From Eubacteriales bacterium (GTDB taxonomy: Bacteria > Bacillota > Clostridia > Oscillospirales > CAG-272): DNA of 64,000 bases. The DNA lies in contig JAZNZB010000020.1 in NCBI GenBank assembly GCA_045594705.1, positions 4,451 to 68,450 of the forward strand, given 5' to 3'. Under the pieces are notes generated by a model that saw nothing but the letters and a program-made list of their open reading frames with translations, made no database searches and was not told the origin of the DNA. The position numbers and the translations under genes were made by a program. Shown here one piece after another: positions 1 to 64,000 of the stretch (position 1 is the stretch's first letter; the number at the start of each line of letters is the position of its first letter).

Positions 1-67
1 TCCCGGCCAAAAGTCTGACGGTTTTCGAAAAAAATATCATGTCATGAGACAAATTTGTAGCAGACGC

Positions 68-98
68 AAGAAAGCAGGAGTCCAAATCAGACTCCTGC
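68..98 (-). terminator. Intrinsic terminator hairpin downstream of the 171..1610 gene
   Basis: GCAGGAGTC-caaatca-GACTCCTGC, a 9-bp perfect stem at 74..98, followed on the minus strand by TTTCTTG. Confidence 0.6.
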
Positions 99-170
99 CT
101 TCTTGTATTGTCGTGATTTATCGGTGTGCTTCATGATTGGTGCACATGCATTTCACGCTGCATTTTATAG

Positions 171-1610
171 TCAATCCTTCTTTTTCTTGATTGCAACGTA
201 TGCGCCAAGCAAGAGCAGTGAAATCATTGCGCTACCGCCGATGATGCTGCCGCAGCCGCCCTCTTGCTCGGGCTGATCTGTGGGTGCTTCGGTTGCAGGA
301 GCCTCGTTTGTGGGAGCCTCGGTCTTTGCGTCGGTGGGTGTTTCGGTTTCTGCCTCGGTGGTGGTATCGGGCTCGGTTGTCTCGTCGGTGGTTTCCTCGC
401 CGTTGTCGTCTTCCTGGCGATACTTGTCAATCGCAGCAACCTGTGCATCGAATGCGGTCTTTGCCTCTGCGGTCAGGGGAGCTGCGTAAATGTAATTGTA
501 GGTCATGGAGTCGTTGCCCGCGCCGCAAACGTACAGTGTATCGTTAACAATTTGAATACGTGTCACGCGGTCAGCATCCGGTACCTCGATCGAGCCGAGC
601 TTTTCGTAGGTGCTGTCGTTGAGCACATCCACCGCAGTGCCGTCCTTCAAGCCCACCAGCAGCAAATTGCCCTTGTGTGCGATACAGTAAGCACCGCTGT
701 ATTCAATATAGGCCTGGCAGGTAATGCCTGCGGGATCGATCTTGATGATGCCCGTGCCGCCTTCTACAAGCGAAGCGCACAGCCATACCGTGCCGTCAGC
801 GTCCACGGCCATGTATTGGCCCTCGTCCAGATGCTTGCCGTCAAGATCAATGGTGCAATCCGGATCTGCGAAATCGATCACGCCCTCAATGCCCCAGCTC
901 TTGTACAGCACGGGATTTGCGGGATCGGTCACGTCGTAGCAGTAAAGTGCGTCGTGCTGATAGTTGGACATGACAAAGCACAGGTACTTGTCACCCACCT
1001 TGGCAACCTCAACGCCGTTGACGCCGATCTTGGTGCCTGCCTCGTCACCGGGCTCGAGATCGTTCTGATAAACGGGAATTTCCACGATCTCGGTCAGCTT
1101 GCCGTCCTCGCCCTGCTGTGCGATGCCAAGGCTTAAGTAGTTGTAGTTGACCGAATATGCAAAGCCAACGTAAACGTAACCGCGGTCGTCGGCTGCAATG
1201 CCCTTTGCATAAGAGAAGGGCGAGCCGGGAAGTGCGTTTTCTTCATTGTAGGAATAGTACATATCGGTGATCTTGCCGACCTGCGTGTCAAGTACGACCA
1301 CGCCACGCATGCCCGTGCCGCCGTTGAGCGTGCCCATATAGGCGTAGCGACCGTCAGCAGACATGGAAAATCCGCGCATGTTGACGTAAGCGGCCATGTA
1401 GTACTCCTCGGTTTCGGGAGCTTCTCCCTCCCACCACCATGCCTCGTAATTCTCACTCAGGTCGGAGGTGATGTACTCACCGTCCTGACAGAAGAGTCCC
1501 TGAAGCTCTGTACCAAGCAGATCCTCCTCGGTGTACTCTGCAGAGGTGACCAGGCACAGGCAGCCCATGCAAAGAGATGCGAACAAAATCAGTGTCAAAA
1601 GCTTTTTCAT
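171..1610 (-). CDS. Secreted surface protein (repeat-rich, beta-propeller-like) with an acidic Thr/Pro-rich linker and a Cys-containing C-terminal membrane anchor
   Basis: ORF 171..1700. Start moved to the ATG at 1610 (signal peptide MKKLLTLILFASLCMGCLCL), which is preceded by AGGAG. C-terminus is ...TEAPTDQPEQEGGCGSIIGGSAMISLLLLGAYVAIKKKKD. Family not recognised by eye. Confidence 0.75.
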   Translation of the reverse strand: MKKLLTLILFASLCMGCLCLVTSAEYTEEDLLGTELQGLFCQDGEYITSDLSENYEAWWWEGEAPETEEYYMAAYVNMRGFSMSADGRYAYMGTLNGGTGMRGVVVLDTQVGKITDMYYSYNEENALPGSPFSYAKGIAADDRGYVYVGFAYSVNYNYLSLGIAQQGEDGKLTEIVEIPVYQNDLEPGDEAGTKIGVNGVEVAKVGDKYLCFVMSNYQHDALYCYDVTDPANPVLYKSWGIEGVIDFADPDCTIDLDGKHLDEGQYMAVDADGTVWLCASLVEGGTGIIKIDPAGITCQAYIEYSGAYCIAHKGNLLLVGLKDGTAVDVLNDSTYEKLGSIEVPDADRVTRIQIVNDTLYVCGAGNDSMTYNYIYAAPLTAEAKTAFDAQVAAIDKYRQEDDNGEETTDETTEPDTTTEAETETPTDAKTEAPTNEAPATEAPTDQPEQEGGCGSIIGGSAMISLLLLGAYVAIKKKKD

Positions 1611-1671
1611 GTCAAATCTCCTTTTCGGATTATTTGGTGATACAAATATTTTCACTTTGTACCATAAGCCC

Positions 1672-1700
1672 ATCATACTACACAGAAGTGCTTTTGTCAA
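1672..1700 (-). promoter_or_regulatory. Sigma-A-type promoter for the 171..1610 gene
   Basis: On the minus strand: TTGACA, 17 nt, TATGAT. Confidence 0.6.
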
Positions 1701-1781
1701 GAGAATCCCTTATAATTCAAGAGAAATCAGCGTTTTAGCCAAATAAAGAGCGAGTGCATCATGCAATGCGTCTAAAATGGA

Positions 1782-1809
1782 AAAGCCAAATCCCCGGGGA
1801 TTTGGCTTT
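1782..1809. terminator. Perfect palindromic hairpin (bidirectional terminator candidate)
   Basis: AAAGCCAAATCCCC/GGGGATTTGGCTTT, a 14-bp stem flanked by T runs on both strands. Lies just after the 1813..2133 gene. Confidence 0.65.
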
Positions 1810-1812
1810 CAT

Positions 1813-2133
1813 TTATCCTTTTCGTTTGAATACCAGATTTATGACAAACACGATCGCGATATACGCAAGGCCGATGGCGGCCAAGATGGTGCAAAAGAGT
1901 ACCGCAGACTGCGGCTGCGCGAATATCAGGCAAGCGAGAGGGGAAAGGAGTGCAAGGATGGCGACGACAGCTGGAGCATAGCAAACGCATTGGAGCAAAA
2001 TCCTCGCTTTTTTGGAACGTTCTTTCTTTGGAAGAAGCGGGTAAAGCGAGAGATGCGGGAAGAAAAACTCAAACAGAAATTCGCCTACGATCTCCAACAC
2101 GATCTCTAAAAGTCCGCCTAATAAGTCTTCCAT
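1813..2133 (-). CDS. Small hydrophobic membrane protein (106 aa), hypothetical
   Basis: ATG at 2133 is preceded by AAGGAG with a 6-nt spacer. Two hydrophobic segments. Followed by a perfect 14-bp palindromic hairpin at 1782..1809. Confidence 0.55.
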   Translation of the reverse strand: MEDLLGGLLEIVLEIVGEFLFEFFFPHLSLYPLLPKKERSKKARILLQCVCYAPAVVAILALLSPLACLIFAQPQSAVLFCTILAAIGLAYIAIVFVINLVFKRKG

Positions 2134-2143
2134 GCCGTTCTCC

Positions 2144-3310
2144 TTATTTCAGCGTCTTGACAAATGCCTCGATCTTCTCCAGAGCCTGGGTGATGTGCTT
2201 GACGCTGTACGCATAAGAGATGCGCGCAAAGCCCTCGCCGCACTCGCCAAAGGCGGTGCCGGGCACGATGGCGCATTTTTGCTCGAGCAACAGTCGGGAG
2301 CAGAATTCCTCGCTGGAAAGGCCGAATTTGCCGATATAGGGATAGATATAGAACGCTCCCTCGGGCTCAAAGCACTCAATGCCGATGTCGGCAAGGCCTG
2401 AGTAGATGTATCTGCGGCGGCGGTTGTATTCCTCGGCCATGTATTCAATGTCCGCATCCCCGTTGCGCAAGGCCTCCTCAGCGGCAAACTGTGCCGTGGT
2501 GGGTGCGCACATGATGGCGTATTGATGAATTTTGAGCATCTGCTTTGCAAGCGGTGCAGGGGCACAGAGGTAGCCCAGTCGCCAGCCGGTCATGGCGTAA
2601 GCCTTGGAAAAGCCGCTGACAATGATGGTGCGCTCCCACATGCCGTCCAAGGTAGCGATGGACACGTGCTTTTTGCCAAAGGTCAGCTCTGCGTAGATCT
2701 CATCGGACAAGATGGCAATGTTTGTTCCGCGCAGCACCTCGGCGATCGCTTCAAGGTCGTCCTTGTCCATGATCGCGCCCGTGGGGTTGTTGGGATAGGG
2801 AAGCACCAAAAGCTTGGTCTTTTCGCTGATAGCGGCCTTCAGCTCGGCTGCGGTCAGCTTGAACTTGTTTTCAAAGGTGGTGTTGATGATCACGGGCACG
2901 CCGCCTGCCATGCGGACAATCGGCTCGTAGCACACAAAGGAGGGCATGGGGATAATGACCTCGTCACCCGGCTCGATCAGCGCGCGGATGGCAATGTCAA
3001 TGGCCTCGCTGCCGCCCACCGTAACCACGATCTCGTCCTGCGGAGCGTAGCAAAGGTCAAATCTTCTTTGCAGATATCTGCTGATCTCCACGCGCAGGGA
3101 AAGATTGCCTGCGTTGGAGGTATAGTAGGTCTTGCCGCGCTCAAGGCTCTCAATGCCTGCCTCGCGGATGTGCCAGGGCGTGACAAAGTCGGGCTGACCT
3201 ACCGTCAGAGCGGTCACGTCGGTCATTTCTCCGACCAGGTCGAAGAATTTACGGATTCCCGACGGCTTGAGCTCGGACACGGTTTTGGATAGTAACTGGT
3301 CGTAATTCAT
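2144..3310 (-). CDS. Pyridoxal-phosphate-dependent aminotransferase, class I/II
   Basis: 388 aa. SGFSKAYAMTGWRLGY motif (PLP-lysine region) and N-terminal SGIRKFFD, both typical of AspC/PatA-type enzymes. 4-nt overlap with the upstream Lrp gene. Confidence 0.9.
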   Translation of the reverse strand: MNYDQLLSKTVSELKPSGIRKFFDLVGEMTDVTALTVGQPDFVTPWHIREAGIESLERGKTYYTSNAGNLSLRVEISRYLQRRFDLCYAPQDEIVVTVGGSEAIDIAIRALIEPGDEVIIPMPSFVCYEPIVRMAGGVPVIINTTFENKFKLTAAELKAAISEKTKLLVLPYPNNPTGAIMDKDDLEAIAEVLRGTNIAILSDEIYAELTFGKKHVSIATLDGMWERTIIVSGFSKAYAMTGWRLGYLCAPAPLAKQMLKIHQYAIMCAPTTAQFAAEEALRNGDADIEYMAEEYNRRRRYIYSGLADIGIECFEPEGAFYIYPYIGKFGLSSEEFCSRLLLEQKCAIVPGTAFGECGEGFARISYAYSVKHITQALEKIEAFVKTLK

Positions 3311-3786
3311 ATATCGCCAATTCCTCGCTCGTCTACCTGCTCTGCGCCGTAGATGACGCCCTTGTCCTTGTATTTGCGCAGCACGAAATGCGTTGCGGTG
3401 GAAATCACGTACTCAATGGGAGCAAGCTTTTGCGCCACGAAGTATGCAACCTCCTTCATGGTCTTGCCCTCAATGACCAAGCACAGATCGTAGCCGCCCG
3501 ACATCAGGTACAGGCTCTGCACCTCGGGGTAGTTGTAGATCTTTTCTGCCACGCGGTCAAATCCGCGGTCGCGCTGGGGGGTCATTTTGACCTCAATGAG
3601 CGCGGTGACGTATTCACGGTCGGTCTTATCCCAGTCGATCATGGCCTTGTAGCCGAGAATGACACCGTCTTCCTCATATTTGCGGATCAGCTGCTTGATC
3701 TCGCCCTGCTCCTTATCAAACATGATGGCCAGCTGTTCGGGGGTCAGCGTGGCGTTGTCTTCCAATGCTTTCAGAATTTTATCCAT
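3307..3786 (-). CDS. Lrp/AsnC family transcriptional regulator
   Basis: Start refined to MDKILKALEDNATLTPEQLA (ATG at 3786, GGAGG upstream). HTH followed by an RAM-like C-terminal domain. Lrp-aminotransferase pairing is common in Clostridia. Confidence 0.85.
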   Translation of the reverse strand: MDKILKALEDNATLTPEQLAIMFDKEQGEIKQLIRKYEEDGVILGYKAMIDWDKTDREYVTALIEVKMTPQRDRGFDRVAEKIYNYPEVQSLYLMSGGYDLCLVIEGKTMKEVAYFVAQKLAPIEYVISTATHFVLRKYKDKGVIYGAEQVDERGIGDI

Positions 3787-3852
3787 AAAAACCTCCATGC
3801 CGCCTTTGGCGGCGCTAATAGTGATGGAAACTTCACCGTGGAGCTTTGCTCC

Positions 3853-3876
3853 AAAAATGGGCCCGGACCCATTTTT
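3853..3876 (-). terminator. Terminator after the MutS-like gene
   Basis: AAAAATGGG-cccgga-CCCATTTTT, a short stem with A5/T5 flanks. Confidence 0.5.
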
Positions 3877-3953
3877 AGGTGAAGTTTGAGCGTGAATAGT
3901 TGAGTAAAAAGGAATATCACGTGAGCTTTCACGCAAGCTCCTTAATGACTGAT

Positions 3954-5567
3954 TTAATGATTGATTTTCTCCAAGATACTGTCAAAGGTCAGTCCGTAAC
4001 GCTTGGCAATGTCGCGTGCGTAGGACTTGCCGTCCGGCTTTGCGCGCACGATCTTGAACGAACGCTTGCCCTCGCCCTCAATACCTGCGACTAACGTGTC
4101 AATGCGCGAGCCGCCTGCGGCCAGGGACTCATGGTTGAGTCGGTCGATCTCGGCAGCAAGCTCGTGCAGGTGAGTCGAGAACAGGCAGCGGCAGCCAACG
4201 CGTGCAAGGCCTGCCAGCACCTCGGCTGCGATGTAGGACGCTTCGTAAGAGCCGGTCGAGGAAAGGGATTCGTCCAAAAGCACCAGCGTATCCGCGCTGA
4301 CGTTGTCAAAGATTTCGCCAAGACGGGCGCACTCTTCGCCAAGTCGTCCTTTGTCGATGGTGTCGTCAGCACCCGTGGGGAAGTGGGTGTAAATGGCGTC
4401 GCAGGGGCTGATCTGCGCTTTTGCTGCGGGCACGTACATGCCCAGCTGCATCATGACCTGCGCAAGTCCGATCGCACACGTAATGACCGATTTACCGCCG
4501 CGGTTGGGGCCGGTCAGCACCCAGATCATGACGCCGTCCTTGGAAAAGTCCACGTCGTTGGGTACAATGGTATCTTCCTTGGCCAGCTTGAGCGCCACGC
4601 AAGGGTTATAAAGCTCGGTTGCCACAAAGGCGCGCTCGGACATGGGACGGATCTCGGGCACGGTCAGCGTGCAGCCGCGCTCGGAAAGCTCCTTTTGCAT
4701 GGCGGCAGCCTTGGTCACGAATTCGATCTCGGGCATCAGTCCCAGCAAAAAGTCGGCGTTTTCCAGCACGTAGGATTGCACGATTTTTTTCCAGGAGCGC
4801 AAGGAGTCGCTGTAAACGTCGTTGATGGCAGAATTGAAAGCCAGTGAGAGTGCCATTTTCTGGTTCTCGGATTGCTTTTTGCCAAAGGGTACGAGGTTTG
4901 CGATGCAGGTGTACTGGTCGTTCTTGAAGTTCAGACGCAGGATCTTGTCGATCACGTCGCCCGACTTGAATGCCTCGGGGTTGATGGACAGCACGCCCGC
5001 ATGCACGGGGCGCAGCTGCGCGTCCAGATTGACGCCGATGGTGACCGATTTGATGTCGCGCACACGCTTGGTCATCTCGGCAAGGCGGGCGTTGAGCTCG
5101 CGGTAGTAATCCGAATCGGCAAGCTCGGCTATGCGGTCGGCAAGCGTGGTAAAGGCTACCCCCTTGATATAGGGGCGGGCTGCGCTCAGCCCCTCGTGCA
5201 GCAGTTCAATGCAGGAGATGTAGAGCTCGATCTCAGTCATGCTGGAAAGGTAATCGTGCGTGTCTCCGCTGTCACTTTCAAGTCTGCGCAGCTCCATGAT
5301 GTCCGAGAGAATGGGCATCAGATCGGCAAGCGTCTGACCAAGAGCGGGGCAGCGCAGCATGTCCGCAAACATTTCGTTACGGTAGCGCATGACTGCGGGA
5401 TCGATGGTAAAATATTCCTCAACCTTGCTGTTCTTGAGGTCAAAGGCCTCCAAAAGACCCAGCTCGTCCAAGGTGTACATATCGATATCGGGGCAGTATT
5501 TTCCCGAGAAATGATCCTTTTGAGATTGCTCATTCGGATAGAGCAGCGAGAAAAACGTCAGTTCCAT
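3954..5567 (-). CDS. MutS-family ATPase (domain V only), MutS-related protein without a recognisable mismatch-binding or Smr domain
   Basis: 537 aa. Walker A LTGPNRGGKS, Walker B LVLLDESLSSTGSYE and FSTHLHEL are typical of the MutS ABC ATPase domain. The N-terminal ~300 aa look unrelated to MutS domain I. Confidence 0.8.
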   Translation of the reverse strand: MELTFFSLLYPNEQSQKDHFSGKYCPDIDMYTLDELGLLEAFDLKNSKVEEYFTIDPAVMRYRNEMFADMLRCPALGQTLADLMPILSDIMELRRLESDSGDTHDYLSSMTEIELYISCIELLHEGLSAARPYIKGVAFTTLADRIAELADSDYYRELNARLAEMTKRVRDIKSVTIGVNLDAQLRPVHAGVLSINPEAFKSGDVIDKILRLNFKNDQYTCIANLVPFGKKQSENQKMALSLAFNSAINDVYSDSLRSWKKIVQSYVLENADFLLGLMPEIEFVTKAAAMQKELSERGCTLTVPEIRPMSERAFVATELYNPCVALKLAKEDTIVPNDVDFSKDGVMIWVLTGPNRGGKSVITCAIGLAQVMMQLGMYVPAAKAQISPCDAIYTHFPTGADDTIDKGRLGEECARLGEIFDNVSADTLVLLDESLSSTGSYEASYIAAEVLAGLARVGCRCLFSTHLHELAAEIDRLNHESLAAGGSRIDTLVAGIEGEGKRSFKIVRAKPDGKSYARDIAKRYGLTFDSILEKINH

Positions 5568-5581
5568 AAAAAACCTCTCAA

Positions 5582-6400
5582 TTACTCAGTAATGGGAACG
5601 AAAAATTGCTTGCCGTCCTTGTAGGCAACGATCTTGTCAAAGCCGCACTCGCGCAAAAGCCTTGTGCCGTCGGAAATGCAGTTGCCCACGTTTTCGGGGG
5701 CGTGCGCGTCCGAGCCGATGGTGACAAGCTCACCGCCAAAGGATCTGTAAAGTTGCAGCAGTTCACGGTCGGGCATGGCAAAGCCATAGCCTTTCCAAAG
5801 TGTGGAGACGTTGACCTCAAGTGCCACGCCATGCTTGCAAAGTGCCTCAAACAGGCGCATAAAGCGGGGATAGTGTGGCGCCAGATCAAATTGCTTGCCC
5901 GCCTCTGCCCAATAGCGCACGGGGTAGGTCACGTGCGCAAGGGTGTGCACCCCGGGGAAGGAGACTGAGCGGATCATCTCGTCCAGCAGCCTGTCGTACA
6001 GCTTATGATAGTGCTGCTCGGACATACGGTCAGTGCGCAGCAGATAGAAATCCGGCACGTCCGGGATATTGTGCAGCGAAAGAATGACAAAATCGTAATC
6101 GTGTGCCTCCCTCATGGCAAGAGCCTCTTCGGGATGCTCCAGCGGCTGCCCCAGCTCAATGCCGCGCAAGAGCGTCAGCCGGTCGGCAAAGGCATCGCGC
6201 GCAGCCGTTGCCTCGGCAAAGCTTGCAGCCTGATCAAAATGGGCGTAAAGTCCCTGAACCTGGCCGTTGACCTCGCAATGGTCTGTCAGGGCCAGCACGC
6301 CAATGCCTGCATCCACGGCCGCCTTTGCCATGGCGTGCGCGGTTGCGTGGGGAAACCCGTCAAAGGAGTGGTGCGTATGTGTATGTAAATCGCAAAGCAT
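5582..6400 (-). CDS. PHP-domain phosphoesterase (histidinol-phosphatase family)
   Basis: MLCDLHTHTHHSFDG N-terminal metal-binding motif. Start moved to the ATG at 6400, preceded by GGAG with a 6-nt spacer. 14 nt upstream of the MutS-like gene. Confidence 0.8.
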   Translation of the reverse strand: MLCDLHTHTHHSFDGFPHATAHAMAKAAVDAGIGVLALTDHCEVNGQVQGLYAHFDQAASFAEATAARDAFADRLTLLRGIELGQPLEHPEEALAMREAHDYDFVILSLHNIPDVPDFYLLRTDRMSEQHYHKLYDRLLDEMIRSVSFPGVHTLAHVTYPVRYWAEAGKQFDLAPHYPRFMRLFEALCKHGVALEVNVSTLWKGYGFAMPDRELLQLYRSFGGELVTIGSDAHAPENVGNCISDGTRLLRECGFDKIVAYKDGKQFFVPITE

Positions 6401-6507
6401 ATATTTCTCCATATTATATAGATAGTATTATCATATCACAAATCGTGCCGTTTGTATAGAGAAAAACGCAATATTTTCGGAAAAATTCACATTTTGGCAT
6501 CTAAAAC

Positions 6508-6536
6508 TTGCAAAAAAAGACGTTATGTGATACAAT
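6508..6536 (+). promoter_or_regulatory. Sigma-A-type promoter for the 6562..7422 gene
   Basis: TTGCAA, 17 nt, TGaTACAAT (extended -10). Confidence 0.55.
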
Positions 6537-6561
6537 GAAAGCAAGGAAAGGGGGGAGACGC

Positions 6562-7422
6562 ATGGCAGGACCGAATAATCTCTGGCAGCTGCTGCAAAAA
6601 ACGCACGATCGGATCCGGTTGATGCGTGCATGCGGCGTAGCGGAGCCCCTGTTGACCGATGGCTCGGATTTTGATAAATTTGACGCCTATGCAAGATGCA
6701 TGCCGTTGTGCCAAGGGCATGGGATTCTGGAGGAGGATGCGCAACTGATCGGGGAATTGCTTGGTGTCTCTGTGCCGATCTGCCCGGAAAGTGCCGCATC
6801 GCTTTGGCATGCCGCCGCGTATGCGCTGTGTGCACAGGGCGAACGCCCCGCCCCCATCGGGCCTTGTGACGTTTGCTTTGCTGCGCCCGCCCAAGAGGCT
6901 GTTTTGGGTGTGGATCTGGGGGAAAGCTTTTTTGCAACCCCAACCGTTGAGCTGATGATGCGCTTGCTTGATCCCGAGGTGCAGGCAATTTGCGTGACAG
7001 CGCAGATAAAGAGTTTTGTCAAGCCCAATCCGTACACGGCAAAGCGGCTTTATGAAGCCGACAAAGAGACGCTGACTGACACCGAGCGCGATCACCTGAG
7101 CGCGCAGACCTTGCGCGTGCTTGGCAAGCTGTGTGCCGAGCGCGGCTCGGTTTTGTACGTGCAGTCGGACTTTGCGAATCCCGACGCATGGTGCGCCTTG
7201 CTTGCATACCTGCAGCAGAGCGGGTGCCTGGCGCAGATCGTGCTTGTCGTGCGCAGCGAAAATACCTTGCGCGCCGCCGCGACCTTGGCGGGCTGCCTGC
7301 CCAATCCCTCGGATATTCCCACCGTGCGCGTGGGTATTGCGAGCGTGCCTGAAAGGGAAGCGTTGCTTGATTTGTACGCAACCCTGCTGCCCATTGGGGT
7401 GTTGCCGGCGAGTGATCTGTAA
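6562..7422 (+). CDS. Hypothetical protein (286 aa), the only plus-strand gene in the minus-strand block
   Basis: Start set at ATGGCAGGA (MAGPNNLW), preceded by a GGGGGAG RBS. The promoter at 6508..6536 lies inside the longer track ORF. No family recognised. Confidence 0.55.
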   Translation: MAGPNNLWQLLQKTHDRIRLMRACGVAEPLLTDGSDFDKFDAYARCMPLCQGHGILEEDAQLIGELLGVSVPICPESAASLWHAAAYALCAQGERPAPIGPCDVCFAAPAQEAVLGVDLGESFFATPTVELMMRLLDPEVQAICVTAQIKSFVKPNPYTAKRLYEADKETLTDTERDHLSAQTLRVLGKLCAERGSVLYVQSDFANPDAWCALLAYLQQSGCLAQIVLVVRSENTLRAAATLAGCLPNPSDIPTVRVGIASVPEREALLDLYATLLPIGVLPASDL

Positions 7423-7878
7423 GACGAACTATGGGATTGATAAATGAGCGAAAAAAGCAGGAGTTTGTTCGACTTTGAGCAGATTCCTGCCTTTTTTTAA
7501 TATAGTATTATCACGATATGAAGCTTTTCCAATGTGTTCGGTTCGCCCCTTCCCCTCGCAACGCTACGCTGCGAGGAACCCCTTCCCCGGAGGGGACGGC
7601 TTATATCAGTTTCTCGCATCGAAGGGCATCATAAGACGGGCAACTTGAAAAGTATTCCATAAGGGAAAAGTCAACGAAACGGACGCGCGCTAAAAAGGCG
7701 TCCCCGAAGGGGAAATATCTGCAAGCAGATTGACCCGCAGCGAGTGGAGCATGTCGATACGAACGTCTGCGGGAAAAGGGGCTGTGCAATGAGATTGGGA
7801 AACTAATATTTTTCCAAATAGGCAAAGGGCTGAATCATTGCTTTGATTCAACCCTTGTTCAATTTGTCCTTTAATTTT

Positions 7879-8096
7879 GCAGCCCGATAGGGCAATACTA
7901 TTAAGTTAAGGGAAGTGCGTCTCCCCGCCCCCGCCCCCAAGATCCTTCGCGGCGCATTCCCGTTTAAGCTCCGCGCAGCGGAGGTATTCATTCATCGAGC
8001 GAAGCGAAGAATCTTAAAAACGGGAATGCTTGCTCGAGGATGACAGGGGGCGGGATTGCAATTCCTTAACTTAATGACATTGCCCCATGGGGCTGC
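7879..8096. repeat. Nested long palindromic element (outer ~35-bp arms enclosing a ~135-bp imperfect palindrome)
   Basis: Outer arms GCAGCCCGATAGGGCAATACTATTAAGTTAAGGGA and TCCTTAACTTAATGACATTGCCCCATGGGGCTGC. The inner core 7921..8056 is homologous to 21405..21528. Confidence 0.8.
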
Positions 8097-8126
8097 GGAA
8101 TAAGCGGGAAAAGCGCAATTCCCCTC

Positions 8127-8323
8127 GTGTCATCCTGAGCGAACAAACATCCCTGTGAGGATGTTTGTGAGTCGAACTTTCAAAAATCTGCAATAAATTG
8201 CTGATTTTTGAAAGTCAAAACGCTTGCAGCGTTTTGAAGATCTACGAGGGTGGGTACGTTGCGCCCGTAGATATTTCGGCTTCGCAAACAATACTCAATT
8301 GTCTGCTCCGCTCAGGATGACAC
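8127..8323. repeat. 197-bp element with perfect 15-bp terminal inverted repeats and several internal hairpins
   Basis: GTGTCATCCTGAGCG at 8127..8141 and CGCTCAGGATGACAC at 8309..8323. Internal hairpins are AAACATCC/GGATGTTT, CTTTCAAAAATC/GATTTTTGAAAG and CAAAACGCT/AGCGTTTTG. Confidence 0.8.
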
Positions 8324-8349
8324 GGGCAGGGTTGCGCATCATAAAAGCT

Positions 8350-8392
8350 GAAAGCAGAAGCCTTCATCAAAGACTTCTGCTTTCGTTTTTTT
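8350..8392. terminator. Strong hairpin terminator downstream of spoIIIAH, with the longer U-tract on the plus strand
   Basis: GAAAGCAGAAG-13 nt-CTTCTGCTTTC, an 11-bp perfect stem. It is followed by G+T7 on the plus strand but only TTTT on the minus strand. Confidence 0.65.
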
Positions 8393-8437
8393 CGCTAATT
8401 TTGCACGCTCATCTCTCAGCCTCTTTTTGCAAGCAAA

Positions 8438-9040
8438 TTAGCCCTCTCTTGTGATAATGCTCACGCCTGCGGGGGAAATGCCGGTCTGCTCGTAGACGAT
8501 GGCGTTGATCTGCGCCAGTGCCGATGCGGTCAGCTCGCCCTCGTGCTGAAGCACGATGCTGATATTCTCGCCGCTGATAACCGCCACGCATTGCTCGTAG
8601 CCCTTGGTCTTGATCAGAGACTCGATCTTTGCCTCATCCTCCATCTCGGATGCGATCTGTCTGATCTCGGCAACCGCCTCGGCCTTGACCTCGTCGGTGG
8701 CATTCTGGTTGTCTACGACGGAATTGAGCACCTCAAGTGCCTCGTCTCTCGCCTTTTGTCTGGAAACCTGAACGCTGGTGAAATACGAAGCGGAATCGGT
8801 GGCGGTGCTGTTCTGATTGCCCGTATTCGAGCCCGTGCCCAGCGTGGTGCCGTAATTGGTGGTCATGCCCGCGCTCTGATCGTACTTGTAAGAATCGTCT
8901 GCGTCGTTGCCCGAGAAGAAGATCCAGTTGACGTAGACTGCAAGGCCGATCATGATGACCGCGCCTGCAATGATCAGGTTGCGCTTGCCCATTTTCTTGA
9001 AGAAATCGCCTATGGTATTGATTACCTTTTTGATGTTCAT
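8438..9040 (-). CDS. spoIIIAH: Stage III sporulation protein AH
   Basis: N-terminal TM segment, Ser/Thr/Asn-rich linker and a YscJ/FliF-like C-terminal domain. Last gene of the spoIIIA operon by order. Confidence 0.8.
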   Translation of the reverse strand: MNIKKVINTIGDFFKKMGKRNLIIAGAVIMIGLAVYVNWIFFSGNDADDSYKYDQSAGMTTNYGTTLGTGSNTGNQNSTATDSASYFTSVQVSRQKARDEALEVLNSVVDNQNATDEVKAEAVAEIRQIASEMEDEAKIESLIKTKGYEQCVAVISGENISIVLQHEGELTASALAQINAIVYEQTGISPAGVSIITREG

Positions 9041-9102
9041 ATGTAAGCCCTCCGTTTTGTTGTTACGCTACATTATATCGAGCAAGATGCAATAATATGC
9101 CC

Positions 9103-9657
9103 CTATTGCGTAAATTGTGACGCGCTGACGTGAATTTTATTTGTGCCGATGCCAAAGGTCGCGCTGACCAAAGCCACAAGCTCGTTTTGCACAGCGGGGT
9201 CTGCCCCGCCCTCGCACACAATGCCCACGCCCGCCACACTCGGCAATCGACGCACAAGCTGCACGGGTGCTTGCGAGCTGCCCGAGCCGACCAGCACGTA
9301 GGACTCTTCATAGCTTTGGCTGTCGTTGCCCGTTTTGTTTTGCACGTCGCGGGCGTACACGTATTCGTACCCGCCCGACAGCGTGACCATGACCTGCACC
9401 TTACCCACACCGCGCACGCCCGCGCAAAGCTGCGCGATCTCGTGCGAAAGCTCTGCACGGTAAGCCTGCAGCTCAGCCTGCTCCGAGATGGGTGCGCTTT
9501 GCTCGCTCTGCTTTTTTTGGAAAAGCGGCAGATCAAAGCTGCCGACCACCAAAAGCCCCAAGCCGATCACCGCGCCCAACAGCACGATCCAGAGCTTGCC
9601 GCTCTTTTTCATTTGCCCGACCGTTCCCTTGACGTCCGAAATGCCGTCTGTATACAT
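9103..9657 (-). CDS. spoIIIAG: Stage III sporulation protein AG
   Basis: Start refined to the ATG at 9657 (GGAGG 5 nt upstream). One TM segment, then a ...VGIVCEGGADPAVQNELVALVSATFGI... domain typical of SpoIIIAG. Position in the operon fits. Confidence 0.8.
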   Translation of the reverse strand: MYTDGISDVKGTVGQMKKSGKLWIVLLGAVIGLGLLVVGSFDLPLFQKKQSEQSAPISEQAELQAYRAELSHEIAQLCAGVRGVGKVQVMVTLSGGYEYVYARDVQNKTGNDSQSYEESYVLVGSGSSQAPVQLVRRLPSVAGVGIVCEGGADPAVQNELVALVSATFGIGTNKIHVSASQFTQ

Positions 9658-9670
9658 CGTAACCTCCAAA

Positions 9671-10126
9671 TCAATCCAATACCACCACGCAAGGGCAACC
9701 CATAAGCCCCTGCACGTACGCTTTGATCGGGTCGGGATCGCGCCAGATCGCCTTGCCCGACAAGACCAGCGTGATCTTGGTCACCTTTCCCGCATCCGAC
9801 CACTCTGAATATATGCGGCACTCCGTGGGTGCAAGCGCAAATTCCTTTTGCAGCAGATCCTGCAGCTGCCCTGCAAGCAAAGACTCTGCCACCTGACTCA
9901 TGTCCTGCTCCGATTCCTCTGCGGGTGGCTCGGTCCATTCGGGCGGTAGATCGAGTTCACCGTCCTTTACCGCTCGCATCAGTTTACCAAGCGGTGCGCA
10001 CAAAAGGCAGATCACGCACAGACTGCAAAGCAGCTTTACGTGCTGCGCAGACGACGACGGCACCAGAGCGCAGATCAGCGAAATCAGCACGCTTGCCGCG
10101 GCCAGCGTATACAAATACCCGCCCAT
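9671..10126 (-). CDS. spoIIIAF: Stage III sporulation protein AF
   Basis: Two N-terminal TM helices. Located between spoIIIAE and spoIIIAG, with 1-2 nt spacing to its neighbours. Confidence 0.7.
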   Translation of the reverse strand: MGGYLYTLAAASVLISLICALVPSSSAQHVKLLCSLCVICLLCAPLGKLMRAVKDGELDLPPEWTEPPAEESEQDMSQVAESLLAGQLQDLLQKEFALAPTECRIYSEWSDAGKVTKITLVLSGKAIWRDPDPIKAYVQGLMGCPCVVVLD

Positions 10127-10127
10127 C

Positions 10128-11261
10128 TCAGCTCACCCATGCAGCCGCGCAAGAGGCAAACGCGCCCACCGCAATCAAGAAAACCGCCGTGCACATCGCC
10201 ACAGCCGCCGCCATGTAGCCAAACAGGCTGCTCGCCTCGGCAAGCACTGCGCTCTCAGGGCCACAGCCCATCAGCTGCGCCGCCCCGCTGCCAAGATCGA
10301 ACAGCAAGCGCAACAGCAGCATGCGGCAAAGCACAGGCAGGCAACAAAGCAACAAAAGCAGCACCCCGCACGTGCCTGCCAAGCCTCGCAAAAGTCCAAG
10401 ACTGGCCGCAAGCGTATCCAGTGAGCCACCCAAGGCACCGCCCACAATGGGGATCATTTGCCCGATGGCATATCTGCCGCTGCGCATGGCTACGCTGTCA
10501 GCCCGTGAGGCAATCAGATTTTGCGCGGACAGACAGAGCGACAGAATCAGCGTCAGCACGCCAAGCACAGAGGTATAGGTCTTTTTGAAAAACCCGGACA
10601 AGCGGGAGAGATCGATCCCCGCATCCATCACGGTGGGCATACACAGGGCCATGCACGCTCCAAACAGGGGCGGGGCCATACCCGCGCACACGATGCGACA
10701 AACGTTGAGCCCCACGCCAAGCGCGGCGTTCCCCACCGTAGCACGCGTCAGATTGCCTCCCAGCACGTACATCACGCTCATCACGGGCAGCATCCCTCCC
10801 ATCAGCACCTGCAGAGTCTCGAAGTATTCCACCATGGCACTCACGGCCGCATATCCCGCGCCCGCTACCGCTCCAAACAGGCAAAGCCTGGGCGCAAGGC
10901 TTGCCCACGCGATATTGTGCGATGCGCCAAAGGCACGCAACAGACCGCATAGCAGTAACAGGCCACAGATCGAGGCCAGCAGCGTGCCGCTCTCTGACAG
11001 ATGCACGCCTACCAGATCCACAAGCAACGCAATAAGCCCCGAAAACGAAATCATCTGTGCAAGTGCGGCCTGTACGTCTGCGGGGTCATGGGAGAATAAC
11101 CCATCCGGTAAAATCTCCGAAAGCTCGGTAGGCAAATATTCCTCAAGTGCCACGTACTGCTCGGGCAGCGTGCTGTAATCCGCTGCCTCGGCAGACACGG
11201 GCAAGCCAAGACCCATACCGATCAGCAACATCAGCAAGACATAAATCAGTGCTTTTCTCAA
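10128..11261 (-). CDS. spoIIIAE: Stage III sporulation protein AE (polytopic membrane protein)
   Basis: 377 aa with a signal peptide and multiple TM helices. The TTG start overlaps the spoIIIAD stop (TTGA). Operon order fits. Confidence 0.85.
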   Translation of the reverse strand: MRKALIYVLLMLLIGMGLGLPVSAEAADYSTLPEQYVALEEYLPTELSEILPDGLFSHDPADVQAALAQMISFSGLIALLVDLVGVHLSESGTLLASICGLLLLCGLLRAFGASHNIAWASLAPRLCLFGAVAGAGYAAVSAMVEYFETLQVLMGGMLPVMSVMYVLGGNLTRATVGNAALGVGLNVCRIVCAGMAPPLFGACMALCMPTVMDAGIDLSRLSGFFKKTYTSVLGVLTLILSLCLSAQNLIASRADSVAMRSGRYAIGQMIPIVGGALGGSLDTLAASLGLLRGLAGTCGVLLLLLCCLPVLCRMLLLRLLFDLGSGAAQLMGCGPESAVLAEASSLFGYMAAAVAMCTAVFLIAVGAFASCAAAWVS

Positions 11262-11641
11262 TTCAAAAATTCCTTTGTCATTCCCAAAATTTCATGTATC
11301 AGCGGAAGTGCCTTGAGCACAATTGCAATCTTCCCCGCACTCTCAATGACGGTCGCCAGCCCTCCTTCACCAAAATCGCGGCAGATCCCCGCCCCAAGCG
11401 CACACAAAAGCGAAATACCCAGCCCCGAGAGCAAAATCTCGCCATGCTCGGTCGGCATGCTTTGCTCGGAGATCCCGCGGATCAGGGTAAGGATGGGCTG
11501 CGCTGCACTCAGAATCATGCCAAAGATCAGCAACGTTCCCACGGCACGCACAGGAAAGGCCATTTCCGCACGCCAGGAGCGAAGCAGCCACACAGCCACC
11601 AGGCAAAGCATGGCAATGCCGCAAACCTTGAGCATATCCAT
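11258..11641 (-). CDS. spoIIIAD: Stage III sporulation protein AD
   Basis: ~127-aa polytopic membrane protein. The ATG at 11641 lies 1 nt after the spoIIIAC stop. Confidence 0.8.
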   Translation of the reverse strand: MDMLKVCGIAMLCLVAVWLLRSWRAEMAFPVRAVGTLLIFGMILSAAQPILTLIRGISEQSMPTEHGEILLSGLGISLLCALGAGICRDFGEGGLATVIESAGKIAIVLKALPLIHEILGMTKEFLN

Positions 11642-11642
11642 A

Positions 11643-11837
11643 TCAAAAGCCAAAGGTAGTGTACACCAGCGAGAACAATGCGCCGATCTGCTCGATCAGC
11701 ATCAGCAGCACTACCACAATGCCCGCCACCGTGACCAGTGTTGCCTGCTCATCCCTGCCCGATTTGCTTAAAATCTGCGTGGCAACGGATACTAACAGCC
11801 CCACGCCCGCCACCTTCAAGATCAATCCAACTTCCAT
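11643..11837 (-). CDS. spoIIIAC: Stage III sporulation protein AC
   Basis: 64 aa with two TM helices (MEVGLILKVAGVGLLVSV...). Size and position match SpoIIIAC. Confidence 0.8.
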   Translation of the reverse strand: MEVGLILKVAGVGLLVSVATQILSKSGRDEQATLVTVAGIVVVLLMLIEQIGALFSLVYTTFGF

Positions 11838-11840
11838 GCT

Positions 11841-12317
11841 TCACCACAAAAGGATCACTGCGCCCACGGCGCACAAGATCCAAATCATTCCGTTCGTTCT
11901 GACTCTTGCGGGCAGCTCGCCCTCCAGCTGCATCCGCTTTTGCCGCAAAAGCTCAATGTAATAATCGCACCGCTTGATCTGTTCGTCACGAAAGCCGCCA
12001 CCAAGCCCCTGCCCGAACGCCTGCAGCACGCGATAGGTCTCGGGATCAAGATAGCTTTTGACGTGCGGCAGCAGTGCCTGTACCGAATCTATCTGCCCGG
12101 GGCATCGGCAGTCGGCCAAAATGCCCTTATCCATCTCCAGAAAAATCTGCTCGGCAGGCATGGCATAGCAGTCAATACGACCCTTGATATGGAAGATCAG
12201 CGAGATCAACCCGTCGTGCACCTGCAGTCGCGCACGCTCAAACCGAGCCGCACCAACCGCAAGCCCCACGCCGCTTGCCAGCAGCAAGAGCGCGCCTATA
12301 AGCTTAAATGCAAGCAT
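11841..12317 (-). CDS. spoIIIAB: Stage III sporulation protein AB
   Basis: Start refined to MLAFKLIGALLLL (ATG at 12317), overlapping the spoIIIAA end. N- and C-terminal TM helices flank a soluble domain. Confidence 0.75.
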   Translation of the reverse strand: MLAFKLIGALLLLASGVGLAVGAARFERARLQVHDGLISLIFHIKGRIDCYAMPAEQIFLEMDKGILADCRCPGQIDSVQALLPHVKSYLDPETYRVLQAFGQGLGGGFRDEQIKRCDYYIELLRQKRMQLEGELPARVRTNGMIWILCAVGAVILLW

Positions 12318-13236
12318 CCGCGCTCTCCCAATCGGTGATCTGATAGGAAAAACCTCCGTTATGTCGCGAGATCCCCACATATGCACCGAACATTTTGCAG
12401 TCGTGCAAAAGCCGCAGCCCCGTGCGGCAAAGCAGCTCCTGTACGCTTGATGCGTGCGCCGAGGCAACCAGCGGCACACCGCAATTCTGTACCGAGGCAA
12501 GTGCGAGGGCTTCATTGTAGTCACCGATCTCATCGCAGATCATAACCTGCGCATTCATGGTACGGCAGGCGATCTCCACGCCAAGGCGACGCGGATATCC
12601 CACCAGCACGTCAAGACACAATGCTGCCCCTGTCTGCAAAAACGGCATCTCGCCGCGCGTATCGATGACCACCACGCGCTTGGGGTCATCGCCCGAAGCC
12701 AGCGCCATGGCCACTCCACGCAACAGCGTGGTCTTACCCACGCCGGGCGGCGAATAGATCAGCACGCCCTTGGTATAGCGGAATTTCTGCATGAGATTGC
12801 AGATTTCCCTGCCGCTTGCTACAAAATGGGCGGGAATGCGGATGCAAAGCCCCGACACGTCGTACACCCCGATCACCTCGCCCTGCTCACAAGCGGCCCT
12901 GCCGCATACCCCGACGCGCACGCCGCCGTCCAGCGTCAGATACCCCTCTGCGATGGTGGGAGCGTGAGAATACAAGGAGCCGCCGCACATGCGCGTCAGC
13001 GTGGCGGTCATTTCCTGCGCGCCCAGCACGGTACGCAAAAGGATATTGCGCCCGTCTGCCACCACGCTGGCGCACCGCCCCGTGTGCAGTCGGATCTCCT
13101 CAATATGCTCGGGCAGATGCCCTGCATACAGCTCCGAGATCAACCGCTCGGGCAACATGCGCAACAAAATCGGCGGCAGATAGGTGCGCCGCTCGATTCC
13201 CGTGTCCTCTGCCCTGTTGACCATCACGCTGCGCAT
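12304..13236 (-). CDS. spoIIIAA: Stage III sporulation protein AA (secretion-type AAA ATPase)
   Basis: 310 aa. Walker A SPPGVGKTTLLRG, Walker B VMICDEIG. First gene of the eight-gene spoIIIA operon. Confidence 0.85.
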   Translation of the reverse strand: MRSVMVNRAEDTGIERRTYLPPILLRMLPERLISELYAGHLPEHIEEIRLHTGRCASVVADGRNILLRTVLGAQEMTATLTRMCGGSLYSHAPTIAEGYLTLDGGVRVGVCGRAACEQGEVIGVYDVSGLCIRIPAHFVASGREICNLMQKFRYTKGVLIYSPPGVGKTTLLRGVAMALASGDDPKRVVVIDTRGEMPFLQTGAALCLDVLVGYPRRLGVEIACRTMNAQVMICDEIGDYNEALALASVQNCGVPLVASAHASSVQELLCRTGLRLLHDCKMFGAYVGISRHNGGFSYQITDWESADACI

Positions 13237-13360
13237 ACCCTCACCCCCTTACAGAAAAAATATATGCGATCTTGTCCGCAGGTATGCGTACATGACACAA
13301 GTGCCGCGGATGCGATAGGTTCAGAGTGCGCTGCCCCGAGGGTCATCCGTAGGGGGGATA

Positions 13361-13389
13361 GAAAAAGCCCCACCGAAACGGTGGAGCTT
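13361..13389 (-). terminator. Terminator after the zinc-ribbon gene
   Basis: On the minus strand: AGCTCCACCGTTTCGGTGGGGCT followed by TTTTT. Confidence 0.65.
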
Positions 13390-13399
13390 CACTCTTGAT

Positions 13400-13858
13400 T
13401 CATTTTTTCTTTTTGGCGGCGCGGACGCGGACCGTAAAGGACTTTGCGCAGCGCGGGCATCGCACGGTGTGCTTGCCCTTCTCGCGCGGCAATCTCAGCG
13501 TCGCCTTGCATTTCGGGCAATCGCGGAACACGTGCGTATCGGTATCCTTATTGCCGTTATGTCTGCGGAACAGGCAGCGCACCTTGTATTCAAAGGCGCA
13601 CCACTTGGCGTTCTCTGCCTGTCTTTTATAGATTTTGCGGGAAAAGGTTCGCGTCATGCTCCAGATGCAAAGACCCAGTGCGATCGCATACAAAACCGTG
13701 GCTGCGATGGTTCCCGGCAAGGTTCTCCCCCATATCCAGGACACGGGGAGCGAGACGATCAGCACGATCAGCGAGGTGATCGACAAAACGCGACTCAGTC
13801 TGTCCGTGCCATAACGGCCGTACATAAACTTATATAGCTTTTCTTGGAATTTTGACAT
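13400..13858 (-). CDS. Zinc-ribbon membrane protein, hypothetical
   Basis: Start refined to MSKFQEKLYKFMYGRYG (ATG at 13858). Two TM helices, then CPKC...CPRC zinc-ribbon cysteines and a basic tail. A terminator hairpin lies downstream. Confidence 0.7.
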   Translation of the reverse strand: MSKFQEKLYKFMYGRYGTDRLSRVLSITSLIVLIVSLPVSWIWGRTLPGTIAATVLYAIALGLCIWSMTRTFSRKIYKRQAENAKWCAFEYKVRCLFRRHNGNKDTDTHVFRDCPKCKATLRLPREKGKHTVRCPRCAKSFTVRVRAAKKKK

Positions 13859-13980
13859 ATTTTCTCTCTTTTCAACGTATTTCGCAACCATTATAGCACT
13901 CGGATATGAACGGTTCGTGAAAGTTTGAGTCACTTTGCGTAAAGAAGGCGAAAAGTTTCTTGATATGATCAACAAATATA

Positions 13981-14097
13981 CGTAGGGGAGGAGTATTTGC
14001 AAGCAAATTCATCCTCCCCCACGCGATAAGACGGGAACGTATTTGGAATAAAACGATCATAAACCCTTTTCGTGCGGGAGGATATCCTCCCCCTACG
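13981..14097. repeat. Palindromic GGGGAGGA-type intergenic element
   Basis: Outer arms CGTAGGGG...CCCCTACG. Inner hairpins are GGGGAGGAgtATTTGCaaGCAAATtcaTCCTCCCC and GGGAGGATATCCTCCC. Confidence 0.7.
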
Positions 14098-14099
14098 CC

Positions 14100-14132
14100 A
14101 AAAAACGGAAAGCCGCCCAAAGGCGGCTTTCC
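14100..14132 (-). terminator. Terminator after the CotH/RCC1 gene
   Basis: GGAAAGCCGCC-tttg-GGCGGCTTTCC on the minus strand, followed by GTTTTTT. Confidence 0.7.
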
Positions 14133-14162
14133 TTAATTCAATTTGCACTTTGCATTTTGCAC

Positions 14163-17100
14163 TCAAAACAGCGGATTTGCCATATTGACGCTGCCGCCCG
14201 TTTTGCCGTTACCGGCCTGCCCTGAGGCATTCGAGCCCTGCACGGTAATCGTGCCGTCCTCGAACAGATACGCGCTGAATTCATAGCCCGCCGCGATATC
14301 CTTGACACCGCCCGACAAAATCTTGGCGGGTGAGCCGGAGGTTGCACTCACGCCTGCCATGGCGTTGCCCATATTGCTGCCATAGCCCCATACAGAGCCA
14401 TCGGTCTTGAGAATGATCATATTGGCATGGTGCAGCACTGCCTTTTTGACGCCACCGGTCAGCTTGACCGCGCCGCCCGCGCCCTGTCCCTGGCCAAAGC
14501 CGTGCAAGGAGCGCCAGCCTGCATAGAACAAGTCGCCGGAGGTGGTCACCAGCACCACCTGGTGCTCGCCCGTGGACATATACGCCACGCCCGCAAGCAG
14601 CTTATGGGGAGAGCTATAACGATCTGCGTCCGTGCCGAACTTTTCCCAACGGTTATCACCCAGCACGTAGCAAACGTTATTGCTATTGGTAAAGAAGGTG
14701 TTCCTGCGTCCTGCTGCAAGCAGCTTGACATCGTTTGCCACGACCTGGAAGGAGGTAGTATGTCCGCCTTCGTTTGCCTTGCCAAGCTGACCGTAGGAAT
14801 TGGAGCCCACGCCCCAAAGCACGCCCTGATCGTCCAATACCAGCATATGGTCGTGACCGACGCTGACATCCACGATCTTGCCGTCAAATTTCACCTTTCC
14901 CGGCTTATCATCCGTAGCCGTACCGTTTCTGCCAAGCTGACCTGCGCTGTTGCTGCCAACCGTATAAAGCTCGCCATCCAGCGTCAGATACGCCATCATG
15001 GTTTGGTTGTTGTTATTTTCGCAGTCGTTGCTGTGACAGACCTCCACCTTGGCCACGTTCGAGGCCACAAGCGTCGGTACTGACACGTTTCCGCTGCCCG
15101 GGATGCCCAGAATTCCGTTCTGATTCATGCCCCAGGCATAAAGCTCACCGTTGGGTGCCAGATAATACGTAGAGTGACCGCTTGCGGTGATACCGCTCTG
15201 CACGCCCGCAACCGTGCCCTGCTGCCCCTGTGCACGGGTATTGATGATGACCGTGCCCGAGCAATCCACTGTAAAGGAAGCACTACTTCCCTGCACGGTC
15301 TGCATCTGGCCCGATACGGGAACAAACATAATTGACGTCACCTCATATCCCGACTTGGGAGTCGCCTTTACAGTAAGAGACAGCGTTTGCGAGTTGCCTT
15401 CAAAGTCGAATTGCTGCCCCGTCTCTGTCACGCTCTGTCCGTTCACGGTCACGTTTGCACGTTCGGGATTATAGGCAACCGTCACGGATTTGTCCATGAT
15501 CACCTCAAGATCCGAAAGAGAGATCCCGAAATGATTGCACAGCATGGACAGCACGTAATCGTTTCTGCTGCGGACAAACTTATACATATTGTCCACCGAG
15601 GCCTGATACTGTGATTTGGAAGCTCCCCAACGCATGCTTTGCAGCTCCAAGAGCGGCTCACGCTCTGCAATCAATGCGTCAAGCTCTGCCTCCAGATATG
15701 CGGGAGTCAGCATATCGTTGACCGTTTTTGCAAAGCGAGAAATGAAGATCTGCTTAAACTCTTGGTTCTTGCAAAGACCGTGCATAATGGTGCCTACCAC
15801 TGTGCCCGTGGAATCGATCCAACCAAAGAAATTTGCCTTTTCCGAGGTATCCGCCCAATGCCCTTCGGGATAAAACGCAATTCCCATGTCCATATCAAGC
15901 AGCGTAAAATACCACTTGGTGTCCATGCCCGAGGGATCGTCCGCTACGCGGTTTTTGAATACCTTGATATTGTTCTCCGGCCAGTCACGCGCATTGAAAT
16001 ACAGGCGCGCGATATACATATCCATAAAGGAATTGATATCCAGGCGGTCGGTCACGTATTTGTAATGCTCCTCGGCTGAAAGATCGTGCGAGCGAATGTA
16101 ATTGACAAGTGCGTTGAATTCATCCGCATCCGCCTGCGTTCCGTCCATGGGAATGAAGGGCGCGCCGGGATCGCCTCCGAGGACAAGGCCGTCATAATCG
16201 CTCTCGATCAGGCCGACGTTTTCCTTATCCACACCAAAGTGCGATTCCACGTATTCGGGGCTGTAACGCTCGCGCGCATTGTAAACACCCCAGAATTCGC
16301 CGTTGATGAACAGAAGCACAGGCACGTACGCCATGGTATAGACGTCCATATCGCGGCAAACTCTTTGCATATACGCGTCACGGATAAAGGAGTCCATGCA
16401 GTCGTTGCCCGAGTTACGGAGCAAAAGACGCGAAAAATCAGTGATGGCGTTTCCATCGTTGTCGCGGGCGTAGCCCTCGAACAGATCGTAATTGAGATCA
16501 CCGTCCGTGCCCACAGCGGTATTGTTGATACCCTTATAGTAAACACGCATCGACTTCATCGGCCAACCCGACGAGCCGTGTCCGCTGATGGCAAGCTCTA
16601 CGTAGGACGAGCCATGACGCTGTCCGTCGGACGAGAACACCTCCAGCATGCCTGTCTGACGCTGGTTTCCCGTACCGCCCGTTCCGTAATAATGGTTATA
16701 AAAGCCCTGACTTCCATAGATCAGATTTTTATCCATGGACAAGGACATCATACTCACACCGTAGTCCTTGAAGGTATCGGAAATAAAGTACGTATTGGTA
16801 AAGACATCGGTAGAGTCTGTGCCGTTGGTCGCGTACGCCTTGATGACGTAGCCACCCGGCATCGTTTTACTCTGCGGGCGGTAGTCGCCGCCCATATTCT
16901 GAATTGCACCGTTGATCGTCCCACCCCAGGCCATTTCCGAGGAATCCGTCAACGAAATGGATGAGGAATAGACTTTTCCGTTCTTGACAGGATCGGTGCC
17001 GTCGGTCGTATAATAAACGGTATAGCCCTCACGTGCGCTCAGTTCAAGCTCAAAGCCCTTGGAATAAATACCCGCATCGGCCGAAAACAGCACCTCGTTG

Positions 17101-17936
17101 ACCTTGGAACCCAAGACAGTATTTGCGCCCTTGGAGCTCTCGGGGCAGGTCTGAGTCAGCTTTGCGGTGGTCGCCTGGGCCAGATTGACCTTGTGGAAGC
17201 CGCTGTAATGCTTCAGCGCGGTACGCACCGCAACCTTACTCTTGGACATATTGTCCACGGCAAAATGCGCATCATAGCCAAGCTCGGCCGCAACGAAACA
17301 GGACACCGTACCACTGATATCCTCCACAGCGCAATCCTCGTCGATCTCTTGCCCGCTCGGTGCAAGCGCAAGCTGGATATCCTTATTATCCAGAATGACC
17401 GCCCACTCGGCATCATACGACTCGATGGACAGCACGGCAAACGAAGGGTCGTACGCCTGCGTGCCCTCTCTGGCCTCGGCCATGCGGATCAGATAATATC
17501 CGCCCGCCTCGATGACGGCGTCCTCGGCAAAGGTAAACTGACGGTAGCCCTCCCCCGCGCTCTCGCGGTAATACAGAGCGGCATCCTTGAGCGAAACCTG
17601 CTCTTCTCCAACGTTATACAGCTGAATAAAGCCATGAGCAACGGCAGCATCCTTGTTCTGACCCGTGCCGTACACGGCAGAGATCATAACGTCCTTGAAC
17701 GTGACCGCGATCTCATAGGTGGGATCGTCGGGATCCAGCATACTGTCATCCGTGGTTTGCTCCTCGCCCGGGTTATACTCCCCGGGGCGTGTGATCAGCT
17801 CCTCGGGGTCAGAGGTCGAATCCTCTGTGGAGGATTCGGGTGGCGTGTTATTTCGGCAGGCGGCAAATGCGCCCGCCAGTAACGTCAAAGTCAATAAAAA
17901 TGATAAAACGGTGCGGAAGGATATTCTATTTTTCAC
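14163..17936 (-). CDS. Large multidomain lipoprotein: lamin-tail-like domain, Fn3-associated domain, CotH kinase-like domain and C-terminal RCC1-like repeats
   Basis: 1257 aa. GTG start with AGGAGG 9 nt upstream. Lipobox ...GAFAAC. CotH-like block LLLRNSGNDCMDSFIRDAYMQRV...INGEFWGVYNARERY. The C-terminus has repeated YAWG.N..GQLG-type RCC1 blades. Confidence 0.85.
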   Translation of the reverse strand: MKNRISFRTVLSFLLTLTLLAGAFAACRNNTPPESSTEDSTSDPEELITRPGEYNPGEEQTTDDSMLDPDDPTYEIAVTFKDVMISAVYGTGQNKDAAVAHGFIQLYNVGEEQVSLKDAALYYRESAGEGYRQFTFAEDAVIEAGGYYLIRMAEAREGTQAYDPSFAVLSIESYDAEWAVILDNKDIQLALAPSGQEIDEDCAVEDISGTVSCFVAAELGYDAHFAVDNMSKSKVAVRTALKHYSGFHKVNLAQATTAKLTQTCPESSKGANTVLGSKVNEVLFSADAGIYSKGFELELSAREGYTVYYTTDGTDPVKNGKVYSSSISLTDSSEMAWGGTINGAIQNMGGDYRPQSKTMPGGYVIKAYATNGTDSTDVFTNTYFISDTFKDYGVSMMSLSMDKNLIYGSQGFYNHYYGTGGTGNQRQTGMLEVFSSDGQRHGSSYVELAISGHGSSGWPMKSMRVYYKGINNTAVGTDGDLNYDLFEGYARDNDGNAITDFSRLLLRNSGNDCMDSFIRDAYMQRVCRDMDVYTMAYVPVLLFINGEFWGVYNARERYSPEYVESHFGVDKENVGLIESDYDGLVLGGDPGAPFIPMDGTQADADEFNALVNYIRSHDLSAEEHYKYVTDRLDINSFMDMYIARLYFNARDWPENNIKVFKNRVADDPSGMDTKWYFTLLDMDMGIAFYPEGHWADTSEKANFFGWIDSTGTVVGTIMHGLCKNQEFKQIFISRFAKTVNDMLTPAYLEAELDALIAEREPLLELQSMRWGASKSQYQASVDNMYKFVRSRNDYVLSMLCNHFGISLSDLEVIMDKSVTVAYNPERANVTVNGQSVTETGQQFDFEGNSQTLSLTVKATPKSGYEVTSIMFVPVSGQMQTVQGSSASFTVDCSGTVIINTRAQGQQGTVAGVQSGITASGHSTYYLAPNGELYAWGMNQNGILGIPGSGNVSVPTLVASNVAKVEVCHSNDCENNNNQTMMAYLTLDGELYTVGSNSAGQLGRNGTATDDKPGKVKFDGKIVDVSVGHDHMLVLDDQGVLWGVGSNSYGQLGKANEGGHTTSFQVVANDVKLLAAGRRNTFFTNSNNVCYVLGDNRWEKFGTDADRYSSPHKLLAGVAYMSTGEHQVVLVTTSGDLFYAGWRSLHGFGQGQGAGGAVKLTGGVKKAVLHHANMIILKTDGSVWGYGSNMGNAMAGVSATSGSPAKILSGGVKDIAAGYEFSAYLFEDGTITVQGSNASGQAGNGKTGGSVNMANPLF

Positions 17937-17999
17937 GGATATCTTCCTCCTTGTTCAAAATTCCATATAAAGGGGTCCGGATATAGTTCCGGATTATAC

Positions 18000-18028
18000 A
18001 TTATACCATATTTTCCTTGTCTTGTAAA
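18000..18028 (-). promoter_or_regulatory. Sigma-A-type promoter for the CotH/RCC1 gene
   Basis: On the minus strand: TTTACA, 17 nt, TGgTATAAT (extended -10). Confidence 0.55.
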
Positions 18029-18133
18029 TACGTAGGCTTGGGAATTTTGTAAATTTCACCTTCAAACACACCGATTGCTGCATGATATGCATCAAGCGCA
18101 CCGAATGCCTGTGCAATCGGTGCGCTCATTGAT

Positions 18134-19594
18134 TTATTTTCCGCTCTCCACGATGCCGAAATAATCGCTCAAGAGCTTTTTGAGCTCGGGGAGATCATTC
18201 ATGATGTAGTACTCACAATCGGTTTGCAAGGGATTGATGCCGTATCCCTGACTGCGCACAATGACCGCATTCATATTGCAATACGCGGCATTCATCACGG
18301 TATAGCACATGCTGACCGAATCCTCGTTGGGATTGACCTTGGAAATCAGCGTATCGATCGCGGGTGTGGTGTGGTTGGCTGCCAGCACCGAGAGCACGTT
18401 GAGTGCCATGCCTGCATCTCCCTGCGCGCTGCGCGGGATACTCAACACTGTTCCGTCGTCAAAGGTGGAATGATATCCAAGCTCCTTATTATACATAGGC
18501 ACAGGCGCAACACACACCTCAAACTCGGATTTTGTGATCATGGCGCCGCTGCCGTCAAGTCCCGTAAAATGATCCAGCTCGGTTGCAAAGAACAGAGATC
18601 TTCCCTTCATGAACAGCTGCTCTGCCACCGCACTCTCGCGGGTCACGTTGCGGTATTCCGCCAGCCACTGTGCAAGCTCCACGCAAGTGCGATAGGTCTG
18701 CTCACCGGTGCTCTCTTCTGCAAACAGATCCACGCCACTGCCGTAAAACAGCGTATCTGCGCAGCCGTACTCGTCGTACATCGCGCCCCAGAAATCGTCG
18801 TCACTCCAGGTGCCGTCACCGTTGAGATCGGTTTTCACCTGTGTGCACAGCTCGTAAAAGAGCTCCATGGTCCATGCGTTTCCATATACGGTCTGAGTCA
18901 AGTCAAAGCCCATCTCGCGCATTTTTTCGTTGTTATAAACCAGGCAATCCAGCTCAAACTGCGCATATGGGGTCAGATATCCGGTAAAGACGTACTGCTT
19001 GCCGTTGATCTTCAGATCCTCGTTGAGTGCGTCAAACCAGCAGCCGTTATCCATCTCGAAGCCTGCCAGCGTCCCTGCGCTGTGGAATGCTCCGGTCATG
19101 GCGATATCCGCAATGCAGGAAACGGGGGTATAGCACAAAATCAGCGTTCCCGTGCCTGCCGTGGTTTCACTCAGGGCAATTTCAAAAATATCGGTCGTGG
19201 TCGGCGTGTACTTATGGTTGACTGCATATCCGTACAGATCCATAAATTGCTGATCTCTTGCCAGCACCGACTCATCGATGATCAAGGGCTCATAGGTATC
19301 CGAAGAGGGCTCGTTTTGCAAAAGCTCAAGGATCAGAACGTCGGTTTTGAGATCAAGGCTGTCGGGGAAGCCGTAAAGCTCCTCGCCCGGGCCCATTGTC
19401 ACGGGGAACTCCTGCTCGGGGGGCTGCTCCACAGGCGGAATGGGATAGAACGGATCCACGTCCACACCGGGCAGATCCAGCTTTCCAAGCAGCTCGCCAA
19501 CAAGACCGCCGGCTTCAAAATCCGCAAAGCCGCATGCCGTCAGCGCACACGTAAGCATCAGGCACAAAAGCGCGATCGCAATTCTTTTCTTCAT
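18134..19594 (-). CDS. Solute-binding-protein-like lipoprotein, paralog A1
   Basis: Lipobox LTACG. Shares CxFADFE.GGLVGELLG with A2, plus a DLNGDG motif and overall similarity to the B paralogs. Resembles large LplA/YtcQ-type family-1 SBPs (judged by eye). Confidence 0.7.
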   Translation of the reverse strand: MKKRIAIALLCLMLTCALTACGFADFEAGGLVGELLGKLDLPGVDVDPFYPIPPVEQPPEQEFPVTMGPGEELYGFPDSLDLKTDVLILELLQNEPSSDTYEPLIIDESVLARDQQFMDLYGYAVNHKYTPTTTDIFEIALSETTAGTGTLILCYTPVSCIADIAMTGAFHSAGTLAGFEMDNGCWFDALNEDLKINGKQYVFTGYLTPYAQFELDCLVYNNEKMREMGFDLTQTVYGNAWTMELFYELCTQVKTDLNGDGTWSDDDFWGAMYDEYGCADTLFYGSGVDLFAEESTGEQTYRTCVELAQWLAEYRNVTRESAVAEQLFMKGRSLFFATELDHFTGLDGSGAMITKSEFEVCVAPVPMYNKELGYHSTFDDGTVLSIPRSAQGDAGMALNVLSVLAANHTTPAIDTLISKVNPNEDSVSMCYTVMNAAYCNMNAVIVRSQGYGINPLQTDCEYYIMNDLPELKKLLSDYFGIVESGK

Positions 19595-19613
19595 AAGCAG
19601 ATTCTCCTTGGGC

Positions 19614-21209
19614 TCAATTTGTCACGTTCTCCATTTGCGCACAGAACTTATCAAGCTGCTTTGCAAACGATTTCTCGAATTTCTTCCAAACCGAGCTGAG
19701 CGAAGAGTTACCATTCTCCAACGCAGTGCGGAACAGCATGACCTTCTCACTATCCGTGGTAGCCATGTAATTGCAACCGAAATCAAAGGTCTTGGTCTCC
19801 AGGATCAGCTGCAGCATTTCGGTATCCTCCGGGGTAGCGCAGATGCGCATGGAGAGATCAAAATCATACAAGCCCTGGTTCAGCTGAGCCATAGCCTCCA
19901 GCGCATATCCCACAAACTCCTGATCGTGCGCGCTCTGCGGCACCATCACCGCCGTCGCGTTGCAATCCACGTAAGAGCGATAGTCCTTTACGTCCAGATC
20001 CGCCTTGGGATACGGAATGATTCCGAATTGCCCGGATGCGATGGCCATATTCATTGCCTTCTCCAGCGTTGCACCATAGAACAGTGCTCTGCCATCCGCA
20101 AAGGCCTTCTCGGGAACTTGCAGGCGGTCATAATCCTGCATGACGTCATTCATTGTAACCCATACCGACGCAGCGTTGTTGACCATGCTGTAAAGCACGT
20201 CGTACGGCCACGAGATCTGATCCATATTGGTATTGATCACGGGGATCTGCGCATCGTCCTTGACAAGCATGGACACGCCCGCACCCGTTGCAAAGGCTTG
20301 TGCACCATCAAACGTAGAAACGTAAGCGAACAGATCCGCGTCGGGATCCACCACAGCATTGTTGTTGAGATCCTCGTAGTTGTTCTCCACCATGGCAAGC
20401 ATCTTTTCCATGGTCCAGCCGCCTTCCATCACGTAGCTGTACATATCGATCTGATGTTGCGCGGCAAGATCGACGTTATACAGGATGACCGAGGTCTTGA
20501 GCATAGCGTCGGGCGTGATCACGCCTGTTGCCATGGGCAAATACGAGCCGAATGCCAGACCGTTGTATATATCCTCATCCCAACGGTCATTCGTCAGATC
20601 CACCCAAGGAAGGCCGGACAGATTGACCAAAGAACCGTTCTGCGCCAAGGGCGCGCCATCGCGGGCAATTGATCCGAATACGATATCAAAGCTTCCTTTA
20701 CCGGACATCACGTCGTTGCGCACCTGATCGTAAAGCAGGTCCTGCTCTATCAGAACGCCGTCTATTTCAATGCCGTAATAAGCCGTCACGACCTGATTGC
20801 GCGCATACGAAGCATCCGCTACGATATTGTCGCTTCTTTCTGCTCCAAGATCGTGCTCATGAATGCCAAGCAGCGTCAGTCTCTGGTCGGAATACCGATC
20901 CATGGGCAGCTCGACCCAAGGGCCGTCGGTCTCGATTTCCACGTACGTGACGTCCTCTGTCGCGATTTCAGTCTCGTCCCACCAGATATGATCGGTTCCC
21001 CAATCCACGTCGGTCACAATTTCTCCGATATTGACGTCTGTTTCGGCAATTCCCGGCTCGATCTCACCAAGGATATCTTCACCAGGCAGATCGATATTTC
21101 CAAGCAACTCGCCCACAAGCCCTCCGATTTCAAAATCAGCAAAGCTGCAAGCGGTCATTGCACAGGTCAGTGTCAAGCACAAAAGTGCGATCGCAAGTCT
21201 CTTTTTCAT
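19614..21209 (-). CDS. Solute-binding-protein-like lipoprotein, paralog A2
   Basis: ATG at 21209 is preceded by AGGAGG (the track start is a TTG 6 nt upstream). Lipobox MTACS. 19-nt gap to A1, so the two are probably co-transcribed. Confidence 0.7.
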   Translation of the reverse strand: MKKRLAIALLCLTLTCAMTACSFADFEIGGLVGELLGNIDLPGEDILGEIEPGIAETDVNIGEIVTDVDWGTDHIWWDETEIATEDVTYVEIETDGPWVELPMDRYSDQRLTLLGIHEHDLGAERSDNIVADASYARNQVVTAYYGIEIDGVLIEQDLLYDQVRNDVMSGKGSFDIVFGSIARDGAPLAQNGSLVNLSGLPWVDLTNDRWDEDIYNGLAFGSYLPMATGVITPDAMLKTSVILYNVDLAAQHQIDMYSYVMEGGWTMEKMLAMVENNYEDLNNNAVVDPDADLFAYVSTFDGAQAFATGAGVSMLVKDDAQIPVINTNMDQISWPYDVLYSMVNNAASVWVTMNDVMQDYDRLQVPEKAFADGRALFYGATLEKAMNMAIASGQFGIIPYPKADLDVKDYRSYVDCNATAVMVPQSAHDQEFVGYALEAMAQLNQGLYDFDLSMRICATPEDTEMLQLILETKTFDFGCNYMATTDSEKVMLFRTALENGNSSLSSVWKKFEKSFAKQLDKFCAQMENVTN

Positions 21210-21242
21210 ACGCAAGGCCTCCTTTGTTCGGTCTTTGATTTT

Positions 21243-21271
21243 ATTTTAGCAGATTTTTCCCGATTTGTAAA
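21243..21271 (-). promoter_or_regulatory. Sigma-A-type promoter for the A2-A1 lipoprotein pair
   Basis: On the minus strand: TTTACA, 17 nt, TAAAAT. Confidence 0.5.
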
Positions 21272-21312
21272 TAGAAATAATATACCCTTTACTTATATAG
21301 ACGCCAAAAATG

Positions 21313-21350
21313 CAAAAAGGTTCCGCGAAATCAAGAAAAATTTCGCGGAA
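21313..21350 (-). terminator. Terminator after the metallophosphoesterase gene
   Basis: TTCCGCGAAAT-8 nt-ATTTCGCGGAA, an 11-bp stem followed on the minus strand by CCTTTTTGC. Confidence 0.6.
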
Positions 21351-21404
21351 TCTTGAAAAATTTTCAATTTGCGGGGCATTATCATGAAGTTAAGTAGCAA
21401 AGGT

Positions 21405-21528
21405 GTCCCGCCTCAAGATCCTTCGCGGCGCATTTTTTCGCAAGCTCCGTACAGCGGAGCAATTCATCCTCGAGCGCAGCGAAGGATCTTGGCGAAAAAT
21501 GCTTGCTCAAGGATGACAGAGGCGGGAC
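21405..21528. repeat. Second copy of the long palindromic element core (homologous to 7921..8056)
   Basis: Arms GTCCCGCCTC...GAGGCGGGAC. Shares AAGATCCTTCGCGGCGCATT, AAGCTCCG...AGCGGAG and ATGCTTGCTC.AGGATGACAG.GGCGGGA with copy 1. The left flank, 21371..21404, also resembles the outer arm of copy 1. Confidence 0.8.
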
Positions 21529-21542
21529 AGGGCTTTCTTGAC

Positions 21543-22370
21543 TCAGTCACATGGATTTGCGGGAATCAGCGTGATCTTGCGCGAGATACCGAGGTACGCG
21601 CCACCTGTGATATACTGCACAAGCCCGGGGGCAAGCTCGTCCTCGTGCGAAAAATGCAAGTGCCCCGCGATCACAGCGGCAATGCCCGACGCGGGATCGC
21701 GTACGTACTCGCAAAACGCCGCCGTTGCCTCGTTTTTGAGGATCGCACCGGGGCCTATGTTGATATTTCTGCGCCAATCGCGCACCGTATCGTCATGCAG
21801 CGAAGGGCAATTGATGGGAATATGCACGCAAAGCAGGATCGGCTTGCCCTTCTCTCTCAATTCCTTCAGAAAATCAATATCTTCTTGCTGCACGCACTCC
21901 ATGCCGTCGTCGATACCCGCCACGATCAGATCGGGATACTCCAGATAGTGCCGCGCGACCGCACCGTCCGAAAGTGCTGTAAACTTGCCATAGTGCTGCG
22001 CTCTTGCCCCCTCGGTATGATAATCGTCCGAATACGACCAATCGTGATTGCCTATGACAAACATGGTCCCCAGGCCGCCTGCCCCGATCTCGCGATACAA
22101 ATCGCGCACATTTGGGTCGCTTGGCGTATCCACAATATCCCCGGTCATGAGCATCAGATCTGCGCCCCATTCGCGCGCATCGGCATAAAAGCCCTGCAGT
22201 CTTTTCACACAAGGCGTGCCGTCGGTTTCAAAAATACATCTTGCACGCAAGGCCGCCTCGTCGTGGCGAAACTGCGGGTCATTCTCGCCCATCCCCGTCA
22301 GATGCAGATCGGTGATATGATACAGCTTGTACGTATGCCGTAAGCCCTTGATGGCAATGGTGGTTTCCAT
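21543..22370 (-). CDS. Calcineurin-like metallophosphoesterase
   Basis: Start refined to METTIAIKG (ATG at 22370, AGGAG upstream). Motifs ITDLHL, GDIVD, GNHDW and GHLH. Confidence 0.8.
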   Translation of the reverse strand: METTIAIKGLRHTYKLYHITDLHLTGMGENDPQFRHDEAALRARCIFETDGTPCVKRLQGFYADAREWGADLMLMTGDIVDTPSDPNVRDLYREIGAGGLGTMFVIGNHDWSYSDDYHTEGARAQHYGKFTALSDGAVARHYLEYPDLIVAGIDDGMECVQQEDIDFLKELREKGKPILLCVHIPINCPSLHDDTVRDWRRNINIGPGAILKNEATAAFCEYVRDPASGIAAVIAGHLHFSHEDELAPGLVQYITGGAYLGISRKITLIPANPCD

Positions 22371-22380
22371 ATGCTTCTCC

Positions 22381-22662
22381 TTAGCCGAACGAGAGTCGAA
22401 CCAAGTTGGTTTTGACGGGCAGATTTGTCCGATCCCTTCATCTTTTCCCTTGGACATATTGCCTATATGCCCCGCGGGAAAAGCTTTTGGGCTCGAAAAA
22501 ATCTGCTGCGTCAAAACTGCTCGCACCCGTCGGCGAATGCATTTTTGATAGATTTTGGTGTGATTTTGCGCAGCAAGATACAAATCTTGCAAGCGAAAGC
22601 GCGCCGAAAGATGCGAAAATGCATCGTCGTCGGGCAATTCGGTTCGATTCCCGTTCGGCTAA
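22381..22662. mobile_element. MITE-like 282-bp element with 22-bp terminal inverted repeats and no ORF
   Basis: Left TTAGCCGAACGAGAGTCGAACC and right GGTTCGATTCCCGTTCGGCTAA pair at 20 of 22 positions. The interior is full of short hairpins. It fills the gap between the B1 stop and the metallophosphoesterase RBS. Confidence 0.45.
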
Positions 22663-22709
22663 ACAAGAGGCTACCCTTGCGGATAGCCCCTGTTTGCTTG
22701 CGTTTTCAA

Positions 22710-24179
22710 TTAGTAATCGTAGCCGTAAGCCTCGTAGATTTTTTTCAGAGCCTTATTGGTCTGCTTTTCGCTCGTGGTAATGTCTCTGGTGATAGAGGCA
22801 CTCTTGTTGTTGAGCGCGGTCTGAGCGATGGATGCGCAAGGCAGGCCGTCGTTGTGGAAGTGGGTATAGCCAAAGTCGAATACTCTGTGACGAATGATGA
22901 CGTCAACCATCTCAGCGGACTCCTCGTCACGTGCGTTCTTGGACTTAGCAACCTTATCATACAACGTATCGGATACCATGTAGTAAGAGGTGGAAGCCAG
23001 AACCTCCAGCATGTAGCCGGCGTCTGCCAGAGCCTCCTCGGAAAGGCTCTTGGGTACGCATGCGGTGGAAGCTGCACCGTTGACAAAGCTCAGGTACTCT
23101 TCCTGCTTCTCGTCGTACTTGGGCTGAGGCAGAATACCGAACTCATTCTCCATCTCACGGAAACCCGTGCAATCGGACAGGGAGCCTGCAAAGAACAGCG
23201 CTCTGCCTGCCTTGAATACGTTCGCGGGCTCCTGATACATCGAGTTGTTTGCAAGGTACTCGTTAACGGTTACGTGGAAGGACTGCTGGGTCACGATCAG
23301 CTCGTAGATCTTTTCGTAAACGGTCTGCAGTCTGTCGGTATTGGGCTGGTATACGGGCAGGTGGTCCTCGTCAAAGGTGAACATGGTGCAGCCTGCACCG
23401 AACCAGAAGTTGTAGTCGCATGCCAACGACCAACCTACAAGACCGTAGAAGTCGTCGGTGTAGTTGACTTTACCGTCACCGTTGAGGTCACGGGTCTGAT
23501 CCTTGGTGATTTCCAGCATGTCATCAATGGTCCAAGTGCCGTCTCTTGCATCATCGTAGGGATAATCAAGGCTTTGCTCGTCGAACAGGGACTTGTTGAA
23601 AATCATGGCAGCGGTAATCATCATGGAGGAAGGCAGCAGGTCGCCGCACACCACGAACATGTTGTCACCGAACATAAAGCCGTTCTTGCAGTCCTGGTCC
23701 CACCAAGGGTTGTCAAAGTTGACGTACTCCAGGTCGGTCAGGTTATACAGGCAGTTACCCATACCCAGGTTGGTAGCAGCGTTTACCATGTGCTGGTAAA
23801 CGATGTGGTATTCACCACTACCGGAGCTGACGTCGTTCTTGACCTTGTCGCCAAGTGCAACGTAGTCAAGCTCAAGCAGAGGATTGAGCGTTACACCGTA
23901 GAAGTTCTGGATCTTGTCGTTTCTTCTGTAAACGGCGTCCTCCAGGGGGTCGGATTTGTCCGGCTCCTCTGCGCCCATATCGGTCTCGGAGTTTGCAAGA
24001 ATATTGATCTCCTTGCCCTTCAGACCCTCGTTGGGCTCCAGATCGGGGCTGACCCAGTTGGTCTCTTCCTCGGTGGAGGCATCGGTAGAGGTATCCTCAT
24101 TCCCCGTCTCCGCACAAGCAGCGAACACACTGATCAGCATCAGGCCGCACAAAAGCATAGCGAAAAGCTTCTTGTACAT
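22710..24179 (-). CDS. Solute-binding-protein-like lipoprotein, paralog B1
   Basis: 489 aa. Lipobox VFAACAE. Motifs WWDQDCKNGF and DLNGDGK. Has its own promoter and terminator. Nearly identical to B2. Confidence 0.75.
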   Translation of the reverse strand: MYKKLFAMLLCGLMLISVFAACAETGNEDTSTDASTEEETNWVSPDLEPNEGLKGKEINILANSETDMGAEEPDKSDPLEDAVYRRNDKIQNFYGVTLNPLLELDYVALGDKVKNDVSSGSGEYHIVYQHMVNAATNLGMGNCLYNLTDLEYVNFDNPWWDQDCKNGFMFGDNMFVVCGDLLPSSMMITAAMIFNKSLFDEQSLDYPYDDARDGTWTIDDMLEITKDQTRDLNGDGKVNYTDDFYGLVGWSLACDYNFWFGAGCTMFTFDEDHLPVYQPNTDRLQTVYEKIYELIVTQQSFHVTVNEYLANNSMYQEPANVFKAGRALFFAGSLSDCTGFREMENEFGILPQPKYDEKQEEYLSFVNGAASTACVPKSLSEEALADAGYMLEVLASTSYYMVSDTLYDKVAKSKNARDEESAEMVDVIIRHRVFDFGYTHFHNDGLPCASIAQTALNNKSASITRDITTSEKQTNKALKKIYEAYGYDY

Positions 24180-24224
24180 ACTTGTTTCCTTCTTTCATAA
24201 TATTTTGCATAGGTATACGCATTC

Positions 24225-24253
24225 ATTTTATCACAAGAGTAAATTGTTGTCAA
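24225..24253 (-). promoter_or_regulatory. Sigma-A-type promoter for B1
   Basis: On the minus strand: TTGACA, 17 nt, TGaTAAAAT. Confidence 0.6.
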
Positions 24254-24326
24254 GGAAAAAGTCATTGATTGTCAAGAAAAGAGTCATTGATTGTCAAGAA
24301 AAGAGTCAATAATTGACAAGAATAAT
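24245..24326. repeat. About 3.5 tandem copies of a 22-bp unit upstream of B1, each carrying a TTGACAA box on the minus strand
   Basis: GTCATTGATTGTCAAGAAAAGA occurs at 24261..24282 and 24283..24304. Diverged copies lie at 24245..24260 and 24305..24326. Confidence 0.8.
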
Positions 24327-24356
24327 TTCGGCCACATTTTGTGCAATTTGACACAA

Positions 24357-24386
24357 ACAAAAAGAAACCCGCACGTGGCGGGTTTC
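24357..24386 (-). terminator. Terminator after B2
   Basis: GAAACCCGC-loop-GCGGGTTTC, followed on the minus strand by TTTTTGTTTG. Confidence 0.7.
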
Positions 24387-24408
24387 TTGGTGGGTATTCG
24401 AATATCAA

Positions 24409-25878
24409 TTAGTAATCGTAGCCGTATGCCTCGTAGATCTTTTTCAGAGCCTTATTGGTCTGCTTTTCGCTCTTGGTAATGTCTCTGGTGATAGAGGCAC
24501 TCTTGCTGTTGAGCGCGGTCTGAGCGATGGATGCGCAAGGCAGGCCGTCGTTGTGGAAGTGGGTATAGCCAAAGTCGAATACTCTGTGACGGATGATGAC
24601 GTCAACCATCTCAGCGGACTCCTCGTCACGTGCGTTCTTGGACTTAGCAACCTTATCATACAGCGTATCGGATACCATGTAGTAAGAGGTGGAAGCCAGA
24701 ACCTCCAGCATGTAGCCGGCGTCTGCCAGAGCCTCCTCGGAAAGGCTCTTGGGTACGCATGCGGTGGAAGCTGCGCCGTTGACAAAGCTCAGGTACTCTT
24801 CCTGCTTTTCATCATACTTGGGCTGAGGCAGGATACCGAATTCGTTCTCCATCTCGCGCAGACCCGTACCTGCGGACAGGTAGCCTGCAAAGAACAGTGC
24901 TCTGCCTGCCTTGAATACGTTGGTGGGCTCGGTGTACATGGAGTTGTTGGCCAGGTACTCCTGAACGGTCACGTGGAAGGACTGCTGAGTTACGATCAGC
25001 TCGTAGATCTTATCGTAGACGGTCTGCAGTCTGTCAGCGTTAGGCTGGTATACGGGCAGGTGATCCTCGTCAAAGGTGAACATGGTGCAGCCTGCGCCGA
25101 ACCAGAAGTTGTAGTCACAGTCGAGCGACCAGCCTACAAGGCCGTAGAAGTCGTCGGTGTAAAGTACCTTACCGTCACCGTTGAGGTCACGGGTCTGGTC
25201 CTTGGTCATCAGCAGCATGTCGTCGATGGTCCAGGTGCCGTCTCTTGCATCCTGGTAAGGATACTCAAGGCTCTGCTCGTCGAACAGATTCTTGTTGAAC
25301 ATAACGGCAGCGGTGATCATCATAGAGGAAGGCAGCAGGTCGCCGCAGACCACGAACATGTTGTCACCGAACATAAAGCCGTTCTTGCAGTCCTGGTCCC
25401 ACCAGGGGTTGTCAAAGTTGACGTACTCCAGGTCGGTCAGGTTATACAGGTTGCCACTGGTACCAAGGTTGGTAGCAGCGTCTACCATGTGCTGGTATAC
25501 GATGTGGTATTCACCACTGCCCGAGGTAACGTCGTTCTTGACCTTAGTGGAAAGTGCAGTGTAATCGGTCTCTGTGAGCGCATTGAGAGTCACGCCGTAG
25601 AAGTTTTGGATTTTGTCGTTTCTTCTGTAAACGGCGTCCTCCAGGGGATCGGATTTGTCCGGCTCTTCTGCACCCATATCGGTCTCATTCTGTGTAAGGA
25701 TGTTGATCTCCTTGCCCTTCAGACCCTCGTTGGGCTCCAGATCGGCACTGACCCAGTTGGTCTCTTCCTCGGTGGAGGCATCGGTAGAGGTATCCTCATT
25801 CCCCGTCTCCGCACAAGCAGCGAACACACTGATCAGCATCAGGCCGCACAAAAGCATAGCTAAAAGCTTCTTGTACAT
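24409..25878 (-). CDS. Solute-binding-protein-like lipoprotein, paralog B2 (recent duplicate of B1)
   Basis: 489 aa, same length and frame as B1. About 37 aa differences by manual alignment, clustered in the first two thirds. The last ~150 aa differ at only 2 positions. Confidence 0.75.
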   Translation of the reverse strand: MYKKLLAMLLCGLMLISVFAACAETGNEDTSTDASTEEETNWVSADLEPNEGLKGKEINILTQNETDMGAEEPDKSDPLEDAVYRRNDKIQNFYGVTLNALTETDYTALSTKVKNDVTSGSGEYHIVYQHMVDAATNLGTSGNLYNLTDLEYVNFDNPWWDQDCKNGFMFGDNMFVVCGDLLPSSMMITAAVMFNKNLFDEQSLEYPYQDARDGTWTIDDMLLMTKDQTRDLNGDGKVLYTDDFYGLVGWSLDCDYNFWFGAGCTMFTFDEDHLPVYQPNADRLQTVYDKIYELIVTQQSFHVTVQEYLANNSMYTEPTNVFKAGRALFFAGYLSAGTGLREMENEFGILPQPKYDEKQEEYLSFVNGAASTACVPKSLSEEALADAGYMLEVLASTSYYMVSDTLYDKVAKSKNARDEESAEMVDVIIRHRVFDFGYTHFHNDGLPCASIAQTALNSKSASITRDITKSEKQTNKALKKIYEAYGYDY

Positions 25879-25923
25879 ACTTGTTTCCTTCTTTCATAAT
25901 ATTTTGCATAGGTATACATTTAC

Positions 25924-25952
25924 ATTCTACCACAAGAGGCTGTTCTTGTCAA
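25924..25952 (-). promoter_or_regulatory. Sigma-A-type promoter for B2
   Basis: On the minus strand: TTGACA, 17 nt, TGgTAGAAT. Confidence 0.6.
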
Positions 25953-25993
25953 GAAAAATTTTCATCCCCGATTTTGTGCAGATTGACAAAGGC

Positions 25994-26026
25994 AAAAATC
26001 GAAGCCTGCACCGCGGTGCAGGCTTC
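25994..26026 (-). terminator. Terminator after B3
   Basis: GAAGCCTGCACC-gc-GGTGCAGGCTTC, a 12-bp stem followed on the minus strand by GATTTTT. Confidence 0.7.
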
Positions 26027-26045
26027 TCTTCTTTGTTTCGTTTTA

Positions 26046-27521
26046 TCAGTCGTCGTAGCCGTAAGCCTCCAGAATCTTATCCAGTTCCTTTCGGGTATTC
26101 TTTTGCGAATTGGTCAGATCTCTGACGATCGAGGGACGCTTATCCTGCAGCGCAACCATGACAATATTGGAGCACGGCAGATTCTTGTGTGAGAAATGCA
26201 GATAACCGAAATCAAAGACTTTGTGACGGATGATGATGTCCACCATTTCGGCAGACTCCTCGTCGCGCGCGTTCTTGGACTTGGCGATCACGTCGTACAG
26301 CGTATCCGTTACCATATAGTAAGACGAGGACGCCAGCGCCTCCATCATAAAGCCGGTGGTCTCCAGCTTTTGCTCGGACAGGCTGACGGGGACGATCGCG
26401 ATGCTTGCAGCCGCGTTGACAAAGCCGAGATAATCCTTTTGCGATTCGTCATACTTGGGCTGCGGCAGGATGCCGTAGTCGTCGATCATGTCACGCAGAT
26501 TGGTGGTGATGGACAGATTGGTGGGAAACAGCAGCGCGCGTCCGTCACGGAACACCTCAATGGTGCCGAAATACAGATTGTTGTCCTTGAGATACTCGTT
26601 ATAGGTCAGATGGTAGGTATCGGGAGAAAGCAGCAGCGCGGAGGTCTTCTCGTAGATCGACTGCAGCTTATCGGTGTCGGGGGCAAAGGTGGGAATATGC
26701 TGATCATCGTAGGTGAACATGGTCGCGCCCGCACCGTAAAAGAAGTTATAATCGCAGTCCAGTGCCCAAGAGGTAATGCCGAAGAAATCGTCGGTATACA
26801 AAATCTTGCCGTCACCGTTAAGGTCCTTGGCCTGGTCCTTGATCATTCCCTGCATATCGTCCATGGTCCACGTGCCTGCTCTGGCGTCGTCGTAGGGGTA
26901 TTCCCAGCCGCGCTCATCAAACAGGTTCTTGTTGAACAGCACCGAGCCCGTGATCAGCTGCGTCGTGGGGATCAGGTCGCCGCAGGCCATCATCATATGA
27001 TCGCCGATGGCAAGACCGTTCTTGCAGTCCTGGTCCCACCAGGTCTGATCAAAGTCCACGAACTCCAGCTCGGACAGATCGTACAAATAGCCGCCCAGGG
27101 CGAGATTGTACGCAGCGTTGCCCATATGCTGATACACCAGATTGAATTCACCCGTTCCCGCAGCCGTATCGTTCTTGATCGCATCCGCGATCACGTCAAG
27201 GCTGGGCTCGTCGGCATTATTGAATTTGATCCCGTATTCTGTCTGCAGTCGGTCGTTTCTGCGGTACACCGCATCCTCAAGCGGATCGGACGAATTCTCC
27301 TCCGGACCAATATCATATCTGCTTTGCGCCAAAATGACGAACTCCTGCCCCGCAAGCGGCGTTTCAAGCTTGGAGGGATCCAGCGTCTCTGCAACCCATT
27401 GCTCTTTTTCCTCGGTTATCTCCGAGGACTGCTGCTCGTTTTCCCCTTGCGCGCAGCCCGCAAGCAAGCCCACAAGCATCAAAGCACTCAAAAGAAAACA
27501 CAAAATTCTGTCTTTCATCAT
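26046..27521 (-). CDS. Solute-binding-protein-like lipoprotein, paralog B3
   Basis: Start at ATGATGAAAGAC after a GAGG RBS. Lipobox LLAGCAQ. Shares the WWDQDCKNG, DLNGDGKI and KSKNARDEESAEMVD blocks with B1, B2 and B4. Confidence 0.75.
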   Translation of the reverse strand: MMKDRILCFLLSALMLVGLLAGCAQGENEQQSSEITEEKEQWVAETLDPSKLETPLAGQEFVILAQSRYDIGPEENSSDPLEDAVYRRNDRLQTEYGIKFNNADEPSLDVIADAIKNDTAAGTGEFNLVYQHMGNAAYNLALGGYLYDLSELEFVDFDQTWWDQDCKNGLAIGDHMMMACGDLIPTTQLITGSVLFNKNLFDERGWEYPYDDARAGTWTMDDMQGMIKDQAKDLNGDGKILYTDDFFGITSWALDCDYNFFYGAGATMFTYDDQHIPTFAPDTDKLQSIYEKTSALLLSPDTYHLTYNEYLKDNNLYFGTIEVFRDGRALLFPTNLSITTNLRDMIDDYGILPQPKYDESQKDYLGFVNAAASIAIVPVSLSEQKLETTGFMMEALASSSYYMVTDTLYDVIAKSKNARDEESAEMVDIIIRHKVFDFGYLHFSHKNLPCSNIVMVALQDKRPSIVRDLTNSQKNTRKELDKILEAYGYDD

Positions 27522-27552
27522 AAACCTCACTGTTTTCGGTATTTATACGAAT

Positions 27553-27581
27553 ATCATATCACATACCTTGCCATCTGTCAA
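27553..27581 (-). promoter_or_regulatory. Sigma-A-type promoter for B3
   Basis: On the minus strand: TTGACA, 17 nt, TGaTATGAT. The -35 box abuts the B4 hairpin. Confidence 0.55.
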
Positions 27582-27612
27582 GAGAGCCGGGTCATGTGTG
27601 ACCCGGCTCTCT
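27581..27612 (-). terminator. GC-rich 14-bp hairpin after B4 (terminator or stabiliser; no clear U-tract on the minus strand)
   Basis: AGAGAGCCGGGTCA-tgtg-TGACCCGGCTCTCT. Confidence 0.45.
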
Positions 27613-27635
27613 TTATATTTGATTTATTCGGTTGA

Positions 27636-29117
27636 TCAATCGTAGCCGTAAGCTCTCAGAATCTTCTTGAGTTCGTTTCTGGTTCTTCTTTCGGAGTTGG
27701 TGATCTCCTTGACGATCGAGGTTCTGTTTGCCTGCAGCGCGGTCTGTGCAACGTTGAAGCAGGGGAAATCCTGACCGGAGAAATGCGAATAGCCAAAGTC
27801 AAACACCTTGTGACGGATGATGATATCCACCATTTGTGCAGATTCCTCATCACGAGCGTTCTTGGACTTGGCCACAACGTCGTAAAGGGTATCCGTGGTC
27901 ATGTGATAGGATGCGGACGCCAGTGCTTCCATCATAAAGCCTGCGACCTCCAGATTGGCATCACTCAGGCTGCCCGGCACGCACGCCATGCTTGCGCTGC
28001 CGTTGACAAAGCCGAGGTAATCCTCCTGCTTTTCGTCATACTTGGGGTTGGGCAGGATGCCGTAGTCGTCCACCATATCACGCAAAGAGGTGGTGGTGGA
28101 CAGGTAGGTCGGGAAGAACAGTGCTCTGCCGTCTCTGAATACGTCGATGGTCTTGTTGTACATGCCCGGATCTGTTTCGAACTGTGCCCAGATCACGTGG
28201 AAGGAATTCTGCGTAATCAGCAGTGCGTAGATCTTTTCGTAAATTGCCTGCAATCTGTCGGTGTCGGGATCAAATACGGGCAGGTGGTCCTCATCGTAGG
28301 AGAACATGGTCGCGCCCGAGCCGAAGAACAGATTGAAGTCCGCGTCTGCCGCCCATGCGGTCACACCGAAGAAATCGTCATCGTGGAAGATCTTGCCGTC
28401 ACCGTTGAGGTCCTTGGTCTGATCCTTGGTCAGCTCCAGCATATCGTCCATGGTCCAGTTCCCTTCCCGTGCGTCCTCGTAGGGGTAATCCCAGCCGTTG
28501 CGGTCGAACAGGTTCTTGTTAAACAGAACCGTTGCGGTGATCAGCATCGTCGAGGGCAGCAGGTCGCCGCACACCATCATCATGCTGTCGCCGATGACAA
28601 AGCCCTTCTTGCAATCCTGGTCCCACCACTCGTTATCAAAATTGACGTATTCCAGATCGGTCAGGTTATACAGATAATTGCCGGGAGCCAAGCTGCGCGC
28701 TGCCTCGATCATGTGCTGATACACGATGTGGAATTCACCCGTGCCCGCGGTCACGTCGTTTTTGACGTTGGTGGAAATGATATTGAAATCGGACTGATAC
28801 TGATTGTTGAATTCAATGCCCAGCTCAGCCTTGAGCTTGTCGTCTCTTCTGTAAACGGCATCCTCAAGCGGGTCGGACGAGTTTTCCTCGGGGCTGATAT
28901 CGTACTTATTGTACGCCAGAATATTGACCTGCTGTCCACGCAGGCTGACACTCAGCTTCTCGGGATCCAGCTCAGGGTTCATCCAATACGTTTCCTCTTC
29001 GGTAACGCCCTGGGAGCCTTCCGGGGTCTCTCCCTGATCGGGCTTATCCACGCAGCCTGCAAGCACAGCAAGCAGCATAAGCATACCGAGAAGGATGCAT
29101 ATGAGTCTGATCTTCAT
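27636..29117 (-). CDS. Solute-binding-protein-like lipoprotein, paralog B4
   Basis: ATG at 29117 follows a GAGG RBS (the track start is a TTG). Lipobox LAGCVD. Same conserved blocks as B1-B3. Confidence 0.75.
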   Translation of the reverse strand: MKIRLICILLGMLMLLAVLAGCVDKPDQGETPEGSQGVTEEETYWMNPELDPEKLSVSLRGQQVNILAYNKYDISPEENSSDPLEDAVYRRDDKLKAELGIEFNNQYQSDFNIISTNVKNDVTAGTGEFHIVYQHMIEAARSLAPGNYLYNLTDLEYVNFDNEWWDQDCKKGFVIGDSMMMVCGDLLPSTMLITATVLFNKNLFDRNGWDYPYEDAREGNWTMDDMLELTKDQTKDLNGDGKIFHDDDFFGVTAWAADADFNLFFGSGATMFSYDEDHLPVFDPDTDRLQAIYEKIYALLITQNSFHVIWAQFETDPGMYNKTIDVFRDGRALFFPTYLSTTTSLRDMVDDYGILPNPKYDEKQEDYLGFVNGSASMACVPGSLSDANLEVAGFMMEALASASYHMTTDTLYDVVAKSKNARDEESAQMVDIIIRHKVFDFGYSHFSGQDFPCFNVAQTALQANRTSIVKEITNSERRTRNELKKILRAYGYD

Positions 29118-29151
29118 TTGCAAAACCTCTCTTTAGTATAGAATTACCTGT

Positions 29152-29180
29152 ATTTTACCACTTTCACCCGAAATTGTCAA
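29152..29180 (-). promoter_or_regulatory. Sigma-A-type promoter for B4
   Basis: On the minus strand: TTGACA, 17 nt, TGgTAAAAT. Confidence 0.6.
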
Positions 29181-29192
29181 GTCATATTGGCT

Positions 29193-30701
29193 TCATTCTG
29201 CTTTTTTCTGTGCTTTGCGTCGGATCAGGCGTCTGATCAGAAGGGTCAGAACGACCACGATCGCGATCGCTGCCACCACAGCCAAAAGTCCCGGAAGAAC
29301 GGACATGACCGCGAATAAGAGAATGAAGAAAATCATACCGATGCCCGTGGTCTCGATCGGATTTTTCCACTTGCACAGCGTCACAGTATAGGCGCGCGTG
29401 GGTGTGGATCGCTCTGGCAGCGTGTATCCGTTCCGATCCTTTTTGTAGTCGTCGATCGAGACGCTGTTTTCCTCATCGGTCATGATCTTTTGCTTGGTAT
29501 TGATCCTGACCGTGTATTTTCCTACCGTTTTCCAATCAAATCCACCGTGGAAATGATAGGTGAAGGTGGCTGCCTTGGGGCTGTAATAGTCCATGACGTC
29601 GGGATACACCGGTAAAGTAATGGAATTGACCGTACTCTCGCCTGCGCCCAGCGTGACGTCATAGGTAAGAAAGCACTGCAGATTGGACGTGACGTCCAGC
29701 TCGACAGACACGCGGTGGCCCTGCTGCTTGCTATATCCCAGCAGGCAGCTGTCCTCCATGTGGCAATAGTCCATCATGTCCAGCACGGCGTTGTACCAAT
29801 CGTGCTCGGAAATGCCTGCATTCGGGTCGTACTCGCTCATGGCAAGCTCGCCAAAGGTGATGCTTTTCTTGTCAACAACGCGCACACCGGCACCCTGGAC
29901 GCGTTTGCCGTCGTCCAGCAGCTTCCAATTCACTTCTCCGACGTCCTCGCCCAGCACGTACAGCGTCACAAGCGAATCCTCCGAAACGCGCACGCGCAAT
30001 CTTGGCGTTCCGCTTTCCTCAAGCACGTTGACGTTGCGATCGGAAAAGATCAGCGTGCGGGATGCGTCGTACTCAAAGGGAGCGGTCATGTCGTAATAAA
30101 AGTACCCGTCCTCGTCAAGCTCGGAATAGGGCTGATAAGTATATACCGTGACAGGCAGATCGGGCGACAGGAGTGCATGCCCCGCATAGGAGTCGTGCAA
30201 TTCCTCGGCATACTCACGGGGATCGTAGCCGTTATAGCCGGTCCGATAGCCCTGCGGAAAGGACGTCCATACGTGACGCAGCTCGGGCGTGATACGCTCG
30301 CCATCCAGCTCGACCGTGTAAAGTGCGGTGCGCTGTGCGCTCGTTGCACTCCTCTCTGCATACGAGGGCAGATCCCCCGCAGCAAACATCATTTTTACCG
30401 TTTGCTCGGTGTCGGTGGGGTTGGAAAAGGTATAATCCAGGCGCAGCGTTGAGGAATACGACTCCAAGATCTCCGATTCGTCAAATTCATCTGCCGGCAG
30501 CTCGGGGATATCGTAGGTCAGCGCCAGGCTGTCCATGCAGAGCTGACTCTTGCGCCCCTCTGGGAAGACACCAAAGACGTCTATACCGGGCTCAGGCTCC
30601 AGCGACGACATGGCAGACACGGGCAGGACGGCCAAGGCGCACAGCAAAATTGCCATCGCGCCTGCAGCCGGGTGCTTGAAAAATTTTTGATATCGATTCA
30701 T
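29193..30701 (-). CDS. Single-pass surface protein of unknown family, paralog C1
   Basis: ATG at 30701 with GGAGG 7 nt upstream. Signal peptide ...ILLCALAVLPVSA. C-terminal TM helix plus an RRLIRRKAQKKAE tail. Shares NP[TS]D, RH.., TFGELAM..YDP..G...HDWYNAV and PVYP blocks with C2-C4. Confidence 0.75.
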   Translation of the reverse strand: MNRYQKFFKHPAAGAMAILLCALAVLPVSAMSSLEPEPGIDVFGVFPEGRKSQLCMDSLALTYDIPELPADEFDESEILESYSSTLRLDYTFSNPTDTEQTVKMMFAAGDLPSYAERSATSAQRTALYTVELDGERITPELRHVWTSFPQGYRTGYNGYDPREYAEELHDSYAGHALLSPDLPVTVYTYQPYSELDEDGYFYYDMTAPFEYDASRTLIFSDRNVNVLEESGTPRLRVRVSEDSLVTLYVLGEDVGEVNWKLLDDGKRVQGAGVRVVDKKSITFGELAMSEYDPNAGISEHDWYNAVLDMMDYCHMEDSCLLGYSKQQGHRVSVELDVTSNLQCFLTYDVTLGAGESTVNSITLPVYPDVMDYYSPKAATFTYHFHGGFDWKTVGKYTVRINTKQKIMTDEENSVSIDDYKKDRNGYTLPERSTPTRAYTVTLCKWKNPIETTGIGMIFFILLFAVMSVLPGLLAVVAAIAIVVVLTLLIRRLIRRKAQKKAE

Positions 30702-30761
30702 AAATTGTCCTCCGATTCGTTTAGCCTTCATCAATCAGGACAGGATTCTTCCGTTTTGGTT

Positions 30762-32246
30762 TCACTCTTGCTGCATTTTTTTGCGTTTTTTGCGCTTGAT
30801 GATCGCACGGACAATCAAAATCACAATCGCGACGGGCAGCGCAACGGCAAGCACCGGGACCAGCACGACGATCAGGATCAACACAATCATCAGCACCGAA
30901 TAGGCATTGAATACGCGCTTGGGATTTTCCGTGGAGCTGAGCGTAAACACCAGATCCCGCTCGGGCAGACCGTCAAGGTGCAGCTCGTAGCCCGCCTCGG
31001 TCTTGGTCCACTCCCCCGGAGCTATGCTAAACTCTCCCTTTCGTTCCTTGACCATGACGTACGGCGTGTTGACGTAAATATCCAACGTGCCGAACTCCTT
31101 CCAGAGCGAGGCGGGCGAGGTCAGATATTCATAGACGTAGATCGGAACGTCGTACCCTCCGTCAATATTCGGATAAAGCGGGGCTTTTACGGTATTGGTC
31201 AAACGCTCACCCGGTGCGAGCGTGATCTGATACTCGTACCATTGCAAAAGATTCCCGGAAATATCCCAGTCGTTCACGACACCGCCATACAGACCGATCG
31301 GCTTACCCGACTGCTCCAGCTGCGCCACAACTGCATTGAACCAATCGTGCGCCGCGATCCCCGACGCGGGATCATAGGCTTGCATGGCAAGCTCGCCAAA
31401 GGTGGTGCTTGTCTTGTCCACCACGCTCATACTGCCCTCGATCCGCGTTTCCAGGGAGCCGTTTTCATAAAACTCCCATTCCAAGGTCCCGACGTCCTCG
31501 CCAAACACGTACACCGTGATTTCGGGATCGGACAGGTGCACGGAAGCAAAGCCCGCATTTCCGCTCTCATCAGAGCTGTATCCGCTCATATGCTCCAGCA
31601 TAAAGCGCGTCTTTTCCAATGCTCCGTCAAAATACGTAGCCGCACGCGCCGCGCGGTAGGTCTCACGGTCCACGCCGCTGACGCTGTAGGTGTAGATATA
31701 TACGGGAAAATCAAAGGTCAAAAAGCTGTCGGTACGGTAATCGCTGTACAGCTTCGCCATTTCCTCGGCAGGGTCAAAATCATAAAGCGATCCGCCCCAA
31801 TAGCTGTGCCGAACCACGGTATCCACGTCTGCTCCGTTGACCTGTGCTCCGTATTTGGAAGCATTGTCGGGGGTGACGTATTCTCCCAGCTCGGAATTGT
31901 AAAATTCTGCGTAATAGGGGTTGATGCCAAACGGAAACAGCAGATTTGCCGTGACCGTCATGTCACTTGGATTATAAAAGGTATACTCTGCCGTCACGCT
32001 TGCATCATAATCCAGAAATTCTTGGGCGCTGCTAAAGTGATTTACGGGAAATTCCGCAATATCAAAGGTCAGCGTTTCGTGCTCGACCACCAACGGACAT
32101 TCCCCATCGGTGACCAGCACACCCGAAGCGTTGACGCCCTCCCAATACGACTGCGCGGAATTGGCGGACGCGGGCAGGATGGCAAGCAGGCACAGAAGTG
32201 CGGCTAAGAGAGCCGTGAAAGCCGCTTTGATTTGCTTACTCTTCAT
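30762..32246 (-). CDS. Single-pass surface protein of unknown family, paralog C2
   Basis: ATG at 32246 with a GGAG RBS that lies inside the C3 3' end (11-nt overlap). Signal peptide LLCLLAILPASA. C-terminal TM helix plus KRKKRKKMQQE. Confidence 0.75.
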   Translation of the reverse strand: MKSKQIKAAFTALLAALLCLLAILPASANSAQSYWEGVNASGVLVTDGECPLVVEHETLTFDIAEFPVNHFSSAQEFLDYDASVTAEYTFYNPSDMTVTANLLFPFGINPYYAEFYNSELGEYVTPDNASKYGAQVNGADVDTVVRHSYWGGSLYDFDPAEEMAKLYSDYRTDSFLTFDFPVYIYTYSVSGVDRETYRAARAATYFDGALEKTRFMLEHMSGYSSDESGNAGFASVHLSDPEITVYVFGEDVGTLEWEFYENGSLETRIEGSMSVVDKTSTTFGELAMQAYDPASGIAAHDWFNAVVAQLEQSGKPIGLYGGVVNDWDISGNLLQWYEYQITLAPGERLTNTVKAPLYPNIDGGYDVPIYVYEYLTSPASLWKEFGTLDIYVNTPYVMVKERKGEFSIAPGEWTKTEAGYELHLDGLPERDLVFTLSSTENPKRVFNAYSVLMIVLILIVVLVPVLAVALPVAIVILIVRAIIKRKKRKKMQQE

Positions 32247-33810
32247 CGTTTTTCTCCTTTTCCTCCCCTTCTGTTTCTGTGATTTTCTCGGGCTGCGGCG
32301 GGATTTGCTCTGCTGCCCTTCTCTTTTTCCTTACTTTTCTGACGATCAGAAAGATGATCAGCGCAAGAATTGCCAAAGGCACCGCCACGGGAAGGATGAC
32401 ACAAACAAACAGTGCGATCAGAATCACAAGCAAATACAAAAGCAATGCAATAATTGAACTGTCAAACGGTTTTTGCTTTTCGCAGACAGAGATCACCAGA
32501 TAGTCAAAATCCGTATCTCCCTCCCAGCAATAGCCGTCCTCGGTTTGCTCATATTCCTTTTGGCTCGGAGTGGGGGCATCCACGTCACACAAATACAGAT
32601 CGGTCAGAATGCGCACGCTTGTCGGTCCGCACGTGCTCCAGGCTTCCGCTGCCGTCATGGCAAAGGCGTAGGTATATACCGACGGACTGTAATAACCGTG
32701 CTCAAACGGATGCAGAGGTGCCGTGACTTTCACCGTAGCACTCTGCCCCGGTGCCAGCGTAAGATCAAAGCTGTTCCAGGCTTGCAGGTTGCTCTCATTA
32801 AGCTCCACCGTATCTCCCATATACGTCACGGCAGTACCCTCGGTCCGATTGCTCGTGATATATGCAACAACTGCATTATAGTAGTCGATTTCGGATACAC
32901 TTCCCTGCGCGTCATAGCCTTTCATAATCAGCTCGTAAAAGGACATTGTGGTTTTTGAAACCAACGTCACGCGCGCGTCCAATCGGTCTCCGTCCGCATC
33001 CACCGTCCAAGCCACCTCTCCTACGTCTGCGCCGATCGAATAGACGGTGGGGTTTTCACGATTAAACCCGGGAAAAGAAATTCTTACCTTGTTCTCTCCC
33101 GCATTGGCAGGATACCACGCATTGGCAGGATACCACGCATCGGTGACAAGCACCGCGCACCTTGACGGATCGGCAACCAAAGAGCCCGACACTTCAAACA
33201 TATTATCCTTTTGCGAGGTATCGTATTCGGTGCGATAGGCATATACGTAAACGGTCGCATCCGGTGCAAGAAGGGAGTGCGGAACGTAAGTATCCGAATA
33301 ATAAGCAAGAAATGCTGAGGCAGGGTCACGTTTTCCAAGTTGCGTGGGTGCGTGATAGTAGCTGTTATCCGGCGTATAGGAATGGCGCTGCTGCGCCTGT
33401 ACCTGTTCCCCATCGATCTCCACGGTGTACTTATTTGCATCCGTGCCGTCCGGCAGATCGTATGCATACCAGGGATCAGTGCCGATGGGCGTCAACATAC
33501 GCTCGGTGACGGTCTGATCGGTGGGATTGTGTATCGTATACGTGGCTATCGTATTTGCACTGTACGCAAGAAACTCTTCTTCGGTCTTGTACCGACTCTC
33601 GGGCGGCAGCTCACAGGCGTTCAGTTCAATCTCGGTACGTTCCAGCGCAAGCGCGGTGGCCCCGTCCGCAACGAACAAACCACCCGCCACGCTGCCGGCA
33701 TATGGCCCCGCGGGGTCAATGGCAGCAGATGCAGGCATGACGGCAAGGGCGCAAAGCAAAATGCAGAGTGCCATGATACAAGACAGCTTTTGGATCGAAT
33801 ATTTCATCAT
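32236..33810 (-). CDS. Single-pass surface protein of unknown family, paralog C3
   Basis: Signal peptide ILLCALAVMPASA. C-terminal TM helix followed by a basic-then-acidic tail. Contains an in-frame 18-bp tandem duplication (AWYPAN x2). Confidence 0.75.
   Translation of the reverse strand: MMKYSIQKLSCIMALCILLCALAVMPASAAIDPAGPYAGSVAGGLFVADGATALALERTEIELNACELPPESRYKTEEEFLAYSANTIATYTIHNPTDQTVTERMLTPIGTDPWYAYDLPDGTDANKYTVEIDGEQVQAQQRHSYTPDNSYYHAPTQLGKRDPASAFLAYYSDTYVPHSLLAPDATVYVYAYRTEYDTSQKDNMFEVSGSLVADPSRCAVLVTDAWYPANAWYPANAGENKVRISFPGFNRENPTVYSIGADVGEVAWTVDADGDRLDARVTLVSKTTMSFYELIMKGYDAQGSVSEIDYYNAVVAYITSNRTEGTAVTYMGDTVELNESNLQAWNSFDLTLAPGQSATVKVTAPLHPFEHGYYSPSVYTYAFAMTAAEAWSTCGPTSVRILTDLYLCDVDAPTPSQKEYEQTEDGYCWEGDTDFDYLVISVCEKQKPFDSSIIALLLYLLVILIALFVCVILPVAVPLAILALIIFLIVRKVRKKRRAAEQIPPQPEKITETEGEEKEKNDEE
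33101..33140. repeat. In-frame 18-bp tandem duplication inside C3
   Basis: GCATTGGCAGGATACCAC occurs twice (33101..33118 and 33119..33136), followed by a partial third copy. It encodes AWYPAN-AWYPAN. Confidence 0.9.
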
Positions 33811-33840
33811 TTTGCTCCTTTCTCTTCCGTTTTTTCTGTG

Positions 33841-35355
33841 TCAATCCGCCTCCGGGTCACTCGGCGGATCTTTCGGTTGGGTTTTGATCAGTTTTTTGAC
33901 TCTTGCGTGCAAGATCGCGGCGCGGATCAGCTTGACAAGACCGATGATCGCAAGCACGAAAAGCGCAAGGAGCACGATCAGCACAAGCAGCAAAAGCCCC
34001 AGGCCGCTGTATAGAGTATCCCCGATCCAGTTGAATGGGATCTTGGTCTTGCAGACCGAGAACAGGATCATTTCCTCGCTCGGATAGGGATGGTCAATGA
34101 TCAGCTTATATTCTCCCTTGGGAATGGTATAATCCGAGCCATACGAGCTTGCATCCACCGTGGCATAGCCGGGCGTATGCACGTGCAGCTCGACCCTGCC
34201 CACCGATGCAAAGCGGCCAAGCCCCTCTATATCGTAAGCGTATTCGTACACGCAGGGCGCATACCAGTTCATAATATCGGGATACGCAGGCGTGAGGGTA
34301 ACCAGCTCGGCACGCTCGCCCGGTTCAAGTGCGATCTCAAAGATCAGCCAGCCCTGCAGATACTCGTACACGTTGTGCGAGCGCAGCGCGCTATGCAGGC
34401 CATTATCTGCAAAATACAAATAAACAGCGTTATACCAATCCATTTCGGACACGCCGTACGCAGCATCGTAGTACTGCATGGCAAGATCCTTGAACGTGAT
34501 CTGCCTTTTGCCTTCAAACGCTACGGTCACGTTGCCCGGATCGGACTCTGCGCCCTCCCAAGGCTCGGCCTCCCAGGAAAGCGCGTCGATATCCTGACCG
34601 ATCACGTAAACCTCAAAGGTTTCTCCATGCTCACTTGCATATGCAAACAGCTTGCCGCGGCTCCAAGCGCCGCTATCCACGTAAACGCACGTCGCCTGAA
34701 CGTCCACGTAAGGGTGATCCTTTGCGACCAAGCGAAAATCCGTCAACTTGCAGCCGTCAGGATTGCTTACTTTGTAAGTATGTACGGTCACGGTCTGCTC
34801 GGGGTAAAACATCTCGTCGGTCAGATACACTTGCGCGGGAAGTGTTTGGTCATCGTACGCGCCCGACCACATGGGCTCACGCGTATCATCCCTTTGCGGA
34901 TACTTTGTAAGTGTATGGCGCACAGTGGCCTCGACACTCTGCCCCTTGAAGGTGATGCTGTACGCACCCTCGTAGGGCAGCACGGCTTCAAGCGGCTCAT
35001 CTCCGCTCGTATAATCGGGTTCCTTGCAAAGCGGAATGGCCATGACCTCGCTGACGCGCTCGTCCGTGGGGTTATACAGCGCGTAGGTTGAGCCGACCAC
35101 CGAGTAATGCTTCCATACGCTCTCGGTGCTGTCCTGCTGCTTGGGCTCGGGCGGCAGATCCACGTCCACGTCCACGCGCAAGGACTCCAGCTGCAGCACG
35201 CTGCTTTTTGCAAGCGGTGCGGCACCGTACGCGCGCGAACCGGGATACGGAGAGACGCCAAAAGCAAAAGAAGGCATGACGGCAAGGACGCAAAGCAAAA
35301 TTGCCGTCGCGCCTGCCGTCATGCTCTTGAGTATGGCTGTGAAATTTTTCTTCAT
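33841..35355 (-). CDS. Single-pass surface protein of unknown family, paralog C4
   Basis: ATG at 35355 (MKKNFTAILKS) with GGAGG 8 nt upstream. Signal peptide ILLCVLAVMPSFA. C-terminal TM helix plus a basic tail. Confidence 0.75.
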   Translation of the reverse strand: MKKNFTAILKSMTAGATAILLCVLAVMPSFAFGVSPYPGSRAYGAAPLAKSSVLQLESLRVDVDVDLPPEPKQQDSTESVWKHYSVVGSTYALYNPTDERVSEVMAIPLCKEPDYTSGDEPLEAVLPYEGAYSITFKGQSVEATVRHTLTKYPQRDDTREPMWSGAYDDQTLPAQVYLTDEMFYPEQTVTVHTYKVSNPDGCKLTDFRLVAKDHPYVDVQATCVYVDSGAWSRGKLFAYASEHGETFEVYVIGQDIDALSWEAEPWEGAESDPGNVTVAFEGKRQITFKDLAMQYYDAAYGVSEMDWYNAVYLYFADNGLHSALRSHNVYEYLQGWLIFEIALEPGERAELVTLTPAYPDIMNWYAPCVYEYAYDIEGLGRFASVGRVELHVHTPGYATVDASSYGSDYTIPKGEYKLIIDHPYPSEEMILFSVCKTKIPFNWIGDTLYSGLGLLLLVLIVLLALFVLAIIGLVKLIRAAILHARVKKLIKTQPKDPPSDPEAD

Positions 35356-35474
35356 AGACGTTTCCTCCAAATCATAATGCGGTTGGGGGCTTCTATCTAT
35401 ACAGTCGGGAAAAATGTGTTTTCGTTCCGATTTTCGCCAAAAAAGGTTTGTTAATATTTTATGAACTGTTCGGA

Positions 35475-35846
35475 TCAGTCTCCGTACAGTCTGTCCAGGT
35501 CGTAGAATTCTCTTGCTTCGCGGCTGAACACGTGCACGATGACGTGGCTGTAATCCAGCACGATCCAGGAGTTGTTGCCTCTGCCCTCCACGGCCTCGGC
35601 CTTGATATCTCTCTCTTCCATCTTGAACTCCACCTCGCCTGCCAATGCCTTGACGTGCGTGGAGGAGGTGCCGTTTGCCAGCACGAAATAATCCGCGATG
35701 TCGGTCTTTTCCTTGATCTCTACGATCTTGATATCCTTGGCTCTGGTGTCCTCTAAAATCTCGGCAATGGCCTCTGCCAGCTGCAGAGGAGTTGCACCGA
35801 CCAGCGAGGGCTTCTTTGCATTTTCATTGTTCAGGATCTCTTCCAT
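35475..35846 (-). CDS. rsfS: Ribosomal silencing factor RsfS
   Basis: ...DYFVLANGTSSTHVKALAGEV...WIVLDYSHVIVHVFSREAREFYDLDRLYGD is typical of the RsfS/YbeB family. ATG at 35846 preferred over the upstream TTG. Confidence 0.85.
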   Translation of the reverse strand: MEEILNNENAKKPSLVGATPLQLAEAIAEILEDTRAKDIKIVEIKEKTDIADYFVLANGTSSTHVKALAGEVEFKMEERDIKAEAVEGRGNNSWIVLDYSHVIVHVFSREAREFYDLDRLYGD

Positions 35847-35871
35847 GTGTATATTCCTTTCAATTTTCGGT

Positions 35872-36510
35872 TTATTTTTCAATTCTCAGTTGCAAAATCA
35901 GACTGTTTCTTGCACAAAACGTGTCCGGGCTGACGGGTGCGCCGTCCTCCAAAAGCCCCGTGATGGTCATGTCAAACGACTGCACCAGCACGCGAGAAAG
36001 GTGCTCCCGGCGCGCGTCCTCAGGCATTTTTTCGGGCTCTGCATCCCAGAATGCATGACGCAAGGTGACGCAATCGGGGAAGGTGCGCGACTCGTCGATA
36101 TAGTCTGCAAGATACACGATCTGCTCGCAGAGCGTCATGCCTTCCCTGCCCGTGGTATGAAAGCGCACCGCCGAGATCACCTCGGGATCGGCAAACTCCG
36201 CATACTCCTCGGGGATGAGCAGCGCGGCCGTTTTTGCGTGCAGCGTCTTGGGGGCTGCCACGTCAAGCGCACTCACCTCTACGCCCTTCTCCTGCAAAAA
36301 TGCCACGTGGCGATCTGTCTTCCATTCCTTGGTCACATCGTGCAGCAGTGCCGCGACGCGCAGCATTTGCTCCTTCTCGGGGCAATAAAGTGCTGCCAAT
36401 CTTGCGGCCATTTGCTCAACGGCCAGCGTGTGCCGCGCGCGCTTTTCGGACATGTCCGCCGTGACGCGCTCGCGCAGCGTCAAAATTTCGCTTTGGTTGT
36501 ATTCTCTCAT
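35872..36510 (-). CDS. yqeK: HD-domain protein YqeK (bis(5'-nucleosyl)-tetraphosphatase family)
   Basis: HD motif LLHDVTKEW. Conserved nadD-yqeK-rsfS gene order. 4-nt overlap with nadD. Confidence 0.8.
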   Translation of the reverse strand: MREYNQSEILTLRERVTADMSEKRARHTLAVEQMAARLAALYCPEKEQMLRVAALLHDVTKEWKTDRHVAFLQEKGVEVSALDVAAPKTLHAKTAALLIPEEYAEFADPEVISAVRFHTTGREGMTLCEQIVYLADYIDESRTFPDCVTLRHAFWDAEPEKMPEDARREHLSRVLVQSFDMTITGLLEDGAPVSPDTFCARNSLILQLRIEK

Positions 36511-37109
36511 AAATATAGTCCGTTTTCCTTGATATATGCGGCAACGCGTTCGGGCACAAGGCCGTCAATGCTCTGCCCTGCACGGATGCGCTCTCTGACC
36601 TCGGTGGAGCTGACCTCGATGGGGTCGGACACGATCCTGCGCACCACCTTACCGTAGGTTTGGTTGTATTCTGCGATTCTTTGCACGATCTCCTCGTCCA
36701 GTGCCTTGTCGCTCTCGCGACGGATATAGACGGGATAGCACAGCTCGAAAATGCGCTCGGGCGAGCGCCATGAGCCAAGCGTCAGCATCATATCCGTGCC
36801 CAAAAGCAGAAACAGACGGCGATCCTCGCCGGAGAGTGCCTGCAGGGTGTCCACCGTAAAGCTTTTGCCCTCCCGTCTGATTTCCATATCGCTGACAATT
36901 ACGCCCTCCACGTCGGCAAACGCAAGCTCACACATGCGCAGTCTCTCGGCCGCCGTGACCTCACCGTCCATTGCCTTGTGCGGCGTCACGCCCGTGGGAA
37001 TGACGTACAAAACGTCCAGCCACATCTGCTCCATAAACGCCTTGGCGGCCGCTACGTGTCCTTGGTGCACGGGGGAAAACGTGCCTCCGTAAATCCCGAT
37101 ACGCAGCAT
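36507..37109 (-). CDS. nadD: Nicotinate-nucleotide adenylyltransferase
   Basis: Start refined to MLRIGIYGGTFSPVHQGHV (the GxFxPxHxGH nucleotidyltransferase motif). Confidence 0.9.
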   Translation of the reverse strand: MLRIGIYGGTFSPVHQGHVAAAKAFMEQMWLDVLYVIPTGVTPHKAMDGEVTAAERLRMCELAFADVEGVIVSDMEIRREGKSFTVDTLQALSGEDRRLFLLLGTDMMLTLGSWRSPERIFELCYPVYIRRESDKALDEEIVQRIAEYNQTYGKVVRRIVSDPIEVSSTEVRERIRAGQSIDGLVPERVAAYIKENGLYL

Positions 37110-37111
37110 AC

Positions 37112-37405
37112 TTAAGGAAGCTCGATGCGATTCTTCTTTTTCTCGGAGCGACGGTACAGAATGATCTTTTTGCCGATCACACCGCAAACCTCGGCTCCCA
37201 GCTCCTCGCCAAGCGCATCTGCCAGGTCGCGAGGGGTATATTCACAGTTATCCAGAACGCCCAGCTTGATCAGCTCGCGGGCTTCAAGCGCGTCCGAAAA
37301 GGTCTTGATCATATTTTCGCTAAGGCCGTTTTTTCCGATCTGCATAATGGTAGGCAGGTCGGTTGCCAGACTGCGAAGATATGCTCTTTGCTTACTTGTA
37401 ATCAT
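37112..37405 (-). CDS. yhbY: RNA-binding ribosome assembly protein YhbY (CRS1/YhbY domain)
   Basis: 97 aa. LTSKQRAYLRSLA...IGKNG...ELIK pattern. Confidence 0.85.
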   Translation of the reverse strand: MITSKQRAYLRSLATDLPTIMQIGKNGLSENMIKTFSDALEARELIKLGVLDNCEYTPRDLADALGEELGAEVCGVIGKKIILYRRSEKKKNRIELP

Positions 37406-37408
37406 ATC

Positions 37409-38014
37409 TTATTGTTCTCCGTTTTCTCGCTGCACCAGAAATTCCACCAGCAGCTGCATAGCCTTACCGCGGTGACTGATGCTGTTTTTCTCCTCTGCCG
37501 TCATCTCGGCATAGGTTTTCTCCATGGGCGGGTAGTAGAATAGCGGATCGTAGCCAAAGCCGCCCTCGCCCTTGTATTCGTGTGTGATCTCACCCTCGGT
37601 TCTGCCCTCAAAATAGTAGCCCTTGGAAAGATCCTCGGGGAAAACGCAGGCGATGCAGCAAACGAATGCGCCGCTTCTGTCCTGCTTATCCGCCAGATTC
37701 TTGAGCAGCAGCTGATTGTTTGCCTCGTCGTCTCCGTGCTCACCGCTGTAACGCGCACTGTAAATGCCCGGAGCGCGGTCCAGCGCGTACACCTCAAGAC
37801 CGGAATCGTCGCCCACGCCGATATATCCGCTCTTAGCAGCAGCGTGCGCCTTGATAAACGCGTTCTCGGCAAAGGTGCTGCCGTCCTCCTCGATCTCGTC
37901 GGTCAACCCAACGTCGTCAAGAGACAAAATTTCTGCGTCAAGCTCTGCTGCGGCGAGAATTTCGCGCAGCTCCTTGATCTTCTTTTTGTTGTGTGATGCA
38001 AGTACGATCTTCAT
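37409..38014 (-). CDS. rdgB: XTP/dITP diphosphatase (Ham1/RdgB family)
   Basis: MKIVLASHNKKKIKELREIL N-terminus and GFGYDPLF motif. Confidence 0.9.
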   Translation of the reverse strand: MKIVLASHNKKKIKELREILAAAELDAEILSLDDVGLTDEIEEDGSTFAENAFIKAHAAAKSGYIGVGDDSGLEVYALDRAPGIYSARYSGEHGDDEANNQLLLKNLADKQDRSGAFVCCIACVFPEDLSKGYYFEGRTEGEITHEYKGEGGFGYDPLFYYPPMEKTYAEMTAEEKNSISHRGKAMQLLVEFLVQRENGEQ

Positions 38015-38017
38015 AAA

Positions 38018-38926
38018 TTACTGTTCAAAAAGTGCCCTGATAAAGTCGGCAGCTACAAATTCCTGCATGTCGTCGATCTTTTCGCCCACGCCGATAAACT
38101 TAACGGGAATGCCCAGCTCTCGCTTGATCGAGAGCACGATGCCGCCCTTGGCGGTGCCGTCCAGCTTGTTGAGCGTCAGGCCCGTGATGTTGGCAGCCTT
38201 GCCGAATTCCTTGGCCTGGATGATAGCGTTCTGACCCGTGGTTGCATCCAGCACCAACAAATTTTCTCTTGCCGCGCCGGGCAGCTCACGGTCAATGACA
38301 CGATTGATCTTGGCAAGCTCGTTCATCAGATTGGTCTTGTTGTGCAATCTGCCTGCGGTGTCAATGATCAGCACGTCAGCCTGCTTTTTCTTTGCATAAT
38401 TGATGGCGTCGAACACCACGGCCGCGGGGTCGCTGCCCTCGTTCTGACGTACCATTTCCACGCCCGCACGGTCACACCACACCTGCAGCTGGTCGATCGC
38501 AGCCGCACGGAAGGTATCCGCAGCCGCAACCACGACCTTTTTGCCCTCGGCACGCAGGCGGTTGGAGATCTTGCCGATCGAGGTGGTCTTGCCCGCACCG
38601 TTGACGCCGATCACCAGCACGACCGACGGGGTGGTGGAGAGGTTGAGCGGGCCGCCCTCTCCGATCATATCTGTCAGCAGCTCCTGCAAAGAGCGCATCA
38701 CATCTTCTTTTTCCTTGATTCTGCCGTCCTTGATGCGCTCACGGAGCTCATCAATGATCTCCTCTGTCGCACCGACGCCGACGTCCGCCTCAATCAGAAG
38801 CTCCTCCAGCTCGTCCAGCAGATCCTCGTCCACGCGGACGAAGTTTGAAAGCACGTTATGGACCTTGCCGAACAGTGCGTCCTTGGTCTTTTTGAGTCCG
38901 GCCTTGAGTTTATCCAAAAATGCCAT
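38018..38926 (-). CDS. ftsY: Signal recognition particle receptor FtsY
   Basis: Start refined to MAFLDKLKAGLKKTKD (GGAG upstream). SRP GTPase motifs GVNGAGKTTSIGK, DTAGR and TKLDG-like LNKLDGTAKGG. Confidence 0.9.
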   Translation of the reverse strand: MAFLDKLKAGLKKTKDALFGKVHNVLSNFVRVDEDLLDELEELLIEADVGVGATEEIIDELRERIKDGRIKEKEDVMRSLQELLTDMIGEGGPLNLSTTPSVVLVIGVNGAGKTTSIGKISNRLRAEGKKVVVAAADTFRAAAIDQLQVWCDRAGVEMVRQNEGSDPAAVVFDAINYAKKKQADVLIIDTAGRLHNKTNLMNELAKINRVIDRELPGAARENLLVLDATTGQNAIIQAKEFGKAANITGLTLNKLDGTAKGGIVLSIKRELGIPVKFIGVGEKIDDMQEFVAADFIRALFEQ

Positions 38927-41900
38927 CCCAGTTACTCTCCTTTTGTTTTTCGATATCGTTGACATCCAGCGTCAGTACCTTGGAAATGCCGTGCTCGGGC
39001 ATGGTGACGCCGTACAGTCTGGTTGCCGCAGCCATGGTACCGCGACGGTGCGTGATCATGATGAACTGCGTGCCGACGGTGTACTTCTTGATGTACTGCG
39101 CAAGTCTTTCTACGTTGACCTCGTCAAGTGCCGCCTCGCTCTCGTCCAGAATACAGAACGGCGTGGGATTGACCTTGAGGATCGCAAAGAACAGTGCAAC
39201 GCCGATAAAGGCCTGCTCGCCGCCCGAAAGCTGCATCAGATTCTTGATGATCTTTCCGGGAGGTGCCGCCTTGATCTCAATGCCCGACTCCAAAATATTT
39301 TCGGGATCGGACAAAGACAGCTCGGCAGAGCCGCCGCCGAACAGCTCGGCAAACACTCGGCCAAAGTTTTCGTTGATCTGATTGAAGGACTCGACAAAGA
39401 CTGCCTTCATCTCGGCCTCCAGCTCGGCAATGATCTTAAGTGTCTCGGCTCTGGATTTTTCCAGATCCGTGATCTGCTCGTTCATCTCATCGTATCTCTT
39501 CTTGACGTCTTGGTATTTTTCCACCGCTCCCAGGTCCACATGACCGATCGCACGCAGCTTGTTACGGCATTCGGTCTGCAGAGCCACCATTTCGCGGCGG
39601 GTTTCGGGCGTGATGGCGGGATAGCCCAGCGCAATCGCATCGGCTCTGGTCATCTCGTAATCATCCCACAGCTTGCTTGAAAGCTTATCCAGCTCGTCGC
39701 GCAAGTTCGCAAGCTTGTTTTCGCACTTGGTATACTCGCGGAAAATGATCTCCTTCTGATTCATCTTCTCACGCATGCGGTTATTCATTTCATTGAGCTT
39801 CTTTTCAAAGTCCATGGTGTCGCTTTCAATGCCGGCACGCTTGGCGTTCAGCTCTTGCAATTTTTCCTGACCCGCTGCATATTTTTGTCTGTTATCCGCC
39901 TGGAATACCGTGTATCCCTCGATCATGTCCTCAAGCGAAATGATTCTCTCGCGAGAGGCGCGGATCTCCTCGGCATACATATCCACGCGCGTGCGGCAAA
40001 CGCCCAGCAGCGTGTGCTCGGTCTCGGTATCCTTGGCGGTCTCGCTGATCTTGATGATCACGGCTGTCATGCGATCGTTGAGATCTGCCACGTGATCCTC
40101 AAGGTCAAGCCGCTGCTCGTCCTTTTTCTGACGCAGCGCGGTGATCTCCTTGACCATGTTCGCGGCACTGCGCTCATCCGCCTGCAGCACAGCCAGATCT
40201 TCCTCGTATCTCTCGCTCATGGCGATGATCTGCTCGTAGTCCGCACGCATTTTTTCAAGCAGCGTATTGTTGGCGTCCATTTTGGCGTTGATCTGCTCCA
40301 GCTGTGCGCTCTCGGTGCTCATCAGCACGCCCAAAAGCTCACGGCGATCCTCGCAAGAGGCCTTGTCGTCGGTCGTGTCGCCAATGTCCTGCTTAAGACT
40401 GTCGATCTGCTTTTGCAGCTTGTCGATCTCCTTCTGGCAAGCAGTGGCAGTCTCCTCCAGCTTTTTGATCTCGGCTGCTCTGCCCAGAACACCCGAGCCT
40501 TGTCTGACCGATCCGCCCGTAAACGAACCGCCCATATTGATCTGCTGACCGTCCAAGGTGACTACGCGCACACGGTATTTCAGTGCCTTGGCCATGGCGG
40601 TTGCATTGTCGATGGTATCAAAGATCAGCGTTCTGCCGATCAGCGAGGATACCACGCCGCGGAATTTTTCGTCACAATCCAGCAAGGTATCCGCCACGGC
40701 AATATAGCCGCGGTATCCGGATGCATCGCGCATCTCGGGCGTGGGGGTAGACGCGCGCATGGAGGTCAGGGGGAAGAAGGTGGCTCTGCCCGCCTCGCCC
40801 TTTTTGAGCGCGTACATAGCTGCTTTTGCGGTCTCCTCGTCGTCCACCACGATATGCTGCAGGTTTGCTCCCAGCGCGGTCTCAATGGCGGTCACGTATT
40901 TTTCGTCAACCGACACCACCTTGGAAAGCGGACCGTAGATCTTGCCGCAGGGTGCACCGCCATACGCAGTGATCTTACCCTCGGCATAGCGGTTCATGAC
41001 GTATCTGACGCTGTTGGCATAGCCCTCAAAGCTTTCTTCCATGTGCTTGAAGGTCTGAATTCTCTGACGCGCGGAATCACGGCGCAGAATGCCTGCACTG
41101 AGCTGCTCGGAAAGCTCTCCGTAGGAGCTGTTGAGTGCGGTCAGCTTTTTATTATATTCCTCGATCTCGGCGTTTGCCTCGTCGATAGCCTTCTGATAAT
41201 CTGCGATGGTTTTCTGCTTGTCGGCACTCTGCTTTGCCAGTGCCTCGAGCGCACGCTCGTAGGTCTCCATGTCGGCAAGAATGTCGCTGTTGCGGTCGCT
41301 GCCGCTGTTCTTGGCGTTTTCCAGCACCGAGATGCGCACGCGGATATCGGTCGCCTCGGCCTCAGCCTCGCGGATATCCGAAAGTGCGGTGGCAATATCT
41401 GCCTCCAGCACCGCGATCCTGGCTCTGGTGGTACGGATCTCATCCGCAATATCGGCCTGTTCCTTTTCAAGCTTGGCATTCTGCTCACCAAGTGCAAGAA
41501 TGCGCGCGGAGTGCTCACCGCAGGCGGCCTGCTCGTCTGCCATGTTCTTTTGAGAAAGTACCATGGAGGAAGAGGTTGCCTCGATCAGCTCCTTGGTGTG
41601 CGCAATATTGCTCTCGGTCACGCGGAATTCGCTGTCCAAGGTGTGGTTCTCCTGCGTCTGCTCACGAATCTGCGTCAGCAGCTGCTCGGATGCCATCTTA
41701 TTGGACTGGGAAGCCTCAAACAAGCGGTCGTTCTGCTTTTCCATCGCCTGCAGAGATTCCTCTGCCGTTTGCAGATCGAACGCAGAATGCTTGAGCGCAT
41801 CCTCTGCCACGCCGATCTCGTTGCGAAAACGCTCGGTATCATACAGCCACAGGCTGACATCCGCACGCTTTTTGGAGTCCATGAGCTCAATGGCACGCTT

Positions 41901-42563
41901 GGCCTTACCCGCTTCCTTTTCCAGAGGGCCGACCTGTGCCTGCACCTCGGAAAATACGTCCATGATACGAACCATATTTTCCTCAGCCTTGGCCAGCTTT
42001 CTCTCCGCCTCGTTTTTCTTATGGCGGTACTTGGCAATACCCGAGGCGTCCTCAAAGGTGCTGCGTCGCTCGTCACTCTTACGGGATACCATTTCGGCAA
42101 TACGACCCTGACCGATGATGGAATAACCGTCTCGGCCAATACCCGTATTCATGAAAAGCTCGTAAATATCGCGCAGTCTGACCGCACGGCGGTTGATAAA
42201 ATATTCACTCTCACCCTGACGGAAATAACGTCTTGTGACAGTTACCTCGTCGTAGGGGCAGTCCAATCGTGCAAAGTCCCCCGTGTTGTCAAAGGTCACC
42301 GATACCTCGGCATAGCCCATGGGACGACGGCTGTCCGCACCGCCGAAAATGACGTCCTCCATCTTGGTACCGCGCAGGGATTTGGACGAGATCTCGCCCA
42401 GTACCCAACGCATTGCGTCCGCAATGTTGGACTTGCCGCTTCCGTTGGGGCCGACGATGACGGTCACGCCCGCCTGCTCGCCCACCAGGCCGTTGTCAAA
42501 GACCAGCTTGGTTCTGTCCGGGAAGGACTTAAAGCCTTGCAATTCAATCGATTTTAAGTACAA
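38910..42563 (-). CDS. smc: Chromosome segregation protein SMC
   Basis: 1217 aa. N-terminal Walker A GPNGSGKSNI, long coiled coils, a hinge, and C-terminal LSGGE and Walker B ILDESEAALD. Confidence 0.95.
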   Translation of the reverse strand: MYLKSIELQGFKSFPDRTKLVFDNGLVGEQAGVTVIVGPNGSGKSNIADAMRWVLGEISSKSLRGTKMEDVIFGGADSRRPMGYAEVSVTFDNTGDFARLDCPYDEVTVTRRYFRQGESEYFINRRAVRLRDIYELFMNTGIGRDGYSIIGQGRIAEMVSRKSDERRSTFEDASGIAKYRHKKNEAERKLAKAEENMVRIMDVFSEVQAQVGPLEKEAGKAKRAIELMDSKKRADVSLWLYDTERFRNEIGVAEDALKHSAFDLQTAEESLQAMEKQNDRLFEASQSNKMASEQLLTQIREQTQENHTLDSEFRVTESNIAHTKELIEATSSSMVLSQKNMADEQAACGEHSARILALGEQNAKLEKEQADIADEIRTTRARIAVLEADIATALSDIREAEAEATDIRVRISVLENAKNSGSDRNSDILADMETYERALEALAKQSADKQKTIADYQKAIDEANAEIEEYNKKLTALNSSYGELSEQLSAGILRRDSARQRIQTFKHMEESFEGYANSVRYVMNRYAEGKITAYGGAPCGKIYGPLSKVVSVDEKYVTAIETALGANLQHIVVDDEETAKAAMYALKKGEAGRATFFPLTSMRASTPTPEMRDASGYRGYIAVADTLLDCDEKFRGVVSSLIGRTLIFDTIDNATAMAKALKYRVRVVTLDGQQINMGGSFTGGSVRQGSGVLGRAAEIKKLEETATACQKEIDKLQKQIDSLKQDIGDTTDDKASCEDRRELLGVLMSTESAQLEQINAKMDANNTLLEKMRADYEQIIAMSERYEEDLAVLQADERSAANMVKEITALRQKKDEQRLDLEDHVADLNDRMTAVIIKISETAKDTETEHTLLGVCRTRVDMYAEEIRASRERIISLEDMIEGYTVFQADNRQKYAAGQEKLQELNAKRAGIESDTMDFEKKLNEMNNRMREKMNQKEIIFREYTKCENKLANLRDELDKLSSKLWDDYEMTRADAIALGYPAITPETRREMVALQTECRNKLRAIGHVDLGAVEKYQDVKKRYDEMNEQITDLEKSRAETLKIIAELEAEMKAVFVESFNQINENFGRVFAELFGGGSAELSLSDPENILESGIEIKAAPPGKIIKNLMQLSGGEQAFIGVALFFAILKVNPTPFCILDESEAALDEVNVERLAQYIKKYTVGTQFIMITHRRGTMAAATRLYGVTMPEHGISKVLTLDVNDIEKQKESNWDGIFG

Positions 42564-43582
42564 TGTTCCGTCTCCTTTTCTTGTAATGTCGGAACGGTAC
42601 AGTCCGCAGCCACAAGGCGCAGCCCCTGTCCGAATTCCGCTCGGAGTCGCAAAAGATTCTGCCTGTGCTGACCGATCGCAACCGACAGCTCACGGGCAGG
42701 AATATATATTGTCTGCACGGCTGCGTCTGCGCCCGGCAGCAATTCTCTGAGTTTTTGGTAGTAAAGCTCACCGCGCACCATCTCTCCAATAGCGGGATGA
42801 TTTGCGCCCGCAACGGCACACGCGGGATCGGACAAATTGTCCGAGGCACAAAGACCGATGCGGATCACGGGCACGCTGTTCGCTTCAAAGACGCGCAGCA
42901 CCGCAGCACTGCGACACACCGCCTGCTCGGCAGAAAGCGGCGTATACGCCCCGCTCCGCATCATCGCGCACAATTCGGTGTCGGCAAAGACTACCGTGGG
43001 ATAGATACGTGCACCGCGCACGCCAAGCTCGCACAGTGCCCTCGCCGTTTGTACCTCGCTCTCTTCGGTGCTGCCCGGCAGACCGATCATCATCTGCCCG
43101 ACCACGTCATAGCCCGCATCCGACAGCATACGGCAAGCCTTTGCTGCGCTCTCTGCGTCATGTCCGCGCCCCGAGGCTGCAAGCACCGCGTCTTCCATGC
43201 TCTGCACGCCAAGCTCGACCGTACGCACACTGTAACGCGCAAGAATTTCCATGATCTCCTCTGAGATATAGTCGGGTCTTGTGGACATGCGAATGCCCAC
43301 CACGCGCGCCTTGCCCGCAAGAGGCTCTTGCACATACCGCTCAGCCACGTCCAGAAGATAGACCATCAGATCGTGATCTATGCCTGTAAACGACCCACCG
43401 AAATAGGCAATCTCGGCCGTATCGTTCTCGCATGTCGTGGCAAGAGCGGCCGTGATCTGCGCGTCCACACCTGCAGGATCAAAGCTCTGTGCACCCGAAA
43501 TACTGCGCTGATTGCAAAATACGCAGGTATGCGGGCAGCCGAGATGCGGGATGAAGATCGGGATATTTAAGTGTCGGCTCAT
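42554..43582 (-). CDS. Radical SAM protein (ELP3/HemN-like core)
   Basis: CPHTCVFCNQ CxxxCxxC cluster near the N-terminus. Conserved position between rnc and smc. Overlaps both neighbours. Confidence 0.8.
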   Translation of the reverse strand: MSRHLNIPIFIPHLGCPHTCVFCNQRSISGAQSFDPAGVDAQITAALATTCENDTAEIAYFGGSFTGIDHDLMVYLLDVAERYVQEPLAGKARVVGIRMSTRPDYISEEIMEILARYSVRTVELGVQSMEDAVLAASGRGHDAESAAKACRMLSDAGYDVVGQMMIGLPGSTEESEVQTARALCELGVRGARIYPTVVFADTELCAMMRSGAYTPLSAEQAVCRSAAVLRVFEANSVPVIRIGLCASDNLSDPACAVAGANHPAIGEMVRGELYYQKLRELLPGADAAVQTIYIPARELSVAIGQHRQNLLRLRAEFGQGLRLVAADCTVPTLQEKETEHCT

Positions 43583-44310
43583 GGCTGTACGCCAAACAGC
43601 TCCAGTGCCTGACGCGCGGCGCTTTGCTCCGCACGGCGCTTGGACTGGCCTTGGCCGCGGCCGATCACGTTGGAATTGAGCCGTGCCTCGACCGTAAAGG
43701 TCTTTTGGTGATCGGGGCCACTCTCGCCAACCGTAACGTATTCCAAAAAGTCGCCCTCAGTCTGTTGCACAAACTGCTGAAGCAGCGTTTTATAGTCTCG
43801 GCTGCCTGCATTGCCGGCATTGGCGATTTCTCTTTGAATAAAGGGCAAAAGCAGCTCGTTCACGCAAGCAAAGCCGCGCTCTCCCGCGTCCAGATAGATC
43901 GCGGCCAGCAGGGCCTCAAAGGCATCAGCAAGGATGGACCTGCGCTCTCTGCCGCGGTTCTTTTCCTCGCCCACACCCAAAAGCAGGTAATCACCAAGAT
44001 GAATTTCATCGGCATATGAAGAAAGCGCACGCTCACAAACAAGCTCTGCGCGCATACGCGTCAGTTCACCCTCGGCGAGATCGGAATAAACAGAATACAG
44101 ATAGCGGCTGACCACCAGCGAAAGCACCGAATCGCCCAAAAATTCCAGACGCTCGTTGCAAAGCAGGTGATGATGCTTGTCCCCTTGCTCATTGGAATAT
44201 GAGGAATGCGTCAGTGCTCTTTGCAGATATTGGGGATTTGTAAAACGGTATCCCAACGACTCTTCCAGCTGTATATAGGGTCTGGGATAGCTGTTCACAG
44301 GGTTGTTCAT
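43579..44310 (-). CDS. rnc: Ribonuclease III
   Basis: NERLEFLGDSVL catalytic signature plus a C-terminal dsRBD. Confidence 0.9.
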   Translation of the reverse strand: MNNPVNSYPRPYIQLEESLGYRFTNPQYLQRALTHSSYSNEQGDKHHHLLCNERLEFLGDSVLSLVVSRYLYSVYSDLAEGELTRMRAELVCERALSSYADEIHLGDYLLLGVGEEKNRGRERRSILADAFEALLAAIYLDAGERGFACVNELLLPFIQREIANAGNAGSRDYKTLLQQFVQQTEGDFLEYVTVGESGPDHQKTFTVEARLNSNVIGRGQGQSKRRAEQSAARQALELFGVQP

Positions 44311-44334
44311 AGGGGTCCTTTCCCTGCCGCGGGA

Positions 44335-45666
44335 TCACTGATTGATCTCGGGCAGTAATTCTTGGATGGTAGCCATGGCAGTCTCAGCGATCACCGCATT
44401 TCTGGCTGCTTTGCCACCCTTGACCTTTTTCTCGGGCATCTGAATGATGCCGAAGTTGGCGTTCATGGGCACAAACGAGCCCACGCTGCCGTTCTGCACG
44501 TAAAGTGCCATTGCTCCCGTCATAGTAGTTCTGGGCAGCATGAGCGGTTGCATGCCTCTTGCGCGTCTTGATGCGTTGATACCCGCAACAAGTCCGGAGG
44601 CAGCTGATTCCACGTAGCCCTCCACGCCGGTCATCTGCCCCGCGAAATACACGTTGGGGTGGGACAGCATGGAATAATCTGCACAAAGCAGGCCGGGAGA
44701 ATTCAGATATGTATTACGGTGCATGACACCGTAGCGCAAGAATTCCGCATTTTCAAGTCCGGGGATCAGGCGGAACACGCGACGCTGCTCCGGGAAGGTC
44801 AGGTGCGTCTGGAAGCCCACCAGGTTATACATGGTGCCCTCCTTGTTCTCCTTGCGCAGCTGCACCACCGCAAAGGATTCCTTTCCTACGCGCGGGTCGA
44901 TCAGACCCACGGGCTTGAGAGGCCCGTAGCGCAGTGTATCATAGCCGCGGCGCGCCATGACCTCTACGGGCATGCAGCCCTCAAACACCGTCAGATCCTT
45001 CTGGGTCTCGCGGTCAAATTCCTTGAGTGCCGCCTCCTCTGCCGAGACAAGCGCTCTATAAAAGGCGTCGTATTGCTCGCGCGTCATGGGGCAGTTGATA
45101 TAGTCCGCGTCTCCCTTGTCATAGCGGGAGGCAAAAAACGCAATATCCATATTGATGCTTTCCGCATCCACGATGGGTGCGGCTGCGTCAAAGAAGTGCA
45201 ATCCGCCGCAGCCAAGCTCATCACGAATATAGGCGGCCATAAGATCACTGGTCAAAGGTCCCGTGGCAATGACCGTCACACCGTCGTCGGGCAAGCAATC
45301 GCACTCAGCCTCGATCACCTCAATATTCGGGTGATTACGGATATGATCGGTAATGTACTCGGAAAACAGCACTCTGTCCACGGCCAGTGCCGAGCCTGCG
45401 GGCACGCGCGTCGCGTCCGCTGCCTGCATGATCAGCGAATTCATGGCGCGCATCTCCTCTTTGAGCAGGCCGACTGCATTGGACGTTGCATCCGAGCGCA
45501 ACGAGTTGGAGCAGACCAGCTCGCCAAAGGTGGGCGCATGGTGCGCGGGGGTGTACTTGATCGGCTTCATCTCATAGAGCCTGACCCTGACTCCGCGCTC
45601 GGCAGCCTGCCATGCAGCCTCACTGCCTGCAAGTCCTGCACCGAGGATCGAAATATATTCTGCCAT
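44335..45666 (-). CDS. trmFO: Methylenetetrahydrofolate--tRNA-(uracil-5-)-methyltransferase TrmFO
   Basis: FAD-binding ILGAGLAGSEAAWQ N-terminus. 443 aa. topA-trmFO adjacency is typical of Firmicutes. The ATG overlaps the topA stop by 1 nt. Confidence 0.9.
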   Translation of the reverse strand: MAEYISILGAGLAGSEAAWQAAERGVRVRLYEMKPIKYTPAHHAPTFGELVCSNSLRSDATSNAVGLLKEEMRAMNSLIMQAADATRVPAGSALAVDRVLFSEYITDHIRNHPNIEVIEAECDCLPDDGVTVIATGPLTSDLMAAYIRDELGCGGLHFFDAAAPIVDAESINMDIAFFASRYDKGDADYINCPMTREQYDAFYRALVSAEEAALKEFDRETQKDLTVFEGCMPVEVMARRGYDTLRYGPLKPVGLIDPRVGKESFAVVQLRKENKEGTMYNLVGFQTHLTFPEQRRVFRLIPGLENAEFLRYGVMHRNTYLNSPGLLCADYSMLSHPNVYFAGQMTGVEGYVESAASGLVAGINASRRARGMQPLMLPRTTMTGAMALYVQNGSVGSFVPMNANFGIIQMPEKKVKGGKAARNAVIAETAMATIQELLPEINQ

Positions 45667-47963
45667 TATGCCTCAACCTCGCCGGTCATTTCCTTTTCTG
45701 TTGCCTCTCTTGTGTATCCGCAGGCCTTATCGTGGCAAACGATGAGCGCCTTGCCCTTCTTGCGGAACAGCGTGCCGCCGCAGCTCGGGCACTTCTCTGC
45801 TACGGGCATATCCCAGGACGAAAAATCACAAGTGGGATACTTCTCACAGCTGTAGAACACGGTCTTATTTCTGCCGTATTTCATGACCACCTTGCTTGCA
45901 CACTTGGGACAAGGAACACCAATATCCTTGGTTCTGGGCTTGGTGAATGCACAGGTGGGATAGTTTGCACATGCGTAGAAGCTGCCGTATCTGCCCGAGC
46001 GCAGCACCATATCGCCGCCGCACTTCTCGCACTTGAAATCGGCCACCACGACCTTCTTCTCGCTCTGTTCGCCCTCTGCCTTTTCGGTAGACTTGCCCCC
46101 GTTGAGCGGCTTGGTATTCTTACAGGTGGGATAGTTGGGGCAAGCGGCAAACTTGCCAAATCGACCGTTCTTGACGATCATGGTCGCCCCGCACTTGTCG
46201 CAGATGATATCGGTCTTTTCCACGGGCAGCTCGTAGCTTGTATCCGCAAGTGCCTTTTCTGCACTTTCCAGCTGACCCGAAAAATCCTTCCAGAACTTTT
46301 CAAGCACGCTGTTCATCTCGGTGCTTCCCTTTTCGATCGAGTCGAGATCACTTTCCATGCGAGCGGTAAAGCGGTAGTCCACGATCGAGTGGAAATTGTC
46401 CTCCATGAGCTTGGTCGTCACCTCACCGTAAGCGGTGGGAAGCAGAGACTTACCATCACGGGACACATAATTTTTTGAAATATTTGCAATGATGGTCGGA
46501 TAGGTGGAGGGGCGTCCGATGCCCATTTCCTCCAGGTTCTTGACCAGCGTTGCCTCGGTATAGCGAGCAGGGGGCTCGGTGAAATGGCACGCGGGAACGA
46601 CCTCGTCGCTGCTCCACGCCTGCCCCTTCTGCATATCGGGCAGACGGATGTCGCTCATCTGATCGGGGTCATTTTCGTCCGCCTTTTCGTCGGTAGCCTC
46701 CTCGTACATGACCATATAGCCGGGGAATGTCACGGTATAGCCGCCCGTGCGGAAGATATAGCCCTGGCAGGTAAAGTCCACGCTCAGAGTTGCCAGCTCT
46801 GCGGACTGCATCTGGCTTGCAACAAATCTTTCCCAGATCAGCTTGTAAAGGCGGTACTGGTCGGGAGTCAGATATTTGCGGATCTTGGCAGGCTCCAGAT
46901 CAACCTTGGTCGGACGGATGGCTTCGTGTGCATCCTGCGCGCCCGCCTTGACCTTGTAGGTTCTGGGGGTTGCGGGACAGTACTGCTCACCGTACTTGCC
47001 TGCGATATATGCCAGTGCTGCGCCCTGTGCCTCCTCGGAGATACGCAAGGAGTCGGTACGCATATAAGAGATCAGACCCTGTGCGCCGCCGTTTTCCGAG
47101 CCGACGTTGATACCCTCGTAAAGCTCCTGCGCCACGCGCATGATTCTCTGAGACTGGAAGCCCAGCTTACGCGAAGCCTCCTGCATCATGGTCGAGGTGG
47201 TAAAGGGCGGTGCGGGTGCCTTATGTCTGGTGGCACGCTTGACGTCTGCAACCGTGAAGATCTTTCCCTGTACGGCATCCACAACCGTCTTTGCCTCTGT
47301 CTGAGAGGTCAGCTTGACCTTGCCGTTTTGGTCACCCCAGAAGCGGGCCAGCACTCCCGCACCCTGCTCGGTATGCAGATGCGCCGCAATGGTCCAGTAT
47401 TCCTCGGGCACAAATGCACGGATCTCGTTTTCTCTTTCCACGATCATCTTGGTCGCAACGCTCTGTACGCGGCCTGCGGAAAGACCGGGCTTCACGTTCT
47501 TCCAGAGTAAGGGGCTGATCTTATAGCCCACGATTCTGTCCACGATGCGGCGCGCTCTTTGCGAATCGACCAGATCCATATCGATTTGTCTGGGCTGCTT
47601 GATGGCTGCCTTGACTGCGGTCTTGGTGACCTCGTTGAAGGTCACACGCTGGGTCTTTTCCACGGGAATGCCCAAAACTGCCGCAAGATGCCAGGAGATG
47701 GCCTCGCCCTCACGGTCAGGGTCGGTTGCAAGAAACACCTTGGATGCATGCTTGGCTTCCTTACGGATCTCCTTGATCAAGTCTCCCTTGCCGCGCACGT
47801 TGATGTAGTGGGCGTCAAAGCCGTTTTCAATATCCACGGCCAGCGTGCTCTTGGGCAGGTCACGCACGTGCCCCTTGGAGGCAATGACCTTATAGTTAGA
47901 ACCAAGGTAGCCCTTGATGGTTGTTGCTTTGGAGGGTGACTCCACAATTACCAGATTTGCCAT
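45666..47963 (-). CDS. topA: DNA topoisomerase I
   Basis: 765 aa. Toprim N-terminus LVIVESPSKA, catalytic-Tyr region, and three or four C-terminal CxxC zinc ribbons. Confidence 0.95.
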   Translation of the reverse strand: MANLVIVESPSKATTIKGYLGSNYKVIASKGHVRDLPKSTLAVDIENGFDAHYINVRGKGDLIKEIRKEAKHASKVFLATDPDREGEAISWHLAAVLGIPVEKTQRVTFNEVTKTAVKAAIKQPRQIDMDLVDSQRARRIVDRIVGYKISPLLWKNVKPGLSAGRVQSVATKMIVERENEIRAFVPEEYWTIAAHLHTEQGAGVLARFWGDQNGKVKLTSQTEAKTVVDAVQGKIFTVADVKRATRHKAPAPPFTTSTMMQEASRKLGFQSQRIMRVAQELYEGINVGSENGGAQGLISYMRTDSLRISEEAQGAALAYIAGKYGEQYCPATPRTYKVKAGAQDAHEAIRPTKVDLEPAKIRKYLTPDQYRLYKLIWERFVASQMQSAELATLSVDFTCQGYIFRTGGYTVTFPGYMVMYEEATDEKADENDPDQMSDIRLPDMQKGQAWSSDEVVPACHFTEPPARYTEATLVKNLEEMGIGRPSTYPTIIANISKNYVSRDGKSLLPTAYGEVTTKLMEDNFHSIVDYRFTARMESDLDSIEKGSTEMNSVLEKFWKDFSGQLESAEKALADTSYELPVEKTDIICDKCGATMIVKNGRFGKFAACPNYPTCKNTKPLNGGKSTEKAEGEQSEKKVVVADFKCEKCGGDMVLRSGRYGSFYACANYPTCAFTKPRTKDIGVPCPKCASKVVMKYGRNKTVFYSCEKYPTCDFSSWDMPVAEKCPSCGGTLFRKKGKALIVCHDKACGYTREATEKEMTGEVEA

Positions 47964-48014
47964 AAAACTATCTATTTTCCTTTCCGTAAACGGTATATTA
48001 TTTTCGAAGTGAGA

Positions 48015-49322
48015 TTATTTGCGCACGTAAAGTCCGCCGGGCAGAGACTGCAGAAGACCCTTGATCTCAAACATGGTCAGCGCGGTCATGACCTCGTGCG
48101 TGGGGTATCCGCAGCGTACCAGCCAATCGGCCGAGATCGCCTTATCCAGCGGAATTTGCGCGAACATGTCGCGCTGCTTTTGAGAAAACGCCTCCAGAGC
48201 CTTGGCGGAATCGTCCTGCCTTACTTGCGGCTCGGGCGCATTCTGCCCGGTTTCGGATTTGGGTTCGGGTTTGGGTTCGGGTTTGGTTACCTTTTTCTCT
48301 CGCACCTGCTCATCTCGCACCTGCTTGACGCTCTTGGCGGGTACTCCGACGGCGGGCAAGCCGACGCCATACCGCGCAAAGACTGCGGGATCGGGATCGG
48401 AACGCTCCTGCGCACGCATCAATCTTGCGCTGTCCACGCTGTCGCGATACAGGAACGCGTAATTCTGGAGCACGTCACGCGCACCCAGTACAACGGCTGC
48501 ACCGTCACGGATGAGCTGATTGGTGCCCGAGGTGTTGGGATCACCTACGTTGCCGGGAACGGCGTAAATATCCTTTCCCTGCGCAATGGCTTCCCTTGCG
48601 GTGATCAGAGCACCGCTGCCAAGATCGGCTTCAACCACCACAGTCCCCGCGCCAAGGCCGCTGATAATACGGTTGCGCAGCGGAAAATGGTAGCCTCTTG
48701 GCGGAGTGGAGGGCGGGAATTCGGTGATGACCAGGCCACGCTCCGCAATTGCGTGCATCAGCCTGTCATGCTGACGGGGATACGGCACGTCAATACCGCA
48801 GCCCAATACCGCAACGGTACATCCCTTGGCCGAAAGTGCACCCACGGCACACGCTGCGTCCACACCGAGTGCCATACCGCTGACGATCACAACGCCCGTG
48901 CTTGCCAGCTCATAGGCTATTCTATACGCCATTTCCTTGCCATATTCACTCATATTGCGCGTGCCCACCATGCTGATGAACAGCTGCTTTTCAAAATCGG
49001 GCAGCTTGCCCTTATAATACAGCACACACGGCGGTGCCTTGATGGCACGCAACGTAGAGGGATAGGAGGAATCGGCATAGCACAGAATCCCCACACCGCT
49101 CTTCTGACAAAACTCCAAAATGCCGTACGCCTCGTCCAAGGACTTATTGCACAGCCTTCCCTTGAAGCTGTCGCTGATGTCCAGCGTGTCGATCTCGCTG
49201 TCCTCTGCTCTGAAAAGCGCATACGCGGAGCCGAACTGCTCAAGCAGCGACACGTATTCGGAATTGGCAATACCGGCGCAAAGCGACAGCCACACCGAGA
49301 ATAATGTTTCGTCTCTGTTCAT
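48015..49322 (-). CDS. dprA: DNA processing protein DprA, with a low-complexity Lys/Pro/Glu insert
   Basis: Start at the ATG at 49322 (AGGAG 8 nt upstream). Rossmann-like core ...VIVSGMALGVDAAC... and a C-terminal winged-helix-like domain. KPEPKPEPK insert before the C-terminal domain. Confidence 0.85.
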   Translation of the reverse strand: MNRDETLFSVWLSLCAGIANSEYVSLLEQFGSAYALFRAEDSEIDTLDISDSFKGRLCNKSLDEAYGILEFCQKSGVGILCYADSSYPSTLRAIKAPPCVLYYKGKLPDFEKQLFISMVGTRNMSEYGKEMAYRIAYELASTGVVIVSGMALGVDAACAVGALSAKGCTVAVLGCGIDVPYPRQHDRLMHAIAERGLVITEFPPSTPPRGYHFPLRNRIISGLGAGTVVVEADLGSGALITAREAIAQGKDIYAVPGNVGDPNTSGTNQLIRDGAAVVLGARDVLQNYAFLYRDSVDSARLMRAQERSDPDPAVFARYGVGLPAVGVPAKSVKQVRDEQVREKKVTKPEPKPEPKSETGQNAPEPQVRQDDSAKALEAFSQKQRDMFAQIPLDKAISADWLVRCGYPTHEVMTALTMFEIKGLLQSLPGGLYVRK

Positions 49323-49347
49323 ACAATCGACTCCTTTCATTTTCTGA

Positions 49348-50202
49348 TCAATTGCCTCTTGTCATTTCCCACATCAGCACAGAGGCTGCGACCGATGCGT
49401 TGAGAGATTCGGCATTTCCTGCCATGGGGATATAGACCTTTTCACAGCACGCCTGCAGCATAAGGGAAGAAAGACCGTGTCCCTCATTGCCGATCACGAC
49501 ACAATCCGTGCGATCAAAGGCAAAGCTTCCAAGCTGCTTTGCATGCTCATCCAGAGCTGCCGCATATACGCGTCTGCCCTTGCTTTGCAGAATTTCAACC
49601 GCCGCGGGCAGGTCGTCCACGCGCAGAATCCTCTGAGAGAACAGCGTACCCATCGCGCCACGCAGCGTTTTGGGATTATACAGATCAGCACAGTCACCGC
49701 TCAAGATCAACCACTCAATCCCAAAGGCAAATGCGGTACGCACCACCGTGCCCACGTTGCCCGGGTCCCTGAGCGACTCGCACAGTAAAATCCTGCCGCT
49801 CTCGGGAGAAGCCAGCTGCAAAAGATCCTCCCTGCTACTATTTATTGTAGCGATTTTATGAAATTTGTCAATATACTTTGCTACACATATGATGCCCTCG
49901 GGTGCATTTTCGTCCGAAATTTTGAGAAAAAGATCGTGCGAAAGCGTCAAAATCCGGGCGTTTGCAGCGTCAAGCCCAAAGCCGTACAACGCCTTGGCCT
50001 TGCTATCCACCGCCTCGGTAAGCGTCACATCCAGCAAAATAAACGCTATCTCCACGCCTCGCAAAATAGCCTCGCAGTATAGCTTGACACCGTCAAAACG
50101 CAGTAATTTTTCGCTCTCGCGGTGCTTTTTTTCCTGTAGCTTAGCTGCCAGAGTGACGTATCTGTTTTGTCTGGACGTGATGATCATGGGGGTCTGATCC
50201 AT
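49348..50202 (-). CDS. TrmH/SpoU family RNA 2'-O-methyltransferase
   Basis: Start refined to MDQTPMIITSRQN (GGAGG 8 nt upstream). C-terminal SPOUT motifs LVIGNEGHGLS and ESLNASVAASVLMWE. Confidence 0.85.
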   Translation of the reverse strand: MDQTPMIITSRQNRYVTLAAKLQEKKHRESEKLLRFDGVKLYCEAILRGVEIAFILLDVTLTEAVDSKAKALYGFGLDAANARILTLSHDLFLKISDENAPEGIICVAKYIDKFHKIATINSSREDLLQLASPESGRILLCESLRDPGNVGTVVRTAFAFGIEWLILSGDCADLYNPKTLRGAMGTLFSQRILRVDDLPAAVEILQSKGRRVYAAALDEHAKQLGSFAFDRTDCVVIGNEGHGLSSLMLQACCEKVYIPMAGNAESLNASVAASVLMWEMTRGN

Positions 50203-50242
50203 CAAAAAAACCTCCGTTTTCAAGTGTTTTTTCCACACCATT

Positions 50243-50283
50243 AAATGCAACAGGGGATGCCTGCGTCACGCGCGGGCATCCCC
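50243..50283 (-). terminator. Terminator candidate after rplT
   Basis: GGGGATGCC-13 nt-GGCATCCCC, a 9-bp stem at 50253..50283 with a weak T-rich tail. Confidence 0.5.
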
Positions 50284-50292
50284 AATATGCAA

Positions 50293-50646
50293 TTACAGAG
50301 CAGCCTTAGCCTGCTCGCACAGAGCGGTGAATGCAGCGGGATCGCTGATTGCGATCTCAGACAGCATCTTTCTGTTCAGGGTTACGTTAGCCTTCTTCAG
50401 ACCGTTCATGAAGGTGGAGTAGTTCATGCCGTTTGCCTTGCAAGCTGCGGAAATTCTGGTGATCCACAGACGACGGAAGTCTCTCTTCTTCATCTTTCTG
50501 CCGGCGAATGCGTAGTTGCCGGACTTCATGACTGCTTGCTTAGCCATCTTGAAGTGCTTGGATTTTGCACCCCAGTAGCCCTTTGCAGCCTTCAGAATTT
50601 TATTTCTTCTCTTACGCGCCATCATCGCGCCCTTAACTCTTGCCAT
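50293..50646 (-). CDS. rplT: 50S ribosomal protein L20
   Basis: [19 protein letters not shown]... is the canonical L20 N-terminus. Confidence 0.95.
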
Positions 50647-50678
50647 TTTCTTATCCTCCTTCTGCTAATTTCTTCCGA

Positions 50679-50876
50679 TTACTTCTGAATCAGTTCTCTG
50701 ATGTTTGCAGCGACCTTTGCGCTTGCGATGGTTGCACCGGTGCGCAGATGTCTCTTTCTCTTCTGATCCTTGATGCCAAGCTTGTGGCGGTGGTGGCTGT
50801 GGTTCATCTTAACCTTGCCGGTTCCGGTAACGGAAAATCTCTTAGCCGAAGCCTTATGTGTCTTAACCTTTCCCAT
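50679..50876 (-). CDS. rpmI: 50S ribosomal protein L35
   Basis: Start refined to [14 protein letters not shown] (GGAG upstream). 65 aa. Confidence 0.9.
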
Positions 50877-50984
50877 TTTACTTTTTCTCCTTTTCAATTT
50901 TGATTGGCGTGCCTTTGGCACTATCATTTTTCCCTCGGGGCGCAATGGAAAGGGCGCACCTTCGGGCTAATAAAATGAACAATG

Positions 50985-51509
50985 TTATTTTTTCTTTACG
51001 GGGGAGATCACAACGCTGAGCAGCTTACCGTTGAGTACGGGCTTCTTGTCTGTCGTACCAAGGTCCGCTACGTCCGCAATAAATCTGTCGATCATGTCCT
51101 TACCCAGCTGCTGGTGGCTCATCTCACGGCCGTGGAACACCAGAACGACCTTGACCTTGTTGCCCTGCTCGAGGAACTTGCGGCCACGCTTCATTTTGGT
51201 TTCGTAGTCGTGGGTGTCAATGCGGCAGGAAAGCTGAATCTCCTTGATCTCAATCACCTGCTGCTTTTTCTTGGCTTCCTTTTCGCGCTTATCCTTTTCA
51301 AAGCGATACTTGCCGTAGTCCATGATCTTGCAAACGGGGGGATTTGCATCGGGAGACATCATCACAAGGTCCAAAGACTTGTCGTAAGCCATCTGAAGTG
51401 CCGCTTCAGAGCTCATGATACCGAGCATTGCGCCGTCAGTGCCGATCACGCGGATCTGCGCACAGTTGATCTCTTCATTAATAAGCGTGTCTTTTTGATT
51501 GGTAGCGAT
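50985..51509 (-). CDS. infC: Translation initiation factor IF-3, probable non-AUG (ATC) start
   Basis: The in-frame extension upstream of the track ORF reads IATNQKDTLINEEINCAQIRVIGTDGAMLG, the conserved IF-3 N-terminus. ATC at 51509 lies 9 nt after GGAGG. infC is known to use AUU/AUC/AUA starts. Confidence 0.8.
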   Translation of the reverse strand: MATNQKDTLINEEINCAQIRVIGTDGAMLGIMSSEAALQMAYDKSLDLVMMSPDANPPVCKIMDYGKYRFEKDKREKEAKKKQQVIEIKEIQLSCRIDTHDYETKMKRGRKFLEQGNKVKVVLVFHGREMSHQQLGKDMIDRFIADVADLGTTDKKPVLNGKLLSVVISPVKKK

Positions 51510-51660
51510 GGGTATGCACCTCCGAAAAATAAAAATCGTACAGAAGCATTCTGCCCCCGTACGCCCACTGCACCGACCTTTGCCGACACAAGAAAAGAGA
51601 ATATCAACCCATGCGCGCTCACGGCGGCAGGGTGGAAACCGAGGGGCTTCACTTCATTTA
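51510..51660 (-). promoter_or_regulatory. ~150-nt GC-rich 5' leader of infC-rpmI-rplT (candidate L20-type autoregulatory leader)
   Basis: Lies between the consensus promoter and the infC RBS. L20-binding leaders are known upstream of infC in Firmicutes. The structure was not verified here. Confidence 0.35.
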
Positions 51661-51667
51661 CCGTGCT

Positions 51668-51696
51668 ATTTTACCACAAGCAAACAGATTTGTCAA
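51668..51696 (-). promoter_or_regulatory. Sigma-A promoter of the infC-rpmI-rplT operon
   Basis: On the minus strand: TTGACA, 17 nt, TGgTAAAAT. Confidence 0.7.
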
Positions 51697-51968
51697 TAGC
51701 TTTTCGAAAAAATTTTCTTTGTTTTACGTTTGTTTTTCACAGGCATTTTTTTCGGATCATTCGCGCCGTTTTGCCCGGGCAGACATACTCCCCGCAATGC
51801 GCAGGTGCGCTCAATGCGCTTGCTCGGAGCGCCACGCGGAACAAGCGTTCGGTACGACATGCATGTCTATCGGGAAAATAGCCAAAATGCTTTTGAAAAA
51901 ACATAACGATTTTCTCACCCGTAGTGCTTTTCACGAAATATCTCGTCAAAAATCGTCAACTTTGCTAA

Positions 51969-51997
51969 TTTACAAATCGTGCTTGATGCGGTATAAT
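51969..51997 (+). promoter_or_regulatory. Orphan sigma-A-type promoter
   Basis: TTTACA, 17 nt, TATAAT. No ORF with an RBS lies downstream before the terminator at 52145..52182. Confidence 0.55.
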
Positions 51998-52003
51998 AAT
52001 CTT

Positions 52004-52182
52004 GCTCGACGGAAGCGGATGTTCCGTCGCAAAAGTACAGCTCAAGTCGGACTTTGTGGAATATCAATCTCATGGTATCAAGCGTGCAAAGACGCCAAAC
52101 GTTGTACCTGCTCCGTTCACACAGGACGTTTTTCGTGGACGGATACGGAAGCGGGATCGGTTTATGCCGATTCCGTTTTTTT
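52004..52182 (+). ncRNA. Candidate ~180-nt small RNA or attenuated leader, bounded by a promoter and an intrinsic terminator
   Basis: The 5' hairpin is CGACGGAA-gcggatg-TTCCGTCG (52008..52030). The 3' terminator is ACGGA/ATCGG...CCGAT/TCCGT plus T7 (52145..52182). No class was recognised. Confidence 0.35.
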
Positions 52183-52255
52183 GCGCATTTTTTTGAAAAT
52201 ATTATATTATAATTGTAAATAAACCTTGAAAGGTATGGCATTTTTTACGCTGCTG

Positions 52256-52264
52256 TGTTATAAT
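52256..52264 (+). promoter_or_regulatory. Extended -10 element upstream of lon
   Basis: TGtTATAAT about 80 nt upstream of the lon ATG. The -35 box is poor. Confidence 0.4.
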
Positions 52265-52343
52265 GCTAAATTGATATAGTGTTATCCGTTCTTTTGAATT
52301 GTAAATATATCGCAATCCCCTGTTACGAAAGGAATTTTTATTT

Positions 52344-54797
52344 ATGTCAGGATATATCGAAAAGGCCGAGACGCTGACCATGCCCGTCATTGCCTTACGC
52401 GGCATTGTCGCCTTTCCCGGCGCAACCTTGAATTTTGACGTAGCCGACGACAGCTTCGGCTCGGCAGAAGCGGCAAGACTTGCCGCACAAGGCTCTCTCC
52501 CCGTGCTTTTGGTCTCTTTGCGCAATCCCGCAGAGCCGGACAGCGGCGAGCCCGAGCTCTCCAAGCTGTATCGCGTGGGCACTGTCGCCAAGATCAGACA
52601 AATGGTCAAATCGGGTGACGGACAGAGCCGCGCCATTGCCGTGGGTATGACCCGCGGTATGCTGACTGCCCTGCACCCCGCCGACGGCGTATCCTACGCT
52701 GAGGTCATGTGCAAATCCTACGCACTGCGTGACAACGGCGGTATCCGTGCCGAGGCATACATGCGTCGCGCTTTGGAATCCATGGAGCGCGTGCTGCACC
52801 ATCTTCCCGCATCCGGTCAGGAGCTTTTGCACGCGGCCCGTGCGCAAAAGGATCCCGGTGTGCTGGCCGACATCATCGCATCCAACGTGCTGCTGCGCCC
52901 CGAGGACAAGCAGACCGTGCTGGAATGCTTTGATCCCATGATCCGTATTGAAACCGTGACCATGATGCTGGATCACGAGGCTGAGATCTTAGAATGCGAC
53001 GCCATGATCAACTCCCGCGTGCGCGAGAGGATCGCACGCCATCAAAAGGAATATTACATGCGTGAGCAGATCCGCACCCTGCAGGAGGAGCTTGGCGAGG
53101 GTGACAACGAGATCTGGGAAAACAAAAGACGCATCGCACAGGCGCATCTGCCCGAGGAGGTAGAGAAAAAGCTGCTCAAGGAAAACGATCGCCTGTCGCG
53201 CACTCCCTTCGGCTCGGCCGAGGCGGGCGTGCTGGAGAACTATCTGGACGTTTGCCTTTCCCTGCCCTGGAATAAGAGCACTAAGGACCGCGTCAACATC
53301 GCGGCAGCCAAGAAGATTTTGGACGCAGATCATGACGGTCTGGACAAGGTCAAGGAGCGTATTTTGGAATTCTTGGCTGTCAAGCAGCTCTCTCCCGATC
53401 TGAAAAATCAGATCATTTGCTTAGTCGGCCCTCCCGGTGTGGGCAAGACCTCGATCGCCGCATCGGTCGCCCGCGCCATGAAGCGCAAGTACGTACGCGT
53501 CTCTTTGGGCGGCGTGCGTGACGAGGCCGACATCCGCGGCCACCGCAAGACCTACATCGGCGCGATGCCCGGCAGAATCATCGACGCGGTCTCCCGCGCG
53601 GGTGTGCGCAATCCGCTCATTCTGCTTGACGAGATCGACAAGCTTTCGATCAGCGCGCACGGAGACCCCTCCTCTGCGCTGCTTGAGGTGCTGGATCCCG
53701 AGCAAAACAAATTCTTCCGCGACCACTTTGTGGAGCTGCCCTTCGATCTTTCGGACTGTCTGTTTATCGCAACGGCCAATACGCTGGAGACGGTACCGCG
53801 CCCCTTGATCGACCGCATGGAGATCATTGAGCTCAAAACCTATACCAAAAGCGAAAAGCGCAGCATTGCAAAGAACCATCTGATCGGCAAGCAGCTTAAC
53901 CGCCACGGACTCTCCAAGCGCACGGTCAAAATCACCGATGCAGCCGTGGACGAGCTGATCGAATACTATACCCGTGAGGCGGGCGTGCGTAATCTGGAGC
54001 GCGCCATTGCAGAGCTTGCTCGCAAGGCAGCCAAGAGAATGATCGAGCAGGAATGCAAAAAAATCGTGATCGACGCTGCCGACATCAAGGACTATCTCGG
54101 ACCGCGCAAGCGTCTGCCGGACGCCATAGCCCCCATCGATCAGATCGGCGAGGTCAACGGCCTTGCCTGGACAGAGGTGGGTGGCGATATGCTGCGTGTG
54201 GAGGTCGCCGTGACCGACGGCACGGGAAAGCTCGAGCTGACAGGCTCGCTTGGCGACGTCATGAAGGAAAGTGCCAAGGCCGCACTGACCTGGGTGCGCT
54301 CGGTTGCAGCGGAATACGGGATTCCCACCGATTTCTATACCAAAAAGGATCTTCACATTCACGTACCCGAGGGTGCAGTGCCCAAGGACGGCCCCAGTGC
54401 AGGCGTGACCATGGCAACTGCCATGCTCAGCGCGCTGGCCAATATTCCCGTTAAGAGAACGGTTGCCATGACGGGCGAAATCACGCTGCGCGGCCGCGTG
54501 CTGCCCATTGGCGGGCTTAAAGAAAAATCACTGGCGGCCTATGCCGCAGGTGCGGACACGGTCTGCATTCCCGCGGACAATCTGCGCGATCTTTGGGAGA
54601 TTGATCCCGAGGTCAAGGAGCATGTCAGATTCGTGCCCTGCAGCCGCATTGAGGACGTACTGGCTGTAGCACTGGTGCAGCCCCAAGCAGCAATCACGCT
54701 GTCCGTATCCCCCGAGAAACCCGAAAAGACCGACTATCTTCCCATGACCGAGAGCACGCGCCGCGTGCCCGCTACATCATTCAAAGAGGTTCAATAA
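52344..54797 (+). CDS. lon: ATP-dependent Lon protease
   Basis: 817 aa. LON N-domain, Walker [10 protein letters not shown], catalytic PKDGPSAGV serine. Confidence 0.95.
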
Positions 54798-55411
54798 TGG
54801 CTTTACAAACACAGAATTCGCAGCTGCAGATCAGCGCGGGACTTGCCAAGCAATTCCCCACCAATCCCATTCCGCAGGTGGCCTTTTCCGGCCGCTCCAA
54901 CGTGGGTAAGAGCTCCTTGCTCAACACGCTGCTGGGCAGAAAATCCTTGGCGCGCGTATCCGGTGCACCCGGCAAGACCATTACTGTCAACTTTTATAAC
55001 GTAGATAAAAAGCTGTTCCTGGTCGACCTGCCCGGCTACGGCTTTGCAGCCCGCAAGCCGGAGGACAAGGCAAAATGGAGCGCGCTGACCGACGGCTATT
55101 TCACCAACACCCCCAACGTTGACCTGCTCTGCCTTGTGCTGCAGCTGGTGGACAGCCGCGTGGGGCTGACTCGCGACGACGAGATGATGGTGGATTTTCT
55201 CAATCAGAGCGAAATCCCCTACGCCATCGTGGCCACCAAGGTGGATAAGCTCAACAAAACCGAGCGCGAAAAAAGCTTTGCCGCGCTGGCCTCTCACCCG
55301 CTGATTGCCGAGGGCACGCCCATCATTCCCTTCTCCGCGCTCAAGGGAGAGGGAAAGAGCGAGGTCTGGAAGGTAATCTGCGCGCACGCGGATCTGCCAA
55401 GTCCCAACTGA
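54797..55411 (+). CDS. engB: Ribosome biogenesis GTP-binding protein EngB/YsxC
   Basis: GRSNVGKSSLLN G1 motif and DLPGYG G3 motif. The ATG overlaps the lon stop (TAATG). lon-ysxC order as in Bacillus. Confidence 0.9.
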   Translation: MALQTQNSQLQISAGLAKQFPTNPIPQVAFSGRSNVGKSSLLNTLLGRKSLARVSGAPGKTITVNFYNVDKKLFLVDLPGYGFAARKPEDKAKWSALTDGYFTNTPNVDLLCLVLQLVDSRVGLTRDDEMMVDFLNQSEIPYAIVATKVDKLNKTEREKSFAALASHPLIAEGTPIIPFSALKGEGKSEVWKVICAHADLPSPN

Positions 55412-55544
55412 CGTTGGGATGATATGTTTCGCCATGGGCGAAACGTGATATTTTGCTGTCGCAAAGTGATATTCGCGCTGCGCGCGAGTGAAATGTTTCG
55501 CTGCGCGAAACGTTGTGGTAGAAATTTGCCGGGAGGCAAATTTC
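55403..55544. repeat. Hairpin array, copy 1: six short hairpins separated by GTGA[TA]AT spacers
   Basis: The hairpins are CCCAACtgacGTTGGG, GTTTCGCCatgGGCGAAAC, TTTGCtgtcGCAAA, TCGCGCtgcGCGCGA, GTTTCGCtgcGCGAAAC and GAAATTTGCCgggaGGCAAATTTC. Located between engB and lysA. Confidence 0.85.
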
Positions 55545-55573
55545 AATTTAAATCGTATTTTTGAGGTATTAGT

Positions 55574-56893
55574 ATGCTTCTTTATCCCCATTTTGATATC
55601 AACGAGCAAGGGCATCTGACCGTAGGCGGGCTTGACACCGTACAGCTTGCCGAAGAATTCGGCACACCGGTCAATCTCCTGGACGAGAATTATATCCGCT
55701 CGCAGATGCGCCTTTACAAGGCCTGTGCCGCGCAATATTTCGGCGCAGATGCGCTTCCTCTCTTTGCCTCCAAGGCACTTTGCTGCGCCGAGATCTACCG
55801 CATCGCGGCAGACGAAGGCATGGGCATTGACTGCGTCTCGCCCGGTGAGCTTTATATTGCCGACCGCGTGGACTTCCCCGCAGAGCGCATCTATTTCCAC
55901 GGAAACAACAAGACCGATGCAGACCTTGCCATGGCACTTGACATGGGCGTTGGCACGTTTGTGGTGGACAACCACGAAGAGTTGATCGCTCTTGGCGAGC
56001 TGGCAAGCGCACGCGGCATGCGCGCGCGCATCCTGTTGCGCATTACGCCCGGCATTGACCCGCACACACACAAGGCCATCTCCACAGGCGGTATTGACTC
56101 CAAATTTGGCTCCGCCATCGGAACGGGACAGGCTGAGCAGATCGTCATATCTGCTCTGAACACCCCCGGCATTGATCTGCAGGGTCTGCATTGCCACATC
56201 GGCTCACAGATCTTTGATGCGCAGCCCTTCGTGGACGCTGCCGAGATCATGGTAGCCTTTATGGCTGACATGATCCGCAAGCATAAAGCCCCACTTACCG
56301 AGCTCAATCTGGGCGGCGGTCTTGGCGTAAAATACACCGAGGAGCAGCCCACGCTCGACATTGACGGCACCATGAAAGCCATTGCCGCCAAGGTCAAGGA
56401 TCTTTGCCGTACAAACGGGGTGGAGATGCCCCGCATCATCCTGGAGCCCGGTCGCTCACTGGTAGCTGCGGCAGGCGTGACACTGTATAGCGTGGGATCT
56501 GTCAAGGAGATCCCCGGATTTAAGAATTACGTATCGGTAGACGGCGGCATGGCCGACAATCCAAGATATGCGCTCTACCAGTCGCCCTACACCGCGCTGA
56601 TTGCAAACAAGGCCGACCGCCCTGCAGATTTCTGCGCCACGGTTGCGGGCAGATGCTGCGAATCGGGCGACCTCTTGGGCGAGGGAATGATGCTGCAGCG
56701 TCCCGAAAGAGGCGATATTCTCGCCATGCTGGTCACGGGTGCATATCAGCACTCCATGGCCTCCAACTATAACAAGCTCCCCCGCCCACCGCTGGTCATG
56801 ATCAAGGACGGGCAGGCACGCGTGGTGGTGCGCCGCGAAACCTACGAGGACCTCTTGGCTTATGACGTAACCGATCCAATTTATTCGAGGTAA
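55574..56893 (+). CDS. lysA: Diaminopimelate decarboxylase
   Basis: 439 aa. Orn/DAP/Arg decarboxylase family 2 pattern (...FASKA..., GGGLG, CESGD). Confidence 0.9.
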   Translation: MLLYPHFDINEQGHLTVGGLDTVQLAEEFGTPVNLLDENYIRSQMRLYKACAAQYFGADALPLFASKALCCAEIYRIAADEGMGIDCVSPGELYIADRVDFPAERIYFHGNNKTDADLAMALDMGVGTFVVDNHEELIALGELASARGMRARILLRITPGIDPHTHKAISTGGIDSKFGSAIGTGQAEQIVISALNTPGIDLQGLHCHIGSQIFDAQPFVDAAEIMVAFMADMIRKHKAPLTELNLGGGLGVKYTEEQPTLDIDGTMKAIAAKVKDLCRTNGVEMPRIILEPGRSLVAAAGVTLYSVGSVKEIPGFKNYVSVDGGMADNPRYALYQSPYTALIANKADRPADFCATVAGRCCESGDLLGEGMMLQRPERGDILAMLVTGAYQHSMASNYNKLPRPPLVMIKDGQARVVVRRETYEDLLAYDVTDPIYSR

Positions 56894-56896
56894 ATT

Positions 56897-57607
56897 ATGT
56901 TACTTTCTTTACTTTCCGAGGGCTTCAGCCGCGATGCGTTGATCTCGGTGCTGCTCTCTCTTCCCGTAATCGTACTCTCTCTGTGCCTGCATGAAACGGC
57001 GCACGGCTGGGTGGCTTATAAGCTGGGTGACCCGACTGCCCGCAACCTGGGCAGACTGACGCTCAACCCGCTCAAGCATCTGGATCCTATTGGATTTATC
57101 TTCATGCTGCTGTTTGGGATCGGCTGGGCAAAGCCCGTACCCATCAATACGCGTCACTTCAAAAATCCGCGTGTAGGCATGGCACTTTCCGGCATTGCAG
57201 GCCCTGTGTCCAATCTGCTGCTCGGCTTTCTGGGCATGGTACTGTACGTGCTGACCGTCGTGATCTGCATCGTTGCAGGCGTTGACCCCTGGGCAATCGT
57301 GTGGATCAAGGTACTGCTTCTGTTCTTAGATGCGCTTGCTTTTCTCAATATCGCCCTTGCCGTATTCAATCTCATTCCCGTACCTCCGTTTGACGGATCG
57401 CGCTTTGCATACGTATTCCTGCCGACAAAGTGGTACTTCAAGGTCATGCAGTATGAGCGCTACACGGGTATTGTGATCATGGCGATCATTTTTATCCTTT
57501 CCCGCATTGGATACAATCCTATCGGCATCGTGGTAGGCTTCATCATGGACAACACCATGAATCTTCTGACATTTTTGGCAACTCTCCTGCTCAACCTGAT
57601 TCTTTGA
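56897..57607 (+). CDS. Site-2 protease family (peptidase M50) membrane metalloprotease
   Basis: HETAHGW HExxH motif in a TM helix. Polytopic. NLIPVPPFDGS motif. Confidence 0.85.
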   Translation: MLLSLLSEGFSRDALISVLLSLPVIVLSLCLHETAHGWVAYKLGDPTARNLGRLTLNPLKHLDPIGFIFMLLFGIGWAKPVPINTRHFKNPRVGMALSGIAGPVSNLLLGFLGMVLYVLTVVICIVAGVDPWAIVWIKVLLLFLDALAFLNIALAVFNLIPVPPFDGSRFAYVFLPTKWYFKVMQYERYTGIVIMAIIFILSRIGYNPIGIVVGFIMDNTMNLLTFLATLLLNLIL

Positions 57608-57623
57608 CAGTGGACGGTACAGT

Positions 57624-58418
57624 ATGGCTGAATTAAAGTATAAAATTGAATCCTTTGACTTTGACGGTCCCTTGGATCTGCTTTTGACGCTGATCCAAAA
57701 AAACAAGGTCAGCATCGAGGATATTCCGATCGCGCTGATCTGCGACCAATATATCGCTTACATCGCGCAGGCGCAGAAGCTTGACTTAGAGGTTGCCTCC
57801 GAATTCCTGGTCATGGCCAGTGAGCTGATCCTGATCAAGACCAAAATGCTGCTCCCGCGTGACGAAAAGGCCGACGAAAAGGACCCCCGCGCAGAGCTGG
57901 CCGATGCGTTGCTGAAATACCAGCAGGCCAAGGAGGGGGCTGCCAAGCTCAAGCTCAGATACGAGCGATACAGCGGCAGAATGGTCAAGGATACCGACGA
58001 AATTTCGATCGACAAGACCTTTGTGGACGACCAACAGGTCACCTCTCTTTGCGCAGCAGTGCGTCGCATCATTGCCTACAACGAGGCAAACCAAGGCAAC
58101 GAGAAGGTAGTCTTCTCCCCTATGATCTCCAAGCCGATCGTACCGGTTGAGGCTAAGATCGTGGGTATTTTGCACCGCATGCAGAAAAAGGAATGGACCC
58201 CCATGGAGGAGCTGCTCTCGGACTCGGTGTCTCATGCCGACATGATCGCCATATTTTTAGGCGTTCTGGAGCTGCTTAAGGTGCGAGACATTCTGCTTGA
58301 CGACGAGGATGCCGACGAGCACTCGCTCTATCGCTCCAACGCAAGACTTCGTATCAATCCCATTCCCGCCGACCAACGCCAACCCCAAAGCCAAGACAGT
58401 GAGGTAACTACAGCATGA
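57624..58418 (+). CDS. scpA: Segregation and condensation protein A
   Basis: FDGPLDLLLTLIQKNKVSIEDIPIA N-terminus is typical of ScpA. Overlaps scpB by 4 nt. Confidence 0.9.
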   Translation: MAELKYKIESFDFDGPLDLLLTLIQKNKVSIEDIPIALICDQYIAYIAQAQKLDLEVASEFLVMASELILIKTKMLLPRDEKADEKDPRAELADALLKYQQAKEGAAKLKLRYERYSGRMVKDTDEISIDKTFVDDQQVTSLCAAVRRIIAYNEANQGNEKVVFSPMISKPIVPVEAKIVGILHRMQKKEWTPMEELLSDSVSHADMIAIFLGVLELLKVRDILLDDEDADEHSLYRSNARLRINPIPADQRQPQSQDSEVTTA

Positions 58419-59077
58419 ATGAACAACAAATGCCTACCATAACCGATATCGGCGAAGCCATTGAGGCCATTCTGTTTGCCGCAGGCTATCCCGTCAAATA
58501 CGATAAGCTCGCAGAGGTGCTGGGCTTAACCCCGGATGACGTCAGACTGTTTTGCGAGCACATGGCAACCGAATATGAAAAGTCCGGCCGCGGCATTCTG
58601 ATGCTGTGCCTGCCCGAGACCTGCCAGCTGACCACCAAGGAGCAATACATGCCCTACATCCGCGAGGCCCTTGGCATCAAGAGAGGCGGCAACCTTTCCG
58701 CATCCTCTCTGGAGGTGCTTGCCATCGTGGCATACAACCAACCCGTGACCCGCGCCTACGTGGACGCAGTGCGCGGTGTGGACTCCTCTTATGCCGTCGG
58801 CTCTCTTCTCGACAAAAACCTGATCGAGGCTTGCGGCAGACTGGACGCTCCCGGCCGTCCCATGCTTTACGTCACCACAGATAAATTCTTGCGTGTGTTT
58901 GGCTTGAATTCGCTTTCCGAGCTGCCCGAGACCGAGGCACTGAGCATTGCAGCCGCACAGGCAGACGCAAATGCCGAGGCTTCCGAGGCCGAAGAAGAGA
59001 CAGCAGATGCCGAAGAGGCTCTGCCCGAGGGGGAATATACCGAGGTCAGCGAGGACGACGCTCGCGCAGAGGTCTGA
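58415..59077 (+). CDS. scpB: Segregation and condensation protein B
   Basis: EAILFAAG.P... and LSASSLEVLAIVAYNQPVTRAYVDAVRGV winged-helix pattern. Acidic C-terminal tail. Confidence 0.9.
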   Translation: MNEQQMPTITDIGEAIEAILFAAGYPVKYDKLAEVLGLTPDDVRLFCEHMATEYEKSGRGILMLCLPETCQLTTKEQYMPYIREALGIKRGGNLSASSLEVLAIVAYNQPVTRAYVDAVRGVDSSYAVGSLLDKNLIEACGRLDAPGRPMLYVTTDKFLRVFGLNSLSELPETEALSIAAAQADANAEASEAEEETADAEEALPEGEYTEVSEDDARAEV

Positions 59078-59087
59078 GCAATGCGCC

Positions 59088-59240
59088 CAACGCAAGCGTT
59101 GAATGCATCTCAATGAAATATTTTGCCATGGGCAAAATGAGAAATTTTTGCTTCGCAAAAGTGAAATTCGCGCACCGCGCGAGTGAAATGTCCCGCTGAA
59201 CGCGGAACGTTATGGTAGAAATTTGCCGATGGCAAATTTC
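59088..59240. repeat. Hairpin array, copy 2, colinear with copy 1
   Basis: The hairpins are CAACGCaaGCGTTG, TTTTGCCatgGGCAAAA, TTTTGCttcGCAAAA, TCGCGCaccGCGCGA, GTCCCGCtgaacGCGGAAC and GAAATTTGCCgatGGCAAATTTC, separated by GTGAAAT spacers. Located between scpB and the DUF2953 gene. Confidence 0.85.
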
Positions 59241-59266
59241 CGATTTTTCACGGAAAGGAGGTCGCC

Positions 59267-60055
59267 ATGCCGCCCGCTATCAAGATTTTGCTGATCATAC
59301 TTGCTTTCATCGCTGCTTTTGTTGCCGTGCTTGTGCTCTTGCTGCTGCTCTTGCGCGTCAAGATCAAGATCGGCTACAGAGATACGTTTTCATTTAAGCT
59401 GTACGTGGGAGGAATTCGCGTCGCCTCTCTTCCCCGTCCTCCCAAAAAGCTGCGCAGATTGCGCACCTATACCAAGAAAAAAGCCGCGCGTGCCGCTGCC
59501 AAGTATGCACGCCGCCCCGAGGACTATTTGGAAATGGTCCGCCAAAACGCACTTTACCGCGCGCTGATGCAAAAGCGTGCCGAGAAAAAGGCGCAAAAAA
59601 AGAAAGCTCCCGCCAAGGCAGCCGCGCCCAAGCCCAAGCAGCCCGAGGATAAGCTGAATATTGAGATCCTGTTACAGATGATCGCGGAGATCATCGATGC
59701 CTTCTTTGAGGGCACGCGCAAGGGATTGCATATCCACGTCTGTCGTCTGCACGTGCGCGTTGTCGGCAAGGACGCCGCGCAGACTGCGCTGATCTGCGGA
59801 GGGCTTTGGGCAGCGCTCTCCAATCTGCTTGCTGTGCTGGACGCACACGCCAGACTGCGTGTGAGCAAAGCCGACGTCAGCATCGTACCCGACTACACGG
59901 GCGAGAAGACAAAAACCGACTTTTCGCTGATCATCTCGTTCGGCATCGTTCGCACACTGCACACGCTGCTCTCGCTGCTCCCCATCATCCTGAAGCACAA
60001 AAATTCGCTATTCATCAAGGCAAATCCCACACAACCAACCGAGCAAAAACAATGA
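59267..60055 (+). CDS. DUF2953/YtfI-like sporulation membrane protein
   Basis: N-terminal TM helix and a basic low-complexity segment. Sits immediately upstream of ytfJ, as in Bacillus ytfI-ytfJ. Family assignment rests on context only. Confidence 0.5.
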   Translation: MPPAIKILLIILAFIAAFVAVLVLLLLLLRVKIKIGYRDTFSFKLYVGGIRVASLPRPPKKLRRLRTYTKKKAARAAAKYARRPEDYLEMVRQNALYRALMQKRAEKKAQKKKAPAKAAAPKPKQPEDKLNIEILLQMIAEIIDAFFEGTRKGLHIHVCRLHVRVVGKDAAQTALICGGLWAALSNLLAVLDAHARLRVSKADVSIVPDYTGEKTKTDFSLIISFGIVRTLHTLLSLLPIILKHKNSLFIKANPTQPTEQKQ

Positions 60056-60065
60056 ATTTACATAT

Positions 60066-60548
60066 ATGAAAGGAACACTCAGTATGTCTTCTGAAAACAA
60101 CAAGATCCAAGAGATCATCAAGGAATCCCTGGAAAACATCCGCTCGATCATCGATGCAAACACCGTCATCGGTACTCCCATGGAGACCTCCAACGGCGTA
60201 ACCATCATTCCCGTATCCAAGATCACCATGGGCTTTGCCTCGGGTGGCGTGGATTTTGACGGCAAAAAGGAATCCAGCACCGCAAAGAACTTCGGCGGTG
60301 GCGGCGGCACCGGACTTTCGGTTCAGCCCGTCGGCTTTTTGGTCGTCTCTCACGAGGGCCGCGTGGAAATGATCAACGTAGGCCAGAAGGCGCCCAAGGA
60401 CACCATTGAGCAGGTGGCAGATCTGCTTGAGCGCACGCCCGATATCGTATACCGTCTCAAGGTCATTTTCGATAAATTCAACGAAATGAAGCAGGACGGT
60501 GAGCCCCTGCCCAAAATCAGTCCCGAAACCGAAAACGAGCAGGAATAA
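60066..60548 (+). CDS. ytfJ: GerW/YtfJ family sporulation protein
   Basis: ...VIGTPMETSNGVTIIPVSKITMGFASGG...GGGGGTGLSVQPVGFLVV... is the characteristic YtfJ core. Confidence 0.85.
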   Translation: MKGTLSMSSENNKIQEIIKESLENIRSIIDANTVIGTPMETSNGVTIIPVSKITMGFASGGVDFDGKKESSTAKNFGGGGGTGLSVQPVGFLVVSHEGRVEMINVGQKAPKDTIEQVADLLERTPDIVYRLKVIFDKFNEMKQDGEPLPKISPETENEQE

Positions 60549-60609
60549 GACATACTCTCCCTCTTACAGCCGTATATTGTAACAAATACGGCTTTCCAAT
60601 GGGGGTACT

Positions 60610-61779
60610 ATGCAAAAAAAACCGATCCTGCGCGCCTTCTGTGCGCTGCTTTGTCTTGTCCTTTGTATGGGTGCACTATGCCTTCCTGCAGGCGCGCTGA
60701 CCTTTGACGTCACACCGGGCACTCCCGTATATGCGGGCAGTGCGATCATGATCGAGGCGGAGAGTGGTCGCGTGCTATACGAGCAGCATGCGCACACGCG
60801 CATGCCCATGGCATCCACCACCAAGATCATGACCGCGCTTGTGGTGCTGGAGAGGTGCGATCTGCAGGCAACCGTATGCATAGACGAGCGCGCGGTGGGC
60901 ACCGAAGGCTCTTCGGTCTATCTGTATCCGGGTGAGCTGTTGACAATCGAGCAGCTGCTTTACGCGCTCATGCTCTCCTCTGCCAACGATGCCGCAGCCG
61001 CACTTGCCTACGAGGTGGCGGGCAGCATTGAAGGCTTTGCTGCACTGATGAACCAAAAGGCCAAGGATCTGGGGCTTCTCAATACGCATTTTGCCAATCC
61101 TCACGGGCTTGACGCAAGTGGGCACTATACCACCGCCTACGATCTTGCCTGCATTACCGCGCACGCACTGGAGAACGAGGATTTTTTGCGCATTGTTTCC
61201 ACACAAAAAAAGGTGATCCCTCTGCGTGAGCAACAGGGTGCCCGCGTGCTGCGCAATCATAACAGGCTGCTTGCCTCATACCAAGGGTGCATCGGCGTCA
61301 AAACCGGATTTACCAAAAAGAGCGGACGTTGCCTGGTCAGTGCGGCTGAGCGCGACGGTGTGCGCCTGATCTGTGTCACGCTGGATTGCCCCGATGACTG
61401 GCGCACGCACACGTCACTTTTAGACAGCGGCTTTGCTGCTTACGAGCGCGTCGGGCTGACCGAAGCCGGCGCATACATGACCTCCCTGCCCGTGGTGGGA
61501 GGCACGCAAAGCGCGCTCTATCTGCATGCCGACACGGATATATCGGTCACGCTGCCGCGCAACCGAGGCGAGATCGCATGCCATATTCAAGCCTCGCATT
61601 TTTTGTATGCGCCCATCAAGGCGGGCGAATACGTGGGCGACGTGGTCTGGATGCTGGACGGCGAGGAGATCGCCCGCGCACCGCTATATGCCGCATATGA
61701 GGTACAAGCGCGCAGAAGCGAACGCGCACTGCCGCGCTGGTTGCGCGCACTATTGATTAAATTGAAGGAACTTTTATGA
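60610..61779 (+). CDS. D-alanyl-D-alanine carboxypeptidase (peptidase S11, PBP5/DacB-like)
   Basis: Signal peptide, SxxK (ASTTKIMT), SxN (SANDAA), KTG (KTGFT). Confidence 0.9.
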   Translation: MQKKPILRAFCALLCLVLCMGALCLPAGALTFDVTPGTPVYAGSAIMIEAESGRVLYEQHAHTRMPMASTTKIMTALVVLERCDLQATVCIDERAVGTEGSSVYLYPGELLTIEQLLYALMLSSANDAAAALAYEVAGSIEGFAALMNQKAKDLGLLNTHFANPHGLDASGHYTTAYDLACITAHALENEDFLRIVSTQKKVIPLREQQGARVLRNHNRLLASYQGCIGVKTGFTKKSGRCLVSAAERDGVRLICVTLDCPDDWRTHTSLLDSGFAAYERVGLTEAGAYMTSLPVVGGTQSALYLHADTDISVTLPRNRGEIACHIQASHFLYAPIKAGEYVGDVVWMLDGEEIARAPLYAAYEVQARRSERALPRWLRALLIKLKELL

Positions 61780-62510
61780 ACGAACCGATCAGACTTTCCA
61801 AATACTTTACCGATTGCGGCGTGCTTTCGCGTCGCGCGGCTGAGGAAGAAATCAAAAAAGGCCGTGTCAAGGTCAACGGCGTTGTGGCCGAGTTGGGGCA
61901 AAAAATCACACCCGGGCTTGACGTGGTGGAATACGGCGGCAAAAAAATTATGCCCCCCAAGCAGACGGGCAAGGTATATCTTATGCTCAACAAGCCGCGC
62001 GGCTTTGTGACCACCATGTCGGACGAGAAGGGGCGTCCTACCGTGGCTACGCTGACCAAGTCCGTCGGCACGCGCGTCTATCCCGTGGGCAGACTGGACA
62101 TGGATTCGTCCGGGCTATTGCTCATGACCAACGACGGTGAGCTGGCTAACCGCCTGACCCATCCGCGCCATGATATTCCCAAGATCTATCACGTGCTGGT
62201 GGCGGGCCATCCCACCACGGCACAAATGACCGGGCTTGCCTCCCCTGCCGATCTGGACGGCTATATCACACAGCCCATCCGCGTACATAAGCTTGCACAG
62301 GGTGAACATGAAACCCTGCTTGAAATGACGCTTTACGAGGGGCGCAACCGCCAGATCCGCCGCATCTGCGAGATGCAGAATTTGCGCGTCAAGCAGCTGG
62401 TGCGTGTCGCAATTGGCGAACTGGAACTGGGTGAGCTGCCCGAGGGCAAATATGTGCGACTGACAAGCAATCAGGTCGCATATCTGAAAGGAGAGAAAGA
62501 TCATGTTTAA
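61776..62510 (+). CDS. rluB: Pseudouridine synthase, RsuA/RluB family, with an S4 domain
   Basis: N-terminal S4 domain (RLSKYFTDCGVLSRRAAEEEI) and catalytic GRLDMDSSGLLL. Confidence 0.85.
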   Translation: MNEPIRLSKYFTDCGVLSRRAAEEEIKKGRVKVNGVVAELGQKITPGLDVVEYGGKKIMPPKQTGKVYLMLNKPRGFVTTMSDEKGRPTVATLTKSVGTRVYPVGRLDMDSSGLLLMTNDGELANRLTHPRHDIPKIYHVLVAGHPTTAQMTGLASPADLDGYITQPIRVHKLAQGEHETLLEMTLYEGRNRQIRRICEMQNLRVKQLVRVAIGELELGELPEGKYVRLTSNQVAYLKGEKDHV

Positions 62511-62898
62511 GGTTGTACCGATTCAGGACAAGCAGACACAAGAACAATACTGCCGGACCTGCGGTGTGGAATATCTGCCCGAGGATTTTTGCTACAGCGT
62601 CTGGGACGAGGGCATCTTTTCGGGTGTTTGCCAATTCAATATTTATGCCGATCACGGCGAGGTGCACACGCTGATCTCGCTGCCCGACGTGGACGCTTAT
62701 CAGGCCATGTTCACCGCAGGCCGCGCTGCGCTTAATTTCATTGACCTTTGCGACGTGCACCTGGCATATTTTACGGGCGAGGTACAGGACGAGGGCATGA
62801 TCAAGGCCATCGGCTTTCGTAAAAACGCACAAGGAGCATGGGAGATGGATCTGACGGGATTCTTCACCAAGCCCTGCTCCTGCAAGAATGAATCTTAG
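62503..62898 (+). CDS. Hypothetical protein (131 aa)
   Basis: The ATG overlaps the rluB 3' end. Reads as coding. No motif recognised. Confidence 0.5.
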   Translation: MFKVVPIQDKQTQEQYCRTCGVEYLPEDFCYSVWDEGIFSGVCQFNIYADHGEVHTLISLPDVDAYQAMFTAGRAALNFIDLCDVHLAYFTGEVQDEGMIKAIGFRKNAQGAWEMDLTGFFTKPCSCKNES

Positions 62899-62908
62899 CA
62901 AAAAATGA

Positions 62909-62937
62909 TTGACAGATAACGGAAAATCGTTTATAAT
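62909..62937 (+). promoter_or_regulatory. Consensus sigma-A promoter for the 62973..63830 gene
   Basis: TTGACA, 17 nt, TATAAT. Both hexamers are perfect. Confidence 0.7.
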
Positions 62938-62972
62938 AAACTCATAAACCCCAAAATACAAGGAGGATCATC

Positions 62973-63830
62973 ATGAAAAAATTGTTAGCTGTTCTGATGT
63001 GCGCACTGATGCTGGCTGCTTGCCTGTCTCTTGGCGCATACGCAAACGAAGAAACCACAGCGGCAGATGAGACCACTGCCGCAGAAGAAGCCACTACCGA
63101 AGAAGGCGCGACCGTTGAGCGCACTGCTGACAGAGTCGTATTCAATGGCGACCTGGCATCCAGACCCAACTGCATCGTCGGCATGAGCGGTCTTGCTAAG
63201 GGCAGCGGTCTTTCCAAAAAGGGCGAATGGGAAGGTGTCAAGGTTAACATCCAAGAACCCACGGACCCCAACTTCACCTTTGATTACAAGGCATATTGCA
63301 AAAAGTACGACCTGACCCCCATGAACGGTGAGGACGTCGGCTACATCGTTCTGAAGGTTCTGGTTCCCGAAGACGGCTTTTACGACGACATTGAAATCTT
63401 CTACGGGTCAGGCGACATCACCGGTGCAACGGCGGGATATTCCGTAACCAGTGAATACTGCGGCGAGGGCAACGGATTCGTATACTTCATCTACAACCTT
63501 GACGGCTTGTGGGAAGGCGCGGTCAACATGTTCAGAATTGACCCTGTGGGCATGGACGAGGGCGAATTGCTTTACATCATGGAGCTTGCAATGTTCAAGA
63601 CCGAGGATGAGGCAATTACCTGGTGCGACTTTGACGAGGAAGAGACCGAAGAGCCCACCACCGAGGCTCCCACCACCGAAGCACCCACCACTGAGGCTCC
63701 CACCACCGAAGCAGGCACCAGACCTCCCAGAGAGGAAAAGGAAGAGGGCTGCGGCGGCGTGATCGGTGCAGGCGTTGTTGCTCTGGCTTTGATCTCCCTG
63801 GGTGCTGTTTGCATCAAGAAGAGAGACTGA
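62973..63830 (+). CDS. Secreted protein with (PTTEA)4 linker and a Cys-containing C-terminal membrane anchor
   Basis: AAGGAGG RBS. Signal peptide MKKLLAVLMCALMLAACLSLGAYA. C-terminus ...EEKEEGCGGVIGAGVVALALISLGAVCIKKRD. Consensus promoter at 62909..62937. Confidence 0.8.
   Translation: MKKLLAVLMCALMLAACLSLGAYANEETTAADETTAAEEATTEEGATVERTADRVVFNGDLASRPNCIVGMSGLAKGSGLSKKGEWEGVKVNIQEPTDPNFTFDYKAYCKKYDLTPMNGEDVGYIVLKVLVPEDGFYDDIEIFYGSGDITGATAGYSVTSEYCGEGNGFVYFIYNLDGLWEGAVNMFRIDPVGMDEGELLYIMELAMFKTEDEAITWCDFDEEETEEPTTEAPTTEAPTTEAPTTEAGTRPPREEKEEGCGGVIGAGVVALALISLGAVCIKKRD
63654..63713 (+). repeat. Four tandem 15-bp coding repeats (PTTEA)
   Basis: CCCACCACCGAGGCT and CCCACCACCGAAGCA alternate four times. 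Confidence 0.9.
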
Positions 63831-63885
63831 TCCCAAATAAACGCAAGAAACGGCAGGAAATGGGGCTGCTGAATTAGCGGTAAAA

Positions 63886-63930
63886 AGAGAGAGTCATGCG
63901 AAAAGACATTTCGCAAAGCTCTCTCTTTTT
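63886..63930 (+). terminator. Intrinsic terminator after the 62973..63830 gene
   Basis: AGAGAGAG...CTCTCTCT stem with a nested GCGAAA/TTCGC hairpin, followed by TTTTT. Confidence 0.65.
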
Positions 63931-63939
63931 GCTATATGA

Positions 63940-64000
63940 GTGATATTCCGACTGCGTCGGAGTGATATTATCGCTGCCGCGATAGTGATATTGAAGCCTT
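63940..64000. repeat. Hairpin array, copy 3 (truncated by the window end)
   Basis: GTGATAT-TCCGACtgcGTCGGA-GTGATAT-TATCGCtgccGCGATA-GTGATAT-TGAAGCCTT... Confidence 0.8.

Follow-up and report, generated by a model that had tools for sequence, protein, structure and literature searches.

CUT1 systems typically co-encode a solute-binding protein (SBP) with its permeases. Which function, then, is to be ascribed to six SBP-like lipoprotein genes that lie together without any such partner in the 64-kb stretch of DNA analysed here (the window)? Our preferred answer, to which we give a probability of about 0.6, is that the array proteins are orphan carbohydrate SBPs sharing a translocator that is encoded elsewhere in the genome. 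From the ORF list, the array extends from A1 to B4 on the minus strand (18134–29123, Table 1). All six genes reported by the initial annotation were found there and their products are mutually homologous, as checked by BLASTP; each product also carries a signal peptide and the very lipobox attributed to it. The lipobox Cys follows a hydrophobic leader in all six proteins and is invariant in a 55-sequence family alignment.

Table 1. Positions of the array genes and of the neighbouring features, in window coordinates.
Feature	Coordinates	Strand	Description	Evidence
A1	18134..19594	-	SBP-fold lipoprotein, 486 aa, lipobox LTAC	ORF call, profile scans, BLASTP
A2	19614..21215	-	SBP-fold lipoprotein, 533 aa from TTG, 531 from next ATG, lipobox MTAC	
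Promoter-like site, A2-A1 unit	21243..21271	-	TTTACA-17-TGcTAAAAT, 10/12, TG present	
Terminator after metallophosphoesterase gene	21321..21350	-		Terminator scan
Calcineurin-like metallophosphoesterase gene	21543..22370	-	Between A and B groups	Pfam Metallophos 3e-11
B1 hairpin	22659..22690	-	8-bp stem, GCAA loop, then TCTTGTTT	Read from sequence
B1	22710..24179	-	SBP-fold lipoprotein, 489 aa, lipobox FAAC	
B1 promoter	24225..24253	-	TTGACA-17-TGaTAAAAT, 11/12, TG present	
Tandem repeat	24235..24322	-	22-bp unit x4 (4.0 copies, 86% matches), overlaps and precedes B1 promoter	
B2 intrinsic terminator	24362..24388	-	11-bp stem, 6 GC pairs, tail TTTGTTTG	
B2	24409..25878	-	SBP-fold lipoprotein, 489 aa, lipobox FAAC	
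B2 promoter	25924..25952	-	TTGACA-17-TGgTAGAAT, 11/12, TG present	
B3 intrinsic terminator	26001..26026	-	11-bp stem, 7 GC pairs, tail GATTTTTG	
B3	26046..27530	-	SBP-fold lipoprotein, 494 aa from GTG start, lipobox LAGC	
B3 promoter	27553..27581	-	TTGACA-17-TGaTATGAT, 11/12, TG present	
B4 hairpin	27580..27613	-	15-bp palindromic, no U-tract	
B4	27636..29123	-	SBP-fold lipoprotein, 495 aa from TTG, 493 from ATG at 29117, lipobox LAGC	
B4 promoter	29152..29180	-	TTGACA-17-TGgTAAAAT, 11/12, TG present	

B1 and B2 are 92% identical in amino acid and 91% in nucleotide sequence, with near-identical 5′ leaders, and B1 is a recent duplicate of B2. The identity is 63% between B3 and B4, and 55–57% between the B1-2 and B3-4 pairs (BLASTP). 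A2 matches B1–B4 with E-values of 1e-50 to 1e-60 at 28–29% identity, while A1 is linked to A2 at 4e-28 and to B1–B4 at 1e-12 to 1e-15; by these comparisons, A1 is the most divergent of the six paralogs. The sequence blocks WWDQDCK, DLNGDGK and KSKNARDEESA, which had been thought to run through all six proteins, were found to be confined to B1–B4, the exact blocks being absent from A1 and A2. The third block varies in B4, which has ...ESAQMVD where the others have KSKNARDEESA.

The expectation that these proteins possess an SBP fold was borne out by profile and structure searches (Pfam SBP_bac_8 and AF2/Foldseek), which identify the two-lobed periplasmic-binding-protein type II fold. B4 (33 bits) and B2 (30.6 bits) both score above the SBP_bac_8 gathering score of 27, whereas A1 (21.6 bits) falls under it. 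No direct Pfam match was obtained for A2, B1 and B3, which are kin to B2/B4 at E ≤ 1e-50; with the family HMM, A1 scored 431 bits and B3 809 bits. At E ≤ 0.01, SBP_bac_8 or SBP_bac_1 is matched by 11 of 23 close family members and by 11–15 of 55 wider members. In each protein the lipobox Cys is followed by an acidic linker of about 25–40 residues and then by the two-lobed domain; in the AlphaFold (AF2) model of B4 (pLDDT 87.6, pTM 0.83) the linker is disordered. A Foldseek search with this model gave 836 PDB matches at E ≤ 1e-3, the best 50 of which are SBPs or MBP fusion constructs; the matches include MalE, UgpB, AbnE, RafE, GltA and Lmo0181, with T. maritima MalE, UgpB, AbnE and RafE in the lead. 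The six genes thus most likely encode cell-surface lipoproteins of the carbohydrate-binding class (MalE/UgpB-like, family 1).

The fold of the B4 model is that of the family-1 CUT1 SBPs T. maritima MalE1/MalE2 (6dtu, 6dts) and E. coli UgpB (6x84), and also that of G. stearothermophilus AbnE (6rjy), S. pneumoniae RafE (2hq0) and L. monocytogenes Lmo0181 (5f7v), with Foldseek E-values of about 1e-11 to 1e-13 and a probability of 1.0. Since the identities to these solved proteins are only 11–17% and the TM-scores 0.45–0.55, the window proteins form a distant subfamily; they are also longer by about 100 residues. The window proteins have the lipoprotein anchor typical of Gram-positive SBPs, and they share a TKD-x-NGDGK loop with AbnE, which was the only protein retrieved when the PDB was searched by sequence and by profile, at a marginal E-value of 0.06–0.12. 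The initial assignment to the LplA/YtcQ subtype, on the other hand, did not hold, as DUF3502 is absent from the six proteins at E ≤ 1 and from the 23 and 55 family members at E ≤ 0.01; the likeness to these large SBPs is one of length only (about 500 aa).

The near-consensus promoter claimed for each B gene (TTGACA-17-TAnnAT with an upstream TG) is indeed present before all four, each with 11 of 12 matches. A similar 11/12 site precedes the CotH gene, and the promoter scan of the region returned 17 promoter-like sites against 10.4 ± 3.5 in shuffled sequences. A2 and A1 are probably carried on one transcript, because A2 lies upstream with a gap of only 19 nt. Every unit of the 22-bp repeat before B1 bears a TTGACA/TTGTCA box. 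As for the 3′ ends, the intrinsic terminators of B2 and B3 were found as described, and the B4 hairpin was confirmed to lack a U-tract; the end of its 3′ arm is formed by the −35 hexamer of the B3 promoter. The hairpin 3′ of B1, which had been called weak, does exist, but with an 8-bp stem followed by TCTTGTTT it has to be regraded as a predicted intrinsic terminator of moderate strength.

The reported lack of a transporter partner stood up to Pfam scans, with no ABC permease or importer ATPase in the 64-kb window, and no BPD_transp_1 permease, importer ATPase or glycoside hydrolase among the 40 further window ORFs. Permeases lying just outside the window had been considered as well, but neither a permease nor an ATPase partner was found within about 10 kb of either end in close relatives. 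We also sampled about 140 loci (about 1.5 Mb) from the ruminant-gut clade of the window (924 kb of loci plus the window) and from a distant metagenome branch (79 loci, 594 kb, 24 loci of at least 10 kb), the metagenome scan using a 10-sequence alignment subset. With a permease detection validated on E. coli malFGK and a Butyrivibrio operon, no MalF/G-type permease was found adjoining a family gene in any of these loci, and a census of 134 neighbour ORFs did not return BPD_transp_1 as a recurrent family. Such a consistent separation of SBP and permease across a subfamily is unusual. The sampled loci are redundant, with few locus types across about 15 genomes, and so cover a small part of each genome.

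Several candidate partners were rejected. The 'TM5+' ORFs of the clade loci that were checked run antisense to SBP or other genes; in locus L089, the 316-aa ORF with five TM segments that immediately precedes a family gene is Lgt, not a permease; and a gene of about 730 aa near one locus type, which combines a membrane domain with ABC_tran, lies about 5 kb off, with unrelated genes in between and no BPD_transp_1 match.

It could be argued that the partner is missing only in appearance, nearby permease genes having been lost through MAG fragmentation or mis-binning, as the window spans nearly all of its contig (68,454 bp) and short contigs are numerous among the related ones. However, the same picture is presented, with 10-kb flanks on both sides, by contigs of up to 182,924 and 768,850 bp, none of the 24 distant loci of at least 10 kb holds a permease, and the gene order ftsY...C array–SBP array–CotH–spoIIIA is continuous and conserved. 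We consider such a loss extremely improbable.

A profile search showed that the six proteins belong to a large subfamily of SBP lipoproteins of about 500 aa; at E ≤ 1e-30, 4,693 clusters have representatives that share their architecture and motif blocks. WWDQ, DLNGDG, GRALF and GILPxPK are the blocks conserved in the family. One relative, the 'extracellular solute-binding protein' Butyrivibrio fibrisolvens pNP243 WP_073386918.1 (501 aa; 152 bits with the family HMM), aligns with B4 at 26% identity across 68% of its length. Its gene belongs to a classical operon of the order permease-permease-SBP-SBP, being immediately preceded by two genes annotated 'sugar/carbohydrate ABC transporter permease' and followed by a second SBP gene. 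It has the architecture of the window proteins, but its permease-linked operon is not matched at the window genes. Because this architecture and the motif blocks are shared with 4,693 clusters, one of them permease-linked, the window proteins appear to descend from transporter SBPs, and the window genes most likely represent a true transporter family of which orphan SBPs have multiplied in this lineage, rather than a system of a new type.

A possible power source for a remote translocator is present in the clade, in the form of a stand-alone MsmX/UgpC-type ATPase (370 aa, ABC_tran + OB_MalK + TOBE_2) whose gene is about 5 kb away from that of a family member. This ATPase was seen in six loci, full-length in L029, L031 and L033 and partial at the contig end in L027, L028 and L030, and is 67–68% identical to Monoglobus/Subdoligranulum ugpC. 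Carbohydrate enzymes are also frequent neighbours of family genes (GH2, GH3, GH43 and sugar-isomerase-like TIM barrels). In seven loci a xylose-isomerase-like TIM barrel starts within about 10 bp downstream of one paralog, and in three loci a GH2 beta-galactosidase follows the same paralog type; distant SBP relatives sit after GH43 genes, and the census of 134 neighbour ORFs has TIM barrels, CBM9 and GH43 among its recurrent families.

In the shared-translocator mechanism that we propose, a binding protein would close on its oligosaccharide and pass this on to a pair of MalF/G-type permeases whose genes lie elsewhere in the genome, the stand-alone MsmX/UgpC-type ATPase would power that permease, and one or a few such translocators would serve several binding proteins. 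Tandem duplication (B1–B4, A1-A2) may diversify or boost the capture step, and a strong sigma-A promoter for each B gene would provide high output under a control apart from that of the membrane components. Since the loci are permease-free throughout the sample, we infer the translocator rather than observe it. The immediate surroundings of the array weigh against the proposal: it is flanked not by sugar genes, but by other predicted surface or envelope proteins, namely the C family, with a signal peptide, a beta-rich ectodomain and a C-terminal membrane helix or anchor (all predicted), and a 1257-aa CotH/RCC1/LTD protein.

These surroundings speak for an alternative, possible though unlikely, in which the SBP fold was kept and the link to a transporter lost, so that the proteins would capture glycans or adhere at the surface on behalf of nearby enzymes, or sense ligands through a membrane partner. 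A second paralog type likewise comes after genes for a type IV pilus-like cluster and for a Flg_new_2 protein of 1300 aa, the approximately 140 family loci, which stem from two separate lineages, have no permease beside them, and the number of B-type genes varies among close strains (five in L010, four in the window). Strong individual promoters would also suit abundant surface proteins, although real importers normally have abundant, separately transcribed SBPs too. Sensing would call for a signalling partner, but no sensor kinase or chemoreceptor is present in the window, and none of these or other signalling partners recurs beside family genes in the locus contexts or the 134-ORF census. 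Separately, a single Trans_reg_C gene was noted several kb from a family gene in locus L002. The clade has moreover retained the motif blocks shared with the permease-linked Butyrivibrio relative, and it keeps the MsmX-type importer ATPase close to one paralog. The GH2 and sugar isomerase beside a paralog are of cytoplasmic type, which implies that the sugar must enter the cell. A permease-free function, if true, would mean that the SBP fold has taken on a new role at the Gram-positive cell surface, but the present findings do not require it.

In a further alternative, the SBP-like lipoproteins and the adjacent C proteins would form a new two-part surface complex, an idea that we regard as highly unlikely. 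In every ruminant-clade main-array locus sampled, the SBP array is immediately preceded by C genes of the same orientation, and a separate locus type (L041, L043, L044, L052) has just one SBP gene with one C gene after it. For C, the structure search gave a single match, to a Legionella 'putative nutrient binding protein' (4g2a), but this match is weak (TM 0.25–0.37). The pairing is also clade-specific, as the distant SBP branch has no C homolog in any of its 79 loci and the distant C homologs of other Clostridia do not adjoin SBP genes (an ECF sigma factor precedes one of them). With a single membrane helix, C cannot be the permease either.

Returning to the preferred reading of orphan SBPs with a shared translocator, comparison with known systems shows which of its elements have precedents. 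In E. coli malEFG the SBP is encoded with its permeases, whereas the window SBPs are without such partners; other solved CUT1 SBPs are likewise encoded with theirs, unlike the window genes. SBP genes set apart from their transporter genes are nevertheless a known arrangement, although one that is unusually consistent across this subfamily. PMC3223731, citing Thomas 2010 ('Homes for the orphans'), describes orphan SBPs with transporter genes elsewhere as a common occurrence. In such orphan SBPs and multi-SBP ABC importers (for example R. palustris RPA2014, with potHI elsewhere) the SBP gene lies, as here, apart from the translocator genes, and a single membrane complex is presumed to serve several SBPs, as we propose. 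What differs from the known orphans is that the separation holds for every sampled subfamily member, across at least 15 genomes and a second lineage, and that the window genes stand in tandem arrays with individual strong promoters. The literature on orphan SBPs that we searched gave general background and nothing on this subfamily.

In streptococci, one monocistronic MsmK serves several CUT1 permeases, and the ATPase of the window clade is similarly monocistronic-looking and apart from any permease, like the 'multitask' MsmK/MsmX (PMC3302838). There, however, the ATPase alone is uncoupled and SBP and permeases stay together, while in the window clade the SBPs are uncoupled too. If the translocator is indeed shared, carbohydrate specificity would be set by modular, fast-evolving binding proteins instead of complete transporter operons, and operon-based annotation would underestimate or mis-assign sugar uptake in these uncultured ruminant-gut Clostridia. 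A wider extrapolation, which we hold to be distinctly doubtful, is that a widespread SBP subfamily (about 500 aa) of gut anaerobes has become permanently uncoupled from dedicated permeases, either as a Gram-positive counterpart of SusD-like glycan capture or feeding one promiscuous or non-canonical translocator, with the tandem arrays as the layer at which the specificity of carbohydrate acquisition would be determined.

When the six proteins and the C family were scanned against NCBIfam and PHROGs, nothing useful emerged. Pfam and NCBIfam models cover this large subfamily, with its thousands of clusters, only poorly, so that its annotation would gain from a profile of its own. The annotation of the metallophosphoesterase gene that separates the A from the B group can be refined as well: it occupies the same position in L010, L011, L013, L014, L017, L021, L026 and L034, and since its orthologs align only from about residue 87, its start is probably near 22370 and not at the ORF end at 22637.

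From the BLASTP comparison of all six proteins, it is clear that A1, A2 and B1–B4, the lipoproteins of the solute-binding protein (SBP) array, form a single family. B1 and B2 are 92% identical, B3 and B4 63%, and the two pairs 55–57%; A2 matches the B proteins at E=1e-50 to 1e-60, and A1 matches A2 at E=4e-28 and the B proteins at E=1e-12 to 1e-15. The initial annotation had located all six minus-strand ORFs correctly, and the lipoboxes it quoted end a hydrophobic leader in 6/6 proteins. Its motif blocks WWDQDCK, DLNGDGK and KSKNARDEESA, described as common to all six, are restricted to B1–B4, and that part of the description was over-general. Immediately after the lipobox Cys, A1 and A2 both conserve a segment FADFE-GGLVGELLG-DLPG, also present in the distant family members P0374 and P0398 (CDLQSGGLLGALL, CDMEFGGLVGELLG), which in the B-type proteins is replaced by a low-complexity linker of acidic residues.

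Positions of the genes and elements discussed (L-numbers are related loci from other genomes or metagenomes)
Feature	Sequence	Position	Strand	Description
CotH/RCC1 protein gene	window	14163-17936	minus	1257-aa secreted protein
CotH/RCC1 promoter	window	18028-18000		near-consensus
A1	window	18134-19594	minus	ORF
A2	window	19614-21215	minus	ORF
Metallophosphoesterase ORF	window	21543-22637		between A2 and B1; Pfam scan
B1	window	22710-24179	minus	ORF
22-bp repeats	window	24235-24322		four units in tandem
B2	window	24409-25878	minus	ORF
B3	window	26046-27530	minus	ORF
B4 hairpin and B3 promoter	window	27553-27613		15-bp, GC-rich hairpin running into the promoter
B4	window	27636-29123	minus	ORF
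SBP array	window	18134-29123		A1, A2 and four B-type genes
C1-C4	window	29193-35370	minus	four paralogous genes, 494-524 aa
Array locus of RGIG5376	L010	9992-20709		five B-type genes
Distant C homolog run	L059	6459-9500		ECF sigma factor, 211-aa, 113-aa and C-homolog genes
lgt, next to an SBP gene	L089	8999-9946		distant metagenome locus
Pilus-like cluster	L001-L004, L043	about 1-12000		47-49%-identity SBP subgroup

Each of B1, B2, B3 and B4 is preceded by its own TTGACA-17-TGnTAnnAT promoter matching at 11/12 positions, and terminators lie 3′ of B2 and B3, both as previously described. A2 has a promoter-like site (10/12 positions) and, being only 19 nt from A1, probably forms one transcription unit with it. 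B1 is followed by an 8-bp stem and then TCTTGTTT. The hairpin 3′ of B4 lacks a U-tract, as had been noted. The end of its 3′ arm is formed by the −35 box (TTGACA) of the B3 promoter, which makes terminator-like and promoter elements overlap. Immediately 5′ of the B1 promoter, and overlapping it, are 22-bp repeats with a TTGACA/TTGTCA box in each, which may represent stacked −35 elements or an array bound by a regulator; they are absent upstream of B2, even though its leader is almost the same as that of B1.

The Pfam model SBP_bac_8 was above threshold for only B2 and B4 among the six; with the window SBPs, the NCBIfam search returned nothing and the PDB sequence searches were almost empty. 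The AlphaFold2 model of B4, computed from an alignment of 23 sequences, is confident (pLDDT 87.6, pTM 0.83); it comprises a leader, then an acidic linker that is disordered (residues 21–44), and an alternating alpha/beta body. Foldseek gave 836 PDB matches to it at E<=1e-3, the top ones being T. maritima MalE1/2, UgpB, Lmo0181, AbnE, RafE and GltA. The confident model and these matches settle the proposed SBP fold, and the window proteins are, on the predicted structure, family-1, carbohydrate-class SBPs. The LplA/YtcQ label finds no support: none of the family members scanned (the six window proteins and wider family sets) gave a DUF3502 match.

Word-indexed searches found 168 relatives for B4 and 30 for A2, all from uncultured Clostridia, those that carry a source name being called 'extracellular solute-binding protein', 'hypothetical protein' and, for one JGI entry, glycerol-3-phosphate transport SBP. 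An exhaustive profile search enlarged the family greatly, to 10,042 cluster representatives with a cutoff of E<=1e-3 (4,693 with E<=1e-30); of the best 150, nearly all are full-length (~480–510 aa). In a 55-sequence family sample the lipobox Cys is invariant, and the blocks NDAVYxRN, WWDQ, DLNGDG, GRALF, DFGILPxPKxDExQ and RDxESxxMLD are shared. The window SBPs belong to a new subfamily that is poorly annotated, within a protein class that is itself well known. Among species-representative genomes, close relatives occur in about 15 MAGs, with at least 3–8 family genes each in about four conserved locus types; the record titles mostly name sheep, yak or cattle gut, the rest only Eubacteriales, Oscillospiraceae or uncultured Clostridium. 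RGIG5376, from sheep colon, is the closest of them (97% identity) and has five B-type genes versus four in the window, which, together with the 91% DNA identity of B1 and B2, shows that array copy number is shifting between close strains.

When 40 further ORFs of the window were scanned against Pfam, the claim that no transporter partner is encoded there was borne out: they contained a spore-former housekeeping set (spoIIIA, smc, ftsY, rnc, topA, dprA, lon, scpAB) and no BPD_transp_1 permease, importer ATPase or glycoside hydrolase. The window is nearly all of its 68,454-bp contig. In close relatives, where synteny is conserved (ftsY-Ham1-nadD...C array-SBP array-CotH/RCC1-spoIIIA), no MalF/G-type permease lies in the ~10 kb past each window end; there we found a single GntR-linked ABC ATPase, whose neighbours have no Pfam match on record. 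All fetched loci were scanned for EAA-loop permeases, polytopic ORFs and Walker A + LSGGQ ATPases, using a detector that recovered MalF, MalG and MalK of E. coli and at least one permease of each pair in a Butyrivibrio operon. No permease was found in 924 kb of ruminant-clade loci plus the window, nor in 594 kb from 79 loci of a distant branch (JGI metagenomes; 24/79 loci of at least 10 kb). From 46 loci, 134 ORFs that were neighbours or multi-TM were also put through a Pfam census; the recurrent families were AP_endonuc_2 (6), exporter-type ABC_tran/ABC_membrane, URO-D (5), CBM9 (3), GH43, AraC and Lgt, BPD_transp_1 not being among them. Because of these scans and the census, orphan status is robust for both branches sampled, one being the window's own clade from ruminant gut and the other a distant branch from metagenomes. 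That the permease is missing through an assembly artefact runs against the evidence of the long contigs and is extremely improbable.

Several findings speak for a continuing role of the SBPs in import. Among annotated plasmid/chromid records, the only match is a 501-aa Butyrivibrio fibrisolvens SBP (152 bits against the family HMM), which, unlike the window SBPs with no permease neighbours, sits in a permease-permease-SBP-SBP operon. The subfamily therefore has its origin in real transporter SBPs, whose conserved blocks it keeps. A 370-aa ATPase of the ruminant clade (ABC_tran, OB_MalK and TOBE_2), found at six loci and full length in three, lies about 5 kb from one SBP paralog and shares 67–68% identity with ugpC from Monoglobus and Subdoligranulum. 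MalK/MsmX/UgpC-family ATPases work with MalF/G-type permeases; therefore, at least one permease pair should exist in these genomes. Next after the ATPase-linked paralog, within ~10 bp, comes a xylose-isomerase-like TIM barrel (7 loci), a GH2 beta-galactosidase also follows (3 loci), and SBP relatives at 25% identity adjoin GH43 genes. The orphan arrangement is of a known kind, here unusually consistent: a passage of PMC3223731 citing Thomas 2010 calls orphan SBPs with a transporter encoded elsewhere common, and in streptococci one monocistronic MsmK energises several CUT1 permeases (PMC3302838).

Established for the array are an export signal with lipobox, an acidic tether, a MalE-type binding domain, separate strong promoters and tandem duplication. 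We favour, with a probability of about 0.6, a reading in which the lipoproteins would capture oligosaccharides at the cell surface and hand them to a MalF/G-type translocator that they share, encoded at another site and energised by the MsmX-type ATPase, the paralogs providing wider specificity or higher dosage. The absent permeases and the surface-protein neighbourhood are also consistent with SBPs repurposed as non-transport glycan-binding or sensing proteins; however, no recurrent signalling partner was seen, and we consider this unlikely.

The neighbouring C proteins are 27–31% identical to one another, each made up of a signal peptide, a beta-rich ectodomain and, at the C-terminus, a membrane helix with a basic tail. 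C1–C4 have no Pfam or NCBIfam match; the family has more than 250 homologs in Clostridia, the source-named ones all 'hypothetical'. The AF2 model (pLDDT 85) has one PDB match, 4g2a, a Legionella 'putative nutrient binding protein'. In every genome of the clade, C genes are the immediate upstream neighbours of the SBP array; a second locus type has a lone SBP gene with one C gene after it. These two independent adjacencies inside the clade would suit a partnership of the SBPs with the C family, but the association breaks down outside the clade, and the single C-terminal helix and weakness of the 4g2a match also argue against it; we consider it quite improbable. A distant C homolog is last in a run with ECF sigma factor, 211-aa and 113-aa genes, a hint of membership in sigma/anti-sigma envelope modules for part of the C family.

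The gene of the CotH/RCC1 protein (lamin-tail, Fn3_assoc/CHB_HEX_C, CotH kinase and RCC1 repeats) has its own promoter and keeps its place next to the array, on the downstream side, in at least 12 related genomes. The metallophosphoesterase gene between the B and A groups is conserved in at least 8. Its ORF has 364 aa from the first start codon, and orthologs align over the last ~278 aa only, so translation probably begins at the Met near 22370, leaving a ~340-nt gap after B1. Lgt, the prolipoprotein diacylglyceryl transferase that lipidates such lipoproteins, appeared twice in the neighbour census, and at one distant locus lgt is directly upstream of a family SBP lipoprotein gene. Finally, an SBP subgroup at 47–49% identity has a conserved link to a type IV pilus-like cluster, always following prepilin peptidase, N_methyl pilin-like genes and a 1300-aa Flg_new_2 protein, with leuS next downstream.

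Follow-up and report, generated by a model that had tools for sequence, protein, structure and literature searches.

Four adjacent minus-strand genes, listed in Table 1 with the other features of the locus, lie downstream of rsfS in the window, as the 64-kb stretch of DNA analysed here will be called. The ORFs are where the first-pass annotation had put them, each starting with ATG and preceded by a GGAGG-type ribosome-binding site, and of the junctions that it described a 30-nt gap and an 11-nt overlap stand, but the gap between genes 3 and 4 is 60 nt, counted from the ATG at 30701, and not 30 nt. The proposed paralogy of the four is borne out by 27-29% identity over their full length. In a four-way alignment all the motif islands that had been picked out by eye are invariant (Y..xNPxD, RH, F..L.M..YD...D..NAV and L..G...P..P...Y), and so is the signal-peptide core, LLC.LA..P..A. 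The topology is also as described, the ectodomain being framed by a signal peptide and an anchor at the C-terminus, and an AlphaFold helix at residues 448-493 confirms the C-terminal transmembrane segment with its basic tail. The ectodomain, of about 415 amino acids, is all-beta in the AlphaFold model, in agreement with the beta-rich character expected of it, and its supposed richness in tyrosine holds modestly, Tyr making up 7.5-8.5% of a composition rich in Y, T, V, A and E. The anchor is a trait of the family to which the four belong, with a transmembrane helix in 141 of 143 members and a basic tail in 121 of them. The tail reaches about 40 amino acids in gene 2 and is longer in homologues; the extra length of the longer family members consists of tail extensions only, with no informative fused domains.

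Table 1. Features of the array locus and its surroundings, with positions in the window.
Feature	Position	Strand	Basis or detail
Array promoter, predicted ECF-sigma type	35403..35428	-	-35 GGAAC, 16-nt spacer, -10 CGACT then GTATAGATAGAAGCCCCC
Gene 1, divergent paralogue, 504 aa	33841..35355	-	ORF; family HMM E=3.5e-121; tree position
Gene 1 signal-peptide-coding tract, nearly identical to that of gene 2; recombination junction	35264..35301	-	nucleotide identity peak
Gene 2, divergent paralogue, 524 aa	32236..33810	-	ORF; family HMM; tree
Gene 2 matching signal-peptide-coding tract	33725..33762	-	nucleotide identity profile; L005 alignment
Gene 3, canonical family orthologue, 494 aa	30762..32246	-	groups in the tree with single-copy Clostridia genes
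Gene 3 protein layout			signal peptide 1-28; ectodomain 29-445; transmembrane helix and basic tail 448-494
Mature N-terminus N-S-A-Q-x-x-W-x-G, gene 3 codons 29-37	32136..32162	-	right after predicted A-x-A signal-peptidase site
Gene 4, divergent paralogue, 502 aa	29193..30701	-	ORF; family HMM; tree
Second ECF-type promoter, predicted	21299..21324	-	GGAAC-N16-CGTCTATATAAGTA; 84 nt upstream of SBP-like lipoprotein gene
SBP-like lipoprotein paralogue, 533 aa, putatively co-regulated	19614..21215	-	lipobox ...MTAC

The family is large. An exhaustive profile search collects 1,555 clusters at 50% identity with E<=1e-3, and 740 with E<=1e-30, nearly all of them full-length at 450-530 amino acids, and 277 relatives are present in reference genomes, in Oscillospiraceae, Lachnospiraceae, Christensenellaceae, Anaerovoracaceae, Erysipelotrichaceae and others. 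Its members carry the source annotation 'hypothetical protein', and the earlier statement that no named domain is recognizable is upheld, as searches of Pfam, NCBIfam, PADLOC, PHROGs and PDB sequences gave no match at threshold and profile searches against PDB sequences gave none even at E<=10. A role in anti-phage defence, or an origin as a phage protein, was considered and rejected, since no PADLOC or PHROG model matches and relatives are absent from viral contigs; the search, which took in plasmids too, found none in either. More than 250 homologues were found for gene 3, and 12 relatives only for gene 1.

The typical family locus in Clostridia is one stand-alone gene with variable neighbours. 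Arrays of 3-6 tandem copies are present only in a few ruminant-gut MAGs (among the loci examined, L001, L005-L008, L010 and L012-L014), and the number of copies per locus among close relatives is 1, 3, 4, 5 or 6. The four-gene array is thus a recent, local and lineage-specific expansion of a large, unnamed chromosomal Clostridia family, and the idea that the four genes are a conserved unit does not survive the comparison, the gene being single-copy in most Clostridia and the array ranging in size from 1 to 6. Linkage to the genes for SBP-like lipoproteins, which the first-pass annotation had also raised, is limited in the neighbourhood comparison to the clade of the window itself, though there the linkage is found throughout the array clade. 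Two of these lipoproteins, encoded at 19614..21215 and 27636..29123, share 28% identity (E=4e-51). All-against-all clustering of the flanking ORFs of 84 loci revealed no conserved partner gene, only synteny at the level of lineages, and when the ORFs directly on either side were clustered, none proved to be conserved outside the array clade. In L002-L004 a gene of 279-297 amino acids precedes the family gene, a feature of that lineage only.

These comparisons bear directly on whether the four paralogues form an obligate hetero-oligomer of four subunits that acts together with the SBP-like lipoproteins. In favour are the tight packing and common orientation of the genes, which would share a promoter, and the SBP-like genes, one of them with an ECF-type promoter of its own, that adjoin them throughout the clade. 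Set against this are the solitary copy with no SBP-like neighbour in most genomes, the varying copy number among close relatives, the absence of gene 1 from L005 and the lack in the window of any gene for an ABC permease or ATPase, so that such an assembly is very unlikely. The surroundings of the array had also suggested proteins of sporulation or the spore surface. A CotH-domain protein (14163..17936) and the spoIIIA genes (at about 8.4-13.2 kb) are nearby in the window, and the family is restricted to Clostridia. However, none of 63 orthologue upstream regions contains a sigmaE/F/G/K consensus, ECF-type or sigmaA-type promoters being present instead, the neighbours of the family vary and are mostly housekeeping genes, and the family is present in [Eubacterium] saphenum and Christensenellaceae, which are generally regarded as non-sporulating. 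The sporulation reading is accordingly given hardly any credence.

Cleavage of the signal peptide of gene 3 is predicted before N29 on the basis of the -3/-1 rule, which would leave a mature N-terminus reading NSAQSYWEG, and ANS[AGS] is found at this position in 126 of 143 family representatives. The Cys in the signal peptide, pointed out earlier as part of an unusually conserved hydrophobic core, is indeed in all four proteins but is not conserved across the wider family; its conservation here goes with a homogenization of the 5′ ends at the DNA level. It does not mark a lipoprotein, as instead of the lipobox L-[AS]-[GA]-C there is L-L-C in the hydrophobic core, 8-9 residues before A-x-A. Sortase anchoring was rejected as well, for none of the four proteins has an LPXTG-like motif before the transmembrane helix; the only conserved element ahead of that helix in the family is GLPxGELxFxLS..E.P. 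Among polar and aromatic residues Y88, N92, R146 and D301 are invariant across 143 diverse members. The N-terminal NS motif is strongly coupled with the YLLSPA motif in a statistical test, but because the coupling is driven by related array paralogues it does not constitute independent evidence. Genes 1, 2 and 4 have lost both the hallmark N-terminus NSAQ..W.G and the YLLSPA motif; gene 1, for instance, has neither NSAQ at its N-terminus nor LLSPA.

The AlphaFold model of gene 3 has a pLDDT of 87 over the full length and 91.6 over the ectodomain, and the best Foldseek match of both models made is the DUF4424 structure 4g2a, that of Legionella pneumophila lpg2210, with E=6e-7 and 4e-7 and probability 1.0. 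It is the sole significant Foldseek match, and the superposition, over about 435 columns, has a TM score of only 0.35-0.46 and an rmsd of about 10 A. Weak profile matches, all sub-threshold, point the same way: 21 of 36 members match DUF4424 (best E-value 7.5e-4) and 6 of 36 match VIT_2 (6.5e-3). The family had been called unplaceable, and while it is true that no named family accommodates it, DUF4424 and VIT_2 do permit placement at the superfamily level; on the models, the ectodomain can be taken as a remote relative of the DUF4424/VIT beta-sandwiches. The DUF4424 fold, as seen in 4g2a, is a three-sheet beta-sandwich of about 19 strands, and the paper describing it assigns it to the fold class of the N-terminal beta-sandwich of M1 aminopeptidases, an accessory domain with a substrate-binding role. 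The sub-threshold HMM matches to DUF4424 are at about residues 83-146 and span the Y..xNPxD motif, and DUF4424 proteins such as Legionella pneumophila lpg2210 resemble the present family in having an N-terminal signal peptide and an all-beta sandwich, often with a surface-anchoring element added. Membership of DUF4424 (PF14415) nevertheless fails, since gene 3 scores 11 bits, gene 4 scores 14.6 and genes 1 and 2 do not match, where the gathering threshold is 27. The family is also about 150 amino acids longer (494-524 for the four proteins as against 300-360) and has a C-terminal transmembrane helix, whereas DUF4424 proteins are soluble or have a YARHG domain, for which a Pfam scan found no match in the four; it is confined to Clostridia while DUF4424 is mainly in Proteobacteria and Fusobacteria, and the hallmarks NSAQ..W.G, DWYNA and YLLSPA are private to it. 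The VIT/VIT_2 domains of ITIH heavy chains (6fpy, 6fpz) are the second-best structural match, with probability 0.75-0.92, but all scores are sub-threshold, with a Foldseek E of about 5e-3 and a TM score of about 0.2 for ITIH1. Assignment to VIT/VIT_2 (PF08487/PF13757) was rejected, there being no match at threshold and no vWA domain after the sandwich. The library of viral structures yielded only weak matches to giant-virus ITIH-like proteins.

Foldseek also returns weak matches to the M1 aminopeptidases LTA4H and IRAP, which are not significant alone, and the four proteins differ from these enzymes in that they lack a zincin catalytic domain and do not resemble them in sequence. With the related fold serving as an accessory domain in M1 aminopeptidases and LTA4H, and the authors of the DUF4424 study having proposed a catalytic partner, the ectodomain could itself be an enzyme, or else the subunit that recognizes the substrate in an envelope hydrolase or peptidase, its active site being formed by the invariant Y, N, R and D together with the highly conserved, processed NSAQ terminus. 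Yet there is no match to a catalytic family in Pfam, NCBIfam or the PDB, no conserved partner gene adjoins, and the M1 beta-sandwich is itself non-catalytic. An enzymatic role is consequently doubtful, keeping in mind that the four invariant residues and the conserved N-terminus would fit an enzyme and a specific receptor site equally well.

In the family tree gene 3 falls among the canonical genes, and genes 1, 2 and 4 are in long-branched paralogue clades that contain orthologues from sister MAGs. Of 73 family-conserved columns gene 1 keeps 37, gene 2 keeps 40 and gene 4 keeps 42. At the nucleotide level it is the sequence for the signal-peptide core that is most conserved among the four, with a mean pairwise identity of 0.64-0.67 compared with about 0.4 elsewhere. 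The closest relative, L005, lacks the body of gene 1, and the junction falls in a shared tract of 38 nt; L005 6485-6522 aligns to both of the signal-peptide-coding tracts given in Table 1. Copy number thus changes by recombination in the shared tract. Estimates of dS along the array form a mosaic of 0.05, 0.18 and 0.67 where the neighbour baseline is 0.17, which suggests exchange of alleles. The ratio dN/dS ranges over the array from 0.19 to 0.60 and is below 1 for every copy: 0.19 for gene 3, 0.60 for gene 2 against its L005 orthologue, with a low dS of 0.05, and 0.25 for gene 4, which is 74% identical in amino acids to its L005 orthologue with a dS of 0.67. Genes 1, 2 and 4 are fast-evolving paralogues of a narrow clade and remain under purifying selection.

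A fluctuating copy number, the deletion by recombination in L005, the mosaic of dS, the loss of half of the family-conserved positions in the paralogues and a dN in the array genes far above that of the neighbouring SBP gene are what would be expected of a variable surface set, that is of interchangeable, diversifying phage receptors or decoys, or adhesins, whose variation is driven by phage or host pressure. Against such a set, dN/dS stays under 1 in every copy. The sequence shows no sign of phase-variation machinery, of an invertible element or of a repeat tract, phages have no relatives of the family, and the canonical gene occurs as one copy and is well kept throughout Clostridia, as would fit a gene with a housekeeping role. 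Furthermore, a membrane-tethered ectodomain of about 415 amino acids may be too short to reach through the Gram-positive wall. Diversifying surface variation is for these reasons an unlikely, though not a negligible, explanation.

Between rsfS and gene 1 is the predicted promoter of the array, at a distance of 47 nt from the start codon of that gene. The sequence GRAAC-N16-CGWCT has only two exact matches in the 64-kb window, the array promoter among them. In an alignment of seven orthologous intergenic regions the -35, the -10 and the 16-nt length of the spacer are kept and the spacer sequence varies; the orthologous regions that share the promoter elements are from L005, L008, L009, L011, L012 and L013. 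The second of the predicted promoters is kept in L001, L006-L009 and L012-L014. The Bacillus subtilis sigM, sigW, sigX and sigV consensus has a GAAAC-like -35 and a CGTC-like -10 that are 16-17 nt apart (PMC5758882). The likeness to those promoters comprises the -35 (t)GAAAC, frequently with an adjoining T-tract, the -10 CGTC or CGAC and the spacer length, and it extends to the genes behind the promoters, which here as in those regulons code for envelope proteins that are secreted or sit in the membrane. The elements in the window, GGAAC and CGAC, are slightly off the commonest GAAAC/CGTC form, and the extended -10 (CGTCTATATAG) is a difference specific to these gut Firmicutes. As for the stretch between rsfS and gene 1, it is correct that it has no terminator-like site, but the array has a conserved promoter of its own and is not the mere tail of the rsfS/nadD operon. 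That the four genes form a single transcription unit is plausible.

Upstream regions of family genes contain the motif more often than controls do, in 4 of 63 cases against 2 of 820 (P=3e-4), and it precedes family genes of other lineages (L058, L060, L062, L066, L070 and L077). About 20 sites of the extended type were found, 12 of them directly upstream of family genes. Among the metagenome matches listed for the extended motif, at least 120, are three ECF sigma genes of other organisms (L100, L143 and L202) and many genes for secreted proteins or lipoproteins, with no family genes. The window itself has no gene for an ECF sigma or an anti-sigma factor. Because the motif is limited to about 10% of orthologue upstream regions, in a few related lineages, with many others looking sigmaA-type, ECF control does not extend to the family as a whole. 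The array itself is probably controlled by an envelope-stress (ECF) sigma factor and, having its own promoter of that type, would be part of an extracytoplasmic response regulon in this lineage.

Taken as a whole, the locus is best explained, with somewhat better than even confidence, as a lineage-specific tandem expansion of ECF-controlled, membrane-tethered envelope proteins. Each protein would be exported by way of a cleavable Sec signal peptide and then remain anchored on the outer side of the cytoplasmic membrane through its single C-terminal transmembrane helix, the short basic tail of which would lie in the cytoplasm. Gene 3 is the ancestral, canonical copy and genes 1, 2 and 4 are older, fast-evolving duplicates, and unequal recombination in the homogenized signal-peptide-coding tract adds and removes copies. 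Use of an ECF sigma factor and co-transcription are what we infer for the array, the four genes being transcribed together from the promoter downstream of rsfS in a regulon that may also take in at least one neighbouring SBP-like lipoprotein gene. The most likely role of the ectodomain would be to bind, at the interface of membrane and wall, either a partner protein or a ligand from the envelope or the environment, and the paralogues may be variants of altered specificity. A non-catalytic binding or scaffold function is put forward with low confidence; it is an analogy with the accessory, non-catalytic part played by the related beta-sandwiches, the structural resemblance to DUF4424 being modest and DUF4424 having no assigned function of its own.

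A bolder proposal, which we regard as improbable, is that the gene 3 type is a nearly universal envelope factor of gut Clostridia whose N-terminus and Y/N/R/D residues form a receptor or catalytic site, and that the paralogues and the SBP-like proteins provide ABC-free capture or sensing. If true, that site would be specific for a ligand derived from the cell wall or the host, and the ECF-controlled paralogues would be re-tuned variants working with co-regulated orphan SBP-like lipoproteins.

The array alone reveals no new mechanism, though it illustrates how a family of membrane proteins can grow and shrink by recombination in homogenized signal-peptide sequences, and the ECF-type promoter offers a concrete starting point for learning when the genes are switched on. 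The greater significance is in the family, which is large, widespread in the Clostridia of human and animal guts and has a fold predicted with high confidence, yet has neither a Pfam or NCBIfam model nor a name. It could be defined by four traits, its signal peptide, its N-terminus NSAQ..W.G, a sandwich of the DUF4424/VIT type and an anchor at the C-terminus, and such a definition would replace an entry that recurs as 'hypothetical protein' in thousands of gut genomes.

The array between rsfS and the solute-binding-like (SBP-like) lipoprotein genes is a local expansion of one widespread gene that is remotely related to a domain of unknown function. The first-pass annotation had flagged the four genes as a candidate undescribed envelope module, and the flag was justified because the observation is real and the family has no name. 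An ORF check of the window returned four minus-strand genes at exactly the coordinates first assigned to them (see table), each ATG preceded by a GGAGG-type ribosome-binding site, genes 1 and 2 lying 30 nt apart, genes 2 and 3 overlapping by 11 nt and genes 3 and 4 lying 60 nt apart. Full-length pairwise identity among the four proteins is 27-29%; the motif islands picked out earlier (Y..xNPxD, RH, F..L.M..YD...D..NAV and L..G...P..P...Y) are indeed invariant in all four, as is the signal-peptide core LLC.LA..P..A. The AlphaFold2 model of full-length gene 3 product, made with a 36-sequence alignment as input (pLDDT 87, pTM 0.79), begins with a helix that corresponds to the signal peptide, is rich in beta structure over residues 33-440 and ends in a long helix (448-493), and a model of the ectodomain only, from 109 sequences, reached pLDDT 91.6 and pTM 0.89. 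The predicted products of genes 1-4 carry an export signal and a membrane anchor, and their ectodomain is a beta-sandwich modelled with high confidence.

Features of the array and of its surroundings in the window
Feature	Position	Strand	Remark
Gene 1	33841..35355	-	
Gene 2	32236..33810	-	
Gene 3	30762..32246	-	canonical family orthologue
Gene 4	29193..30701	-	
GGAAC-N16-CGACTGTATAGATAGAAGCCCCC	35403..35428		inside 119-nt rsfS-gene 1 spacer
GAAAC-N16-TGTCC	30738..30763	-	overlaps gene 3 stop codon, in 60-nt gap before gene 4
SigmaA promoter of first SBP-like gene	29152..29180	-	near-consensus TTGACA-17-TAAAAT, extended -10 (TG before)
Second exact ECF-type motif	21299..21324		84 nt upstream of SBP-like gene 19614..21215
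SBP-like lipoprotein paralogues (six, ~490-530 aa)	18134..29123	-	
SBP-like gene	27636..29123	-	
SBP-like gene	26046..27530	-	
SBP-like gene	24409..25878	-	
SBP-like gene	22710..24179	-	
Metallophosphoesterase gene	21543..22637		breaks SBP-like series
SBP-like gene	19614..21215	-	
SBP-like gene	18134..19594	-	
1,257-aa protein	14163..17936	-	LTD, Fn3-associated/CHB_HEX_C, CotH kinase, RCC1-repeat domains
509-aa ORF	171..1700	-	no Pfam match at E<=1e-3
299-aa ORF	50982..51881	+	no Pfam match at E<=1e-3

None of the four proteins has a threshold match in Pfam, NCBIfam, PADLOC or PHROGs, and family profiles run against PDB sequences gave zero matches even at E<=10. With gene 3 as query, a word-indexed search matched 251 proteins, labelled 'hypothetical protein' wherever the source gives a name, so that the initial impression of a family without a name holds. 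An exhaustive profile search of 1.84 billion representatives gave 1,555 clusters at 50% identity with E<=1e-3, 740 of them with E<=1e-30 and nearly all full-length (450-530 aa). When one genome was scanned for each GTDB species, 277 relatives were confirmed, with carriers that include Oscillospiraceae (among them Pseudoflavonifractor capillosus ATCC 29799), Lachnospiraceae, Christensenellaceae, Anaerovoracaceae, Erysipelotrichaceae, Caldicoprobacterales and [Eubacterium] saphenum, and searches of viral contigs and of plasmids found no relative on either. The distribution is broad, chromosomal and mostly single-copy; among cultured carriers, Pseudoflavonifractor capillosus ATCC 29799 and P. intestinihominis each have a single-copy orthologue (L037, L020).

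Across 143 diverse members Y88, N92, R146 and D301 (gene-3 numbering) are invariant, a C-terminal TM segment is present in 141 and a basic tail in 121. A family hallmark that the first-pass annotation had no means of seeing is the mature N-terminus N-S-A-Q-x-x-W-x-G, which occurs in about 90% of members (ANS[AGS] in 126/143) and starts directly after an A-x-A signal-peptidase-type site; the cleavage position is predicted from the -3/-1 rule. The signal-peptide Cys was rejected as a lipobox residue; it is not conserved in the wider family. One homologue of 604 aa, P0134, has a second TM segment and an additional cytoplasmic extension of ~140 aa beyond the usual anchor, in which no domain was identified. 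In one lineage (L002 9079..9972, also L003 and L004) the family gene is preceded by a gene for a ~280-297-aa product with a Cys-rich N-terminal segment (CxxC repeats) and then several TM helices; it has no Pfam match and is not conserved elsewhere.

In Foldseek both models match just one PDB entry significantly, namely 4g2a, the Legionella lpg2210 structure that represents Pfam DUF4424 (E=6e-7 and 4e-7, probability 1.0, target-normalised TM 0.45-0.46), with weaker matches to inter-alpha-inhibitor heavy chain 1, a protein with a VIT domain at its N-terminus, and to the N-terminal domain of M1 aminopeptidases. Independently of the structure search, sequence profiles agree: sub-threshold DUF4424 matches occur around Y..xNPxD in 21 of 36 members (best E=7.5e-4) and weak VIT_2 matches in 6 of the 36. 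DUF4424 is described as a secreted 19-stranded beta-sandwich like the accessory N-domain of LTA4H, of unknown function and with no conserved gene context, and about 30% of its members carry a C-terminal YARHG domain proposed to be an envelope anchor (PMC3848476). Membership of DUF4424 was rejected because the family falls outside its Pfam threshold, size and architecture. From the 4g2a match, the weak profile matches and the comparison with the published DUF4424 description, the family is therefore best placed as a separate branch of DUF4424/VIT-like sandwiches that, in contrast to DUF4424 itself, is longer, TM-anchored and Clostridia-specific. The earlier statement that no named domain could be recognised stands for threshold family matches, but AlphaFold and Foldseek together point to this remote relationship.

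When copy number was scored by the family HMM on the ORFs of 84 fetched loci, almost every locus had one copy, and arrays of 3-6 copies were confined to close relatives of the window (L001, L005-L008, L010, L012-L014); at two further loci, L009 and L011, the canonical gene stands alone next to rsfS. When flanking ORFs were clustered, no neighbour proved to be conserved family-wide, and the suggested co-occurrence with SBP-like genes is seen in the window's clade but not in the rest of the family. The evidence thus does not support a four-gene envelope module. Neighbour joining places gene 3, together with its orthologues, among the canonical single-copy genes, and genes 1, 2 and 4 in three paralogue clades with long branches, all of which also contain orthologues from sister MAGs. 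For gene 1, no more than 12 relatives could be detected among 5.8 billion clusters. The divergent paralogues keep 37-42 of 73 family-conserved columns, and all three lack the NSA N-terminus, the first-strand residues P51/V54/E57/F61, Y337 and LLSPA, and have 5-6 ectodomain cysteines as against one in gene 3. Their dN/dS values against orthologues (gene 4, 0.25; gene 2, 0.60 at low dS; gene 1, about 0.3-0.4 at saturated dS; compare gene 3, 0.19, and a neighbouring SBP-like gene, 0.07) rule out pseudogene status. A rival, less likely reading takes the array for a set of variable surface proteins or phage receptors.

Nucleotide identity among the four genes peaks at the signal-peptide core, whose unusual conservation had been remarked on from the start, and there genes 1 and 2 have in common a nearly identical tract of ~32 nt. 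The closest relative, L005 (MAG RGIG5376, sheep colon; DNA identity about 92-96%), is missing the gene-1 body, and its positions 6485-6522 align twice in the window, with 35301-35264 in gene 1 and with 33762-33725 in gene 2; the first gene of L005 is accordingly a gene-1 signal peptide joined to a gene-2 body. The conserved tract is therefore where unequal recombination or gene conversion alters copy number. Mosaic dS along the array (0.05, 0.18 and 0.67, where the neighbour baseline is 0.17) hints at allele exchange. Local duplication, recombination and purifying selection have all acted at the array. The adjacent SBP-like genes 19614..21215 and 18134..19594 show the same pattern of 5'-end homogenisation: the first ~45 residues are almost identical (MKKR[LI]AIALLCL.LTCA.TAC.FADFE.GGLVGELLG..DLPG), followed by ~25% identity.

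No terminator-like site was found between rsfS and gene 1, as first reported. The promoter motif in this spacer is conserved at sequence level: the orthologous spacers of L005, L008, L009, L012, L013 and L011 retain G[A/G]AAC at -35, CG[T/A]CT.TATAG at -10 and a distance of 16 nt, and the sequence between the two elements varies, the pattern expected of a functional two-part promoter. It fits the ECF consensus known for sigma M, W, X and V of Bacillus subtilis (tGAAAC, frequently with a T-tract after it, then CGTC/CGAC/CGTA after 16-17 nt; PMC5758882). The motif is also upstream of family genes in L062 (a second, stand-alone canonical copy in L005's MAG), L066, L077, L070, L058 and L060, and is enriched ahead of family genes (4/63 versus 2/820 control upstream regions, Fisher P=3e-4); most other orthologues appear to have sigmaA-type promoters or to be operon members. 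None of the 63 family-gene upstream regions has a sigmaE/F/G/K consensus and, taken together, the distribution, copy-number and promoter data largely exclude both a sporulation protein and an obligate four-subunit module. The only other exact match in the window, ahead of an SBP-like paralogue, is conserved in eight sister loci. No ECF sigma factor gene is encoded in the 64-kb window. Among the matches listed from at least 120 metagenome contigs, three bona fide ECF sigma genes lie downstream of the extended motif, as expected for autoregulated ECF promoters, and 32 of 70 unique downstream proteins have signal-peptide or TM-like N-termini. The site before gene 4, which resembles the variant -10 (CTGTCTGTATG) of L011, could be a weak internal ECF-like promoter for that gene. 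Transcription of the SBP-like genes beside the array is probably separate, given the strong sigmaA-type promoter of their own after gene 4.

In a Caldicoprobacterales MAG (L032 5824..9374) two lipoprotein genes (~320 and 261 aa, function unknown) and then the single family gene follow an ECF-type motif, GGAAC-N16-CGTCTATTATAG, and together they may constitute a small ECF-controlled envelope operon. The same extended ECF-type motif as above (GGGAACATT.TAAAAA.TTTAGCGTCTATATAG) recurs in many human-gut contigs (L089, L090, L105, L112 and at least about 20 other loci) ahead of a gene whose membrane-anchored product of 147 aa has a Big_14 Ig-like domain, and another variant precedes a 102-aa secreted protein in metagenome loci.

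SBP_bac_8 matches of the six SBP-like proteins are weak or absent, and they appear to be orphan solute-binding-like proteins because the ORFs scanned in the 64-kb window include no gene for an ABC permease or ATPase. The gene for the 1,257-aa CotH kinase-domain protein is kept at the same position in L001.

Genes 1-4 would be co-transcribed from the ECF-type promoter as part of an extracytoplasmic response that would include at least one SBP-like lipoprotein. Related sandwiches play an accessory part, and by that analogy the ectodomain may serve for binding or as a scaffold where membrane and wall meet, though the analogy suggests this weakly; an enzyme or a specific receptor would be just as compatible with the invariant Y/N/R/D residues and with the conserved N-terminus left after processing. 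With the canonical N-terminal and LLSPA elements lost, the divergent paralogues may have altered specificity. The family looks well suited to being defined as a new protein family, and comes with a testable regulatory hypothesis.
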